Part shown: piece by piece, positions 1-64,000 of the stretch
How the letters are laid out: the number at the start of each line of letters is the position of its first letter
How positions within the stretch are numbered: position 1 is the first letter of the stretch
From: Azolla caroliniana
Lineage: Eukaryota > Plantae > Polypodiophyta
DNA: 64,000 nt
Assembly: GCA_043228905.1 (NCBI GenBank)
Contig: JBHGNT010000001.1
Coordinates: 7,130,001 to 7,194,000 of the forward strand
Reading direction: 5' to 3'
Notes under the pieces: model-generated
What the model was told of the DNA's origin: nothing
Database searches by the model: none
Seen by the model: the letters and a program-made list of their open reading frames with translations, nothing else
Program-made: the position numbers and the translations under genes

Positions 1-1641
1 GTTTGAATTCGAGATATTCCACCGACCCGGCATACAGCATGCGGTAGCAGATTATTTAAGCCGGTTACATTCCGACGAAACCTGTGACAAAGTACCGGAC
101 GAGTTTCCGAATGCTGAGCTATTTCGAGTCACTGCGGAAACGGCAACAGATGAAACGGTGGCACCAAAAGATAAGTGGCTAACGAATATACACCAATTTC
201 TGAGCACTGGATTGCCTCCGGAGGAGATGAACCGGGACGAGAGGAAGCGCCTGGCGGTACAAAACCGGCACTTCTGTTTATTACAGGACACACTTTACCA
301 CAAAGGTGTGGACGGTATATGGCGACGAGCAGTGCGCAACGACGAGAAAGAGGTAATACTACAGGAAGAACACTACAGAGTCACCGGAGGCCATTATGCC
401 GGGGATGCTACGGTTAGGAAGATATGGCAAAGTGGCCTATGGTGGCCAACTACATTGAAGGACGCAGTCCGGTATGCGAAAGAGTGTGATCTATGCCAGC
501 GAATGGGCCAGTCAACGGAACAAGCTAGGATGCCGCACCAGCCAATACTACCGCTAGAACCATTTCAGAAATGGGGACTAGATTTTGTCAGACCATTTAA
601 ACCACCGGCAATGAGAACTGGCAACCGGTATGTGATCGTCGCGACGGATTACTACACTAAGTGGGTAGAAGCGAAAGCCTTACGAGATAACACCGCGGCG
701 TCAACGACAAAATTCTTATACGGATGCATTTGGTGCCGGTACGAATGCCCCATAGAGTTGATAAGCGACCAAGAGGGCACTTTCTTGGACAGGTAGTGGA
801 GAGCTTGACGTCATTCTATGCGGTAGTTCATAAACGGAGCACCCCGTACTACCCACAAGCCAACGGATTAGCGGAGTCAACAAACAAAACGTTACAGAAT
901 ATCTTGCGCAAGATCGTCAATGAGAATCAGATAGATTGGAACACGAAGCTGCACAGTGTGCTCTAGGCTTACCGGACAACGTACAAAACAAGCATCCAAA
1001 CAACGTCGTTCCGGTTAGCATTCAGATTAGAGGCAGTCATGCCAATCGAATTCCAGGTACCAAGCTTACGGATTCAAATTAGGGAACAACTCAATGAAAA
1101 AGAATCAGAGGCAATTCGGTTAAAGGCTCTGTGTGAGCTAGAGGAACACCGACTGGCGAGCATCATGCACCTGGAATTGGAACAACGGCAATAGAAAGCG
1201 TTTGTAGATCGGCACCGGAAGGGAAACGAGAAAATGTTCGAAATTGGCAAGCCGGTACTAGTGTTCCAGACCCGGATGGGTAAAATGCCAGGCAAACTAC
1301 GGTTAAGATGGACCAGACCATACTGGATCACACACGAGTTCAATGGATCCTACCAGTTAGGGACACTTGCTGGCGAAGTGCAGGGTAAATGGGTCAACGG
1401 ATTTAGACTAAAGCCATACAAAGGACCTATGCCCAAGAACCCATTTGAACGAAGGACCGCCGCCGAATCAGACGCTGGCAGGCCAACCACGACAGCAACC
1501 CGTGAGGAAAAAGGCTACCACGAAGCCGATAAGGGGGAGCACGAGCCGGCAACCAGGGAAAGCATAACAACGGCAAACCGTCAAGAGGCCGGCAAGGTGC
1601 GCGATTCGGGTAAGGGTCCGACAGGACCGGAGAAAAATTAA
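1..1641 (+). pseudogene. Gypsy pol C-terminus (integrase zinc-binding, core and GPY-type domains), disrupted
   Basis: ORF pieces 158-796, 724-966 and 1234-1641 with a frameshift near 780 and in-frame TAG stops. Confidence 0.9.
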
Positions 1642-2986
1642 CCACACAAGTAACTTTACAAAAAAATACAAAAATACAAAATCAAATAAATCATGGAAAG
1701 GAGTGGTGGAAACGGCCATGCAAACGAGGAGTAAAGAGGCACGTCGAAAAGGTACGAGGGGCAATGCTATTATAGTACACAACCTGCACATGCGGAGGCT
1801 CGAAAAAGGCGCCAAGATCCAGAGAGAAAAACCCCCACGCATCGAGACCTTCTCCTATCGCGAACCAAGGAGAACAGACGCAAACAGATGCGTGAAGATC
1901 AATCGCCGAGAGCTCGCACACAGAGAACCCCCTCCCTCAGAACTTTCTCTCTCACACTCTCCCCACCACCAAACCTCGCCAACACTCTCCGACCTCGACG
2001 CAGAGATGGACTGCCAAACGTTGTCTGAAGCCGCCAACAAATGGCTACGGCAGCACGGACTGGAGGGTTTCTTAACGATCATGGAGGCGGTGCCACACAA
2101 GGAGGCCGAAAAGATTATCAAAAAAATCGACACAGAGGTGATCACGGAGGAGGCGATCCGTGCGTTAATAGGCCTTCCGGAGGGAGGCATCTACACGATC
2201 GACAATCCTACCTCCGAGCAACTCATCAAATATTTCGGTGAGTACTCTCTCGCCAACAAGGGCTACAGGACACAGGGCGGCGAAGATATGCTATTCCGCG
2301 AAATTGCCCGTGTGCTCCATGAGTTCGGCCACGTGTACCCTCAACCCCCCGTCATGCCTCAGAACCGAGCAGGCTTGATCATCGCAATGTACGAAGGGGT
2401 CAAGGTAGATTGGCCGGTGTTGATCGCCGATGGGCTGTGTACGGCGATTGATATAGTAAGAGGAAAGGACGGCAAGGAAGGCCGGAAAATATGGCATGCG
2501 GTGACGCAATGGCTCACCCTATTGGCGCCACCGATCGAGCCCGTCCAACCCAAGAAGCGGGGAAGAGCAACGGACGGCACCCCGAATCCTGCTTCGAAAC
2601 GGCAACAGTTGTTGGCCTCCAAGGCCACTAAGGGGAACACGACCGACGCAGAGAAGGTGGCAAAGGAATGCGCAAGCCGGAAGCGGCCGACGGACACACA
2701 CGAGGAGACACCGGCACGGCCCCTGACGAGCCCACTCCACCGACCGGTGCAGCAAGAAACGGACACCTTGGCAGCGAGAATGAATGTCGGGACTCAGGCA
2801 GAGGAAATGGAGGAAGAACCCACGGAACACCTCCAGCGACGGCCGGTGAAGAGCACCACTAAATCAGCCGGGAAGCGTTCGGACCCACAGAAGGATAGAA
2901 CGCCCGCAACTCACGCCAAGGGAGGCACCGAAACCGGTTCGGAGGGAACTGGTCACAGAAGTCCCTGCACAACAGGCAGCACCAGT

Positions 2987-3369
2987 TGTCATGATATGGC
3001 AAGACTCAAACCCATGACCTTATGCTACATGGGTCGAGCTCTTACCATTAGACTATGAATTGTAATTTGTAGGATATTATTTTCATTTATGCTTTATCAT
3101 AGAAAACTGATGTATATTCCAGATCTCGCACAAGGCATTGTTTTGAACCAAATTAGTTCAACGCCAGTCTTAAGCCTCCTTTTATAGTGTTTTTAGGAAT
3201 AATTCTGAAGCTTCTAGAATGTTCCAGAGAGATCTGGAATATACATCAGTTTTCTATGATAAAGCATAAATGAAAATAATATCCTACAAATTACAATTCA
3301 TAGTCTAATGGTAAGAGCTCGACCCATGTAGCATAAGGTCATGGGTTCGAGTCTTGCCATATCATGACA
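2987..3369. mobile_element. 383-bp palindromic (fold-back) insertion with TG..CA ends; solo-LTR-like or MITE-like
   Basis: 141-bp inverted arms 2987-3127 and 3229-3369 with one mismatch; 101-bp spacer; flanks CCAGT/CCGGC (5-bp TSD with two transitions); AT-rich inside a GC-rich ORF. Confidence 0.92.
3180..3224 (-). promoter_or_regulatory. Heat-shock element plus TATA box
   Basis: GAAgcTTCtaGAAtgTTC at 3207-3224 (four in-phase nGAAn units), 20 bp upstream of TATAAAA (3186-3180) on the minus strand. Confidence 0.7.
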
Positions 3370-5201
3370 CCGGCAAGTCCCGTAACTCAGGAGCCGGATA
3401 TACAAAAACCAACCGTCCCAGCCGGCCAAGACCAAGCAGACAAGGGGCGGCTAGCTGAAACACACTCAAAGCCGGAACGGCAAAGGGGTCAGCTAGCAGA
3501 ACATGAAGTGCAGCTCGACACAGTAAGGCGGGACTAGCCACCGGCGAGTGAACCCATTAACCAACCCTCCGTGCAAGCGCAACAACAGTGCACCGGCAGC
3601 CAATGGCTCCGGTGGATAGGAGAACAAATTGCCGGAGTAGTCGGATGCCATAGAGACGGAGGAAAGAGTGCAAACGGAACGGTTGCTCGTCACAACCGAT
3701 GAACTGGAGACGGCCCGGTCAAGGATCCGGTGCCTCAAACAAGACTTGGATCGGATCACGGGAGACATGGCCAAAATGGCCTTAACCGCAACGCATATCC
3801 ATGCACCGGTGACTCGGTTGATGAACAGAGGAATAAGACCCCAGAGACTCAAACTGTCCCGGAGAAAGATGCGGCGCAAGCCCAAGAGCTTGCGGAATTA
3901 CGAGATGAGCTCGCCGCACAAGAAGCATTACGGAGCCGCGAACGCGACTTGAAGAAGGCGGTCGAAGAAGAATTAAAAAAGACTGTTGAAAACCTTCACC
4001 GGGCAGAGGAAAACCTACGTAAAGGACATCATGCTTACGACCGGCTGAAGGAGGAAAAAGAGAAATTGCTGCAGGAAAAAGACAAGCTGAGACGGAAATC
4101 GAGAGGCTGAAGGAAGAGCTCCATCAACAGAAGGACCGGGAGGACCGCGCGCGCCGGCAGATCAACCAAAGGCTGAAGCAGAAGACCGATGATTTCAATC
4201 ATCTGCATCGGGACTACTAGCAGCTGGAGACGGAGTATAAGCAACAACAGGAACGGATGGTTGAGCTCCAGCAAGAAGTTGATAGGGCCACAACGGCACT
4301 CACCGAAGAACGAGCTGAGAGTTCCAAGCTATTGGAGGAAGCGGCGAACGACCAGATGGAGCTCCACAAACAAAACCATGAAGACAAGGAAAGAGCGACA
4401 ATGGTATTACAGAGGTTGCAAACAACCTATCAAACTCAATTGTCGCATTATAGGGAGCAGGAGGTGGACACGGTCCGGATCATCAAGCAATTGAAAGAAG
4501 AGCGACAAGCCGCAGAAAATAAATCACGGATGGGAGCCGAACGGATCCAGTGCATCCTCCGGTCATGGCTCACTAAGACCAAAAGCTTGATTGACGACAG
4601 CTCTGTGCGTTGGTGGGCGAAATGGGTGCAAAATACAGCGGAACTCCAACTACTCAGGGCGGACGTGGAAAACCGGCGGAAGGAGGGCGACGACTGTTAT
4701 ACGCTGACCTCAGAGGACTTCACCACCATAAGGGATGAGCTGGCTAAAGATTTCACAGCCCTGGTGGAGAAACAATTGGTACAGGTTTGGCAGCTCGTAG
4801 CTCAACTGGACGACGATCAGCTGGAGGCTCAAATCCAGTTCGAAAGCTATGAGCAGTCCCGGCTTCGAGAAGAAAAAGCGAGAAAGGCGGCAACGGTCAA
4901 CCTTAGTGATGAGGAACCGTCGTTGGTACTAGGACCAGACGGGGACCAGGCCTGGGTCAGTCAGCCAGAGACAAGTTCAACGAAGGAAACGTCGGTGCCA
5001 GAGCAACAAACGGAGCCGCAGCCCCAAATGGAGGAGGCACAAACGGAGCAGCCACAACCACAAAAGGAACAACATCAACAACAGATTCCCGACGAGCCAT
5101 TGGAAATTTTGGAGCAAAGCATTCTGGACATTTTGGACGAAGCGTAAAAGGGCCGGATAATGGGTTCGACGTACAAGGTACTGTCCCACGGGCGTGCCAT
5201 G

Positions 5202-5662
5202 TGTTACTGGCTGGCAAGAAGGCTTAAGGAGGTCCAAACCAAAGTGTGAAAGGAATAGTTTATTCGGGAACTGTTGTAATTAGTAGTCTTAAAATATATA
5301 GTAATTTATGAGAAGATATGGACGGACGGACCGGAATCGGTATGCCGATCGGGATCCGGACTGATCCCGAAAAGGTGCTTGTTGGCACCATTTTGTATTT
5401 CGCACCGGAGACCTATATAAAGGCCCGGTTACAATGCAATCAAGAGCGGATAATTAATAGAACTTATTGCTTTAATCTTTCAGCATTGATTACCGTTCTG
5501 TGCTTATTATTGTATCTTGCGCATGTTAATGATGTGTTGCTAAGTAATCGATTAAGGTCTCATTAAGCGTTGTGTCGTAAGTCATTCTGTCGTACCACCC
5601 TTTGGTGAAGTGTCTTAAGTGGACACCCTGTGTTAGGCTGTTGTCCGGCCCTAGGATTAATA
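5202..5662 (+). repeat. 3' LTR of the first Gypsy element
   Basis: Begins TGTTA at 5202 (alternative start TGTTG at 5272), has CCTATATAAAGG near 5412, ends ..ATTAATA (decayed AACA) immediately before Copia coding sequence. Confidence 0.7.
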
Positions 5663-8361
5663 GTGGCTGCAGATTCTATGTAACCTTTATTGATGATTGC
5701 TCAAGGAAAACATGGGTGTACTTCATGAAAGAGAAAAGTGAAGTGTTTGAATGTTTTCGTAAGTTCAAATGCATGGTAGAAAAGCAGGCAGGTACAAGAA
5801 TAAAATGTTTAAGATCTGATGGAGGAGGAGAGTATTTCTCCAATGAATTTTCGGATTTTCTATGCAATCAGGGAATAAGAAGATAGTTCACATGTAGATA
5901 TACTCCACAGCAAAATGGAGTTGCTGAGAGGAAAAACAGAACATTGGTGAACATTGCAAAGGCTTTGATGACAAAGAAGAATATGTCATTGTACTATTGG
6001 GCAAAAGCTGTAAATACAACAAATTATATTCTAAATAGATGTATAACATCGGGAGTACATGAAGCAACTCCTAAAGAGTGTTTCTATGGAAGGAAACCTA
6101 GTTTAGAACACTTAAAAGTGTTTGGATGCCTTGCATATGTACATGTGCCTGTAGAAGTAAAAAGTAAGTTGGATCCAAAAGCAGAAAAATGTATTCTTGT
6201 TGGCTATTCAAACGAACAAAAAGGGTATAGATGTTATAACCCTATAACAAAGAAGATTGTGACAAGTAGGGATGTAATCTTTGATGAGTTAGCCAGCTGG
6301 TACAGTCCAAAATAGAATCCAGAGACTGATGAAGACAATGAGATTGAAGACAGAGACAAATTTAAAAATGTAGAAGACTGCAACAGAGATGGAAGCAAGG
6401 TTGGACAGCAAAGTCCAACATCAACAAAATGTTCTGGACCATCAAAAAGCTCAGATGGTAAATCTGATTCGAATTCTTGGAGTGGAAAAAGTGAAGGACA
6501 CAAAAAATATGATGATAAAAAAGGAAAACAAAAAATGCCAGAGTATGAAATGTTGGATGACTTGTCTAAAAACATGGAAGATGAGGATTCAGATATGTCA
6601 TTGGATGATTTTCTTGGTATAAGAAGATTGAAAATCCCTGGTATGGTAAAAGCATTGAAGGATGCAAATAAAAAACTGAGAAGATCAGATAGAGAGAAAA
6701 AAATTGTTGAAAGATTTGGTTATGATACATATATGTCTATGCATTATGCATATATGTCTAAGGTGGTACAGATCCCTGATCCAAGTAGTTTTGATGAGGC
6801 TAAAACTGAGAAGAAATGGGTGGATGCAATGCAAGAAGAGATTGATGCATTGGCTGAAAACAGAACATGGGATTTGGTGAAGTTACCAAAAGGAAAAAAT
6901 GCGGTAGGTTGCAAATGGGTCTACAAGACAAAGCATGATTCCAGTGGGAATGTAAGTAGACATAAAGCAAGATTGGTTGCAAAGGGATATGCCCAAATGC
7001 AAGGAATTGATTATGATGAGACATTTGCACCGGTTGCAAAGATGGCAACATTGAGGACATTACTGGTTGTAGGTGCAGCCAGAAGATGGTTTCTTCATCA
7101 TATGGATGTAAAAAATGCCTTTTTACATGGTAACTTGGAAGAAGAAGTGTATATGTGTCAACCACTAGGTTTTGAAGATAGGAAGCATCCAGATTATGTA
7201 TGTAAGCTGAAAAAGGCTCTCTATGGACTGAAACTGGCACCAAGAGCATGACACAGAGAACTTTCAGATTATCTGAAAAAACTTGACTTCAAAATGTCAA
7301 AGGTTGATTCATCATTGTATGTTAAAAGGAAAGATGATTGTATTGTTGTGATTCTGATTTATGTTGATGATCTCATCATTGGAGGTGATTCCATGGATGA
7401 AATAAGTAAGTTGAAAAGAAATTTGGAAATGCAGTTTCATATGAAAGATTTGGGAGATCTGAGATATTTTTTGGGTATTGAAATCACCAGATCTGAAAGT
7501 GGTATATATGTGTTGCAAAGACAATATGCAACAACTATGTTGAAAAAGTATGGTATGCTTGGATGCAAACCTATTGGAGTACCACTAGATAAAAACTGCA
7601 AATTGAGGGCTGATTTGGGAGCCAAAATAGAAGATGTAAACATGTATAGGTCTATGGTGGGCAGCCTTATTTATTTGACCATAACAAGACCTGATTTGAG
7701 TTATGCATTTGGATTAGTCAGCCAATTTATGCAACAACCAACAAAGCCGCATTTGGACTGCATTAGAAGAATTCTGAGGTATGTAAAAGCTACTCAGAAC
7801 TATGGATTGTTTTATAGGGCTGATTTGGACATAAATCTGGAAGGATATACAGATGTTGATTGGGCTGGAAGCCAAACAGATAGAAGATCCACAAGTGGAT
7901 GTATGTTTACATTGGGAAGTGCAGGTATTTCATGGAGTAGCAAGAAACAAGCTATTGTTGCATTGTCTAGTACTAAAGCTGAGTACAGAGGAGTTGCCAT
8001 AGCCACTTGTGAAGAGGTATGGATCAGAAGATTGCTTGCTGATTTGGGAGAGTATATAGATGGTACTGTCATAATCTGGTGTGACAATATGAGCAACATT
8101 CAGCTTGCAAAAAACCCAGTGTTCCATGCAAGAACAAAGCACATTGAAGTGCATTATCACTTTGTTAAAGAAAAAGTGATTGAAGGAGAAGTTGATCTGG
8201 TGTATGTGAATACAAATCAGCATGTTGCTGATATTCTCACAAAGGGATTGAGTGTGGAAAAGCATACACAGTTTCGGAACATGATGGGAGTTGTAGACAC
8301 TGATATGATGGCTGAAAAGCATCATGGAAAAGAAGTTGTAGATAACCCCAAGAAAGGATAA
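5663..8361 (+). pseudogene. Copia pol (integrase core, RT, RNase H)
   Basis: [43 protein letters not shown] in one frame with three premature stops (about 5884, 6313, 7249). Confidence 0.95.
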
Positions 8362-8379
8362 GTTGAGCTTGAGGGGGAG

Positions 8380-8818
8380 TGTTGAGAAACAAGCTCAACA
8401 TGGTATGTGATGCTTATTGGGAAATAAGCTATAATAGCTATTTAGCTACTTGTGAACAAAAAGGAGAAATAGCTAATTAGCTACTGACAGCTATTTAGCG
8501 ACTGACAACTAATTAGTTGCATGTGTAAGTAACTTATTACTTAGGTTAAAAAGTAAGAGAGTAGGTAAGTAAGAAATATACAGGAAGTAGAACTCTGAGA
8601 GAGAGTGTGAGGATAGAGAGGAAGAACTCAGAAAGTGAGAGTAGAAGAGAGAAACAGACGAGCGCAAGTAGAGCTCTGCGTGTAATGAAATAGAAGAAGT
8701 TTTGGTTGCTACAGAGGTAAGTCTCCTTCCCCCTTCCCTTCTGTGTTTGAGCACCAAACGATCCAACACACCACGATCCGCCGCGCACATAAGAAGAGCC
8801 CGAGTGCCTTCTTCACGT
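8380..8818 (+). repeat. Copia 3' LTR, main part (last 10 bp displaced to 16130-16139)
   Basis: Starts TGTTG right after the PPT; terminal inverted match TCTTAACA appears after the nested Gypsy. Confidence 0.85.
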
Positions 8819-9611
8819 TGTCTAGATATTACGCAAGTGCGTGTGGAAACGAGGCGGGACCGCGGGGGTCTCGAACCAAAGAGCAAGCGAGGGAGGAGGA
8901 AGAGAGAGAACCGGCTACGCAGGACCGGGGATACACAGGGACACGGCCCTTCAGCACGGAGAACGCGAACAGACACCGACACAGACAGATGCGAATGACT
9001 AAATATGTATATTAACAAAAATGGCTAACACGACTACAACCCTCGATGGGGCACAGGTTGGCTACAACCGAACAGGCCGGCGAACAGATGCCGATGCTTG
9101 TTCGCTTCGACGCACAAAGGGGGAGCAGGTCGGAGGTGCTGCCGGAAGCACTCGGGCGTTCCTCGAAACAGCGCGAGCCTCCTCGGAACCCTGCACAGAA
9201 AAGCTATGGAGCTCAAGAAGGAAGGAAACAGAGAGAGAAGCGTCCAGAAACGGTCTGGCAGCACTTCGTCCTCTCTGCGCGAGATGCCTGCAACAGCTCT
9301 TTCTTGCTCCTTATATAGGCTGACGAGCAGGCCGTCATGTCAGCTTTATTCCCTGTCCCTTTTGGACAGGGATCCGCTCCGTTCTTCACGCATCCGCGTA
9401 GTTACGCCGCCGACTCGTACAGTTCCTTAGCTCGCGCGCGCGACCGAAAAGACTGTTCGCGCGGTCTTTGTCTCCACTTGTGTTAGGGCCCGTTCCTGCC
9501 GATTATCCTCCTAATTCGCTTCTATGTACAACTTGGAGCGTGCGCGCGTGAAGAACCGGTTCCCACGCCTTGGTGCGCTGATTCCGCCTATGGACGGTTT
9601 TCTTCACGACA
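8819..9611 (-). repeat. 3' LTR of the nested Gypsy
   Basis: Direct repeat of 15333-16125; next to the PPT AGGTGGGGGCGGA (9624-9612). Confidence 0.97.
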
Positions 9612-9682
9612 TCCGCCCCCACCTAACCGCGCATCCTCCGGTATGCGCCAAGAGAGTTGGGACGGAGAAAACCGGCCCGTCT

Positions 9683-12600
9683 TCATTCCTCACCCGTCGG
9701 TTCTTCCTCGTTTTCGGATCGTTCATCACTGCTGACTAGGAGAGCCGGGTCTGGCTCGTCGTCGTGTCGCTTCTTGAACGCTTTGATCCGCTTCCCTGCA
9801 ACCGGTATCGCCATTCTCGTGCCGTCTAGTTCCGCCAGGTGATATGTCCCGTTGTCATTGGCGCTCCACACCACGTAAGGCCCGAACCACCTTCGTGCGA
9901 ACTTCCGTGTAGCTCGGTGCTGGTTGTCGAGGCTGCTGTCGTAGACGAGCACCCAGTCACCTTCGTCGATTTTCTTCGGTCGGAGCCGGTGCGTTCGGTC
10001 GAACCTGGCTTTGTTCTTTGTCCTCGCCACCCGGAGCTTCTCCGCAGCCAGTTCCACGTCCTCCGGTCTCCGCTCGAGCTGTCGTATACGCGCGGCCAAC
10101 AACTCCTCCCGGCTCATCTCGTCCCTCCAGTCGACCGTTGCCCACGAGGAGATCGTCCGTTCTATCGGCATGATCGGCTTCTGGCCGAACATGAGCTCCG
10201 TCGGCATGTACCCGGTTACCGAACTGTGCGTGGTCCGGTCTGCCCACAAAGCATAAGGTAGCAGCCGCGGCCAGTTACCGACTTGGCCTCCGCATGCTCG
10301 AACCAGCGCCTTGACGATCGGTCCGTGTCCGCGCTCCACCTTTCCATTCGCCTCCACCTTGTACGCAGTGGTGAGCGAGAGCTTGACTCCCAGCCGGTCG
10401 AACAGCTCCGCGGCTTCTTCGGCGTCCAACTCCCCTCGGTCAACCACGATCTTCCCGACGCACCCGTACCGGCATATCACGTCCTCGATTAGGAACCGAC
10501 ATACGGCCGCGGTCGTTTTGTTCGGAAGGGCCCGGCCTTCCACCTGGTTCGTCAGATCCTCCCGCGCTAGGACCAGGTACCGCATCTGTCCTACCCCCAT
10601 TGGCATCGTCACCAGATCTACCATCCATTTGAAGTGGATGGTCGGAGGGTACGTAGGGTGAAGCTCGTCCCGGTGTCGGACCACGGAGTGCATCTGACAG
10701 CTCTCGCAAGTTGTCACTAATCGATGCACGTCCCGGTACAGTCCCGGCCAGCAGTACTTCTCCTTTATCTTCTCGAACGTGGCCCAAGTTCCACGGTGTC
10801 CGGCCCAAGGGCTGTCGTGGTAGGCCGTCAGCAGCTCCTCCTGTTCTTCCTTCATCGCCACCACCCGGAGCGGAGCGCCGTCCCTCTTCTTCGGGTGCTT
10901 CCATAGATAGCCATCCCGGAGAAAGAACCGGTACGCTTTCTTCCGGATCCGGTTGGCCTCGTCTTTCGTCCATGACGCATCCGGCGCCATTGTCCTCAAG
11001 AACCCGCCGATCTGCAGCCACTCCCCGTCGTACTTGCTCGCGTCGAAGTCGTTAAGCGCCGGAGTGCTCGTCCCGCCGGTTGTTACGTATGCTGCCTCGA
11101 AGAAGTCCACGCCGACCTCTTCGTCCTCCGAAACCATGCCGCCCTCGTCATCGAATCTCGCCCTTGAAAGCATGTCGGCCATGGCGTTGTCTTTCCCGGA
11201 AATGTGTCGTATTTCCGGGTCCAGGGACTTGATGTACGCTATCCACCTGAGCATTGCCAGGTCCGGCGTCGCGCATCCGGAAACCATGCCGAGAATCGGC
11301 ATGCAATCCGTCTCTATGATTACCTCTGTCCCGATCAGATAGTCCTTGTCGGCCTTCACCGCCGAAACGATACCCCAGAGTTCGCGTTTAACCTGGGCGT
11401 ATCCTCGCTGCCGCTCACTGAGGACCTTCGCGCCGAATCGGATCGGGAACCGATTGCCGTCCTCGTCTTCTTGGTTGACGACCCACCCGATTCCGGTCGG
11501 ACTCGTGTCAACCGTTATGTACACTGGGGTGCCCTTCCTGTAGACGGCCTTTCGGAGCGCCGGTGCTGCCGAAAGAGCCTCCTTCAGCTTCCGGACCGAC
11601 TCCGTGTGCTTGTCTAGCCATTCGAATCTTCGCCCTTTCTTCAATAATCCGTACAGCGGCTCCGCGACGTGCGCGTAATGCGGGATCCATATGTGGTAGA
11701 AGGCGCATGCTCCCAAGAATCTTCGTACTTCCGTGACCGAGCTGCAATCAGGCTTCATCGCGGAGATGGCTTCTACCTTTGCCGGAGACGGTTTCCGGCC
11801 ATATGGTCCACATAAATGTCCGACCACCATGATTTCCGACTGCCCGAAGGCTGATTTCTCCCCCGAGAAGGTGAGCCTCGCAGCCTCTAGCCTTTGCAGC
11901 ACCTTCTCGCAGTCGTCGATGTGCGTCGCCACGAATCGCCGGCATCCGTCCGGCCCGATCGTCTCGTCCTTTTCTGCTACCGGGCATCCCTTGATCGGGA
12001 TGTCGTCCAGAAACGGCATGGTGATGTCCGGGATGCAGTCCCTCAGAACCTTGTTCATCGCATTCACCATGTGGGCCACCGAGTTGGTCCCTCCTTGCGG
12101 CAGCGTACACATCCGCACTAGGCCGAGGGGAGTTCGCATCGTCGTAATGTCTCTGCTCTCCACGGCTAGCTGGAACTGGTCGTACCCTGAGTATAGATCA
12201 CCGACCGAGTAAATCGACCTTCCGGCGAAGGCCTCCGCGAACTCGTCTATGGTCGGTCCAATCCCTGCGTTCCGAATGGTCACCCTATTGACCGGTTGCA
12301 GGTCCTGAATGAAGCGCAATGATCCGTTTTTCTTTGGTACAGTAAACCATCGGTTTGAATACGGGGCGCTCGACGGCTTGAGAATGCCCATATCAACTTT
12401 CTGCTTCAACAGCTCCATCAACTTCGGGATGTGAGCTCTCGGAACCGGAATTGGCTTGAGATTCCACGGTACATGCGGTACCGTGAATATCACCATCGGC
12501 TCTACGATCGTCGGGTTTACGCACCCGATTTCCTCCGGTGAGAATGCGAAGGCTTTCCCGTGCCTTCCGAGCATTCTCCGAAACCGGTCTTCCTCCGCCG

Positions 12601-13164
12601 GTAGTAGGAACCCGCCCCCACCGATTTTGAGCTCCCGGAGCGTCTCGTTGGTGAAGGTGTGTCCTATACAGGCCGGATCTCGTAAGCTGGGGTCCGATGC
12701 AACCCCTTTGATTCGCGACTCGCTGCCCTCCGGTAACGGTACCGCGACTGGCCTTACCTTCCGGTCCACAGTCTTGTACTTGGTGCTTACTCGGGCCGTC
12801 CGATCCGACTCGAGCCCCCGACCAAAGTCCGCGATGACTTCGTACATTTCTTCGGAACATACCGGTATCGTCCGGTCTTCGTTAAGGTCTTCTTCGACTA
12901 CCTTCCCCAGCATTCCCAAGGTGTCGTCGAAGGAGACCGCCTCCACGGCGCCACTGATTTCTTCGTCAGGGCCGAGAACTCCGCACGCTCGAAGTCTCCC
13001 CTCCGTCTTTGTTTTCTCTCGGCCGGCGATGCCGACCATCGTACATGCTCCGCTGTCGGAGAAGCAAAATTTCCTACCTATTGTACACGGTTTTATCGTA
13101 CAGATGTGGGGTTTTCCCGGAGCATCCGGACTGTCGCGGCCCCACGCCTTGGCAGTCCTCTCTA
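9683..13164 (-). CDS. pol: Pol (RT, RNase H, integrase), probably reached by -1 frameshift from gag-PR
   Basis: Uninterrupted frame from the GGATTTT site through the 1118-aa ORF: DLYSGYDQ, LPQG, FLDD, TVDTS, AMADMLSR, H..H..CESC, GKVERGH, WFGPY. Confidence 0.93.
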
Positions 13165-15288
13165 AAAATCCTCTCGGTTTTCGGAACCGAGGGAGTCGCG
13201 GTTACGTTCGTGGTTCGGCCGTACCGTCAGAAACTGGACCGAATGGCGCCCGTCTTGGCTTTTGACCCTCGCGTAGGCCGAACCATTGTCCAGCACCTTG
13301 GTCTCCATTTGCGCCGCCGTGATGTACGGCTCTCCCAGTATGACCGGATGCGAAGACGTCTCCTGCACGAAGAAGTGCTGGTCAATCTCGACGTCGCCGA
13401 TCTTGACTCGCACATTCGGACAGGCCCCGTGCAGTTCCTCGGTGGCGCGCGTTGCTGCCCTTATTTTCCACCCGTGCTTGGTGTTGATCGGCCATTTTCC
13501 CTTCTTATAGAAGTCCATGGACATCAAATTGATCTCCGATCCGTAGTCCACCAAAGCTATCACCGGTTCCTGGACATCGCCGATCTTCACCGGGGTTTCC
13601 GTGGTCGCTCGGGCCCAGTGTGGTCTCGAATAGTGGCTTTCCGCTCACTCGTCTCCCAGCGCCATGTCGTCTAGGTGCGTCGTCCGCACTTCCACCGGTC
13701 TTTCCGGTTCTGTCTCCGTTGACAGCCTCTTCCGTTTCACCAAGTCCACGATGGAGTCGTGGAACTCCTTCTTGGCGATTCCCAGCACCTCTCGTAACGA
13801 CAGCTCCACCTTGCTATCGAGGATCCGTTCCTCCAGGACCTTTCGTAAGTCCGTGGTCCTTTCTATCTCCGTCCCAAGACGGTACCCGCCCTTCTGGGGT
13901 TTATCTTGCGTACCGGCCCCGCCGGCTTCGTCCCGTCGTGGCCCGGACCGGGTCTCGTATCGTTGTGAGGGCCCGGTCGTCCCGGGTTTCCCCACCCGCT
14001 TCTCTTCTACCAGAGCCTCGTAGTTCTGGCAAGCGGCTTCCACGAAGCCCGTCTTTTCCTCGACCGGGTCGCTCCACCCGGTCATCTCCCGTACCCGTTT
14101 CTCCGCACGGTCCGATTCCTCCCTTTTAAGCCTTGCACCGGCAAGGCCTTCCAGCATTGTCGGCCAGAATCCGGCTTTGCTTTCCCTTCGGGCCTCGCCG
14201 CCCCCGACTCGAATGCCGGCCGACGCCGAGTAGTGGACGGTTTTCGCGTGTCGGGCCGCCGCCTCTTCCATCAACCTTTTCATACCACCTCGCCCGTCGT
14301 TTCGGCTCAGGGCCCTTCGGGTGTCGCTGGCATGCACCCGTCCTTCCCACAGGTACACCACCCTGTTCCTCAGCGCCTCCGCGAAGTCGCCGCAGTCCTT
14401 CCGAATGTGGCCGACTTCATCGCACCACATGCACCTGTTTCCTGCCGCCGGCCGTCGGTCACGAGCCGGTTCGCCACCTTCCCTTCGGGCTTGCGCGATT
14501 TGGAGGTCCTTTATCGCCCTCGTCAATTCCTCCAGCGCCGCTCCTCCGGTTGAGCCTCTGACTACGCCGGTCGAAGCCGAACCGGTTTCCAACCATTCTC
14601 GGGTCTCTTCCTTTCGCACCTGTGGCGCTGGTTCGAGCTTCCTTGCTGCGACCGAGCCCGACCCGGTTGCCCCGTTATCCGCCCATTCTCGCCGTTTGTC
14701 GAAACGGCCACAGACTTTCTTGACAGCCGCCCAGTCGGTAGTGAGCCCGTCTTCGGTTTCCAGCAAGAGGCCCACTTGCTCCCGATCCCGCTCGTCGACC
14801 GACTTCACAAACAGCAAGACCCGGCTCGTGTCCAGGATGGTTCGGTCGAGCGCCGAAAGGCGCGCAAAGTTTTCCTCGAACTCCCGGAGGAGTGCCGACG
14901 CGTTTCTTCCCTTCCCCGGGGACTCCACCCATTCCATGAACCTTCGCTTCGAAAGCTGGAGCGCGTCGTCCAGCCCGTATTTCTCTAGGAGCCGACCTTC
15001 GAACTCCTCCCAGGTACGGCTCTCCGCCCGCACCTCGAGCACCTCCGCATGGATGCTCGGCATCGCCACTCGGGGAAATCCGGCAAGACGCCTTTCTTCC
15101 GGAATGTCCCGCATCAGCATCTCTGCACCGTAGGACGCCAAATACTTCGTGGCATCCTTCCCATCGAACCGGCCGATCGTGCCGACGACCGCCTCAATGG
15201 CTCTGTCGAGGGCACCGGTGCCCTCGCGCGCGTTTACAATCCGGTCCACGGCCGAAGCCATGGCCTCTGCAAGATCCGACCCCCTCAT
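13162..15288 (-). CDS. gag: Gag-protease (CX2CX4HX4C knuckle, aspartic protease) with one in-frame TGA at 13645-13647
   Basis: CMWCDEVGHIRKDC; LVDYGSEINL and VILGEPY; ORFs 13645-15315 and 13162-13590 share a frame (GDE*AESH, likely TGG>TGA). Confidence 0.88.
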
Positions 15289-15310
15289 CTTCTGCTCTTC
15301 TGCCGCCTCC

Positions 15311-15328
15311 TTCACGTTGGGTTCACCA
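15311..15328 (-). promoter_or_regulatory. Primer-binding site complementary to tRNA-Trp
   Basis: Plus strand TTCACGTTGGGTTCACCA matches the plant cytosolic tRNA-Trp 3' end (TTCACGTCGGGTTCA-CCA, from memory) at 17/18; 4 nt from the LTR. Confidence 0.85.
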
Positions 15329-15332
15329 GAGA

Positions 15333-16125
15333 TGTCTAGATATTACGCAAGTGCGTGTGGAAACGAGGCGGGACCGCGGGGGTCTCGAACCAAAGAGCAA
15401 GCGAGGGAGGAGAAAGAGAGAGAACCGGCTACGCAGGACCGGGGATACACAGGGACACGGCCCTTCAGCACGGAGAACGCGAACAGACACCGACACAGAC
15501 AGATGCGAATGACTAAATATGTATATTAACAAAAATGGCTAACACGACTACAACCCTCGATGGGGCACAGGTTGGCTACAACCGAACAGGCCGGCGAACA
15601 GATGCCGATGCTTGTTCGCTTCGACGCACAAAGGGGGAGCAGGTCGGAGGTGCTGCCGGAAGCACTCGGGCGTTCCTCGAAACAGCGCGAGCCTCCTCGG
15701 AACCCTGCACAGAAAAGCTATGGAGCTCAAGAAGGAAGGAAACAGAGAGAGAAGCGTCCAGAAACGGTCCGGCAGCACTTCGTCCTCTCTGCGCGAGATG
15801 CCTGCAACAGCTCTTTCCTGCTCCTTATATAGGCCGACGAGCAGGCCGTCATGTCAGCTTTATTCCCTGTCCCTTTTGGACAGGGATCCGCTCCGTTCTT
15901 CACGCATCCGCGTAGTTACGCCGCCGACTCGTACAGTTCCTTAGCTCGCGCGCGCGACCGAAAAGACTGTTCGCGCGGTCTTTGTCTCCACTTGTGTTAG
16001 GGCCCGTTCCTGCCGATTATCCTCCTAATTCGCTTCTATGTACAACTTGGAGCGTGCGCGCGTGAAGAACCGGTTCCCACGCCTTGGTGCGCCGATTCCG
16101 CCTATGGACGGTTTTCTTCACGACA
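15333..16125 (-). repeat. 5' LTR of the nested Gypsy
   Basis: Direct repeat of 8819-9611; CCTATATAAGG TATA on the minus strand near 15825. Confidence 0.97.
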
Positions 16126-18049
16126 ACGTTTTCTTAACAAAGAAGTCGTAATTGGCTGGTGGTTGGTTATGCCCAAAGTCAACAACAAATTCAAGATTTA
16201 ATAGCATTCGAAAAGCAACTTAATGGTGACAAGTTCTTTCCAACTCCAAACCCCATGTCATCAACATGCAAGAGGATGAATGCAATACTATTCAAATTGA
16301 CTTGATACTCATACAATGAATTCAGTAGCTTTGCAATACATAAGCCAATATGGTCACAACACTAGTTGTTCATTCAATTCCTTTGCCCATTCAGGATATC
16401 AACTAGGAATATAATCGGTATGTCAAGAGGGTTATCTATTCCCTTTTATACAATTTGACTCTTTAGACTCCTAGGTTGCTAAGTTAGACTCCTAGGGTTC
16501 TGACAAACTTAAAAGGATTTGGCACACATGGGACCATGCAACAATCGTGAAGCCTAAAGCGTCAATTTGAGCAAAAGGGATTATCTATCGTTTTGACACA
16601 ATATCTAAACATGTTGCTGAGACTATTGTAATCAAGTAAAATTCTTGTACATGAAGATTCCTTGATTAACTAACTTCCAAACTATAAAATAGAACCCCAT
16701 TAGTGACATCCCAATATGGCCTAATATTATAATTTATACTTACAATGTTATCCCCATTAATCCCCTTAAAAACGGATGGCACACTGAACTAACCATTAAT
16801 CCCCTTAAAAAGATCTAACGTAAAGTTATCTAAGGTGAAATGGATTGAGATCGGTAGACATTATAAAAACGGATGACATCCTTTTCAAAGCCAATCTAGT
16901 TATTTATTACAATGTCTACCAATCTCAATCTTGCCTTTGGAAAACATCTTACACATATTGTTGCTCTTGTGTTATTTTCACGAGGAATGCAACATATTGT
17001 GTCATTTGAAAGTAGGAAAAGGCACAACTTAATACGCGAGGTTATAATGTACACAACTAATTTGAAAAGGCAAGTTATTTCTAAAATTTTCCAAGCACAA
17101 AATTTTGGACAATTCCTTTGTGTTTGCATTGGTGGTGGCTCACTAGTAAAGGAAAATCACTTCTCCCAAATACACCAATCACCAAAGAACGGGCCAATGT
17201 CTAAGGAACACATCTCTTATGTGCTTTATGTTGTAATTCAACAAAATAAATAAAGTAGGTCCCATTAGTCATACCGAATAATCTTTAAGTGCTTTAATCT
17301 ACTCATTTTGGATGGGAAAAGCCACCCAACTAGGCCATTAGGAGTTTCTATGGAAAAAATATTATGTGCATCAATGATAGATTCTTTTGGTTTCAAATGT
17401 CGAATAATGATTGTTTGTGTACCCAAGAGAAGTAAACATCTTGATGAAGGTTTTATGTGGAATTCTTCATAAGTCTTCCAAGCATGCTAACTGTAAATGA
17501 ATTATTGAATCCCCCAAAATAATTGGGGTCAAGTTACTACTACCTATACCTTAAAAGAGGGTCATATTGAACCCATTAGGGGATAGCATTATCTTTTGAG
17601 ACCACAATCAAGGTACAATTCAAACTATCTAGTTGTGGAATTTACTATAAAATAAGTTGTCACTTGAACCACAAATCGTAGGAATCATTGTCTATGAAAA
17701 CCTCACACAAAAAAAATATTAAATGGAAGGTGACAAAGAACAACGGCCAGGAAGATATGCAAGCATGACTTGCTTAAGCCGTCCACCTTTCCTAACTTCC
17801 CTAGAGTTAGAGATTCACTCTATGGATTACATACTCTCAATCTTCACGTGTGCTTTTTTCTTGGAGCCAAATCCTTTTACAACGTCAACTTTATTTCTAG
17901 ATCCAACGTGTTTGGTACTTGCTTGTTCACATATACTACTCACAACATACCTAAACTTGCAAAAGGTAACTTACCCTTATACTCGAAAGTTCAAGGTCAC
18001 TTGATGAGATAGGTAAAAACATCCAATATATTTATTGTCTCAATAACAT

Positions 18050-18530
18050 TAACAATTACCAACGGTTCGGTTCAGTTCGGTTCGAGAGGGTCAAAAGCAA
18101 ACCGGTTTGAAACCGAATTGTTTAAAGTTTTTGAAACCTGAAGAGAATTGAACCGAACCACGAAACTGTTAAACTGAACCATTAAAAAAATTCAAACTGT
18201 TAAGCCATTAAACCAATAAAACTGTGGTTTTGTGGTTCGGTTTCGGTTTTTAGCTAAGGTCAAATTTTAAAAATTCCATCATTTGAATTTTCAAAAATTT
18301 AAAGATTTTCCAAAATATGAGAATAAGGCATGAAAATGAAAACATTGTTTAAAAACAATTTTTATTTTTTTTTTAAATTAAAAAATAAAAATACCGTTAA
18401 ACCGCGGTTTCTAACTTTTGAAACCAAACCAAACCGTTAAAAACACCCGAACCTAAAACTGAACTGTTTAAACCGTTAAGTTGTGATTTCACGATTCGGT
18501 TCGGTTCAAACCGACCGTTGCCGATTGTTA
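18050..18530. mobile_element. Non-autonomous hAT element (MITE), 481 bp
   Basis: Perfect 8-bp TSD AATAACAT (18042-18049, 18531-18538); imperfect TIR TAACAAT...CAACGG; many subterminal AACCG/CGGTT repeats. Confidence 0.9.
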
Positions 18531-18664
18531 AATAACATCCTCTTTTGCTTTGTTCAAAGAAGAACTCCCCAAGGATGATATGCGTTTTAATATATATATA
18601 TATATATATATCAATTGTGGGATTCTTTTTTGGCTTATGGGAGGCAAAACTATGTTGTAGCTAG

Positions 18665-19288
18665 AGGGCATTAGGTAACTCTCTTTCAGCATGAAGTTAG
18701 CAACAACCTTTTTAGCTCCATACTTTTAAGAATAAAAAGTGATAAGCTCATATTTGTCACCTACATCTCAAACAATTGACATTCCATCACATTATTGAAA
18801 TCTTGTGATCAGAATTTTACAGGGCATTAGGTAACTCTCTTTCAGCATGAAGTTAGCAACAACCTTTTTAGCTCTATACTTTTAAGAATAAAAAGTGATA
18901 AGCTCATATTTGTCACCTACATCTCAAACAATTGACATTCCATCACATTATTGAAATCTTGTGATCAGAATTTTACAGGGCATTAGGTAACTCTCTTTTA
19001 GCATGAAGTTAGCAACAACCTTTTTAGCTCTATACTTTTAAGAATAAAAAGTGATAAGCTCATATTTGTCGCCTACATCTCAAACAATTGACATTCCATC
19101 ACATTATTGAAATCTTGTGATCAAAATTTTATAAGGCATTAGGTAACTCTCTTTCAGCATGAAGTTAGCAACAACCTTTTTAGCTCTATACTTTTAAGAA
19201 TAAAAAGTGATAAGCTCATATTTGTCGCCTACATCTCAAACAATTGACATTCCATCACATTATTGAAATCTTGTGATCAGAATTTTAC
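18665..19288. repeat. Tandem array, 4 x 156 bp, near-identical
   Basis: Units start at 18665, 18821, 18977 and 19133 (AGGGCATTAGGTAACTC..AATTTTAC). Confidence 0.97.
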
Positions 19289-20665
19289 ATAACCTACATA
19301 TACAACTAATTTGGGTGTCTTATATTTACCTTGGAAACACTTTGATGAGATCATGAGTGAAAGAAAGAGAGGATGGTAATGCTTATATTTGAATGCCCTC
19401 GCCTAAAATTTCAATTTGTAACGAAAGATACATTAGGTTCATTATCATCCTAGGGGGCCAAATATGACCGATTAGACCAAAGTGAAACATTTTTACTCAA
19501 TCTTGATGTTCAAGAATTTTACTAACGACAACAATGAGAAGTGGAGGGTACTAGTAGCACAACCTATTATCATGTTTTCAAAGTTTTATAAGAAACACGT
19601 GCCCTTCAAACCAAGCATCTCTTCCATATAATAGGCAGATAGTCAAACTAGGTGCTACTGAGAATTTTACTAAAAAGCTAGTGCGAAATGGAGACAGCTT
19701 GTAGCGAAATCTCTTGTCACGTCGTCGAAGTTTTGTGGGAAACAAATGCAATTCAAACACTTCCAACCCTAACAGCTCGTACACACAAGAGGCAAACGGA
19801 GAGACTCATCGATGATCTTGTCAGCCTTTGAATATTGAGATCGCCAAACTAAATTAATCGTGTAAACAAAGATGCTTACAAAGGGTGCAGGAGTTAGCCT
19901 TATGATATGTGTGCACATGTTGTGGTTCGATCTATTCATTTGGCCATATGACCTGATAGTTTCCATTCGATCATGAATGAGTGAAGAAAATAGATGTTAC
20001 ATTTCATTAATCATTACGTTTTGCTTATTATTTGGACTAAAAGATGGGTACTAGCAGAGTATCTATAGATTAACGCTATTATTTTCAAGATGTGGTTGCA
20101 TTTTTAAACCCCCCCCCCCCACCCCAATAAACTACCCTGTTATTAGATATTAGATGCTATATTTATGAATAGATAGATAGATAGCCCAAATTTAAAATGT
20201 GTCTTAATGTTGGATAATAGCCGAGACACTCAGAAAATTTATCAAGAAAAAGTAGGTTTTTTTTTTGTTTCCTTTTTCTGCAATTTTAAATAGCATAATT
20301 GTATATTTAATGAAAGCTAATGTGTGATGATAATTGAGACCTTCGAATTAACTGCTATATAGGGTATATTTAAAAAGGGCTAAAAAATCATATATGCATA
20401 TAAAATCTATCTAATCATTAGTTGGAAAGTTGGGTTTCTGTTTCCCTTTTCTTCTTTTTCTTTTTTGATAATAATGGAATAAATAAAAGAAAATATTTTT
20501 GTTTTTTGGAATCAGAAACAGAGCATGCCATGTATATATATATGTACAGTATTGCTCTGTTTCTGATTCAATGGGATCTAGATTAATGAAAGCTTCCCAA
20601 TTACAGCAATATTTTGTATCATCTATACATCCAAGCAGTTTTGCCTCGCTATATTTATAGATATA

Positions 20666-23011
20666 ATGGGCAGATGCAGAAGGCACCCAAATCATATAAT
20701 TGTCGGTATCTGCGCTTATTGCCTCAACAATCGCCTCTTAGCTCTACTCAAAGAAGATCAAGAAGAAGAGAAATATAATGAAAATCATGAAGAAGCAGGC
20801 AACTGCAATGACTCAGACTACGCCTGTTCTTCATCTGTTTGTCTCTCTCCGATGTATAGCAGAAGCATCATACAGAAGAGCAGGAAATCTACTACTGTTT
20901 TGGATGATTTCAGACAAATTGAGGCCAAGTCCAACAGTATGGGTTCTTCTTCAATCTATCATCCTTACTCTGTTTATTCATCGCCTTGTTATTTCAAATC
21001 TTCTTCAGATTATCACTTCTTCAGAGATAGAAACGCTGAAAGTCACAATGGTCATAGCAAGAAGAAGGACAAGAAGAAGAAGAAGAAGAAGAAACCATGG
21101 CTTCATTTGCCATTCTTGCAATGGAATCAAAGCTCTAATGAAAGATGTGATGGATCCCATGGTATGAAGCAAGCTAAGGGTAAGTCTAACTATACCATTT
21201 TCAACAATTCCTTGAGAGAAGTTCATGACAGTCTCTCCAAAGGTGATGTCTCTTCACTTCTCTCTTCTCCGAATGTGTCAAGACAATGTGCATCACAGCA
21301 TCAATGCTCATCTCCCATCATCACAAATGCAAGGGGCTCTAATAAGATCCATAGAAGGAGCAGCAGTAACTGTAGTGATAGGAGGAATTGGTATGATAAT
21401 GGAAGCTACATAATGGATGGGAATGTGGATATTGGAGGTCATAGCATCACAGGGTACATGGAGTTGGATGGCAATAGCATCAATGGCCATGTGGGTGTGG
21501 ATGCAAATGGCATAAACCACATCAATAGACATGTGGGCATGCATGCTAGAGCCAATGGGCATGTGACAATGGATGCCAATGGGATCTATCACATCGATGG
21601 TCATGTGGGTATGGATCCTAATGGAATATACCTCGTCAATAAGCATGTGGGAATAGATGCTAGTAGTGGCAATGGTCAGGTGGGCATGCATGCCAATCAC
21701 ATCAATGGGAATGTAGGTATCAAAGCCAACCTCAATGGGCATATGCGTATGTATGGAAGCCACATCAACAGGGATTTAGACATGAATTCCAATGTCATCA
21801 ATAAGAATGTGGGTTATATGGATGCTTTAAATGATGATTATCACGTCCATAGGAATGTGGCTATGGATGGTAATAATAGAAGTTTTGACATCAAGAGACA
21901 TATGGGCATGGTTAAAGAAATGCCTCAATCTCCCCCTGGAACTCATAGGGATGTATCTCTTGACTCGACTCCAAGGCTATCTAGTGTCAGTGCATATTCT
22001 CCGGATGTATTTACAAGAAGAAAATTCCATCTTTCAGAGAAAGATATACCGTGGAATCACCGGGCAGCGTGTGCTAGTAATGGACGTTGTGTCTATAATC
22101 ACAATGCAACCAAGCTCGAGGACAAGCAAACCAAGAGGAATGTACAAGGGACTTCTGACAATCCTGGGTTCAAAAAGGAGTTTGTCCGAGAACCTTACAG
22201 TAGTAGTATATTCTCCGAAAAGAGAGTGCCAATGGGGAAAAGCCCATTGTCAGCGGGATTATATAACTCTTCAACGAAGAGATTGCAATCGATCAACCTC
22301 CCGAAACTTGTCTCCAGTAAGAGGAGTGAGATGGTGTCTAGTGATTGTGGAAGAGATGTGAGGGTGTCACCAATACCTACTTCGACAATGCAATTTGATA
22401 AGGAATGTTCTCATCATAATCCACGAAAGCATCAGTATCAGATGGACGATCGGGCTCGATCAAATCATCGGGAGTGCTCGGATCCATCAAAATATGAGGA
22501 GATATCCTCATTTTCCGTGGATGCTGCACTGCCCTATGGTAGAGACGATGAACTGTTGAGAAGCCCCAAAATGGCTGCATTGAAATTAAGGTTCAAACAG
22601 AATTTAAATCTCAAGAGTCCAAAGCATGAGCATGCTTCAAAGGATGGTACTAAAGAGTATTCGGCTTCGCGATGGAGCAAAACATTGAGCAGAACCTTGT
22701 CGCCGATGCTAAGCTTAAGAAAGGCGAAGAATTTGCACAAGGATGTGTATCAATCAAATTATGAAAATGATGATGATGATGATGATGGAGATGATTATGA
22801 GTGCAAGAGAATTGATGAGAAACAATCTTCTCAGAATGGACTGGGAATCGGAAGTATTTTGAAGAAGGGGCCAAGAAGGGTGAATAATGAATCACAAACC
22901 AAAAGGAACCTCGTTCTTTCAGCATTGGAAGGAAAAGGGCCACCTCAAAACTACTCCTTCTTGAACAAGGATTATAGTGCTTTTACCTTCTACTTTAGCT
23001 CTAGAGGCTAA
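20666..23011 (+). CDS. Intronless DUF740/OCTOPUS-like protein (781 aa) with internal NGHVGMDAN-type repeats
   Basis: N-terminal CRRHP..GICAYCLNNRL zinc-finger-like motif typical of DUF740-type proteins; Ser-rich body; long ORF in AT-rich surroundings. Confidence 0.8.
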   Translation: MGRCRRHPNHIIVGICAYCLNNRLLALLKEDQEEEKYNENHEEAGNCNDSDYACSSSVCLSPMYSRSIIQKSRKSTTVLDDFRQIEAKSNSMGSSSIYHPYSVYSSPCYFKSSSDYHFFRDRNAESHNGHSKKKDKKKKKKKKPWLHLPFLQWNQSSNERCDGSHGMKQAKGKSNYTIFNNSLREVHDSLSKGDVSSLLSSPNVSRQCASQHQCSSPIITNARGSNKIHRRSSSNCSDRRNWYDNGSYIMDGNVDIGGHSITGYMELDGNSINGHVGVDANGINHINRHVGMHARANGHVTMDANGIYHIDGHVGMDPNGIYLVNKHVGIDASSGNGQVGMHANHINGNVGIKANLNGHMRMYGSHINRDLDMNSNVINKNVGYMDALNDDYHVHRNVAMDGNNRSFDIKRHMGMVKEMPQSPPGTHRDVSLDSTPRLSSVSAYSPDVFTRRKFHLSEKDIPWNHRAACASNGRCVYNHNATKLEDKQTKRNVQGTSDNPGFKKEFVREPYSSSIFSEKRVPMGKSPLSAGLYNSSTKRLQSINLPKLVSSKRSEMVSSDCGRDVRVSPIPTSTMQFDKECSHHNPRKHQYQMDDRARSNHRECSDPSKYEEISSFSVDAALPYGRDDELLRSPKMAALKLRFKQNLNLKSPKHEHASKDGTKEYSASRWSKTLSRTLSPMLSLRKAKNLHKDVYQSNYENDDDDDDGDDYECKRIDEKQSSQNGLGIGSILKKGPRRVNNESQTKRNLVLSALEGKGPPQNYSFLNKDYSAFTFYFSSRG

Positions 23012-24454
23012 ATCTAATATACATACATACACACATATGTGAGAGGAAGAGGGAGAAGAGATTTCCTCTTCTAAAACTAATTGATCAGCTAAATTATTCA
23101 AATATGAGATTTTATTTTTATTTTTTATAAGGTTTACATGCAATCTGAGTTTTTTACTGCAGACTAGTAATCCCCCACCCCTTCTTAGGAAGGAGTCACA
23201 TACAATATGATTTGTTGATTTGGTACGACAAATTTGGCCTCCTCACGGGGGATAAACTATCTATGATATTCTATTCCGTTTGTCTGCGTATGTATCCATG
23301 CTTTTGAATAATAGCAATAACGATGATGGGGAAAAAAACAGAGCAAAAGACATATTCGTGTTTTTCTTCTATTTCTCATTCCATCGCCTCCCAAATTTAG
23401 GGTCAAGAATCAAGATACAGTTACTGTCTGTTTTTCTTATAATTTATTTTCATCTAATTCTTTTTACTCCCAATCTTGTGTTTCAAATAAAACTGTAGAC
23501 TGATGCATGAATGCATGGATGGATTTGCATTCTCGTTTGCTTTTTGTGTGCTTATTTCAGCAAATTTATGAGCATTAAACTCTTTTTTTTGCGGCCTGAG
23601 AGGAGACATTAGAAATATCTGTACATACAATAATATATATATATAGCCATTGATAGCAGAGCATGTATATATATATATATATATATATACCTATTGATTG
23701 ATTTAAGGCCCCACTCACATTAACTTCTCCAGAATTTACTAGGCTTCTCAAAAAGCAAAACAGATTTGATTGCGCAGCTCTACTCAGTACTCTCTTTCTC
23801 TAATGAGATTCACCCACCAAACCTAAATTTAAATGGAGTCACCACCATTATTAAATAAATAGTACGTCCAGTGTTAGGGCCATAGCCATGACACCTCCTT
23901 GGGGGGGCCCTATGCCCTACCAATAATAATAAGATGGGAATGGCTCGACTACTTGCCGATTATTGCGACGGAACATACATATATAGGTTTTTGTGGGGTG
24001 TGAAACTATCCTATCGACCTTATAAAAATTGTTATAATATCATCATATAGGAAGGGTTCTATGCATAGTCTTTCATCTTCAAAGGCATTGAGCGGTAGAC
24101 CCACCCATCGTCCATTACCCAAGACACTCTAACTTTTGTGCTAGCTATTATAGAATGTCTCACACTTTTGATGCGACCAAAATATGTAGAGGCAAGTACA
24201 TATCCAATGAGGGGTGGCCACTGGCAACCTTTGGCTAGAATATTGGTACAACGACTCTTAAACAACCTTGCATTCTATTCGCCTTTAAAAAATCAACGCA
24301 CACACCATACTTGAAACTTTGGGATTTCATATAAGAGAAAGCATCCTAAAAATAGTGCTTGATATTTATCATGAGCCATTGTGGGATGAAACATACGTTT
24401 GAGATTAAATCAATTCGAAAGATCAATGGATTGTTATATTAATCTCCATACAGT

Positions 24455-24760
24455 AGAATTAGAATTAGAATTAGAATTTTTATCGTCCATAAAGAGGCTA
24501 GTTTTGACCTATGGGACCAGAGTATACATGTGTTCTTGATATGTGTGTCCTTCCTAAGAAGGGGTATTCATACATTGAAGCACAATGCCTCTATGCGTGA
24601 ATAAAGCATACACATATGAGCTCAACCTTCTAAGTGGTGTCTTAAGTAGGGACCTTAAGTTATCACTCCCTCTTAGTATGTGAACATATCTTGAACGAAT
24701 TGCACTATATGTCGAACATGTGAAGAACAAGTGGCATTCATCCTCTAGTGATGATAGCAT
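24455..24760 (-). mobile_element. 5'-truncated non-LTR retrotransposon (RTE/RTEX-like 3' end)
   Basis: LEDECHLFFTC..Y.AIR..Y C-terminal LINE motif, stop, short 3' UTR and (AATTCT)4 tail. Confidence 0.65.
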
Positions 24761-27700
24761 GGAAATTGATCAAATGCACAATGTATACCATTGATGAAGA
24801 ATAACACATAATTCAAATTGAGGTGCAAGATGAGGGGAGATAACACTTTTATGTGAATGAGTGTATAACATTTGATTTCTCTCAATCTCGTTATAAAGCT
24901 CAACTTCAATCCCCATTATTATTTGGCCTAAAGGGTCTGGCACAAGGATTAGATGAATTGAAGGACTCTAGTATGGAGACATTCAAGAAAGTTGACCTCT
25001 ATATGTAAATAAAGTTGATATGGTTGTCCAAACTAGCAACCAATCATTGTAACGATCAAAGATTACACACAAACCTTATTCACAAAAAACACCCTATTAA
25101 CCATGGTGAATTTGGATAAATGTATGAACCAAAAGATTGTTTATAAAAGTCAAATTTTCTAGGAAGCATTTTCAATAAAGGTAGTCTTGGTAAACAAATT
25201 TGTGCTTAACAAAGTTTAGAGTACCCTACAGTTTATGTTTCACTCCAAAATTTCAACATGCATATTTTTTCATATTTCTCCAATATGAAAATGTTGGATT
25301 AAACCATGACATGTTCAATGAAGTGGACTATTTTCCCCTATGTTTGTTATGTTGGATTACATGTTTGTGCATTTCTTAAATAACCTTAAGCTCTATACTT
25401 CGCGTTCTCCTCCCCACCAACATAGTAGAGCATCTTTTGGATGTTTACAAGAAATTTTTTCTAGAATATTTGTTGTTGGATCATAATTTCCTTCACAAAT
25501 GCAATTCTCTATCTCTCGGTTGGATGTTGAATCTCATTACTTAATTAGAGTGGAAAGGGAGTTCCTCAAATACAATCGGGTTAGGACAGAGTCAATCTCG
25601 TTCTCTCTCTCTAGGGATCTCTACTTTGTTGTTGTGTACAGGGGAGAATATAAAGAAGAGGACTTTTATGCTTGCATCATCACCATCTTCCATGTCCTTT
25701 CTTTCCTACTTAATTCTTCCATGTCCCATGAATGAGCCTTACTAATGACAAAACTTTACTTTAACAACGATATACCAATGCATGAAAAAAGGAAGACTAA
25801 TTCTTACAATTCCAAAAGTACCCCTTTTTGTTTTACCTGATACTTTTCTAACCTATATTCATATGCATTTATGTTACCATGTCTACATTATCGTGTGGCC
25901 AACAATGACATGTCCATGCTTTAATCAAATTGATTGGAGCTTTTGCCTGTCTTTTAAGGATACAATTGTGTGGAGTCAAGCAACTTGCTTCTTGTTTTAT
26001 CTTCATTAAAAAATAATTGGTAAGTTTATTTGAAACTCGATCTTGACTTTTTACTAGAATGATTACTTTATGCATCGAAACTAACTACGACTTGAGCAAC
26101 AACATCCCCATTGTTCATAGTTATCAATCTTCTCGTGGTTTTAAAACAAGCTTCGCATTTACTTTAATACCAAATAAATGTAGAGTCACATGAAGCTCAT
26201 CGAGAAGGGAACATTGGTGCAAATCGTAAAATAAATAAAAACATGTATTTAGATCGAGGAGACTTAGCGAAAGATATTGTGATAGCTTTTTGATGTGATA
26301 AATGGTTTTTATCTTCAATTGGGATACCAATCTTGCCTGACAAATAAACGAAGTTAAGGTGTTGTATGTTTCTTTAAAAAGAGAGTGGGAAAAGGTGGGT
26401 ACCAATCCTTATACCAACTTGTATCATTCACTTTGTTACATAAGCTTGTTGTTCAAGCCCAAACAATGAAAAAATAAAGTTCTCTACTAAAACTTGTTTG
26501 AGCCTTTAAGAATTAATCTTAACAATCCACACACACACCCCCCCCCCCCCCCCCCCGCCCCAAGAAAAGGATGTGAAAAAGTTCTGGGTTTTGGGCACTC
26601 CCCACAATAGAACAGTAAAACCTTTTCCCGTATTGAAAATAATGGGCAGCCTTCGTGGAACCCCTAGTAGTAGTTCCGACATTCGAACAATGAAATTACA
26701 TGGTCATCTCCAGCTCATTGTACTTAAGTAAGCAAACACATGATGCAAATCTACAAATGACTTAGCAAAATAATCTCATCCAGCTATACATGAACATATA
26801 AAAATATTATATATATATATATATATATTCGTATTTTACCAAAATGAGCCCTGAATTTTCGAGAATATATGGCCTGTACAACAGCAGCAGCTAATATAAC
26901 AAGGCTGTTTTTTTTTTTGTTATTATGTATGTACATATGCATATGGTCACTATGGTGTTTTGTTTTATGCGAGAGAAAAGAGGGGTCAAATCAAACAGCG
27001 ATGGACTGTCATATAGAGACAGACAGACACACAGACAGAGTAGAAATTTTTCTGGTTTGGCAACAGATAACAGATCTACTTCTTCCAGAAAGTGGAGGAT
27101 ATTATCCAAAAAAATGAGATATGTATATATACGTCGATTTTTCCTCGCTTTTTGTCGCTAACCCACCCAATAGCACCTTTCTCACTCTTCGCTCTTCTTC
27201 TATTTCTTCTTCCACAGTACATATACATATATATATATATATACATACATACATACATACACACGTATAGTGACAGTAAGTACGACCCATATATCTGCAC
27301 AGATTTTAACTCGGTGGATGTCTTCTTTCTTACATTCTGCTGCCACGCCCAGACCTTCGAAAACAGTTCTTAACAAAAAAAAAGAAGGAAGAATCCTACC
27401 CAGAAATATAAGCATCAGGATTCAGGATTTGTAGATTTGTATGCAAAAGGCGGCTCTTTATTGCTCTCTCTTTACTTTCCACACAGATAAACATGAATCT
27501 CACTTCTTCGGGCAATGAAATATATTACATGGATTCCGTTAATTAAGTCCAATGGGGAAATGGCAGCTTTTCCAACCATATTCTCCAACTCAGTTACAAG
27601 GAACAGAATGGATATGATTCCATTAGAAGGGAACCAGATTCTGACAGCTTTACGGCAGGATAACATCATTAAAACAAACATTGATTGATCCAGTTATGGA

Positions 27701-28625
27701 AGAAGTCACTAAATTTTGCTTCTATCCATCTCCTTCCTCCATACCACTTCCTATTAAGTACAGATAGACATCACATCACGGCTCCATACCCCAATGAACC
27801 AAACCCTGAAACATGAAGACAGAACCATGAAAACAGATGTGCAATAACCTAAAACTACGGCCCATGTCTGCAAAAATATTTGCTTATATCTTTACTTAAT
27901 TAGGAACAATCTCTGTATTAGTATAGTAATTACGCAGACATGCCAACCGAGCTTCAAATCATTCCAAACATTTTACTTCTAAACTACTCTAAATAAACAA
28001 TGTAGCTGGAAGGGAACTGCACAGAATTATAAGCACCGAATAAATACATACATAATCTCTGGATGCAAGCCACACAGCAGAATGAAACAGAATCGCTGTA
28101 CTCATGCATTAATATCGATACACGCAGTCGAGAAGGGATTAGAAGCGAAACAGCCCCAGAACGACTTTGTCTGCAGATAGTGCGTACGTATCTGCATGTA
28201 ATGGCTCGCGCTATGAACGGGGCTCAATGGGACGCTCTGCCTCACTCACTCTCTGTCTCTCTCTAAAATACACAGTCAGATTACTGCAAACTGGAAGGCC
28301 AAATGTTTAATAATTTCCCAATTAATGGTAGCAGAAAAAGGCAATTTCATATATTTCTTTAACAAACACAACAGATCGAATACAGAAGAAAGATCCTACG
28401 TTAACTACTGTTTTCTGTATCTTCTGACTTTCAATGGCCTCAGCCAATACAAGTCATCAGGTCGTCACAATGATGGTAGAGATCATTCGAAAAGGTATTC
28501 TGTGGTCACCAGCTTTGGCACATTTGCTACTTTCATGAATATGTTACACGTTACAAATCAGAACACAGTAGCTAATTGCAATAAAATCTCTTCATAATCA
28601 CGAGGATAAGCAATGTCCACAGCTG

Positions 28626-30065
28626 TTAACCTCGTATCGCTGCTGGAGACACCTGAGCTCTCTGGCAGTGCCGAACATGGCAGGGTGGCCCAAAGAAGGC
28701 ATCAAAATCTGGCACAAGAAAGAACGCATGGGACCTCATTCGTTGCGAGGATCTATGAGGAATACTGAAAGTTGTTGGAGCATGACTACATCCATAGCTG
28801 CCTTTTCTCTTCCTAGGCGCTTGAGGACACAGAAAAACCTCAGGAATTTTGAACTCTTGAGCTCTTGGTGTCGAACATCGATCTGTAACATCTCCAGATA
28901 CATTCGCAAAAGCATAAGAACGTTCACCAGAAGAATTAGTCTCAGGAATTTTGAACTGCTGAGCTTTAGGTGTGAAGCAACAGTCGTAAATGACGTCGGA
29001 AGAGCTCATATTTGCAGAAGAAGCTCCTCTTTCATTAAACATTAACCTAACTGCAGTGGCAGATACACCTGTTGCATCAGGCGTTATACACTGTTGAGGT
29101 CGTGGTGTGAAACACTGTTCAGATCCCTCCACTGAAATTACACCAAGTCCCCCAGAAACTTCATCTATTGCTTCATCATTTGAACCTGTCCTCTCTTCAC
29201 CTACAAAAACAGAAGCCTTTTCCAAATCTTCCACGTTCGCAGAGAGACGGCCAGGAAGTGCTTCTTGTTCTGAAATGCCTACAGAACCGGATGAAAAGGG
29301 TGCAACTGTCTGCGGACATTCCCATAAACCCACAGAAGTTACTATTTCTCCACTGTTTCCAATGGTGCATTGACCAATTCCATTTTCATCGCCTTCTTCT
29401 GTAGGGGCAATATCGACAGAAAACGAAATCTTTTCTGTAAATATTTGAGCAACGCCTGCAGGGAGGATTAAGCCATTCTCATCGTAGCCATTTCCTGTAA
29501 GGAGAGGAACATGAAACGCTTCAATTTCTTCTCCCTGAGAACGGCCTTGTTTACCATGAAAGGATTCGCGTTTGTTGACTAACTGAACATTTTCTTTCAC
29601 CATAAGCACCTCGCGAGGGTTTAATCTTGGCGAACCTTGCGATCTGGTGCTGTAACGCCTACCCTGCAAAGCCAATGTCACTGCATGTCTCTGTCTAGTT
29701 ACTTTCCCCTCCCTGATCTTACAATTCAGCTTCTCCTCGTATAGTTTACCATTTACTTCTGCATTACGTTTTCTATTTTCGAGCTGGCATTCCGATAAAC
29801 TTCTCTGTAGGGATATTGGCAGACCCTGAGAAATTCCATCAAGAGCTTTTGCGCCTTTTCTTGAGTTATTCATCAGTATCCTGTTGAAATCTGAACTGTT
29901 GAGCTGATGGTTTAATTTATGACCTGGATTTATACAGACGAGAGGTTTATTTGCATTTTGCCTGGTTCTACGACATGAATGTTTAGGCTTATTTGCTACT
30001 GCGTTTGTCGCCGGAGAGGCAGCAGCTATTGCGTAGCTTCTACTGCGCGTGCGCACAGGCGACAT
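28626..30065 (-). CDS. SMR: SIAMESE-RELATED (SMR)-like CDK inhibitor with long N-terminal extension (479 aa from first ATG)
   Basis: CSTPRAQEFKIP (motif A), CPQAPRKRK (motif B) and FFLVPDFDAFF (motif C) in canonical order at the C-terminus. Confidence 0.85.
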   Translation of the reverse strand: MSPVRTRSRSYAIAAASPATNAVANKPKHSCRRTRQNANKPLVCINPGHKLNHQLNSSDFNRILMNNSRKGAKALDGISQGLPISLQRSLSECQLENRKRNAEVNGKLYEEKLNCKIREGKVTRQRHAVTLALQGRRYSTRSQGSPRLNPREVLMVKENVQLVNKRESFHGKQGRSQGEEIEAFHVPLLTGNGYDENGLILPAGVAQIFTEKISFSVDIAPTEEGDENGIGQCTIGNSGEIVTSVGLWECPQTVAPFSSGSVGISEQEALPGRLSANVEDLEKASVFVGEERTGSNDEAIDEVSGGLGVISVEGSEQCFTPRPQQCITPDATGVSATAVRLMFNERGASSANMSSSDVIYDCCFTPKAQQFKIPETNSSGERSYAFANVSGDVTDRCSTPRAQEFKIPEVFLCPQAPRKRKGSYGCSHAPTTFSIPHRSSQRMRSHAFFLVPDFDAFFGPPCHVRHCQRAQVSPAAIRG

Positions 30066-31816
30066 TTTTCCGAATCTTTGAGATGGAGGAGCCCCCAAAC
30101 TACAAGAGAAACAGTGACTTTCAACTCAAAATTAATGAGAATGATGATGTTGGTGAAGGTTAAGGTGCAGGCAAACCTGTGAGGGTGAGACCGAGGGTTG
30201 ATACTGACGACCGCAACGACGATGATTGTGCTGAGAGAGAACAGTCACGATCTTAAAGATATTGTCATAGATTCAGGTTATAAACAGTCTAGGTTGAGAG
30301 TGAGGATCAAAGTAACTATTGTCTCGCCAAACAGAAAAAAAAATGGAGACGATGATGAAGCTACGGAGATGGAGCAGAGTTGATAAAAGAGAAGAATCCT
30401 TGTTAAAAATGGGATTGGGGATGCAGCAGCTATTGTAGCATAAAATTGGAGTAGGAATCAGAGAGAAACTTTAAGCAGATGATATGGCGGCGAAAAATTA
30501 GTCTAGTGATTGTGTAGATAGGAGCTGGAAACGGGCGTAGCTAGTAGGGCAATGGGAATTAGAAGTACTAGGGATGAACAGGCATTGCTTTTTATTATTA
30601 GTTAAGCTCCGGGGCGATGGAATATATTAGGGTTCAACAGGAGAAACAAACCTGTGTGGAGGAATGAATATGGAAGGAAGAAACGGAGGAAAGGGGGAGA
30701 AGGTGGAAGAGAATTTGTAATGCGGAAGGACGCGCAGTTTGATTTTTATATGTAATGTATTGTGTATGTATGTATGTAATAATGTATGTATGTATTGTGG
30801 GTATTTATTATTAAACGTAAAGAAAAGATATTTAATTAGGTCTTTCTAATTATTTTGGGTTAAGATAAAGAAGAGTTTTTTTGTTTTGTTTTTTTTTTGG
30901 CCTTCGTCCTGGTCCAGACTCCAGACTCCAGGCCCATTCACTCATTCATGACGCATTTACCCTTCTTTTTATTTTTATATGTATACCTTAAATATTAATA
31001 AGAACAAGTGTTTTTTTTTTTATATATATACATACATATTTAAGGCAGAATGCTATACATACATACATACAGATAAATATATTTATATGTTTATACGTAT
31101 ATACATAAATGTTTTTTTTTTTTTTGTAAATTAGACGTATGTATGTATTGAAGTAATGAAATTGGAGCTATATTTTTATTATTAATAATATTTATTATCT
31201 CTGTCACTTCCTTGCCATAACCCCCCCTTCCCAAACACAAACACACAGAATGTATGTATGTATGTATGTATGTATATGCACGTATGTATGCAATGCATGT
31301 ATGTATACATATGTACATACATATATCATATATGTATGGAAATATATAAATTTATGTGTATGTATTTTTTTCTCTATTACTGCCGCTCTTTTTCTGTGCA
31401 GAGAAGATGATGACCGAAATTAAATAACTCCATCTACATATATATATATGTACATATACATCATCCTATGTGTATACGAAGAAATAAGCAAATTACATAT
31501 ATAAAAGGAAATTCTTTTTTGCAGAAGGCAGAGAGAGAAGGAAATAGTTGGTTTGTTTTACTGCGCTTTTGGCCTGATGTCGTACTCGAATTTCTACATC
31601 CTTAAAAAATAAAATAAGAAACTAAGATGATACATTACATACAGACTTGGTGCTTTTAATTCGCTTAATCCTTAAATCATTTAATGAGGGAGCTTGAAAG
31701 ATGTGTTGTATTTTTATTATTTAGTAGTAATTATTAGTATGGGTAATGTTCTTTTACCCTCCCCCCACTATATATGTACATATATTATGTATAACTCTCT
31801 AACATCTGATTCCTAA

Positions 31817-31820
<4 letters not shown>

Positions 31821-31864
<44 letters not shown>
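31821..31864. repeat. (CT)n microsatellite
   Basis: Direct reading; (TATG)n and (TA)n tracts nearby at 30760-31330. Confidence 0.95.
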
Positions 31865-31867
<3 letters not shown>

Positions 31868-34433
31868 GGTGCCATCAAAATAAATATATGACTCGTTTTC
31901 TATGTGCATTCTTTTGTATATGGTTTGTATTATGTTTTTCCACACATACATGTCACACATGCACGCAATACATATATACATACCAACATACATCTCCATA
32001 TCCTTAACTACATGATACATCTATATGTATATGTATACTATATTATATATACATCATGTTCATGTGATTGGAATTATTATTATTATTATTACTATTATTA
32101 AAAAGAAATCCCTACCCCCCCCCCCCAAACCAACAAATTCTATCAGTATGTGGGGGAAGAGTTTGTATAATGTTGTTAAATGCAATGTGAGAAAGTGAGA
32201 GGAATGTATTAAATATATGTGAGAAAAACAGTAAAGAAAGTGTCACAATTTTGATGCTGGAACCTAAGTGACGAATAAATATAATGTGCCCTTTCTCACC
32301 CCCCCCCCCCCCCACTCCTACCCATCATTCCTAAGACTTCACTAACTCCTTGTGCCACATTTATATGCAGCTTTGTAACTCCAACTCCTCTTGGGGAATC
32401 TACCATTGCCCATACTCAAATTGTGATGCCCCTAGCTACTAAATGCCACTTTGTCCGACCACTAGCTGTTCAGTTGCCGGGTAAAGGTCATAGTCACCCA
32501 ACCTTAGAGCTTCTCTCTTACCGGGAAGAAAATAGTTTCTTTAATGTGGTCACATATATTTCGTGTGCAAACTTGTTTTCTATGAATATAAGGGAACTCC
32601 AAGGAATTCTCCTAAGGAGGTCTCAGGGTGGATATGATGCAAGTCATGACCATTGGGTTTGAAAAGCCGAAAGCTTCAACTACTCTAGAGCCATAGTAAA
32701 GCGAATATATCCTAACCATGTCTTTAAAAACAATATGAAATATGTTAAACTTCTGCCTTTTTTATGCCATTATACCAAACACAAAAATAATGCAACGGAT
32801 GTGAAGCTTGGACCTTTTTTATGCCATTTTACTAAAGCGAAAGGAGTTTCTCTTGTTTCCATTGAGTTAGGTGTGGTTTTTATTAATACGAAGAAATTAA
32901 AGAATGTTACTTTGAGGTGTGCAATAATATATAGTTAGTGTGTTCTTGTGGACTACGGCACACAACTGAAAATAGGTGTTTATTTTGATCCAGTTAGAAT
33001 CAATGGATAGTTTTTGAAGGATAAGATCAAATAGATTTTAGGAAGGTTGGTAATAACTAATGTGATTGGGTTGTATTCACATCTCCACAAGGAAAAATAA
33101 TAAAATGCAAGTTGTCCAACAATTAGGCTTGCATCATGCCAACAAGAACTTCACTTTGTCAAGTTTTACAAATGTTGATGCCTCGTAATTGGTATGGTTG
33201 GTAGAAAAACGTTGTCTCAAAACCTTTCATTTGGGAAAGGTTAAATGCTTGTTTTTCACGCCAACATGATGTGAACTTGATCAAGTTACTATTTAGAATT
33301 GCATCGTTCTACTCTAGGCTCGCCCCATATATGTTGGCACTATTTTGGGCGGTTCAAGGGAAGGGAAACCAAACATGCTCTCATGTTTCAAGGGAAAAGA
33401 ATCAAAGAGATATAGGGAACTCTTTAACGACCGCATATATGGGCTTTTAAGGGCAATGTGTTCTACTAGATATCGTGAACAAGTATCACAATAATGAATA
33501 ACAATTGTAACCATGCTAGAAAACATGAGCAATTTGTGTGGAATAAGAAATGGAGAGTATGTGATGGGTATAATTGAAACAAAATATTGATAGATGCAAC
33601 ATTGCAAGTATAGATATATCTGATGCCGCATGTAGAAAAGACATACATATAGATGTGGCTAAGATTGAGGCCGTTGTAAAGTACAAGTCTCTCAAGTTTA
33701 AACTCATAGATTTGTGATAGATATGGAACATACATAGAGATCATAATGATAAGTCTAAGACGATGCATGCATGTATGGAATAAGAAATGAGATCCATGTG
33801 ACGGATATAAAGGAACCCATGGAAACAAAATTCCATACATACATACTAACACATGTAACTTAAAAGGAGTAAGGACATCACAAATAAGTATGTACATACA
33901 TACATACATACATGGAATGGATGTATGGCATGTAACCTGTATGTGTGTTGAACAACATAATGCATTATAATTTATGAGCACAGAGTAGCAGCAGTATGTA
34001 CATAGTAGAGTGAGTGACGATGACACCCATGCACATGCAGACAGATATAGATGATGTGCATGGGAGTCATGCATGAATCATGATGAATTGATACGCATGC
34101 ATAGAAAGCATGATGCTCATGATGAGATGGGGGGCATGATGGGCCATGGTGATTGATGCATTCAGTCACACACACACATGTGCCAGTGTGTCATGATGGC
34201 ACACACACATACATACTTATAAGTTATACCATCCATACATTCAAGGAAAAAAAAAGAGCTTTCATGAAGCATAACGCCAAAAAAAAAAAAAAGAGAAAAG
34301 AAAACGACGAACAAATGATTATTTATTTAATTTTGAAGTCGAGGTGGCAGGAGTACGGAAAACGCCAATTTATGTATTTTATTTAAAAAGATAACATCAT
34401 AATAAATCGTTACCATCTATCTAAAATACATAT

Positions 34434-34464
<31 letters not shown>

Positions 34465-37400
34465 ACATATCATATATGTATGTATCTATAAGGAAATATG
34501 TACGTATGTACATATTAGATGTTATTTTGAAGTATTTTTGTTTGTTTATTTTATTTAATAAAACAGGGTTTAGTTTTTCGTCGCTAGATTTGGCGGCGCC
34601 TCCCCTCCGTTGCTTTTTTGTTTGTTTTTCTTTGTGAGCGAGAGATAGGTCGCGAGATCGAAACCGCTTTCTACTACTATATATACGGATAACTGGGAAT
34701 TCTTCGTTTTCTCTCATTTATTTATTCTAAGGACTCCCTTTTTAGTATTTTGCTAGCTACCTATTATCTTTATTTTTTAGTCTTATTAGTCCTTTTACGG
34801 GGGTCTATTTAGCCCCCCCCCCCCCCCCCCCCCTTTCTACATCTCACGTGCAAAACATTGCATCTCTAAATGGCAGAAAACACGATGTGTGGATATTTGG
34901 ATTTCTGAAAGCCTATCTATGATAAGTTATATGGATGCAATATACTATTCACTTGGGACTGTTTTTTTAATGCATATATTATGCAAAGCATTCAAAGACA
35001 TGGACACATCTTTTGATTTAGATATGTATTACTAACCCACCTTTCCTTTCCAATGTGGGCATGACATAGGTTTTCATAGGCTATCCTTGTGAATGTGTAT
35101 ATATTGTTATTGTGCCTTCATGTGTAGGTATTTGTTTTAAGGCCACATTCAGATCTTGCCAAGTTTTTCCCTCTTGGGTTAGAGAACCTTCTAGAAATAT
35201 CTCTTTTTTGTACTAAAGAGACGAAAGAGAATGTGTACAACATAAAATTAAATAAGATAAGTGGTATCTCATTTCATACTAGTTTGTGTGAGATAGTAAC
35301 AAAAAGACAACTTTTCACTTTACAAAAGGCCAACAACATGCAACCGTTTGTCATCGTCGTAGGAGACTAGCGTAAGTGATCCAAGTATGACAAATGCGAT
35401 GTAAGAATATATGGTTGGCTCAATTCTAGATGTATATGTGATGCCATCAAATGATTGATCTATGTGCCAAAATATGAAGTGAAAGATGCAAATGGAAAAG
35501 GTGAACGCATGTATTGAAACGAATCATTGGGTAATGAAGCATATCCTCATATTCTTATTGCATTGTCAAGCTTATTATTTTTTAATATCATGGCAGTAGT
35601 GTCAGGGCGTCTATTTAGTTTCTTTAAAAGATATTGCCCATGATGATTGTGTGCTCAACACTTGTGCAAAAGTGTAGAAAGTGTTTTCTTATGTGGGGAT
35701 ACACATTAAGCGATAATTGTAATTGGGATTCACACATGATTATCTCATATTTCTCCAAAGAAATTGGAAGCATTTGTTTTCATGACGAATTTCAACCCCA
35801 CTCAATCATGTGTCAAATTATCTCATCGTGTAATTTCTATCATGGTTAACTCTTGGCTAGAGATAAACCTATATTAATAGGTGTTTATTTATTAAGCTTG
35901 ATTTTTGCACACATTGCCCATAGTGGTTTGATGCTAGGATATCACCACGTTTCTTAGGGAGGCCAACTTGTACTCAAACTTGCCCATACCTACCACCCGA
36001 AGTAAGAAAAGACATGGATGACATCAATTTTTGAACTCCATCTAAAAGAGTTTATGAGTGAACTTCCTCAATTTGTTTGGAGAACTTTATGTAAATGATG
36101 AAAACGACTTATAAAACAAGCCTAGAATTCCCAAAGCATCATCAACAACATTGCCATTCTTGAAAGCTAAGAACTCTCATGGTAATGTGATTTAGATGTT
36201 AATCAAACACATCTACCTTGATTATTACTTAAGGAGTGCCCATTTAATTAAATGCATCAAGTTATTTTGTCTTACTTTGTGTTTTGATACGAATAATGCA
36301 AGATTATCCCAACTCAAATTGAAAAAAACAAAAGCTAGATGGTCTATGTGACATTTTGTATGCCCAATTCATTGTAGTGCCTTCCACTCACTGATAGGAA
36401 ATAAGAATATTAATATGATGCATACAAACAAAAATGGATGTGTTCGTTTCCCCGTAATTATGATATTGTCAATGAATGGGGCAATGTAATATGAGTTACC
36501 AACAAAATAGGTATATGGTTGAAAATACCAATAAACCATGGGTTGTAAAAATGAAAATACCTCCTCACTATTAATATATCAAAGTTCAGCAACTTCAAGG
36601 TTTATTTTGAAGGCATCATCAATACATTCACTCACCATGCTATACTCGGTAGTGCAACTATAGCCAATTTTTAAATATTTTCTAATAGAGCTCTCCCCAA
36701 CTTGCACAAATTTGTGTTAGTTGGATTTGTTTGTGGACCCATAAATAAAAAGATTAGGAAATGCATTTTAATTCATCAATCTATAATTTGAAATCATATT
36801 AGAAAAGAGAAAATTACATGCATGATTAGCAAATTGTCAAAATCATGTGAATTACAGGATATTTTGAGAATCTAAAAATAATGTATGATAGTGCATCCTT
36901 TAGGATATGGCATATAGAGATTGGCAGATAACAATGGCAGAATGGTTGGTGTCTACATTCATAGCACAAGATCTACATGATCAAAAGGATGCAACGGGTA
37001 GCTAAGTACATGTCTAAACCATAGCTACAAAAACTAATGTTCAAAAGGACGCTTAATAATGCGTCAATCTCTAGCCTAATACAGAATATCATTTTAAAGC
37101 TCTCTAGCAGTGTAAAGAGAAAATGATTCATAATCGTGACATGTTCAAAATAAAATAGAGAAGATCCAACCAGACAGTAGATACAATAAGAGTCACGTGT
37201 AGCTGTTGGCAATATCTTAAGATTCTGTTAAGGACCCTCTATTTCGAAGTACACCCAGGATTAAAACTTAATACATTCAGTTTGACATGATCAACAAAGA
37301 TTGACACTTTCTAAAAGACATTGCATGGAAAAGAAATTCAGTTATATCTAATGCTGCAGTATATGATATCTATTGAATCTGTTCAGTTCAACATGATTAG

Positions 37401-38365
37401 CAATAACTTATATTATGACACTTCATAAATAAACTTGAATAACTAAACTGCAATAAAAGCTATCTTTAAAGTACCTTCCAGACAACATGATGATGTCATC
37501 TGCAATACTACCAATTTACACTCTCAAATGACAATAATATGATATAATTATCAGATTATGAGGAAAAACTTTCTTACTACTGATAGGAAAGATTCTGTAT
37601 GGACTTCACTATATTGAAATTTATGACAGAACTTGAGCCAAACAACTTTTGTCCTGTCGCAATTGAATATACCAGATAATAAGAGATGAAACCACAATGT
37701 TAGAGTTCATACCACGAAGGTATAATTAGTCAATGGCATAGATATAAAACCTTCAATTTCCCTTGCATAACAGTAAGAAATATAGAAATTTGCAACTATA
37801 TTGACAATGATTATCTGACAATTTCGTGCTACCTTCATGCATGAGCAAACTTGTTTAGAAATTAGCGAAAAATGTCCTAAAACATTACACATACCATAGT
37901 TAGGAAGCATGCAAATAAAGTTGACATGAGGTACTGTAAGTCTAGATTCTCCTATTAATCAACTAGCATGATTTCTACTCAATAATGTACAGATACTTTT
38001 TCTGCTGGCCCTTTGGAGCCACCTCAGTATCTATGAATTTAGTTGAAACTTAGTAACACCCAGTTAACCTGAGAAAGTGTTCAGGTTCTTCAATGGAGAC
38101 CAGAAACTAAGTTTCAATATCACAGAGAGAGATAGAATATCATCAAACCTTGGCAGGCAATGTGGCATACAAAATAGTTTCAAGGTCAAGAGAAATTCCT
38201 GTAGCAAATTTCAATTTTCAGTTACTGTTAGTTAATCTAAGGAGAAAAGCAAATACTTTTCCTTGCTGAAGCCATCATCAATGGATGTAGGAACACTCAG
38301 CACTATTTCCAATTGTGTTTCTTTCAGGGTCTTCAATCCTCGAATAAAACTGAAATTGTACTATC

Positions 38366-39620
38366 CAGTTTTGATGCCCTATATTCTGTCACGTTAAAAA
38401 AAGAAACTAGAATCAACAGCTATAACATTTCACACATGAAACATCAATATTTAACTACTAGAACCTCACTTCCTTAAATTATTTCTAAATGCCAGATTTT
38501 TTAGTCTTAGACCCTCATTTAACTAGAGTACCAGAGTTCTCTCTTCTATTTTCTTCATCAACTACTTGACAGTTTTGATGCCCTATATTCTGTCACACTA
38601 AAGAAAAAGGAACTAGAATCAACAACTATAAAATTTCACACACAAAACATCGATATTTAACTACTAGATCCTCACTTCCTTAAATTAGATCTAAATGCCA
38701 AATTTTTAAATCTTGAACCTCATTTAACCAGACCTAAATACTTGCGTTTTCTCTTCTGCTCTCTTCATTTACTACTTGACTCTTTAGATCTAAATAAGAA
38801 CTTTTTTCCTTCGACTGTTTCACTACTACACACTTATTATACTACAGATTTTTTTCTTCTTATACTACAGCCTCACTTTTTGAACTAAATTTCATATTTT
38901 CTTTTCTATTGTTTTTCCTAACTAAGAATACTACTTCCTGAACTAGATCTAGATACCAGTTTTTTCTCTCCACTTTTGTTTTACGCCCTTGCTTTGTGAA
39001 TTAACCACAATACTAGGTTGTCTTCTTCGCTTGTTTTTTCTAACTAATAACATCACTTACTAGAGCCTTATTTCAGGAGATAGACTTAAATACTAGTTTT
39101 TTCTTATCACTTTCTTAATTTGCTGAAAATGTCTAAATAACAACCTTTTCTCTTCTATTTTCTACTAGACCTTCACTTCCTGAAGTACATCTAAAAAGCT
39201 GCTGCTTCTCTTCTATTTTGTTTCCTAAGGTTATCATTTACTAAAACTTCACTTCCTAAACTAGAACTAAATGGCAGATTTGTCTTTTCTACTTTCCTTC
39301 TTAACGACAGCTCCTCACATCCTAAACTCGAACTAAATAGCAGCTTTTAATCTTCTATTTCTTTCTCAACAACTAGACCCTCACTTCCATGAACTACATC
39401 AAAATACATGCTTTTTCAATTCTATTTACTTTCCTAACCAAGGTGTAACATCATAAACCCTCACATCCTGAACTAGATCCAAAGACCAACTTTTCTCTTC
39501 TATTTTCTTCCTAAACTACTGGATCCACACTTCCTGAAATGGAGTTAATACTAGATGCTCACATCCTTAACTGGATCTAGCTACCAGCTTTTTCTCTCCT
39601 ATTTCTTTCCTAACTACTTA
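38366..39620. repeat. Degenerate 60-70 bp minisatellite plus a roughly 204-bp duplication
   Basis: Recurring CTAGACCCTCACTTCCTGAACTAGATCTAAATACCAGCTTTTCTCTTCTATTTT; CAGTTTTGATGCCCTATATTCTGTCAC at 38366 and 38570. Confidence 0.85.
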
Positions 39621-39671
39621 ATAGTTCCGATTAAATTAATTTTGAATAAGTATATTTCTAGTCTTTTAGAC

Positions 39672-42311
39672 CTAAGAGAGTTTAAACGACCATAACTGTG
39701 CTGGTTTCTCCTCTGCAGCTTCTGTAATTTGGTTTTCCTGTACCAATATTGGCTGAAGCTCGTGCAACTCTAGTTCTTCTTGGTCCCCATCTTCATACTT
39801 AACCTGGATAAATTACAAACTTGAGGTAGTTTCAACAGCCTACCAGCATAAACACAACAAAAGTTCAAACACTAGCTTTTTCCTTTTGCAGATATATGAT
39901 ACAGACTCGGCATACCCTATGCCCAATGAGGACAGAAAGGCCAGGAATTCCATTAAATTTTTCTTTATTTACTCAAATGCCCCTGTTTTTAAGCCACCTC
40001 TCACGCAATATATGTGTTGTTTGAGCAATTATATGGGCAATTTATCCCTCTTTAGATTTGTTATTTGAGCAATTAAGTGGTCAATTCATCCTCTTTGTCT
40101 CTCTTTTGGGGGTTGACCGATGGCAATTGACAAAATAATGGATATTGTGAGGGCATTTGGGGAACTAAAGAAATTTTTTGGGGAATTTGGGAATTTTTTC
40201 ATAGACTAAATTATCGTTCAGACCTTATAATATTGTGTCTTTTTGTCGAATTTCAGCACCACGCCATCATAGAATTTCCCATCAAAATCCTTCTTCACGT
40301 GTTTCCCTACATATATATCATCCCCTGAAGTAATAGTTTTCTGATTGGTTCCAGATTCAGTAACTCTAGCCTTGAGCCCGTCTTTACCGACTTCTTCTAC
40401 CTTCTCTTTTGCAACAGGTTTTTGTTGCTTTGCAGTAGATGGGGACTTCGAATTTTTCTTTGATGAAGAATTTTGCTGTTTCAAACTTCTTGAAACTTCA
40501 CTACTTTTTGGAGTGACTGATTTCCCTTTACTGCTTTTTATTGTACTGGGCTTCTTGGAATCCTTGAGCGATTTTGAAGGACTCTTCACTCCACTTTTAC
40601 TCGCCTTCTTTGCTGTACTCTCTACCCCTGCTTTCTTCAGCCTCTTGGAGCTTCTGCACAAATTATTAGGAAGCTCCTTGTTACTCTTTATTTTAATGCT
40701 TATTTTTTGTTTTATATCACGCAAGTTTTTTCTAATATAGTATTCTAAATATGCAAAACAGTTAAAACTGTTACTTCTGTTGTTCTTCATCCTCAGCTCG
40801 GGACCTCTTTTTGTTTGTGGAGGGTGTATTTTCTGAAGAAGCCAATATTTCCCTCACTTCCCACAGCTCCAAATCTTCTTCATCTCCATCCTCATATATA
40901 ACCTGACCAGAAGGTTGGTTTGAAAAGTTTCATCTAACCAATGTTGCTTATATAACATATGTACAGGCGGTACCTCACCTTGAACCATTTTGATTCAGGA
41001 TCATAATCAACAACATCACCTGAATAGCTTTTCTTCCCAAATCTCTTTTTCACCTTCTGACCTTTAATTGACTGAATATCCTCTTCAGTCACCTGCTGGT
41101 TGAAGGTGAATTTTGTAAGCATGCAACAACTATCATTTTTCCTTAATATTCAATATTCAAAAGCTACTACTTACATTGGTTTCTCCAACAGATACAGCTT
41201 TCTGACTATCATCTCCCACTACAGAAGGAAGATTGCTATCTTGAACACTGTTAAAAACTTTTGGATTTTCCTCTTGAGCATATTCTCCACTCTCATCCAC
41301 CACCATTGGTTGAGTTTCAGATGAACAGACAATCGGTGTTATGCCATCTTTACCTTTCTCTTGTGTCAAAGGAAGTTCAATATCCATTTCTTGCTTAGTT
41401 CTGGCATCCAAATTTTCTTCCACAGGATCCTTCTTTTCTACTTCTGTGTTTGTTCCACTCAAACAAACACCTTCTATTCCCATTTGCTTTGAAGCATCTT
41501 TAATTTCAGCAACAGCTTCCGATCCTACAGTTGATGATGGAAGCACAGGCTGACACGCTTCAAGAGTCTTGGCTAACAACATCAAAGCATCAAAATAAGG
41601 TTTAAAACATCACAACACAGAAACGTGTGAAATGAAACAACTTAACATGAGGTATGAGAATAATCACCAGAAGAAGCACCAACTCCTTCTCCAGATAAAC
41701 ATGCTGAGGTAACCACACCATCATCTAATATTACCATATCATCAAATCCAGATCCTTGTTCATTGATGAATTCATCCCGAGGATTATTTTCCGTACCAAC
41801 AACCTCTGCCACTTCAGAGGGAACACTATTAAGATCTCTTGATAAAGAAGGAAAACTGAAAGTGGAATCTAAACCAGTGCCTTTATTCAAATCTTCTGAA
41901 TTGCTTAAAGTTTCATCTTTTCCTTGTGCATTACACTCCTCTACTGGTATTTGACTTGATTGTTGCGCTGAAATGCCTTTTAGTTCAGGATTGATACTTT
42001 TGTCGGTCCCTCTATACAATTGCACAAAATACAATAATGTTATACAAACATATTTAAAAATATAGAATGAATATCATCAGATATAATTCATCCCCAATTT
42101 GTAATAGCAAATAGCATCTCCAGAAGTCGTGTATGAAATTATAAATGAGAATATGACTATCCAGGAACTATACTATCCTATGGTAAACAGAAAATAGAAA
42201 TGCATCCTGAAAAACAACATCAAGAGAAGGATTCAAAAAATTAACATCTAAAGAAAAAACATCATACTTGTTGACTCCATTTATTTCAATTCCATGGCTT
42301 TCAAGCTCCAT
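39672..42311 (-). CDS. Protein with two PTM/DIR17-like Tudor domains (about 529 aa, 7 coding exons)
   Basis: Phase-compatible GT-AG exons 42311-42268, 42011-41668, 41572-41175, 41092-40979, 40902-40775, 40653-40224, 39803-39672; motifs KVKKRFG..Y.G.V..YD....WFKVIYEDGDEEDL and VKKDFDG..Y.G.V..FD....YYKVKYEDGDQEEL; probable 5' UTR exon ending near 43268. Confidence 0.85.
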
Positions 42312-43439
42312 TTCAGTTTTGAAGTATCAGCTGCAGAGCCAAAACAAAATCCATAAGTACACAACTTAACTACTACAAGAATTGTGAATGTTAACTATCA
42401 TCTATTCATAATTTTACATATTAATTATTGATTAAAAAAGAGCACATCAGAGAAGCAAAAACCATGAAATGTATCCTATGAGAACATATAGTCAGTTAGT
42501 GACAAAACTAAAGGGGACACAATGGGAGAAAGGCATACAAAAGAAATTCTTTATTAATCACCTAAGTTTCTGATTTGAAATAAAAGGAAAGTTTGAGAAA
42601 TCATCTGAAATTTACAAATATTCAGCAGAAAAACTATATATTTTAGTTAGATGTTGTTTCATTGCAACAATTCCGAACAGAAGGTTAAAAAGCTCAATCA
42701 AATTATGAGAAAATAGCACACATTTAGGATTTCAGTAGAAACTTTACATATTTCTGTTCTTTTATGAAGATTTCAGATTTGGTTCCATTCCTGAACGGGA
42801 AGTTAAAATTTTCAACCCAATTATAAGAAAATACAACAAGTTTATAGGATAATGGTAGGAATTTGTATATTTCCTTCGAATTTTGTTCCATCAAAAAGAT
42901 TTCCTACTGGTTAGATCAAAATCTATTCTCTATGTACAAGAGACTATGCTTCTATTTCGACGCACTTAACTATGAAATACAATGTTCCAAGCCTATTCGA
43001 CGTACTTACCCTCAAAAATCCTCGTGAATACTCTCTGAATTCCTCCATATTCACAAATACTCTCAACATTCCTCTATACAACCCTCTCTACTTCCACTGT
43101 TTCCTTTCTGAGCTTCAAGAAACTCAAGAATTTCGACCCAACAGAGAAAATGGTGGCAGATTTACCCTAACCCATTTTGTGCCGAATTTTCCATTATGTT
43201 ACAAAATGGTGGCAGATTAGGCAGAAATTTTGAAGGAATTGAAATTGGAGGACCGAAATTTTCTACCTGAGATACTTCCGTGTTGAACCTGTTCTTCTTT
43301 ACGGACGAAGATCGAAGCGAAATCGAAGCTATGGCGATCTTCACTGTGTCTGTGTGTGTGTGTGTCTGCTGTGATTTTGTTGTATTTTCAGGATGGGCGC
43401 TTTCACACTCGTCCGGACAAGATATATCATACCACATGG

Positions 43440-43440
<1 letters not shown>

Positions 43441-43489
<49 letters not shown>
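43441..43489. repeat. (GT)n microsatellite
   Basis: Direct reading. Confidence 0.95.
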
Positions 43490-43490
<1 letters not shown>

Positions 43491-44699
43491 CCTATGCACT
43501 TCCAGTGTTGAGTTGACACTTGCTCAAACAAAATATATACCCCATGGTCAATGCCCCGTGTCCGCCTCTACGTTGGCTTCCATGTCTATCTTTCTGAGCT
43601 TTTGTGACTTTGTGTTTCCGAGTAATTTCAATCTAGACATTTTCACACTCTGGCCTGTGTTGTGTTTGTGTCTTTTTTACCTTTGATTTTTTCTTGTATT
43701 TTTCGCGCGGATGTTTTCAAACTCATTTGAAGGTGTGAGATTACACCCATCACTGCAAACATTATTTGGGCAAAGAAAACTCAGCAATGAAGCGACGTGC
43801 TTTGGTTAGTCAGTAGATTAGTGTACTCACCAAGTGCAACAATGGATGAGTATCGATGAAATCAAAATCAAAACTTGTGACATCCATATACCGCAAGGTA
43901 GTATCATTTCATTAAGGTCTTGTGTTTGTTTTATGAGTTTCTTGAGGGGTGCTAGTCTTTATATGACTTTGTTGTGCTTTTGATATGGACATTTTCACAA
44001 ATATTCATATATATGTAGATAGATTGCAACATATTCCCATATGCTATTATGTTTCGTGTTATTGTGTTTTTCTAGATATGTGTTTGCATTTGAAGATTTT
44101 CACCCTTGTTCAAAACAAATATACCACTAACATAATGTGCCTTTGTGTTGTTTAATAAGGACATTTTCACACTTGGCACACGATATATACTTTGTTTTAA
44201 CACTTCTTATGTCTTTCCAACTCATGGGTATTCAACATGGACAATGCCACACATGTTACAACTACAAGTATATATTGTTGACTTCCTATTATGGTATGGT
44301 ATGGTTTGATATGGTTGTTTGGGTTTTGTGGGATGGTGTGTATTTCCGGTATGGACTATCACATATACCTCTAGAGAATTCAAACGGTATGGTTTTTATT
44401 TCCTTGTATTGTTACTATGAACATTTTCATAATCATCCGAACATCTTCCCTTATGCACATTAGATATCACCCCACATATTGTGAGTGGGTAATGTTTGCC
44501 ATACGTTTTGAAAGTTATGGCATGTATAGTCAATGCAATTTATATTGGATTAATCTTCTACCTACACCCACAATCAACAAATGTAGACACTTAATGCATA
44601 ATTGTTTTATATTTGTCTATATACTTTCAAAATCTGCACAATGGACATTACATTTATCCCACTCTATTCTCAAAAATCATATAGACAAGTCACAAGATG

Positions 44700-45470
44700 T
44701 ACCAAACATCCTCCTCCCATCAAAGATCGTTTGATATCTTCTTTAAGCTTCCCCTTCTAAGTTCATGCAACTTACTCACACTTATAATCAACTTGAGACT
44801 AGAGTGATACTTGTCCACTTTTCCTCTACATTGTCTCATATATAGTTTCATGTACATGCAATTATCTTAACCAAATTATACATATATTGATTATATTCAC
44901 ACCATACATGAATTGGACTTGGATATTTTTCCCTACATTTATACAACTATACAATTATATATAATGTTAATTAAATACCATGAATGAGAATAGATGCATT
45001 TTCTGTACAAAGAAGACACTCCTACCACCCATTTCTCAGGATACCAAGTCTTACATGAGTACCATGAAGGAAATCCCAATCAACTCGATTGTAGACTTTT
45101 CAAAATCAAGTAGCAAAATAACTAAATCCCCTTGTTTCTTGCCTCACAAAATCAGAAGATATTATCCATAAATATTTCTTTCTTGAATGAAACCTGTTCA
45201 GGTGGCACGAATCAAATCATGTAACAAAGGTTGCAATCTCAATGATAATGTTTTTGCAAAAAAATTACTTATTGTATCAAGCAAAGTTATTAGTCTCCAT
45301 TTTCTGATATTGTCTAATATACCCTCACTCATAGGTATTAAATCAATCAATCCAATTGCCATACTACGAGGCAAACACCCGGTATAAAAAGAAAATTGAT
45401 AGGCTTTCGTTAAGTCTTCCCCCATATATTCCCAATATTTAAGGAAAATTGTTTGTGGAGTTGTGATTTT
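44700..45470 (-). pseudogene. Decayed L1-type LINE reverse transcriptase fragment
   Basis: WEYMGEDL..GLIDLIP..WRLITLLDTISNFFAKTLSLRLQPLL..LI, then TGFIQERNI and LLLDFEK (RT domains 0-3). Confidence 0.8.
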
Positions 45471-48400
45471 GTGATAGAAATATGGAAAAGAATCATAACG
45501 TTGTTGCCAGTATATCCTCAAGCAATGTGTACATGGAGAGCAGTATTATGGGTGGTGGTACAAGATAAACCAATGGTGTATGAACAAGAGGATGTTGTAG
45601 ATGCTATTGCTATGAGACATGGTTTGATGCAAAAAACATTTATACCTTTGAATCCACAAATAGAGACTGACAAACCTAAAATATGGTAATTGATGAGTAG
45701 TATCACAATATGGTATATTTGGAAGGCTTGATGTTTGAAAGTACCCAAAATGTGATTGAAAGACTTGCCCAAATAAATTTTGGGGTTTAGACTGAGATTG
45801 TGCATAATCTCAAAGGTTATTTGGATGACATAAAAGGTAATACGCACCAGGTGGAACTCAAATGATTGGAGTTTCTTGCCATCTAGGACAAAGACATATT
45901 TTACAAGTGGATTTCTGACAAGGTGGAGTGGTTCTACTCTACACCGAAGCATGCATTTTAGCAGATGATTATAATTTAGAAAAAAGGCTCATTACTACAA
46001 GGTACATCTTTTATTTATAGCCTTAGGGTGTTTCTTAATACTAATGTAGTACCCACTTTTGGGGGGAAAAAAATGAAGGCATTTTTTTAAACTTTAAATA
46101 GCAATCATGGACATTTCACGCCTTCTTTAATACAAAAATTGTGGGAGCATGTTTTATGTTTGCACTAGAGGGACTAAGAATGGTGACCACAATGACACGT
46201 GTGATGCCGAGGAAATAATCTAATATGTCATCAAGATCAACATGACACAAGGAAAACGATTCATGATGCCTCTTAGACAATGTAAAGATTATGCTTGAGA
46301 ATAGTTACCCTAGGGAAAGTTATGGAGAACAAAGAATGTAATGTGACAACCTTCATAGAAATGAATCCAATAGGCGAATTTTTGTTTGATGCTCCTTAAT
46401 GAAAGTTAAAGATAGGTGAACTTTGTCATGATCCATAATAGACAATTTCTTCCATGATTTAGGAGACTAATGTTGTAGTTGGTCACAAAATGGTGGACAT
46501 GCATAGCAAGGAGGAGAGAAAGGTGGCCCTTGATTCTTGAAAATTTCACCATTGAATTGTTAATAATTGTGAGGAAATTTTAGTTCACTCTAAAAATAAA
46601 TAACATGTAAATATTTGTATGTTTTTTTATTAACGGTTCATATAAGCCAATACCCAAGTTGTCAAAATACTTGCAAATGAAACAAATAATAAGTAATATG
46701 TGTTTTAATAGCATGCCAACTGTCAAACTAATATAAAGTGGGATGGGAGTCACTTTAAAAGTCAACAAAAGGCAATGAATGTTAATGTTTTTCGGCGCAT
46801 GGAGGTTTTGAAAAATTGAATTCATAACTCTATACTTTTGAGGAGGAAAGATTTATTTGCATTTCTCAGATCACATCATACATGCATCCCAAAAAGGAAC
46901 GGTCATGGACGAGAGGGCTAAAAAAACGCACTTTCTAAAAGCTCATTGTTAGCATGCATCCAATGAAGGGTCACGAAACAAACCCATTTGCACCAGTTTA
47001 AAGGTCACTGAAGTAGGAAGAAAGAGTCGAGCATTGCAAGCACCACAGAAATGTCACGACTGCTCGCCTTCGAAAATCTCATCTCCCAGACCACGCTAAG
47101 AAGCTCACTGACAATCTCGCTTTCAAGAACACATCCGATGCAAAACGAAGGGAGTCTGTGGGTCTTGAATGATATGTACACACACCCCCCCCTTGTCCGG
47201 ACAAGTGTGAAACGGAACCCTCAAAAATATAGACCAATTCTCTCCGGAACAAAAAAAACAACGACAACAAATGCACACAAACATCCGTCTGTCTCTCTCT
47301 CTCAGAGAGATAAAAAACACACAGAGAAAATCGCCATTGCTTCTTCGAGTTTCCCTTTCGATCGTCGTCTCTGTTGAATCGCTTATTCATCGACGAGACA
47401 ATCTCTCGGGTATTTATCTCCTCTATCCTTATCCACGTTTCTTGAAATCCCCGATGCTTAAATCTTTCCACGCATGTACATCAGAATCGAATTTTCTTCT
47501 TCTTCTTGTTACTAGTAAGATTTTTTTCTCTTTTTCATAATAATGATGAACTGTGATTAGAACAGCACAGGATCGCAGACACCGATGTTGTAAAGGTTCT
47601 TCGTTTTCACGAATGAAATAATGGGAAATTATGTGAAAATGCCGAATGTGTACATGCAGTGTCCATTATTTTGGAAGGAAGATAGGTTAATCATACTTTC
47701 ATACACGAAAAAATAAGAAATTATGAGCAAATTTTATGTTTTGGGATTTCTGTTTGACCGATTAGTTTTCCTTCCTTTTCGTGCGTGAATTAATTTGGAA
47801 CTGTGAGCAAACGAAACGAATTTGTAGGGAGAGGAGAAGAAATACCCTTCACTAATTGGTCGAATTCCCCTTTCATGTTCGAAATAATAGAAAATTGTGA
47901 GAAAATTCAAAACTTTAAAGCCTAATGTTCTGAAAATTGACAGAGTTTCCTTTTTGTACACGAAATGATTCTAAGTTAAAAAATGCCAAGTCTTTATCGG
48001 AATGTAGTCAAAAGGTTATTTCTGTCACTAGTGCATGAGAAAAAGGGACATGTTTACGAATTTATGAGAGAATACCATAAGTTTGTTGGATATTATTAGG
48101 AGGTTACCTCAGCTTGTAGTCTGATTCAGATACCGAACTATGATTGAGAAACATTTCTGTACTTATAGGTCCCTTTTATTGCTTAAAAAAATAGGAAATT
48201 ATTAGAAAATACCACAATATTATAGAATGGAATGCGGCATTGGTTTATGGACAGAAGTACTAGTTGGAAAAATTATTGTTGCCCAAGTGCCCTGTGAGAC
48301 ATGAAATAATAGGAAATACCACAAACTCATGGAAGCTTAGTAGTAACGTGTGTGTGTTGGTTACAAATATTTTCCAACATGGAAAGATCAAAAGATCAAT

Positions 48401-49034
48401 CTGTGTATTATTAAACAAGGGTAAATTTTTTGAAGCACAGTTTGAAGATAAAGTAGCCCAAAGATCCAAAGATGGCCGGATATATTTGGTAGGTTGATTG
48501 TCATTTTCCTTTATCTGTCCCACTTCTCACTTACACACTTGATTGCTTCTTGAGTAAGTTACCCAAAATCTGCAATTTATTGTAACTTAAATGCAATTTT
48601 ATTTTAGCAAATCTATAGTTTAATGCAAAAACTTTGCATATCAATGGGAAGTTGATTTATAAGCATGCATGCTGTAATATCTTGCTACATTGTTTGCCAA
48701 CTAGTCAAAGCTGGTAGATTGATGTGGAAATGCAAAGGTGGAGATTTACATTTAAATGCACTTGTTGTAACAAAGTCTTTGTAATGAGTCAAGAAGATAA
48801 ATGCCCTTTGTTCTTAATAAACATTATGCACAAATTTAACATTTTGCTCATTTGTAAGGCTTATATGTGTCTAAAAATTTGCATATAATTGGAATATATG
48901 CCAGAAATTGGAACTTTAGTTAGCCCCTTCTTGATCATTCTGCTCTGACTTTCCATGATTGCTGCATCTTGACATGATCTTCATCGATGACTACTTTGTA
49001 CAGGCCTTAAATTGCACTGAGAGGATAAGAAACC

Positions 49035-52000
49035 ATGGCTGCAACATTGTCATTCCTTCCACTATTTTTTGTAATGATTGAGGTAGCTCAGGCAGCTGCT
49101 GCAGGCGTCAGAACTTTTGATATTCTACCTTCAATGTACGCAAATACTTTACATAACCGATAAGAGGTGACTATTGTTCGATACAATTCAATATGTCATC
49201 AAATTCAGGTTATGTTCTACAGGCATGATTGGAGGAAGTTAACAGTTGGAACAGAGTTGTTTGGAGAGAAACTTGATTTGCAAAGGGGTCAATGCATCTA
49301 TGTTTTGGAAGGGCTTGAGCTTCCCAAGTCATATGAAGTGAAAATCTCCTATCCAGCTTCAGTATGAACTTTCCCATTTTCTGATGGCTGTATTTTTATT
49401 ATGCTCTTCATTTAGAAATGTTTTAGTTTTCTTTTGTTTATTTTTTCAATGTTGTATGTCAGTAGTTCTACCAGAACTATGAATCTGGATAAGGTTCACC
49501 TCATATTTTCTATGAACTCCCTGGATCATCCACAAGACAAACAAAATCGAGCTTGATCACAACCATTTTTACTTTCTCTGGGTTCACCCAGGTGTCCATG
49601 ATTGATGGTAAACCATGTACATTACTTTGACAAAGATGTCCAGCTCTTATTAAGTTCGTAATGGTTGATGGTTGACCACACACAGTACATAGATGAAGAT
49701 GTCGAATTCTTATCAAATCTGCAATCTATGCTTAATGGAACTTGAGGTTTATCACCGCATCAATGTTTTGGGGTCATTAGGTAATCATCCTTCTTGGTTG
49801 TAGGGAAATATGTGCAATAACATTTCTGAATCATATTATGGATGTAGCTTCCTCTTTTTTGTTTATGAAAGAATAGGTACCATCAAACAGGAAACTAGCC
49901 AAGTAGCACTACTTATCTATGTTGATCAATCCATTTAGCACTAGGACATTTTTGGATCTAGCCATTGGAGGAGTGAAGATGTCTCACAAATCCACTTCTA
50001 TACATGATGGTAAGCTAGGGCTAGCTAGGTCAAGGGACTATGTAACATACCTTCATTTATAGGAGGCATGATCTCTATAGGTACTTTTTGTTTACAGTCC
50101 ACTTTTTGTACTTTCATCTTGGTTCTTGTGCTAACCTAATGCAGCACCATCTCTCACCATCCGTGCTCCATTCCTTTCAGAAATTTTGCTAGTTATACTT
50201 TCAAATGCAATAGTTGTTTCTATTAACCTTGGAGAGATGTAAGGGCAATTCCAGGATGCTCAATGCAAAAGCTTGATTGAACACTTAGATACAAAACCAT
50301 GGGAGTAAAAATGGAGTCATGTAATGATCCTGAGGCCATACTATATTGGTTCTTGTGCTAACCTAATGCAGCACCATCTCTCACCATCCGTGCTCCATTC
50401 CTTTCAGAAATTTTGCTAGTTATACTTTCAAATGCAATAGTTGTTTCTATTAACCTTGGAGAGATGTAAGGGCAATTCCAGGATGCTCAATGCAAAAGCT
50501 TGATTGAACACTTAGATACAAAACCATGGGAGTAAAAATGGAGTCATGTAATGATCCTGAGGCCATACTATATTGGTGTGGTGCACTCTCACCACTGATG
50601 CCCTTGGACCTCATGGTTCACTGCATTATGTATTGGGAATGCAGTCAACCTTGATGAGAGAGTTATTGATCTATTAAGCTCATCACCAATGCCCTAGAAG
50701 GAGACAAGCTGATCCAGTCCTCATCTCATGCTTCCAGGAGGGCATTCTAAGACTACCTGCTACAGGCCCTGGATGAGGATGAGTTTTTAATTACCAGGTA
50801 CTTCAGATATGCTTACAGAGCCACTGTAAATGCTTTACGACGACTACTTGCTAGTTTCTTGTATCTCACTTTGGTAGTGATGCCGTATATAATTTCTGTT
50901 TTAGTTTTGGCTGTTGGGGGAACTTATTACTCTTCAAGTAAAGGATGCAATCTTTTTACACTGTCTTCTATTTAGTTTATTTGAATTACTTAACATTTTG
51001 TAGAGGGCTTCATGTATAGTTTATTTGTGTTCAACAGCAGAGATAGCTCAATATTTCTCATAATTATTGTTTGATTTAATTGCTTCCTAGATTTTCTTTT
51101 TATGATTGTGCAAATGATGCAGTAACCATATGGTTGCGATACGGGTTGAAATGGGATGCACGTGTCAAGATTTTTGCCATGGAAAAGTTTAAAACATATT
51201 TCAGTGTCAAATAGAAACCTTTCCTTTGATTTTTCTTTCGATTTAGTTTCAATTAGAGTTTGTTTTGTTTAATATATTGTAGATACCAGCAAGTTTCACC
51301 ATTGATCTTCTCAAAGGAGGTCCTCTTCAAGCCATACGTGGTGGGAGGAGACTTTTAAATACAGAGAAGTTGATGTTCAGAGCTGATGAAAGCCAAGGTG
51401 CAGAGGTATGATTTTATACCTCCTTTGTACTGATAATTAAATTTCGAATGAAAACAATATATCTTGATCCAAATCCTTCAGTAACTCACAGGTGTTGAAT
51501 GGGATGCTTTCAGCTCGTGTATTGGTTAGTGTGGAGCCAGCTGGTGTTCTTACTAAGCCACACACAAGAGATCAAGCTTTTGTCATCTTCAACATAAGTA
51601 TGTACTCTGGTTTTCAATGTCTTTAATATTTGTGGACTATTATTCTCTGTTCGAACATGGGGAATTTTCTGGGGCTTTCTTTAGGCTTTCAGCACCATTG
51701 CCTAATGAATGCTAGAATTATCAGCTGATCCTGTTGTATAGCCTCATTTAGCTCTATGCTGTGCACATACAAACTCTGTTTCTCCTTTTGAATGGCTAGT
51801 TAGTTATGGGCTCTTCTGGTGTATAGATATTGGACCATATTCATTTTTACCTCTTCATATTGTGTTGTATTTTTGATGATTGTCCCATGATCATGACCAT
51901 TACTGGCGGAACTATTCAGACTAAATAGTACAGGAAAACTCTTAAATACTCCTGAGTTTTTCTTTGCTTCCCTGAATACCACTTAGTTTTCATTATTTTC

Positions 52001-52377
52001 CTAAATGCTGATGACCGGCCCTAAAGGAAAACAAAGACCAAAGTACTCTTTGAAGAAATAAAGAAAAAATCAGGTCTTTTGAAGCTGGGGTCATCATGAT
52101 CCACCATTTGATCTTCAAGACTGTATTAGGCTCACTCTTGTGAGCCAAGTATATTGGAACTTCTATGAGCTGGCAGTCCCCATTAATGTGTAGAACTGGC
52201 TAATATAATCTTCTTTTTACAGTGTGTGAGGAGGTGAAATTTGGCATTCCACGACAAGCGTGGTTGATGGGTCTTCTTGGAGCAGCAGCAGTATTGATGG
52301 CAGCACTAGCTGTAATGTTACTCCCACCACACTTGCTCCCAAGGAAATCAAATGACCAAACCAAGAAACCTACTTAG
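49035..52377 (+). CDS. Conserved plant type-I membrane protein (207 aa; signal peptide, C-terminal TM, KKxx), possibly Pga1-like
   Basis: Phase-compatible exons 49035-49135, 49223-49361, 51283-51405, 51492-51597, 52223-52377; YEVKISYPASIPASF, RRLLNTEKL, VEPAG, FNIMCEEVKFGIP; ends KKPT. Confidence 0.88.
50119..50572. repeat. Perfect 227-bp intronic tandem duplication
   Basis: 50119-50345 equals 50346-50572; TTGGT microhomology at the junctions. Confidence 0.95.
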
Positions 52378-53835
52378 AAAAGAAGTCGAGATATATATTT
52401 ACATATTAGGGATGAGTGGCTACATCAAGCTTCGCCTTTGTACAAAAGTTGGTGTCAAAGTGCAGCGCACGAAAGTGAAATGATGTTGCACATGTAAAAA
52501 AAACAATTGAGCTGAAGTAGCGAGTAATTCCTAGTCTTGACAAGTCTTTCTTCCAGAATTGTACACAAGAATATTGATTAACAAAATGTAGCTGCAATGG
52601 TTTGGCTCACCAAAGCAAATAGGGGCCAAAAGCAGCCAAACTTCCTTTCAAATTTGTATGGGATCCAAGATGTTTGTGGAGTTTAGTTCACTCAAATGAT
52701 TTGTGTGGCTGAATAAAGCATGGTTGTATAATGTTTACAAGCTGAAGCATATTGAATATTGATGGTCATAATTGTGTTAAGGATTTCAACAAAATCACAG
52801 TAATCTAGTCTTCATGTTCTTGTACTTAAATGCCTTCATGATAGATGATAATTGATGAGCTTTGCTAATATTAAATGTTATGAGCACGGAGCTTAAGGTG
52901 ACTATTTTTGGTACCCTTGTAATGAGTTTGTGACAATTTTCGGATGATAATGGATGTATCTGCTGCTCTGGGGCTCTGGGACATGTATATTGTTTTGCTA
53001 TCATTACATTTTATATTTACCCAAGGATACAAAAACATAAATTCTAACATTATGTCTTGTTCCTTTTGTCCCTACTATTCAAACCAAAGATTATCCAAAA
53101 GCCGTTTTCTATTATTTGTCTTAGCCAAATGTATATTGTTATGCATACAGTTTTCTTGGAGAGAACACCTCATACATTTGTACTTGAGTTGGTAGCAAAG
53201 ATAATCATTTCATTAGGGTTTATAGCATGCCCTTGAGGAACAAAACTTCCTATAATTGGATTAGAGGTTGATTATTTACAAACCAAGGCATTTTGATTGT
53301 ACACTAATGCTAGATAATGCTTGGGAAAATTTCAGAATTTTGATAAATCCACAAATTTTTCACAGAACATTCGGTTTTTTATGTAAACCCACAATGTTTG
53401 AGAGAACTACTAGTTACTTCAGAATAAAACATGGAGTCTTTCTCTATTGTGCTTAACATCAGAACCATTTCTCAAGTCTCGAAACCAAAACACCAATATT
53501 TTTTAACATAAGAGTCAAGACTGCATCTTTATACAATTGACTTACATGTAAAAATATCAAAAGCCCATCCTACATCTCTTGTATATGTAATAATGTATAG
53601 ACCCACTGCTTTCACAATGTAGTTTAGATCATTGTGTCTCGTTACATAGGATTGATTGCAATGACCCTTACAAAAAATAGCATAATAGAATCCTCGACAT
53701 TTCTACATATAAATAAACATTGTTTGTATTCATGGGATATAATATGCTACATTGATAAAGACAATTTGAGTAGTAACGGTAAATTTGTAATTTACGAGAT
53801 GGGTTAGTATGGTTGTTTAGAATGGTATTGTAGTA

Positions 53836-55955
53836 TCAAAGACCCCTTTTTGTAGGGGTTCTTGGAGATGAGTTTTGGTTGGCCATTGGACCATAATCTT
53901 GGAGGAGGGATCGTCGTCTCCTGAATGGGGGAGGAGCAGCCGTCACCGTGTTAGGGATTGATGCATAATCTCCTTCGTAATCCGTATTAGCCACTAAATC
54001 CTATGAGATAAAAACCAAATGATTATATATGCTAACTTTCTGTGAGACAATTCTTCACGTAAAACGGTTGGAACTTAAACATTCGTAGTTCATTCAACTT
54101 AATAATAATAAATGGTCTTTATTATCGTAAGCATAACATTTTATGCATTATTGCTTTTCAGTTAACTTAAAGTTATCTATACAGAAAATATAAGCTAACC
54201 AAATGACAAATGTTTCACATCAGCACAATATTATCATGTCATAATGCAAAGCGGTTTTCCTAATCACAATCAAAGACTTTATGTACAAATTGATGACTTT
54301 ATGCTAATCGTAACCATGTAATAGTGCAAAGAATTACCTAAGATAAGATTGAGTTTGTGTATTGACCACATATTACTGAGATATTGCATAAGTTTAACCA
54401 CTTCAAGTTAGACATGGGGAAAAAACCCTATATGGTGCGGAAAATGAGATTTAAACCATCCTAGAAATGGTTGCAAAGATCCATGTGGACAAAAAGTCAA
54501 AAGAAAGCATTTTTGGGGGAGATCACCCTACCTAAAAAGGGTAAGTTTTTTCTAGTGATTCCTACTGAATGACACGAATTTTCTAACCTTTCTAATTTAT
54601 AGTAGAGTTTCAATCCTTTCTACTAAGTTGTGTTCACCTGATGTGAACAAATACATGAAGACCTTGTTTTTCTAGCCTTTTGCAAGTTAGGCAACAGAAA
54701 GATTGAGTTTCTAATCATTCCTCACAATTGGTTTTTAAGCAAGCATTGCAAGCAGACGATATAATATCTCTTATTAGAAACACTTAGGTGTTTTGTAAAC
54801 TCAGGTTAGGGAGGCATCTGTCTCACTACACAAGGTAGCTTGGCTCCTCCTCCCATTTCAATCTTAGAAGATGACTAAATGTCAGTTGACATATTTCTTC
54901 TTCTGCTGTCTTGTTTTGTTTTTTGAGCTGAGGTTAAGAAGTGTGTATCATTCATCATGCAGATTAGTTTGATCTTCTGACTATCCACTGATGTTGGATG
55001 ACTAAATATTATAGAACATATATGTCCCACTATGCACAATATGTATAGTATGGTAATTCTTCTTCTAACCAAGCTTACGAAGCATCGATCGTCTCTCCGG
55101 CCAAGTACTCTGGTTTGTTAGTTTGTTCTCCAAACTTTTTAAACTTGGCCATATGTTACACCATGCCCAAAAAGTTCCACAGAACCAATCAAAACGCATA
55201 CACTTTAAACCCTAGACTTATGGATTGGCCTAACTTGATCAATTGCTAAGCTTATAAATTCGGTGCGCAGCATGGACTGAAACATCTAAATTGGAGATGG
55301 TGATTTCCAGGGGCCCAAAACACTTTTATGTGTGGACAGTGACAGCAAAAACCAGATTGACCAGCACCCTCAAAAGTACATTGGTTATATAAAATTGGGA
55401 TGTTTGCTTAGCACATCCTTCAATTCACACGTGAGAGCGAATTAGCAGATTGATTTAGTATGGTAGGATGTACAAATGGCCATACATTTACTCACATCAC
55501 CAATCACCTTGCATTAAATAGAATAGCGTAAATACGTTAATCAGATGCAAAGTTACCCTCTTAGAGATCACGCCCTTCCACTTCATGTATAATTCCTCGT
55601 GGTGATCATGAGCTGCCATATTAAGTTGCTGGTGATGATGGTGATCCTCTACTGTCCAGAAACGGGCAAAAAACAAAACAAAAGAAAAACAGGGTGAATT
55701 TGTATCGATCATCTTTAAGGCAATGGAGCAATCAAAAACACTTAAATATGAAGGATAAGGGATGGTGGTGTTTTGGACAAAAAGGATCACGAGGAAGCGA
55801 CTGATGGATCTTATCTCATCGTATAAAACCCTAATTTTGATGAGGGGAGAGGAAGGAGAAGGATTAAGATGTTTACCATGAGCAAAGGAGAGGGGGAGTA
55901 GGATAGAGAAGGCGAGGGCATGGAGGCAGAGTAGGCGAAGGTGAACAGACCACAT
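53836..55955 (-). CDS. Small secreted peptide precursor (112 aa), PSY-like with two DY peptide modules
   Basis: Exons 55955-55877, 55651-55557 and 54000-53836, GT-AG and phase-compatible; signal peptide; KRDLVANTDYEGDYASIPN..PPP and RRRRSLLQDYGPMANQNSSP. Confidence 0.78.
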
Positions 55956-56174
55956 CTCCTCCTCCTCTTCTTCTTCGTGCGCAAAACTAAGGTACTCTGA
56001 GAGAAAGAAAAACAGGGGTGGGAACAGGGGAAGGTAGAAGAGGCAGAAAAACAGGGGAAGGTAGAAGAGGGTCGCTTTAGTTCTTCTGTTGTTCGGCTTT
56101 GGGTTGAAGAAGAAGACAATGAATAAATGAATGAATTGACAAATAAATAGAAAAGGCAGGAAAGAAAAGAAGAA

Positions 56175-56179
<5 letters not shown>

Positions 56180-56208
<29 letters not shown>
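56180..56208. repeat. (CT)n microsatellite upstream of the peptide gene
   Basis: Direct reading. Confidence 0.9.
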
Positions 56209-56213
<5 letters not shown>

Positions 56214-59200
56214 CTTGGTCTCAAGTCAAAAGGTAAGAAGGGATGGATTCTTAATTTCTTACACTAACATTACAAATTACAATCATCTATGTATGTTCCA
56301 TTCCTGTTCACACTTACCGTCCAACTGACTAGCGGTTTACCACGTCATTCGTGAGCGCACGCGTCCACATCCACACACATTGGTCTCATGAGAATGCCTC
56401 CGAGACATTCTCCATCGGCAGCTCATGAATTGCTCTGCTCGGGCTTTTGTTCATGGTAGGCGTCCCCACCGTAGTGAAGTCAATGGTCTGCATACTTCTT
56501 CTTCTTTTTTGTCGAGCTTGCCTATTTGTCTGTCTCTAAATTGACCGAGGTTTACGCTTAGGTATGTATATATCCGGATCGTAGCACATGCTCTCACTTT
56601 TAACACACACACACAAAGTTGTCCTTTAGCACCATTTTCGAACCTTTTATGCCTTGATTCTCACAATGCATGCGTGGAATCGATCATGTTCAATGTGTCA
56701 AGCTATAATAGGCAGAAGAAAACAATTCGTGTGCCGAATGTCATGATGAAGGATCACCAATAATGATGTAATGCCATTATAAATACTAAACATATTGATA
56801 CAACTTTCTTCGAGTTGTTTTAATGAATTAGCAAACCGTAGCCATTCAAGTATTGCCTATCATCCAATGTACTTTATTCCACGCAAGCAATGTAAGTTGG
56901 CAAGATTTTGACATTTGATCATTGATATGTGACCAATACCGCTCAGAAGTTACTAACACCAAATTGGGGCTTGGCACCATTATGGAATGATGAGCAATTT
57001 TTTTGACATTGTGAGATAACTTACCAAACAAAAGGTCAAACAATTGAGAGTTATCAACAAGAATATGAATTATCAATATTGTGAAATGAAACACGAAGGG
57101 ACAAGTACATTGCCGTCAACATTGAAAGAAACAAGATACTCGTGTGCAAAGCATCTCTTTTCTAGAAATGAGTCATAAATTGTATGCCTCAACATCAATA
57201 TATGGTCAGCAGTAATAAATCCTCATGATAATGGAAGAAAGAAAAACTATATGTGATGATGGTTGGTGTGTAAGATGGCGGAGAATGATTCACGGTCGTT
57301 GTTTTGATATAATAAATTAATAATAAGTTATAAGACCATTAATTACACCCTCCACAAACAATTACTTACACCTTATGTTTCTTCAATACATATTATTCAT
57401 AAACTAATGAAGCAAGAAAAAGTATCTTGCTCCCCAAAGGTTGATGTTCTACACCTACTTGTGTTGGTATATTTTATTTTCTTTAGGAACTTGCACAAAA
57501 CATAAACCAAAAGGCCTTGGCTTATTAAAGCGTGACTTCAAATTATATCTTGAATACATGTATCCATGCCTTGACTTCAGATTGGCGACTATAATACTCT
57601 AATTTGCGGCCGAAAATGACCTGGAACCAAAACACTCGAGCATTGTTGATGTATATACTTTTCAATTACTTACATTGATATAGTTCGATACCCATTCATT
57701 TGACATTTGAAAAAAGTTTTGTAAAGTGTTTCGCATGCTTTTTCATATTTCCCATTCATGCTTTGACCTTATTATCATAACTTGGGGTGATTCAACATCT
57801 CGAGATAGAGGAATCTTTTTTTAAAAATATTGTGATTATAGACTTATTGCGGTTCATTCTTTTTATGAGCATGAGTCATATTGCTACTTTGCACAGACAT
57901 AAGTTGTGATCTATTAGAAAATGCACTATTATCGATGCAAAAAATATACACATGTTATACCTTCTCCCTAAACCTTAGTTAGATTAAAATGAGCACCAAA
58001 AAATCTATACATGGGATCTCAAATCCTCATTCTTGGATGACGTAGCAAGAAGATTCTTGCTTTTCACTCAAGGTTTTTTATATCACATTTATATGTTCTC
58101 CAACAACCCTTATAAAGGTATTCCTACTAATCAATATCCATAGGCAATGACTTCATTTCCATTCCACACTTGTATCACAACAATACCCAAAAAGGCATCC
58201 CACAACTCGACTCCTTGAGTATAATTGTGCACCAGCCCCTAACCATTTTTAAATCATACTCTAGTGAAGCTCGCAATACTTAGATGGATAACTATTTTCT
58301 AAAGGTTTGATGCTCTTCCATATATTTCTAGTGTTTCATTCTCACTAGGTTCACATTCCAATGTTGGCATTCATCAAGTTCACACGAGTCCATACATGTT
58401 CATTCAAACATCATACCCACCAAATGACAAGTGAGTTTGAACAAATAATTTCACTTCAAGTGTCAAAAACTTAAATTATTGTACAATCTCACCACACAAC
58501 TAAGGCATTAATAGCTAGATATCATTCAAGATGTTTGGTCATTCGCATGTTGTAACATATTAAAGTGGCCAAACTATATATATTTTATCTATGTGCACAC
58601 AAAAAATTTGCATTTTGAAGGCACTAAAGGTTTGGTTCCCATGCTTGTAGAATCAGCCTATTGATATCATGTTTCACAAATCACACAACTTGTCATGAGG
58701 ATATTGGCACCAAGGATGCACATCTATGTGTGACATGAGAAGACACGAGACGAAAAGATAAAATCTAAAACCTTGTGTACACACGTCGTAATGACATAAT
58801 TGCTTTCAGACATCTCCAAAATCCATTCCTCAAGTTGATGTTCAACAATATTTGCCTAGTTGTTTAGCTATCCAATATCTCGCCATAAATGTGTGATAGT
58901 TGAGCCAACTTCTCTCCCCCCTTTTTACTAGCATATTGGCTCAATTATCTTGCCAATCTTGAGGAAAGCTTTCTATTATTTCCTTATCAACTAATGCATA
59001 CACTCGGTATAGAGCTATTGGGCTCATCCGTTTTAAGATTTATGAGCATATATGAAGTGTATCTACTTAAAACCTTATGAGTTCAAGTGGATTCACACTT
59101 TTCAATTGCCTTCACATATGATTGAAAACTTCCACTTGCATTGAAATTAACGAGGTGATGAAACACATGAAGGAACTCCTAGTTATAGGCCAAAAACCAT

Positions 59201-60814
59201 GGGCTTTCTTCCTACAATTTTTATAATTCTAGTTTTTAAGTAAGGTTGTTCAGAGAGACCAAACAGTCGCAATTCATAATGACGTCTAGAAATGAATGCG
59301 ACTACTTGATATTTCAATTGAATTGGACATATATCAAAACCAAGAAAACCATGCACTTGAAGTTGAAGCTAATGAGAATCAAAGAGAGTTGATTAGAACA
59401 AGATTGATTAGAGAAGAACCAAAGTGGCAGAGGGAGGTTGATTAGAAGATGAGGAACCAAACATGAAGGAGGGGATGGGGTTGAGGCTTTAGACCAAAAT
59501 CTGAATACATATCCAAGGAGCAAATGAGAACGTTCACCTGCTCCAGTTCCTCAAGCTCTTGCCACATCCATTGCTCTTACTCCTACTCCAATCATTAGAG
59601 CATTTGGAAGAAGAGGAGAACTATGAAACTACATCCATTACATACATACATACATACATTACTTACATCCATTACATACGTTCGTGTCTATTATATACCA
59701 AATCATATATAGGGTTGGGGAGGGAATCACGGCCACGGACAGTGCAGGTTGCTCAAAGGAAGGCGCGCGAGATCTGCACCATCCGATTTGGATAAGAAAG
59801 AACGCGTGAAAAAAAATCTGTCAAAGGTCACCCAACTCTGAGTCCTTGGTTGCCCAACCCTAACTGTTGTAGGTCGCCCAATTGCCCAACTATTTTAGAA
59901 CAATAATGATTACTTAAAAGTAATACTAAAAGGTAATGGTTTAGTGGTTAGAGTTATTCTTTCTACTTAATAAGTGCAAGGTTCAAATATCTTTTCCTCT
60001 CTTATTGAGAAGAGGGTTTATAGTGCTTATTGGTCAATTTTGGGGTCATTTAGGTTTTCTTCTTCTTCAACTTCTTTCTTTTTTAGGGTTTCCACATCTG
60101 GTTTGGGGATTTTAGCAAGTAGCAATTGATTCTTGCATGTATATTAATGTATTCCTCCTGTCAACGAGGAAGAGATTAATATATGATTTGATTCAATATG
60201 TGAAGCTTATCGATTAATATATGTGCTACATATTAATCACACTAAATATTGGCAATACAACATTTCTATCTAGTGCACCTTTTCCTTAGATTATATAGTT
60301 TGCAACAAAATTACGAATGGAAAACCAACTCACTATAATAATGAAATATGTTTCAAATCAAACCACCATTACACCTAAGGTCCAAATAATGTTTCAAAAA
60401 AACAATAATTCATTAGACTAAAGGAAAATAATGGAAACAATTCTACATTAGGGTTTAGGGTTTAGGAAAGCAATGGAAACAATTCTAACTTATTTCACTT
60501 AGCAGAATATGTTACTAAACCCCAAAATGCTTTCTTCTTTTCATATTTCATCTATCTAGTCTATATTGTACCTCTTGTTACATGCAAATGAACACAAATT
60601 CAACTATGACATACTTCAAGCATAAAACATAAAACATAAATCGACATATGACATACTTGGAACATAAAACGTAAAACATAAATCAACACATGACATACTT
60701 GAAATGCCAAACTTAAAACATAAATCAACATATGACATCCTTTTAATAGAAATCCACTTTAAACATCAAACCAAAATGCACTGGTCTGCAAAACCACTCA
60801 ATGACAAGCTATGT

Positions 60815-61938
60815 TTATGGCTCATCCGGAGATGATGGCAAGATGTGACCACAATTCTTGCAACAACCAGCATTTGAGTCTGTTGATCTAAATGTCAAGG
60901 CATCGCAATGCAAGCATCGAATCTTCTCTGTCGCACATATTGGCAACTGCCTCCTAGCTCGACTTGCACCTCTTTGCATTTTTCGGGTGTGTGCCAATAA
61001 GATCTTGTGAAATGTTGTCTGATGCGCCTCTCTTCGCACCAATCGCTTGCTTCTGCCTTATGGATCCACCGTCTTCTCGATTGGTTGGTTTCAGTGCACC
61101 AACGTGATATCCATCCTTGTAAAAACTCCTCGACCAACATTTGTATAGTTTTCATCACGTAAAAGCCACAATCCCAACCATTTGGCCGAGTTGGGATGTG
61201 CAATTCGTGATATCGACCCTCAAACACAATGGCGCGGTCTAACAGTTCACTAGAAATGACCCGAATCGCGATCTCTGCAAGACTCCGCATGTTGCTAGTT
61301 GCCACGTTGTGTAGTAGATCGCAAAAGACTACTTTGCTGGTAAGCTTAGAAACTTTGTGCCACATCTTTGTCCACAACACCCAATGACCCTGAACCACGA
61401 TCGGAATGAAGATGAAATCACGCTCATCCACCTTCCCAAGGATGTCTTGCTCCTTCGTCGTTTGCTTGTGTAGTTGCACCCATAGTGGGTCGACTACGGT
61501 GAATCGTTCTGTCACCTTAGGTGGTAGTGAGTACTCCATCCATATGGTGAATAATGTCATCATCCATGTGGATACCATTTCTCCATCCTTGCACATTGTC
61601 TCAAGTTCTGACTCTATAACGTCAACGGCCATATCGAGTCGTGCACAGGTAAGTTGGTACATGTATGCATAGAAACATGCATGCATCATGGATCTCTCCA
61701 CACGTAATGTCGATTAGTAGGATACAATTTGACAAACACAAATAAACAACTTGAAAAAATGTTTGTCTGGTGTTTGGATCCATGTTTTGACGGCCTTGGC
61801 ATGCTCAATTTGTATCGTGGCCACATCCCATGCAACGTCATCTGAATCTAATGTTATGGGGACAACATTAATGTTTGACTCGACCTCCTTCTGTCTAACT
61901 TGCATTTTCGGCGGTCTCCGTCTTAGTGGCGTGGACAC
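60815..61938 (-). pseudogene. Ulp1/peptidase C48 domain followed by a CxxC..CxxC zinc ribbon, transposon cargo
   Basis: FIFIPIVVQGHWVL, FCDL, PTRPNGWDCGFYVM (His/Asp/Cys triad; oxyanion Gln replaced); CLHC..CKNC lies in a shifted frame; probably spliced. Confidence 0.8.
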
Positions 61939-63599
61939 ATCAGATGGGTTTAAGCTTCACCCACATCAGTGGATACACCACCCTCTTTGATAGATATCCT
62001 CGCCTTTTTACATTGTTTCAGCACAATAAGACACGTGTTATTATCTAAATTCTACCAATAAACCCTCCAACACATATCAAGAATGAAATCCTTGCACATA
62101 CTTACATAAGAATCCAAACCAGATGCAATCTTCTTCTTCAACATCTCCAACCGCTCATCCTTTCTGGAGTCGTACATTGCCATCTTGTGCTCCGTAAATT
62201 GTGCCATAAACTCTGCCTCAGTGTAAGATTGTATGTAAGTCGGAGTTCAATAGAAATAGAGTTGAACCTTGAAACAACCCTAACCTTCAACGTTTGTATG
62301 TAAGATTGTCGATTTCTATGGTACTTGATTCCGGGGTCCATGAATCTTTTGAGTGATCTCTGACACTCATAGCTATTGAAGCATGCCCCCGGAGTACCCT
62401 CCTCCTCTCTATCCGCATCCCTCATGATAGAACTATGCTAATTCCATGTGCCCTGCGTAAATGTGTTTCCATGTCGCATTTTTGTGATGCCACCTTGGTG
62501 AGAGGCGACAATACTCAGTCACGATACATGCATGGGCCTTGTTCCCATTTGCATTTCTTCCAACCTTATACAACGAATCTAAAGCTAGGAGCATTTGTTG
62601 TTTATGTATGTGTTAGATACGCCAAACCATCTGTTACATAAAGATTGACATAATACAATGAGACCAAATCCACATACCATTTGGAGGAGCATCTTCATCG
62701 AATGATGCCATGGCATGTAAGGGCTCAATCTGAGGATGATGAACCACTAGAGCCTGATCCATGTTCTCCCCACCCTTATACATGTCAGCTATGCAACTTC
62801 TGGGCCAATGTCTTCTAACGAAAACCCTTTAACAAATCATCAGTCAACATACACCTCTCTTGAGTTGGATATATGTCACTATTATCAGAATCCCACCACT
62901 CTTTGTACTTGGACCTGGTAGCCATCTACCACTATTCAAGGAAAAGAAAACATATAGAAATGACGCAAAATTTTGTAAATAAGTAATCATCCATAAACAA
63001 TTAATAATCAATAAGTCTTTGCAAGTCTATTCAATGATCAATAACCTAAACATGTTCTAAACCATCACACCTTCTTCCTAACATTCCTTAAATCTCAAGC
63101 CATTATCATAATATCAACCAAACTCTTGTCCCAAACCCTAATCCCTTGGTATAAAAACCATTAACATTCTAATATCAAGCATAAAAATCATAATATCAAC
63201 CGTAAACCATTAATAAGCAATATTAAGCTAATATCATAATATCATTAATAATCAATATCATGTTAATATCAACACACTCCAACTGTAAACCATTAAGATT
63301 CTAAGATCACATATCAATAAACTAACAGTTTCTGAGAATAAACTTATTCACTGTACCAACCAAACCCTAAACAGTTTCTACAATCATACTATCACGCTAA
63401 ACCCTAAATCTTCTCCCTATCTTTCTAATATCAAGCCATAATACACATTAAAATCCTAATATCAACCAAAGCCTTCTCCCAAACCCTAATACCTCGACTT
63501 GAAAAGGCCAAGCACATAAAAAAAAAAATCAGAAAATGTAGACACAAACACAAACACATAGATGGGAAATAGTAGGGCACCGATCGCAGAAGTGATTGT

Positions 63600-63830
63600 T
63601 GGGGGTTGGGCGACCACATTTAAACTTGGTTGGGTGACCAAACTTGAATGGCAGGTTGGGCGACCAAACTTAAATGGCAGGTTGGGCAACCACATTTTAA
63701 CTTGGTTGGGCCACCACATATGTTACAGAGGTTGGGTGACCACTTTAGTTAGGTTGGGCAACCACAATAGGTAGGTTGGGCAACCAGAATATGTAGGTTG
63801 GGTGACCACAATAGGTAGTTGGGGCGACCT
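63600..63830. repeat. Subterminal array of about 10 GGTTGGG(C/T)(A/G)ACCA motifs
   Basis: Direct reading; inverted copies at 59828-59890. Confidence 0.9.
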
Positions 63831-64000
63831 CTGACAACATTTTTGGTCGCGTGTTTTATTATTATCCAAATCAGACGGTGCAGATCGCACCTGCACCGTC
63901 CATGGCCGCGATTCCCTCAGCCAGCCCTATTAATGATTTGTGTCATAATAGACACACGTCGATTACACACATCCATCCATCCATCCATCCATACGTACAT

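Follow-up and report, generated by a model that had tools for sequence, protein, structure and literature searches.

Helenus elements are non-autonomous TRIMs of 311-1263 bp, described by Kojima 2024, which include one family in the non-seed plant Selaginella and whose boxes are thought to come from a SINE2 insertion (PMC10886601). Like the locus reported here, they hold tRNA-derived A and B boxes inside the LTR without forming a functional tRNA (PMC10886601). As far as the accessible text and two LTRs of its supplement go, these boxes lie on the LTR sense strand and the PBS is complementary to a tRNA, whereas here the boxes are antisense and the element is self-priming by prediction; also, Helenus elements are short and without coding sequence, while the element described below has about 5.7 kb, Gag, Pol and a TATA box (PMC10886601). 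Set beside Helenus and TRIMp3, as these are defined in the accessible text, it shares the A and B boxes of the LTR and differs in size, autonomy, orientation and in a PBS that is not tRNA-complementary. The Helenus survey, in its accessible part, analysed only elements under 1000 bp, and other Repbase LTRs hold tRNA-like pieces (PMC10886601); therefore, similar larger cases may sit undescribed in Repbase. In Cassandra, motifs for Pol III that stem from the gene of a small RNA are also found in a plant LTR, as here. However, they are 5S-derived, the element is non-autonomous and its transcript runs from the start of the 5' LTR to the end of the 3' LTR, which is out of reach for a cassette placed antisense at the tip of the LTR (both points from the part of PMC10886601 that was accessible).

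Chromoviruses of the Tcn1 clade (Tf1/sushi group) resemble the element in having Gag, PR-RT-RH-IN-chromodomain, a self-priming PBS (predicted here), a PPT and an LTR of about 440 bp; for their LTR the accessible text mentions TATA and CAAT boxes and no tRNA-like or Pol III motif (PMC6317226, PMC2864245). Foamy-virus U3 regions carry A/B-box motifs overlapping a hairpin in an autonomous retroelement, as in our case, but those hairpin genes have terminators and demonstrated miRNAs and, in the text at hand, are not called tRNA-derived, while the element here is known from its DNA sequence and has no conserved terminator (PMC3993851). At ETC sites and tDNA insulators the B box is kept while the A box and the tRNA structure decay, in a similar way as found here; those sites, however, are described as chromosomal and not as belonging to the end of a mobile element, and ours is a putative one (PMC11346459, accessible part). 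In the literature outside subscription journals and Repbase, with the Helenus supplement covered in part, we found no antisense tRNA-like motif in chromovirus LTRs; also outside subscription journals and Repbase, no paper was found that contains three short motifs of the family LTR.

The insertion and its parent chromovirus

The window (the whole 64,000-nucleotide stretch of Azolla caroliniana DNA analysed) contains a 383-bp insertion that is a rearranged LTR piece of an autonomous, Tcn1-like chromovirus, whose normal LTRs carry a single antisense cassette each (U3 nt 16-69). The features of the insertion and its site are:

1568-2986, plus strand: extra ORF of the host Gypsy, downstream of the integrase (2-796); site of the insertion
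2982-2986, plus strand: CCAGT on the left side, possibly one half of a 5-bp target duplication that has decayed
2987-3369, no strand assigned: the entire 383-bp insertion, bounded by TG...CA, which is the 5' portion of a chromovirus LTR folded back on itself (BLAST against the complete L016 LTR)
2987-3127, plus strand: left arm, second copy of LTR nt 1-141 (BLAST against L016)
3055-3002, minus strand: mirror copy of the cassette, whose B box has the CpG-decay mismatch (3008)
3128-3180, plus strand: LTR nt 196-248 with the predicted R start, ending in GCCTCCT, the likely fold-back point (BLAST against L016)
3174-3369, minus strand: U3 (LTR nt 1-197), colinear with the LTR in its normal form and 89% identical to that of L016
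3180-3186, minus strand: TATAAAA box, predicted Pol II promoter, facing away from the tRNA-like cassette
3301-3311, plus strand: A-box-like motif TAGTCTAATGG, tRNA positions 8-19, antisense to the LTR
3308-3360, plus strand: rod hairpin that overlaps part of the A box (its 3' half) as well as the B box (z -6.3)
3336-3354, plus strand: variable loop AGGTC (3336-3340), 5' side of the T-stem and B box, antisense, LTR nt 16-34
3344-3354, plus strand: B box GGTTCGAGTCT
3362-3364, minus strand: TGA at LTR nt 6-8, the pol stop in full elements (the pol ORF ends 5 nt into the LTR in L006, L045, L064 and L032)
3370-3374, plus strand: CCGGC on the right side, possibly the other half of the decayed target duplication

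With respect to the L016 LTR, the insertion consists of LTR 1-141 and LTR 196-248 followed by the reverse complement of LTR 197-1, and LTR nt about 142-195 are absent after the left arm. The two arms (2987-3127 and 3229-3369, 141 nt each) are 99.3% identical and the insertion is 68-89% identical to 40 relatives. The only mismatch between arms, A at 3008 against C at 3348, falls in the B box of the mirror copy as the first-pass annotation had pointed out; its position is correct, but since it is a CG-to-CA change at one of just two CpGs in the arm, its occurrence in the B box means little. In 30 loci the sequence extends 300 nt or more past the start of the LTR; none of them has a second inverted cassette, the normal R hairpin being present in 23/30 and the other 7 being truncated or rearranged. 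The switch point between arms falls in a 7-nt inverted repeat, AGGAGGC/GCCTCCT, which normal LTRs also have around the R start, and whole-genome contigs show two junctions between opposite strands, 3127 with 3228 and 3128 with 3176, as in the normal LTR order. The two-armed form is not a form of the family and likely results from a one-off fold-back. A cassette in each arm of a small unit, as initially annotated, gives way to a rearranged LTR of an autonomous chromovirus, and thus to one cassette duplicated once. A MITE or an inverted-repeat DNA transposon was also considered and rejected, no copies with terminal inverted repeats having been found (0/30).

The duplication ends exactly at TG and CA, from which we infer a folded-back plus-strand cDNA. 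This cDNA would have folded back, on a single occasion, at the AGGAGGC/GCCTCCT stem; the resulting palindrome would have integrated through its two U3 ends, and 54 nt would have been lost later. The palindromic copy would thus illustrate how a cDNA, once folded back, can integrate through U3 ends on both sides. Between its two flanks, CCAGT and CCGGC, only 3/5 letters agree. No empty site is present in the public-run contigs examined, which may belong to other species than that of the window, and a comparison of the host flanks with the family loci gave no useful match.

The host Gypsy itself has no purine tract at 5151-5199, before its 3' LTR (starting at about 5200), and this stretch instead holds a split copy of the 3' part of a tRNA ending in GCCA. 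The rest of the window contains a young full-length Gypsy on the minus strand (8819-16125), beside a Copia, with 793-bp LTRs that are 99.4% alike and long Gag and Pol frames; a tandem array of units of about 156 bp, 97-99% alike (18662-19289); a 227-bp tandem duplication, 99.6% alike (50116-50577); and a frame for an Ulp1-type protease (Pfam Peptidase_C48) on the minus strand (60898-61713), probably transposon-borne.

The contigs used come from four public runs of three coded organisms, which may be other species than that of the window. Scanning by pattern yielded 70 loci, of which 67 are copies of the family; L021, L026 and L046 match the 19-nt search pattern only and were dropped. Family LTRs measure 391-467 bp and end in GACA or close variants, with the TATA box at LTR 185 in L045, L023 and L056 and a mean identity of 0.91 over columns 181-193. 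A purine tract precedes the terminus in contigs of 4/4 runs, the PPT stands directly before the LTR in 10/67 family loci, and in 9 family loci a Pol with a C-terminal chromodomain lies directly upstream of the LTR. L006 holds, between family LTRs, frames for Gag (431 aa) and Pol (1203 aa) with the order PR-RT-RH-IN-SH3-Chromo, and the size of the element is about 5.7 kb. In 3/3 loci the LTR end is followed by the PBS and then by Gag. The R start is predicted about 30 nt past the TATA box, and the PBS is predicted to pair with it over 12 bp (about -13.5 kcal/mol); in the window, the stretch predicted to pair with the family PBS for self-priming is 3150-3161. At 3150-3163 (family LTR nt about 205-235) the self-primer reads GGTTCAAC, which resembles the T loop of a tRNA, perhaps by coincidence, and lies within a small palindrome.

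Matching 5-bp flanks were found at 0/6 complete LTRs, all of them from short-read contigs that are likely chimeric. A quick RT tree, which carries long-branch warnings and has no named Tcn1 row, places the element with fungal and vertebrate rows, apart from the seed-plant rows. No relatives were found in viral or prokaryote collections by pattern or by protein, and a single contig of depth 2.8 in a run presumed to be RNA carries no evidential weight. A SINE2 was rejected, as the cassette is not a free-standing head-body-tail unit flanked by target duplications of variable length and ends at the same LTR terminus in 67 loci. Two further loci deserve mention. In L012 the family LTR breaks into TTTAGGG telomere-like repeats about 145 nt after the LTR start. 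In L023, a tRNA-Arg(TCT)-like gene with an encoded CCA end (1944-2019) directly follows a partial Gag, and may be a retrotransposon-borne tRNA copy or the product of a chimeric contig.

The tRNA-like cassette and its conservation

T8 and T54 are 45 nt apart, and 15 nt separate the end of the B box from the terminus (3369), in agreement with the tRNA spacing and the position reported in the first-pass annotation. With a sequence-only tRNA profile the right cassette scores 20.6 bits and the left one 14.1, while the background does not exceed 7.1 bits (6,346 tiles of the window) or 6.6 bits (2,000 dinucleotide-shuffled sequences). This profile was built from 23 short phage tRNA genes, the 3 containing a matching 18-mer being excluded; it gives 23.9-35.4 bits to 4 held-out tRNA or tRNA-like genes, and in 56 family cassettes the median is 14.7 bits in antisense versus -0.8 in sense. 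Also, a blastn search of the 80-nt end against phages matched 11 records, each weakly (E 2-8), and 10 of these 11 match at the 18-19-mer of the variable loop and T-arm. The four matches that were inspected correspond to two annotated tRNAs and two unannotated tRNA-shaped stretches.

Neither the window cassette nor two family copies matched the Rfam tRNA model, even with E values up to 10 allowed, while ARAGORN reported 0 tRNA genes in the window and, in 60 loci, 1 unrelated tRNA-Arg-like gene. A tRNA gene was rejected on these grounds, with neither a cloverleaf nor a covariance-model score by Rfam and ARAGORN. Likewise, an Rfam match to MIR2646 is far below threshold and is explained by the long inverted repeat. 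In this sense, the tRNA-derived nature put forward at first holds for the sequence, through the profile, the phage matches and the L035 end described below, and fails for the cloverleaf. Taken at this level, the data support that the cassette derives from tRNA sequence, and its origin is likely the capture of a tRNA gene or of a SINE head.

Column statistics within the family were taken from 60 copies, after dropping 7 same-flank duplicates and excluding the first 19 columns, which are fixed by the search. The box columns have a mean pairwise identity of 0.824, and U3 columns 20-193 one of 0.839 (p=0.66). Of 47 copies, 22 retain both boxes intact, and the CpG of the B box is altered in 18/60 copies and the other CpG in 10/56. 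Changes within the family are mostly post-insertion decay and, for this reason, the box statistics say little on selection. Changes shared between copies are slightly more informative: T8 is invariant in 46/46 ungapped copies while position 12 shows all four letters, and positions 9 and 11 of the cassette vary mostly within R and Y. In an abundant subfamily G10 of the A box is replaced by A (L045; 16% of depth in X1, contig depths not being taken as copy numbers). In the whole-genome contigs of three runs no variant of at least 3% is listed for 3337-3369. Conservation is about 0.90 over LTR nt 20-63 versus 0.68-0.73 at nt 64-100.

Conservation between families can be followed through Pol, given that 25 relatives read into their own LTR. 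In 24/25 the protein continues as TRTSNL or I(R/Q)TLD, which are translations of the antisense B box and variable loop (family A gives TRTHDL), and the T-stem implied by these tails differs. The chance of the tail motif is 0.008 per 10-residue stretch, for a motif that was defined after the tails had been seen. The 24 motif-bearing proteins fall in three 90% clusters of one subclade, with Pol 53-55% identical to that of L006, and lie across the deepest split of the clade in the quick tree. P0260 and several more distant tails are without the motif; likewise, among 149 more distant proteins 2 read at least 9 residues into a putative LTR with a looser pattern, neither of them with the motif.

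At the nucleotide level, L055 (250-800, minus strand) holds an LTR of about 407 bp from a different chromovirus family, after a chromodomain and a PPT. It has a decayed antisense B-box motif, no A box that we could see and its own hairpin after the TATA box, and shares with the LTR of family A only one 20-nt block. Two candidate LTR ends, both picked by the tRNA profile, start with TG. The one in L035 (3541-3680), inside a family LTR, bears an antisense unit resembling a tRNA, in which a canonical A box and the acceptor stem are preserved but the anticodon arm is shortened, and reaches 26.0 bits with RF00005 (E 0.00069), below the gathering score of 29. The one in L064 (210-280) bears an antisense variable loop and B box, with no A box seen. 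The L035 end is the best lead to the ancestral cassette. Additionally, outside the main matches 3/3 cassette-like hits of at least 9 bits have TGACA at their end, within 45 nt (background 6.6%); one of these hits belongs to an old copy of the family. The motif lies some 7 to 30 nt away from TG. At the LTR tip of distant families the antisense B box and variable loop appear to recur, and this, like the tRNA score of the L035 end, looks like a new observation. A covariance-model score and a conservation of the boxes above their surroundings were the two signs whose absence, as proposed at the outset, would refute a Pol III cassette, and neither was obtained for the window copy and its family; despite this, the apparent conservation in distant families would keep the TFIIIC/Pol III idea alive.

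Possible functions of the cassette

The reading that we favour, tentatively and giving it nearly an even chance, is that the tRNA-like cassette, whose probable source is a captured tRNA gene or SINE head, offers TFIIIC a place to dock and is not a promoter of the genome. We favour it because an antisense promoter cannot make the genome, the predicted self-primer and the PPT do the priming, and the terminator is unconserved. Since the cassette is antisense to the Pol II transcript, it cannot serve for the synthesis of genomic RNA as in Cassandra, and the tRNA analogue of Cassandra proposed in the first-pass annotation is not what we find; moreover, such an analogue has already been published as Helenus (PMC10886601, accessible part). 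The priming role that had been suggested is also unlikely, since a normal PPT and a PBS predicted to be self-priming are present in the family.

Heterochromatin is the presumed target of chromodomain integrases, and B-box boundaries are known from fission yeast. TFIIIC at the B box would set a boundary at the outer edge of the LTR, and this boundary would help the Pol II promoter, which lies about 170 nt further in, to stay usable in heterochromatin; transcription by Pol III may or may not follow. According to the accessible text of PMC11346459, TFIIIC sites without Pol III have been described and methylation impairs TFIIIC binding; therefore, any effect would be confined to young or unmethylated copies. 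Several observations speak against TFIIIC docking. The box columns are no better conserved than other U3 columns and G10 of the A box is lost in the abundant subfamily. The terminal 35 nt that hold the B box are perhaps constrained by PPT processing, the pol stop and the integrase, and the evidence from distant families is mostly protein translation and comes in effect from two lineages.

Another explanation, which we regard as unlikely, is that the cassette works as a Pol III gene whose product, a short hairpin RNA, extends outward beyond the tip of the LTR. When made from the 3' LTR, such an RNA would be complementary in sense to the PPT and the last part of pol; it might restrain the element's copy number or enter small-RNA pathways. 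The A box at tRNA spacing, with T8 kept in 46/46 copies while position 12 varies, would agree with it, and so would an AT-rich stretch and a CAA upstream of the cassette (35/43 copies), as described for plant tRNA genes (PMC3082873, accessible part), the strong hairpin, and the existence of Pol III hairpin genes in the U3 of foamy viruses (PMC3993851, accessible part). However, the terminator is unconserved, the first TTTT being found 37 nt past the LTR end in 5/9 copies and 392-884 nt in 4/9; the A box is broken in the abundant subfamily and is not seen in the L055 or L064 ends; and no compensatory change occurs in 15 hairpin pairs across 45 copies. The motif might instead be at present a sense-strand cis signal beside the PPT, involved in plus-strand priming, pol termination, packaging or integrase binding, an option that we also consider improbable. 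The hairpin folds on the sense strand too (-25 to -30 kcal/mol), and nt 20-63, a stretch that starts right after the PPT and the pol stop, are better conserved than nt 64-100. Nevertheless, the other arm of the hairpin is missing in the L055 LTR and differs in L035 while the letters of the B box persist, the distance to the end varies, and the persisting letters match exactly a tRNA B box and variable loop.

A further option is that a SINE or tRNA once inserted into U3 and left the cassette as a relic without function, which every LTR simply carries along; this we judge very unlikely. The absence of excess conservation within the family and the loss of the cloverleaf are what a relic would display, and tRNA-like pieces are found in many Repbase LTRs (PMC10886601, accessible part), but the letters of the B box persist across families that have 53-55% Pol identity and otherwise dissimilar LTRs. 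Finally, it is hardly credible that the insertion represents a non-autonomous inverted-arm family or TRIM with a tRNA-derived promoter driving its own transcription as in Cassandra: in this copy there are indeed TG...CA at the ends, inverted arms of 141 nt and perhaps a duplication of 5 bp, yet the second arm occurs in 0/30 loci, the relatives are LTRs of a coding element, the cassette is antisense and the contigs show the normal LTR order.

LTR promoters of tRNA or 5S origin are described for short non-autonomous elements, whose genome is made by Pol III. A coding element cannot use a Pol III promoter for its genome, and here the cassette faces backwards; its retention in that orientation across distant families calls for another function. 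In a broader sense, which we put forward as a rather doubtful possibility, a whole lineage of autonomous self-priming plant chromoviruses would carry a tRNA-derived B box at every outer LTR edge, as a portable TFIIIC chromatin boundary or insulator that would arrive in heterochromatin with each new insertion, or else as an antisense Pol III unit. If the cassette were a relic or a sense-strand signal, the finding would amount to a modest annotation note. If it is a TFIIIC site, it would provide a testable answer to how chromoviruses that target heterochromatin stay transcribable, and very many B boxes would be scattered through the genomes of their hosts.

What the first reader, a model, noticed from the sequence alone, without database searches (positions are those of the whole stretch)
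2987..3369. Palindromic LTR-like element: 141-bp mirror arms around a promoter
Seen: TG..CA ends, a 5-bp TSD-like flank (CCAGT/CCGGC), arms 140/141 identical, and clean interruption of a host ORF. Read on the minus strand it has LTR layout: upstream region, HSE, TATA, then A-rich polyadenylation-like signals and ..ATGACA. The upstream and downstream portions are reverse complements of each other. Known: LTR integrases leave TG..CA ends and usually 5-bp TSDs, but normal LTR terminal inverted repeats are only a few bases. Inference: either a solo LTR of a family with self-complementary LTRs, or a minimal element with two identical integrase ends (Ginger-like or parasitic on LTR integrase). The arms are better conserved than the TSD, which hints at arm-to-arm conversion. 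I know no named family with this layout.
Basis: partly seen in the sequence, partly recalled or inferred. Interest (0 to 1): 0.85.

Follow-up and report, generated by a model that had tools for sequence, protein, structure and literature searches.

The report
Snap-back LTR with two U3 ends
This single-copy 383-base mirror sequence is the front half of a common jumping gene's terminal repeat joined to its own reverse copy and flanked by a five-base target duplication; with a second such palindrome elsewhere in the genome, it likely records a recurring copying error of self-priming retrotransposons, not a new element family.

Summary
The palindrome is real (arms 140/141) and the 5-bp duplication is real: 24 of 24 empty host sites show no DNA lost. 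It is not a new family. It derives from the 424-bp LTR of an abundant Ty3/gypsy chromovirus (3,556 U3-end matches) whose primer site fits self-priming, as in Tcn1/Tf1. In LTR numbering it is s1-141 + s195-245 + reverse(s191-1): two U3 ends, no U5, PBS or PPT; both junctions are single copy. The strand switch lies at the base of a natural 54-nt hairpin. It is not alone in kind: 24 sites (23 distinct) begin at s1 and switch strand exactly at the 12-nt self-primer/PBS complement; 11 have a matching 5-bp duplication, and one (L092) is a 656-bp palindrome with two U3 ends and a perfect duplication. The window element equals that form minus two deletions. Best reading (0.7): plus-strand DNA mis-primed on itself during reverse transcription and integrase inserted the two-U3 product. 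Rival: a replication template switch in a solo LTR. Arm-to-arm conversion is not needed. Nine literature searches and two look-ups in the scan's notes found no description; key Tf1 papers were not readable.

The parts
2982..2986 (+). Left copy of the 5-bp target site duplication (two transitions from the host site)
2987..3127 (+). Left arm: parent LTR U3, s1-141, sense; starts at the PPT-side (U3) integrase end
3127..3128 (+). Junction 1: loss of s142-194 (53 nt: heat-shock element and TATA) from this arm, no microhomology; single copy
3128..3178 (+). Parent LTR s195-245, sense: most of a natural 54-nt imperfect hairpin (s192-245)
3150..3161 (+). Predicted self-primer sequence of the parent (s217-228, 33 nt after TATA), complementary to the parent's PBS; one change here
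3174..3178 (+). Junction 2: strand switch at a 5-bp microhomology (s241-245 pairs with s192-196); single copy
3179..3369 (-). Parent LTR U3 s1-191, intact, on the minus strand; ends at a second U3 integrase end
3180..3186 (-). TATA box of the parent LTR
3207..3224 (.). Heat-shock-element-like array (alternating nGAAn units); function untested
3229..3369 (-). Right arm (s1-141)
3370..3374 (+). Right copy of the target site duplication, same as most host copies
1..5660 (+). Host: a different, decayed Ty3/gypsy element (integrase piece, long extra ORF, 3' LTR at 5202-5660; 5' LTR about 1.1-1.6 kb upstream of the window)

Best explanation
The element is a single-copy, two-U3-ended fragment of a chromovirus LTR, likely made when plus-strand DNA mis-primed on a self-complementary LTR sequence during reverse transcription, and likely inserted by the parent's integrase. 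Shown: its three pieces, both junctions, the missing U5/PBS/PPT, the 5-bp duplication, the parent family, and 23 other distinct insertions that start at s1 and switch strand at the self-primer/PBS complement, one of them a second two-U3 palindrome. Inferred: plus-strand DNA that starts at the PPT (s1) paired with itself or with a second plus strand, either at the s192-245 hairpin or PBS against self-primer, and was extended back to s1, giving a short duplex with a U3 end on each side; integrase joined both U3 ends 5 bp apart; a 53-nt deletion (and, if it passed through the 656-bp L092 form, a 220-nt deletion between two 5-bp repeats) shortened the centre. It lacks the signals to move again and would be a dead-end fossil; read-through from the host element would give a 141-bp-stem hairpin RNA against the family's U3 (untested).
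For: Piece map s1-141 + s195-245 + reverse(s191-1). Switch at the base of a hairpin that beats 1000 of 1000 base shuffles. Parent has gag, PR, RT, RNase H, integrase, chromodomain, PPT before s1 and a PBS complementary to s217-228; Tcn1 elements are predicted to self-prime (PMC6317226, passages). 24 matches to the primer/PBS switch, control 0; 11 of 23 distinct sites have a 5-bp duplication with at most one mismatch at an LTR-type far end, so the switch likely predates integration. L092 = s1-228 + reverse(438-1), exactly the extent of plus-strand strong-stop DNA folded back, perfect duplication. First antisense piece stops at s228-242, near the predicted RNA 5' end, in 6 of 23; L111 runs on through s1 into the PPT, as a minus strand would. 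Ty1/Ty3 make and displace repeated plus-strand strong-stop DNAs (PMC5371799, passages). Window element maps onto L092's other strand as two deletions. A rare variant (s121) is on both arms, as a copy of one source would give.
Against: The window element's own junction is not the recurrent primer/PBS one and occurs once; no undeleted hairpin snap-back was found. Its stage of origin is inferred from relatives, not shown. The LTR's U3 and U5 ends share five terminal bases, so a genomic template switch could return at the same spot. No donor copy with the s121 variant and the element's haplotype was found among 3 other carriers. 11 of 23 strand-switch sites have no resolved far end, one matched duplication lies in a CT microsatellite (L099), and BLAST end points are approximate. 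No reads of this individual were available.
Confidence: 0.7

Rival explanations
1. A normal solo LTR was inserted first; later a replication template switch left the template at s245, copied U3 backwards to s1 and returned at the U5 end by the shared five terminal bases, replacing s246-419; a deletion followed.
For: Four-point template switches that create inverted repeats are described (PMC5453318, passages). Microhomology exists at both the exit (5 bp) and the return (5 bp). The private s121 variant on both arms and more changes per base in spacer and duplication than in arms (2/101 and 2/10 vs 1/282) fit a later copying event.
Against: Needs a 186-nt switch that ends within five bases of the LTR end; that paper treats short events and found no sign of intra-strand ones. 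Arms vs spacer is not significant (p=0.17). L092 contains the PBS, which a solo LTR lacks, so two-U3 insertions arise in this family without this route.
Confidence: 0.17
2. Integrase used the U3 ends of two separate cDNA molecules; host repair then joined their inner ends at the quasi-palindrome.
For: Gives two U3 ends and a 5-bp duplication. L096 shows a 5-bp duplication with a far end that is no LTR end, so host-finished integrations occur in the family.
Against: Needs loss of about 5 kb from each of two molecules and both to carry the rare s121 variant; does not explain the exact strong-stop extent of L092.
Confidence: 0.07
3. A mobile non-autonomous family, MITE or Ginger-like element with long terminal inverted repeats, or a family with self-complementary LTRs.
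For: Long inverted arms, TG..CA ends, 5-bp duplication, small size.
Against: Both junctions single copy; only this site has U3 facing U3 at a 335-365 gap; every base maps to a known-type LTR whose other copies are ordinary.
Confidence: 0.03
4. Assembly or library fold-back artefact.
For: Palindromes are a known artefact class (own knowledge); no reads of this individual were laid.
Against: Flanks on both sides continue the host element in register with an exact 5-bp duplication; the arms differ at one site; the inversion stops at the LTR end and does not mirror flank.
Confidence: 0.02

Closest known systems
Tcn1 / Tf1-sushi chromoviruses (Neumann et al. 2019, PMC6317226; Tf1 self-priming as summarised in bioRxiv 10.1101/2022.12.06.519325)
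   Same: The parent has Ty3/gypsy domain order, a chromodomain, 5-bp duplications and a PBS complementary to the start of its own R region.
   Different: The window element is only a rearranged U3 half; two-U3 insertions and primer/PBS strand switches are not mentioned in the passages read.
Solo LTR
   Same: LTR-only, TG..CA ends, 5-bp duplication (e.g. L015 is a normal one).
   Different: No U5 end; U3 doubled in inverted orientation; two internal junctions.
Displaced plus-strand strong-stop DNA of Ty1/Ty3 (PMC5371799)
   Same: L092 has the same extent (U3-R-U5 plus 12-14 nt primer copy).
   Different: In tRNA-primed elements its 3' end has no complement in the LTR; in a self-primer it does, so it can fold back.
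Four-point template-switch mutations (PMC5453318)
   Same: Inverted repeat created by switches at short microhomologies.
   Different: Described for short genomic events; here 186 nt or more, bounded by integrase ends.
MITE (e.g. microhomology-miniaturised Tc1/mariner derivatives, PMC3814204, abstract start only)
   Same: Short, long inverted termini, non-coding.
   Different: Comes from an LTR retrotransposon, single copy, no transposase partner.

Membership tests
Solo LTR of an LTR retrotransposon | TG..CA ends and 4-6 bp target duplication | tested here: met
Solo LTR of an LTR retrotransposon | Colinear U3-R-U5 matching the family's LTR | tested here: not met
   s246-424 absent, U3 doubled and inverted
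Family with self-complementary LTRs | Paired LTRs of full elements are themselves long palindromes | tested here: not met
   L057, L058 and 28 top hits carry ordinary 424-447 bp LTRs
MITE / non-autonomous TIR element | Many dispersed copies with the same ends and interior | tested here: not met
   1 match each for both junctions and for the end-to-end pattern
MITE / Ginger | Ends shared with a DNA transposon or Ginger element encoding a transposase | tested here: not met
   ends are the U3 end of a reverse-transcriptase-encoding element; no search for Ginger elements was run
TRIM / non-autonomous LTR element | Two direct repeats with PBS and PPT between | tested here: not met
   repeats are inverted; no PBS or PPT in the piece map
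Tcn1 chromovirus (parent) | gag-PR-RT-RH-INT order with C-terminal chromodomain | tested here: met
   on L057
Tcn1 chromovirus (parent) | PBS complementary to the predicted RNA 5' end (self-priming) | tested here: met
   12-nt complement starting 33 nt after TATA; the RNA start itself is predicted
Tcn1 chromovirus (parent) | RT/INT phylogeny inside the Tcn1 clade; aromatic cage in chromodomain | not tested
   no tree built, motif not examined

The most novel reading that the evidence does not exclude
Self-priming LTR retrotransposons carry a built-in flaw: because their PBS complements their own R region, plus-strand DNA re-primes there, so a steady fraction of insertions are strand-switched and some are palindromes with two U3 ends that integrase accepts in vivo. 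Such insertions would be self-made hairpin-RNA sources that can trigger silencing of the whole family. The window element is a trimmed member of this undescribed class.
Probability: 0.45. Interest if true: 0.68.

Novelty: new variant of a known kind. Interest (0 to 1): 0.48.

Why it matters
The element alone is a dead-end curiosity. The class behind it matters more: genome fossils that likely show a Ty3/gypsy integrase inserting a substrate with two U3 ends at correct 5-bp spacing, and that point to an error route peculiar to self-priming elements. It gives a direct test (compare self-primed with tRNA-primed families) and a candidate origin for inverted-repeat loci that could start small-RNA silencing of a family with thousands of copies. 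It also warns that such fragments will be mis-annotated as MITEs.

Tried and rejected
Wide-gap search for all U3-facing-U3 pairs could not be run; only gap windows 335-365 (1 site), TATA-to-TATA 30-60 and inner-arm 140-170 were scanned, so other two-U3 elements of other sizes may exist. Among the first 100 of 3,556 listed U3 ends only this site has a facing pair within 1 kb (read by eye). Public runs: no RNA holder listed; best DNA share 0.46; no listed contig of 4 runs spans the element's junctions, which proves nothing. Contigs of 3 of 4 runs lie across the primer/PBS junction of L092 with only 11-21 letters on each side of the shared 12, below the tool's 31-letter rule: a weak hint only. 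Donor search by the s121 variant found 3 other carriers, none with the element's haplotype. Three primary papers asked for by id were not held (one id was recalled), so published Tf1 cDNA-end data were not seen. Literature searches; none listed a paper describing two-U3 insertions or primer/PBS strand switches (titles and abstract starts seen; passages read for four papers; no supplements opened, and REXdb supplements of PMC6317226 may name the parent family). Rejected: nested opposite-orientation insertion (as at L024) because both arms are the same age and the duplication flanks the whole; arm conversion as a need.

Full report
Observation. The inverted repeat is as described: arms 2987-3127 and 3229-3369, 140/141 complementary, 101 nt apart, with TG..CA ends. 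In 24 of 24 uninterrupted copies of the host element that I aligned, the two flanks overlap by exactly 5 bp, so no host DNA was lost and the 5-mer was duplicated; the left copy has two transitions at CG and CHG positions, each also seen in uninterrupted copies. The host is a separate decayed Ty3/gypsy element; its long extra reading frame crosses the site in other copies but is already shifted here by a 14-bp deletion upstream.

What it is made of. A genome search returned many partial matches but no other full palindrome among 40 scored of 2,453 candidates. The partial matches are 424-447 bp LTRs of one family. A full-length copy (L057, 5,660 bp) encodes gag, protease, RT, RNase H, integrase and a chromodomain, has a PPT before the end that the window element carries twice, and a PBS after the other end. 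Numbering the LTR in sense from that U3 end, the window element is s1-141 + s195-245 + reverse(s191-1). It has two U3 ends and no U5, PBS or PPT. The U3 end motif has 3,556 matches in the genome, while each of the element's two junctions has one, as does the end-to-end pattern at this size.

The junctions. The strand switch lies at the base of a natural 54-nt hairpin (s192-245, -11.7 kcal/mol as DNA, 0 of 1000 base shuffles as low), where s241-245 pairs with s192-196. The other junction drops s142-194 from one arm with no microhomology. Inside the hairpin, s217-228 starts 33 nt after the TATA box and is complementary to the parent's PBS. That is the layout of self-priming in Tf1/sushi and is predicted for most Tcn1 elements of non-seed plants (PMC6317226, passages; bioRxiv 10.1101/2022.12.06.519325, passages). 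I did not build a tree, so Tcn1 is a fit by features.

A recurrent class. One fetched copy (L068) switched strand exactly at that 12-nt complement. A pattern for this junction gave 24 matches, reversed control 0; L113 repeats the flank of L104, leaving 23 distinct sites. All begin at or near s1, run to s228, then read PBS and U5 backwards. Ten end in a normal U5 with a 5-bp duplication of at most one mismatch (L090, L095, L098, L099, L101, L102, L103, L104, L105, L108; L099 is in a CT microsatellite), often after several internal jumps; L092 ends in an inverted U3 with a perfect duplication; L096 has an exact duplication at a non-LTR end; 11 have no resolved far end. L092 is 656 bp, s1-228 + reverse(438-1), arms differing at 4 of 216: read on the other strand it is plus-strand strong-stop DNA whose PBS end has paired with the self-primer sequence and been extended back to s1. 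In 6 of 23 the first antisense piece stops at s228-242, near the predicted 5' end of the RNA after primer cleavage, and L111 continues through s1 into the PPT and integrase region like a minus strand; I ran no significance test on these end points. Ty1 and Ty3 prime repeatedly at the PPT and displace the first strong-stop DNA (PMC5371799, passages), which would supply such free plus strands (inference for this family).

Mechanism. Most likely (0.7) the window element arose in the same way: a plus strand starting at s1 paired with itself or a second plus strand and was copied back to s1, giving a duplex with two U3 ends that integrase inserted. Either the pairing was at the s192-245 hairpin, or the L092 form lost 220 nt between two 5-bp repeats; the element maps onto L092's other strand as exactly that deletion plus the 53-nt one. 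No undeleted hairpin form was found. The main rival (0.17) is a replication template switch in an ordinary solo LTR (model in PMC5453318, passages), possible because U3 and U5 share their last five bases; it cannot be excluded for this copy, but it cannot make L092 from a solo LTR, which lacks a PBS.

Arm conversion. Since formation the arms show 1 change in 282 bases, the spacer 2 in 101, the duplication 2 in 10. The raw arm-versus-duplication contrast is significant (p=0.003) but vanishes on CG/CHG sites (1/12 vs 2/9, the 9 counted by hand; p=0.55). Ordinary LTR pairs differ at 0 and 3 sites over the same 141 bp, and 5 of the 11 duplications above carry a mismatch. One rare variant (s121) sits on both arms, in 0 of 48 other copies aligned and at 3 other sites genome-wide with other haplotypes; it fits copying from one source, a later genomic switch, or conversion.

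Function. The intact U3 on the minus strand keeps a heat-shock-element-like array and TATA, so it could drive antisense-U3 RNA; read-through from the host would fold into a 141-bp stem (about -270 kcal/mol). Both are untested.

Known or new. It works like an aberrant reverse-transcription product and fails membership as solo LTR, MITE, TRIM or a palindromic-LTR family. Nine searches listed no description of two-U3 insertions or primer/PBS strand switches, but primary Tf1 and Ty1 papers were not held, so this is not proof of novelty. The scan's own notes had nothing on it. Verdict: real feature, first reading partly right, new variant of a known kind, interest 0.48.

Noticed in passing
L092 (G000:C4, around 19,609,700-19,610,370); L090-L113: 23 distinct insertions of the parent family switch strand at the self-primer/PBS complement; L092 is a 656-bp two-U3 palindrome with perfect 5-bp duplication; several others are scrambled by multiple internal jumps yet bounded by a duplication.
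   Followed up: partly
L096 / L119 (G000:C22, near 2,410,150): Strand-switched insertion with an exact 5-bp duplication although its far end is not an LTR end: possibly a one-ended integration finished by host repair.
   Followed up: no
window 5150-5201: The host element has no purine tract before its 3' LTR (5202); the sequence there looks like a tRNA 3' part ending in CCA, two bases before the LTR, as in earlier scan notes on a PPT-less lineage in this genome.
   Followed up: partly
L024 (G000:C4:12817262-12820492): A young solo LTR sits directly against an older (82%) LTR piece of the same family in opposite orientation: nested insertion giving a look-alike head-to-head layout.
   Followed up: no
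window 5661-8823 and upstream stretch L059: A Ty1/copia element (LTRs 96% alike) into which the host element (LTRs 92% alike) is inserted; the inner element looks older than the outer by LTR identity.
   Followed up: no
window 8819-16125: Young Ty3/gypsy element on the minus strand, 793-bp LTRs 99.4% alike, long open pol frame.
   Followed up: no
window 3006-3039 and its mirror (LTR s20-53): A second strong hairpin close to the U3 end of the parent LTR; role unknown.
   Followed up: no

Follow-up and report, generated by a model that had tools for sequence, protein, structure and literature searches.

Plants have four recognised classes of sulfated peptide hormones, and to our knowledge ferns have hardly been surveyed for such hormones of their own. 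The systems closest to the locus described here are the PSY precursors, in which, according to the accessible text of PMC7913133, the motif DYxxxx[AP]NxxHxP is kept in 31 of 32 PSYs. In RGF6, SBT6.1 is reported to cleave RxLx or RxxL, and sites of this kind are also present in PSY1-5 (PMC7913133 and PMC7162652); TPST needs an Asp before the Tyr (PMC6698702) and is present in ferns (PMC8462819), as far as the available sections of both papers tell. Canonical PSYs are reported from water ferns as well, and the published fern PSYs, in the portion available, open with DY-x-P-x-G-[AP]N. In mosses, PSYL peptides with shifted His and Pro still promote cell elongation, according to the accessible part of the preprint (Lyapina et al., bioRxiv 10.1101/2024.05.13.593875).

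The window, that is the whole stretch of 64,000 nucleotides of Azolla caroliniana that was analysed (contig JBHGNT010000001.1, positions 7,130,001 to 7,194,000), contains a gene of three exons encoding a product of 112 amino acids (Table 1). Both the GT-AG introns and the spliced product agree with the original prediction, which had been made from the DNA letters. The splice evidence comes from contigs of eight of the 12 listed public runs, none of them on record as RNA, so that an RNA origin is a guess as far as the records go; because two GT-AG introns are exactly lost, as in cDNA, and a single genomic copy was found, the contigs lacking both introns are best read as spliced transcript. Five of the eight runs examined (X2, X3, X5, X6 and X7) have contigs that skip intron 2, in accordance with the proposed junction 55557/54000. 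The shorter side of the bridge measures 52-93 letters in X2, X3 and X7, which belong to two studies, and 28 letters, below the threshold of 31, in X5 and X6; in X1, X9 and X4, loose ends of 13-15 letters at intron 2 continue into the partner exon. The junction 55877/55651 of intron 1 is likewise found, with acceptor 55651 used in X1, X9 and X4, while X2 and X3 use the alternative NAGNAG acceptor 55648, 3 nt further, which gives an intron of 228 nt and one residue fewer; X5-X7 span this intron via a divergent stretch. Transcript contigs extend 5' of exon 1 to at least 56086-56103 and cover the 3' UTR to at least 53563. We regard the gene as almost certainly real. Its residues 1-25 are hydrophobic by hydropathy, and an N-terminal signal peptide is predicted; two of the Ceratopteris homologue IDs appear, as bare entries, in the accessible part of a published signal-peptide library (PMC13503966).

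Table 1. Features of the multi-module gene, other features of the window and related loci elsewhere in the Azolla genome. Plain positions are those of the window.
Feature	Position	Strand	Remarks
Exon 1, coding part	55877-55955	-	holds predicted signal peptide, residues 1-25 (55881-55955)
Intron 1	55652-55876	-	GT..AG, phase 1, 225 nt
Exon 2	55557-55651	-	His-rich prodomain; the first R-x-L-x site has its basic half, K57-R58, at the exon end
Intron 2	54001-55556	-	GT..AG, phase 0, 1556 nt
Exon 3, coding part	53836-54000	-	both peptide modules and stop codon
Type A module, residues 65-84	53923-53982	-	tandem DY-x-G-DY, PN, Pro-rich end PPPF
RRRRSLL-Q	53899-53922	-	predicted S1P/SBT6.1-type site plus Gln before DY
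Type B module, residues 93-112	53839-53898	-	DYGPMAN..SP, ends in KRGL
Two decayed in-frame module-like stretches	53755-53850	-	starts at 53850 and 53796; across and past stop codon; suggestive
Probable canonical PSY gene (L020/L021)	G000:C21:1697050-1696255	-	signal-like exon; terminal exon with full DYxxxxPNxxHxP
PSYR-like LRR kinase (P0023)	G000, C4:2.91 Mb		
PSYR-like LRR kinase (L041)	G000, C2:7.10 Mb		
PSYR-like LRR kinase (L042)	G000, C12:12.34 Mb		
LTR retrotransposon-like stretches, several	1-16000		including a GC-rich element, 1172-aa pol-like frame
Flanks of the GC-rich element	near 8500-9430 and 15100-15940		near-identical
Long open frame	20669-23011	+	CxxHP...GxCxxCL start; no Pfam match; presumably resembles OCTOPUS/DUF740 proteins
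Frame of ~480 aa	28686-30125	-	repeated TP motifs plus CPxAPRK; no Pfam match; we take it to resemble SIAMESE-RELATED CDK inhibitors, unusually long
Gene exons	40218-42073	-	Tudor match, PTM/DIR17-like, E 1e-5, under the cut-off
Ulp1-type protease domain PF02902	60895-61713	-	E 5e-8; probably transposon-borne

Runs X1, X9 and X4 carry two haplotypes at window positions 53854-53959 and 55910-55920. Taken together, their second haplotype and the form in X5-X7 show nine listed differences in exon 3, of which four replace residues (78, 85, 97 and 105) and five are silent, too few to gauge selection; DY, [AP]N, PPPF and RSLL are all spared, and a basic residue is kept at 85. Six exon 3 changes are shared by the second haplotype and the X5-X7 form, a pattern that hybrid or polyploid samples would be expected to give.

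Exon 3 carries the two modules with the features ascribed to them, namely a basic site for each (KRDL and RRSLL), DY motifs at residues 65, 69 and 93, the first two in tandem, and a PPP run at 81-83; the first basic site is split across intron 2 (K-R/D-L) and the second is part of RRRRSLL. The His of PSY is indeed missing, since neither module contains any. The count of two PSY-like modules also stands for this gene, but the two are of different conserved types, A and B, and the Azolla copy is a short one in a family with up to six. Among 100,000 shuffles of exon 3, none contained DYxxx[AP]N twice, a motif picked after the sequence had been seen. The C-terminal KRGL of the type B module is likely to be a cut-off next cleavage site. 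As for the His-rich prodomain, it is present in exon 2 but is no hallmark of the family, as the homologues have 3-11% His within residues 25-60; in the closest homologues a short A-H-D-x-H can be aligned, and runs of His are seen in an Azolla RGF precursor too. The two decayed stretches downstream, spaced 21 and 18 codons, rank singly 67th and 106th within the window, and both together were matched by none of 93,810 control anchors at thresholds set afterwards; they are likely relics of lost modules, on evidence that is suggestive only. Because of these in-frame units in the 3' UTR, it appears likely that the Azolla copy, which keeps one module of each type, has lost further B modules to the stop codon. 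A further module-like match, at +36287, sits in a short frame enclosed by stop codons and was taken to be chance.

While a word-based search with exon 3 alone gave no match, a full HMMER search with it gave four, three of them real, and a profile of four sequences yielded 11 matches among 7995 candidates scored. Ten precursors were thereby found besides the Azolla gene, from Adiantum nelumboides, A. capillus-veneris, Ceratopteris richardii (four genes), Pteridium aquilinum and one further contig, and all matches with a species name are ferns. A search with exon 3 had been suggested for ferns and lycophytes; the former gave homologues, the latter gave no match, nor did seed plants or bryophytes, in a word-limited search that makes this range a lower bound. 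Members are annotated only as "hypothetical" and had no Pfam match among those scanned. Our counts refer to 11 precursors, with the Azolla gene represented by exon 3 and without the isoforms P0006, P0008, P0014, P0015 and P0017-P0020 and P0003, in which exons 1-2 of a close relative are read through their intron. P0007 (E 4.5e-6) was rejected as a member, having no DY module and internal repeats of another kind.

These precursors hold 29 type B modules, one to five each, with at most six modules per precursor overall, and the consensus is R-[KRS]-L-L-Q-D-Y-[ST]-P-x-[AP]-N-x-R-[ST]-P. Tyr and Leu(-2) are invariant (29/29 each), followed by Pro4 (28/29), Asn7 and Leu-Leu (27/29 each), Asp1 (26/29), Gln(-1) (25/29), Arg(-5) (24/29) and Arg9 (20/28), with variable spacers; the 29 modules are not independent, given the repeats and two pairs of near-duplicate genes, P0004/P0010 and P0021/P0022. 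In 15 of 18 intervals, modules follow one another at a spacing of 19-23 aa. A type A module, which combines DY-x(1-2)-G-DY with an Asn and an end rich in Pro, starts five of the 11 precursors and is preceded at two or three residues by an R/K-x-L-x site in four of the five. An N-terminal hydrophobic stretch is present in nine of the ten homologous precursors, and a later one in none. Thus the DY, Asn and Pro residues and the basic R-x-L sites are conserved in homologues, and the divergent or new multi-module secreted family suspected at this locus has gained fern relatives with conserved repeated modules.

In the Azolla genome itself, exon 3 revealed no paralogue, though a diverged one could be missed. 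The search of this genome with P0004 gave one other match, at E 3.6, which from its translation we took for noise; a pattern search gave 15 matches against 18 in the control, 14 of them judged unrelated, and a second pattern had one match, the Azolla gene. The locus L011 (G000:C16:7786714) shows a short LLQDYGDP between stop codons, a PSY-like start with no open context that is probably chance. Matches in the PDB were chance ones only, and the ESM Atlas returned a blank for exon 3; most feature neighbours in the list for P0009 were neuropeptide precursors of animals, at 0.78-0.80 and below the bar of 0.9, which is a lead only.

In several respects the Azolla gene resembles a PSY precursor: its 112 aa lie within the range of 60-200 aa and begin with a hydrophobic N-terminus by hydropathy, the Asp-Tyr starts (65, 69 and 93) fall in the second half, and SBT6.1-type R-x-L-x sequences (RSLL and R/DLV, the slash marking intron 2) stand upstream. 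A signal peptide, predicted here, and the short precursor are common to both, as are DY-x-P, [AP]N and an R-x-L-L that lies upstream of DY. In contrast, DY-x4-[AP]N was found in none of the 11 precursors, with three residues in both Azolla modules counted from the nearest DY, H-x-P after N-x-x is absent from both Azolla modules, and the full PSY motif from all 11 precursors. The proposed PSY likeness was therefore right about the missing His, but the spacing of [AP]N is off the PSY definition too. The opening DY-x-P-x-[AP]N of the fern family is one residue shorter than that of the fern PSYs in the available sources, which places [AP]N one residue earlier, and the family has several modules of two types; the gap from RxLL to DY is one residue (Gln) in type B and five or more in AtPSY1 and a Salvinia PSY, in the sequences accessible. 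The Azolla gene appears to be a PSY-type precursor in its workings, but not a PSY by definition.

Several DY peptides per precursor, as suggested for the locus, have a precedent in rice OsPSY1a (LOC_Os05g40850) with its four PSY repeats; in the accessible record, however, these repeats are canonical with His, have no R-x-L-L directly before DY and belong to a single gene. Moss PSYL1/2 offer a parallel of another kind, being lineage-restricted with a shifted motif and sulfation-dependent activity, but according to the available part of the preprint by Lyapina et al. they keep N-H-x-P plus an extra Asp, are reported from bryophytes alone and have one C-terminal motif. Their motif DY..D..N-H-x-P was found in none of the 11 precursors with a loose regular expression, the exact wildcard counts being uncertain from the accessible text. 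Multi-repeat PSYs and moss PSY-like peptides are thus already known. One might still see a plain divergent PSY subfamily here, redundant with canonical PSYs on the same receptor, with repeats that raise the dose as in OsPSY1a. The DY, P and [AP]N that both groups have in an RSLL/RKLL context, the intron phases of the genome's own PSY candidate and the retained activity of the moss peptides would suit such a subfamily; we nonetheless consider it unlikely, given a motif kept in nearly all PSYs and in none of these precursors, and a separate consensus with Arg9 and Gln(-1) conserved over the four ferns named above, alongside distinct canonical PSY genes.

The type A module of Azolla shares its DY start with CIF/TWS1 and has its second DY as far from PPF as CIF1 does (DY-x11-PPF). 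There is also a likeness to the PSK4 processing site RRSLVL/HTDY in the ten residues up to and including the first DY. These likenesses would agree with a sulfopeptide family of independent origin that reached DY by convergence, its A module acting CIF-like on a GSO-type kinase or as a doubly sulfated PSK-like peptide, yet they end with this one gene: the CIF1 register is found in one of 11 precursors, the CIF C-terminal tail is absent, the PSK-like run-up is not conserved in homologues, and the CIF query DYxxxxPxPPLxxPxPF and the PSK core D-YIYTQ gave 0/11, the latter without a Pfam match either. Such convergence seems to us quite improbable. RGF/GLV/CLEL and PSK precursors have the DY motif and, if the prediction is right, subtilase processing in common with the fern family, which lacks their respective HPPx[NP] and YIYTQ; the RGF/GLV/CLEL 13-mer DY-x5/6-[HKR]PP-x-x-[NP] occurs in none of the 11, and the fern RGFs examined differ. 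The gene might also encode no hormone at all, but a repeat protein that is secreted and rich in Pro and Ser, or else supply basic peptides for defence or the wall, with DY left unsulfated, as the lack of a Pfam family and of a relevant solved structure, the very variable module number and the basic spacers would allow. Conservation, however, sits on the protease site and D-Y-x-P-x-x-N and not on Pro/Ser content, which is the pattern of a modified signalling peptide and makes this reading very improbable.

The canonical PSY candidate of the Azolla genome, on C21, came from one pattern match against three in the control, which is chance level, and was credited for its context alone; we take it as a probable PSY gene. 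Its introns have phases 1 and 0 in six of seven possible models, as in the multi-module gene. Three LRR kinases fit the PSYR description in the accessible part of PMC13618415, a label given by LRR count and motif and not by a tree. In one, 26 repeats were counted, with RxG in LRR6; the other two align at ~50% over the full ectodomain and have RxG in the same place. At several LRR positions on the inner surface, the C4 and C12 kinases depart from the C2 copy. A complex prediction of exon 3 residues 25-54 with a PSYR-like ectodomain, run without alignments and with the sulfate unmodelled, scored 0.02, a value that counts neither for nor against binding.

We favour, at a probability of roughly 0.52, a PSY-derived yet distinct fern family of sulfated multi-peptide hormone precursors with receptors of the PSYR clade. 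Descent from PSY is suggested because DY, P, [AP]N and the RxLL context are shared and the intron phases 1/0 are like those of the PSY candidate; this amounts to five or six residues of a short motif and an intron pattern possibly found in other peptide genes too, and the conservation of R-x-L-L-Q may reflect protease preference only. Taken by itself, a processed, sulfated multi-peptide precursor is likely. After removal of the signal peptide on entry into the ER, a Golgi S1P/SBT6.1-type subtilase would cleave after each R-x-L-x and give one peptide per module, and TPST would sulfate every DY on its Tyr, which makes two sulfates in type A. Cuts at RxLL would yield fragments of ~17-23 aa, with Gln first in most homologues. 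At the N-terminus, an Asp-specific subtilase would finish the peptide or the conserved Gln would be kept; the Gln of type B may be removed by such a subtilase, may be cyclised or may reflect protease preference. A term search of the accessible CLEL6 preprint for pyroglutamate on CLEL6 gave no match. Basic tails would be trimmed and Pro possibly hydroxylated, and the peptides of 12-20 residues would be perceived by an LRR kinase of the PSYR clade, possibly a paralogue other than that of canonical PSYs, receptor use being the weakest step of this pathway. A bolder version, a neuropeptide-like, fern-specific sulfotyrosine class with a site per module, doubly sulfated A peptides, B peptides with Gln or pyroglutamate and a dedicated PSYR paralogue, is conceivable but doubtful.

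Main-text searches for the module motifs and gene numbers, and for PSY or other peptides particular to ferns, yielded no account of the family, although subscription papers and bioRxiv supplements could mention it; the module motif is absent from the accessible part of the PMC8462819 supplement. All four Ceratopteris IDs appear in the available frond expression lists of PMC13434465, by a presumed match of KP509 to Ceric numbers. These four annotated, unnamed genes in a transformable fern offer ready ligands to synthesise, along with candidate receptors. If the proposed explanation is true, the family would show how a ligand-receptor pair splits from PSY-PSYR, and whether S1P cleavage at each module serves plants to free several hormones from a single precursor.
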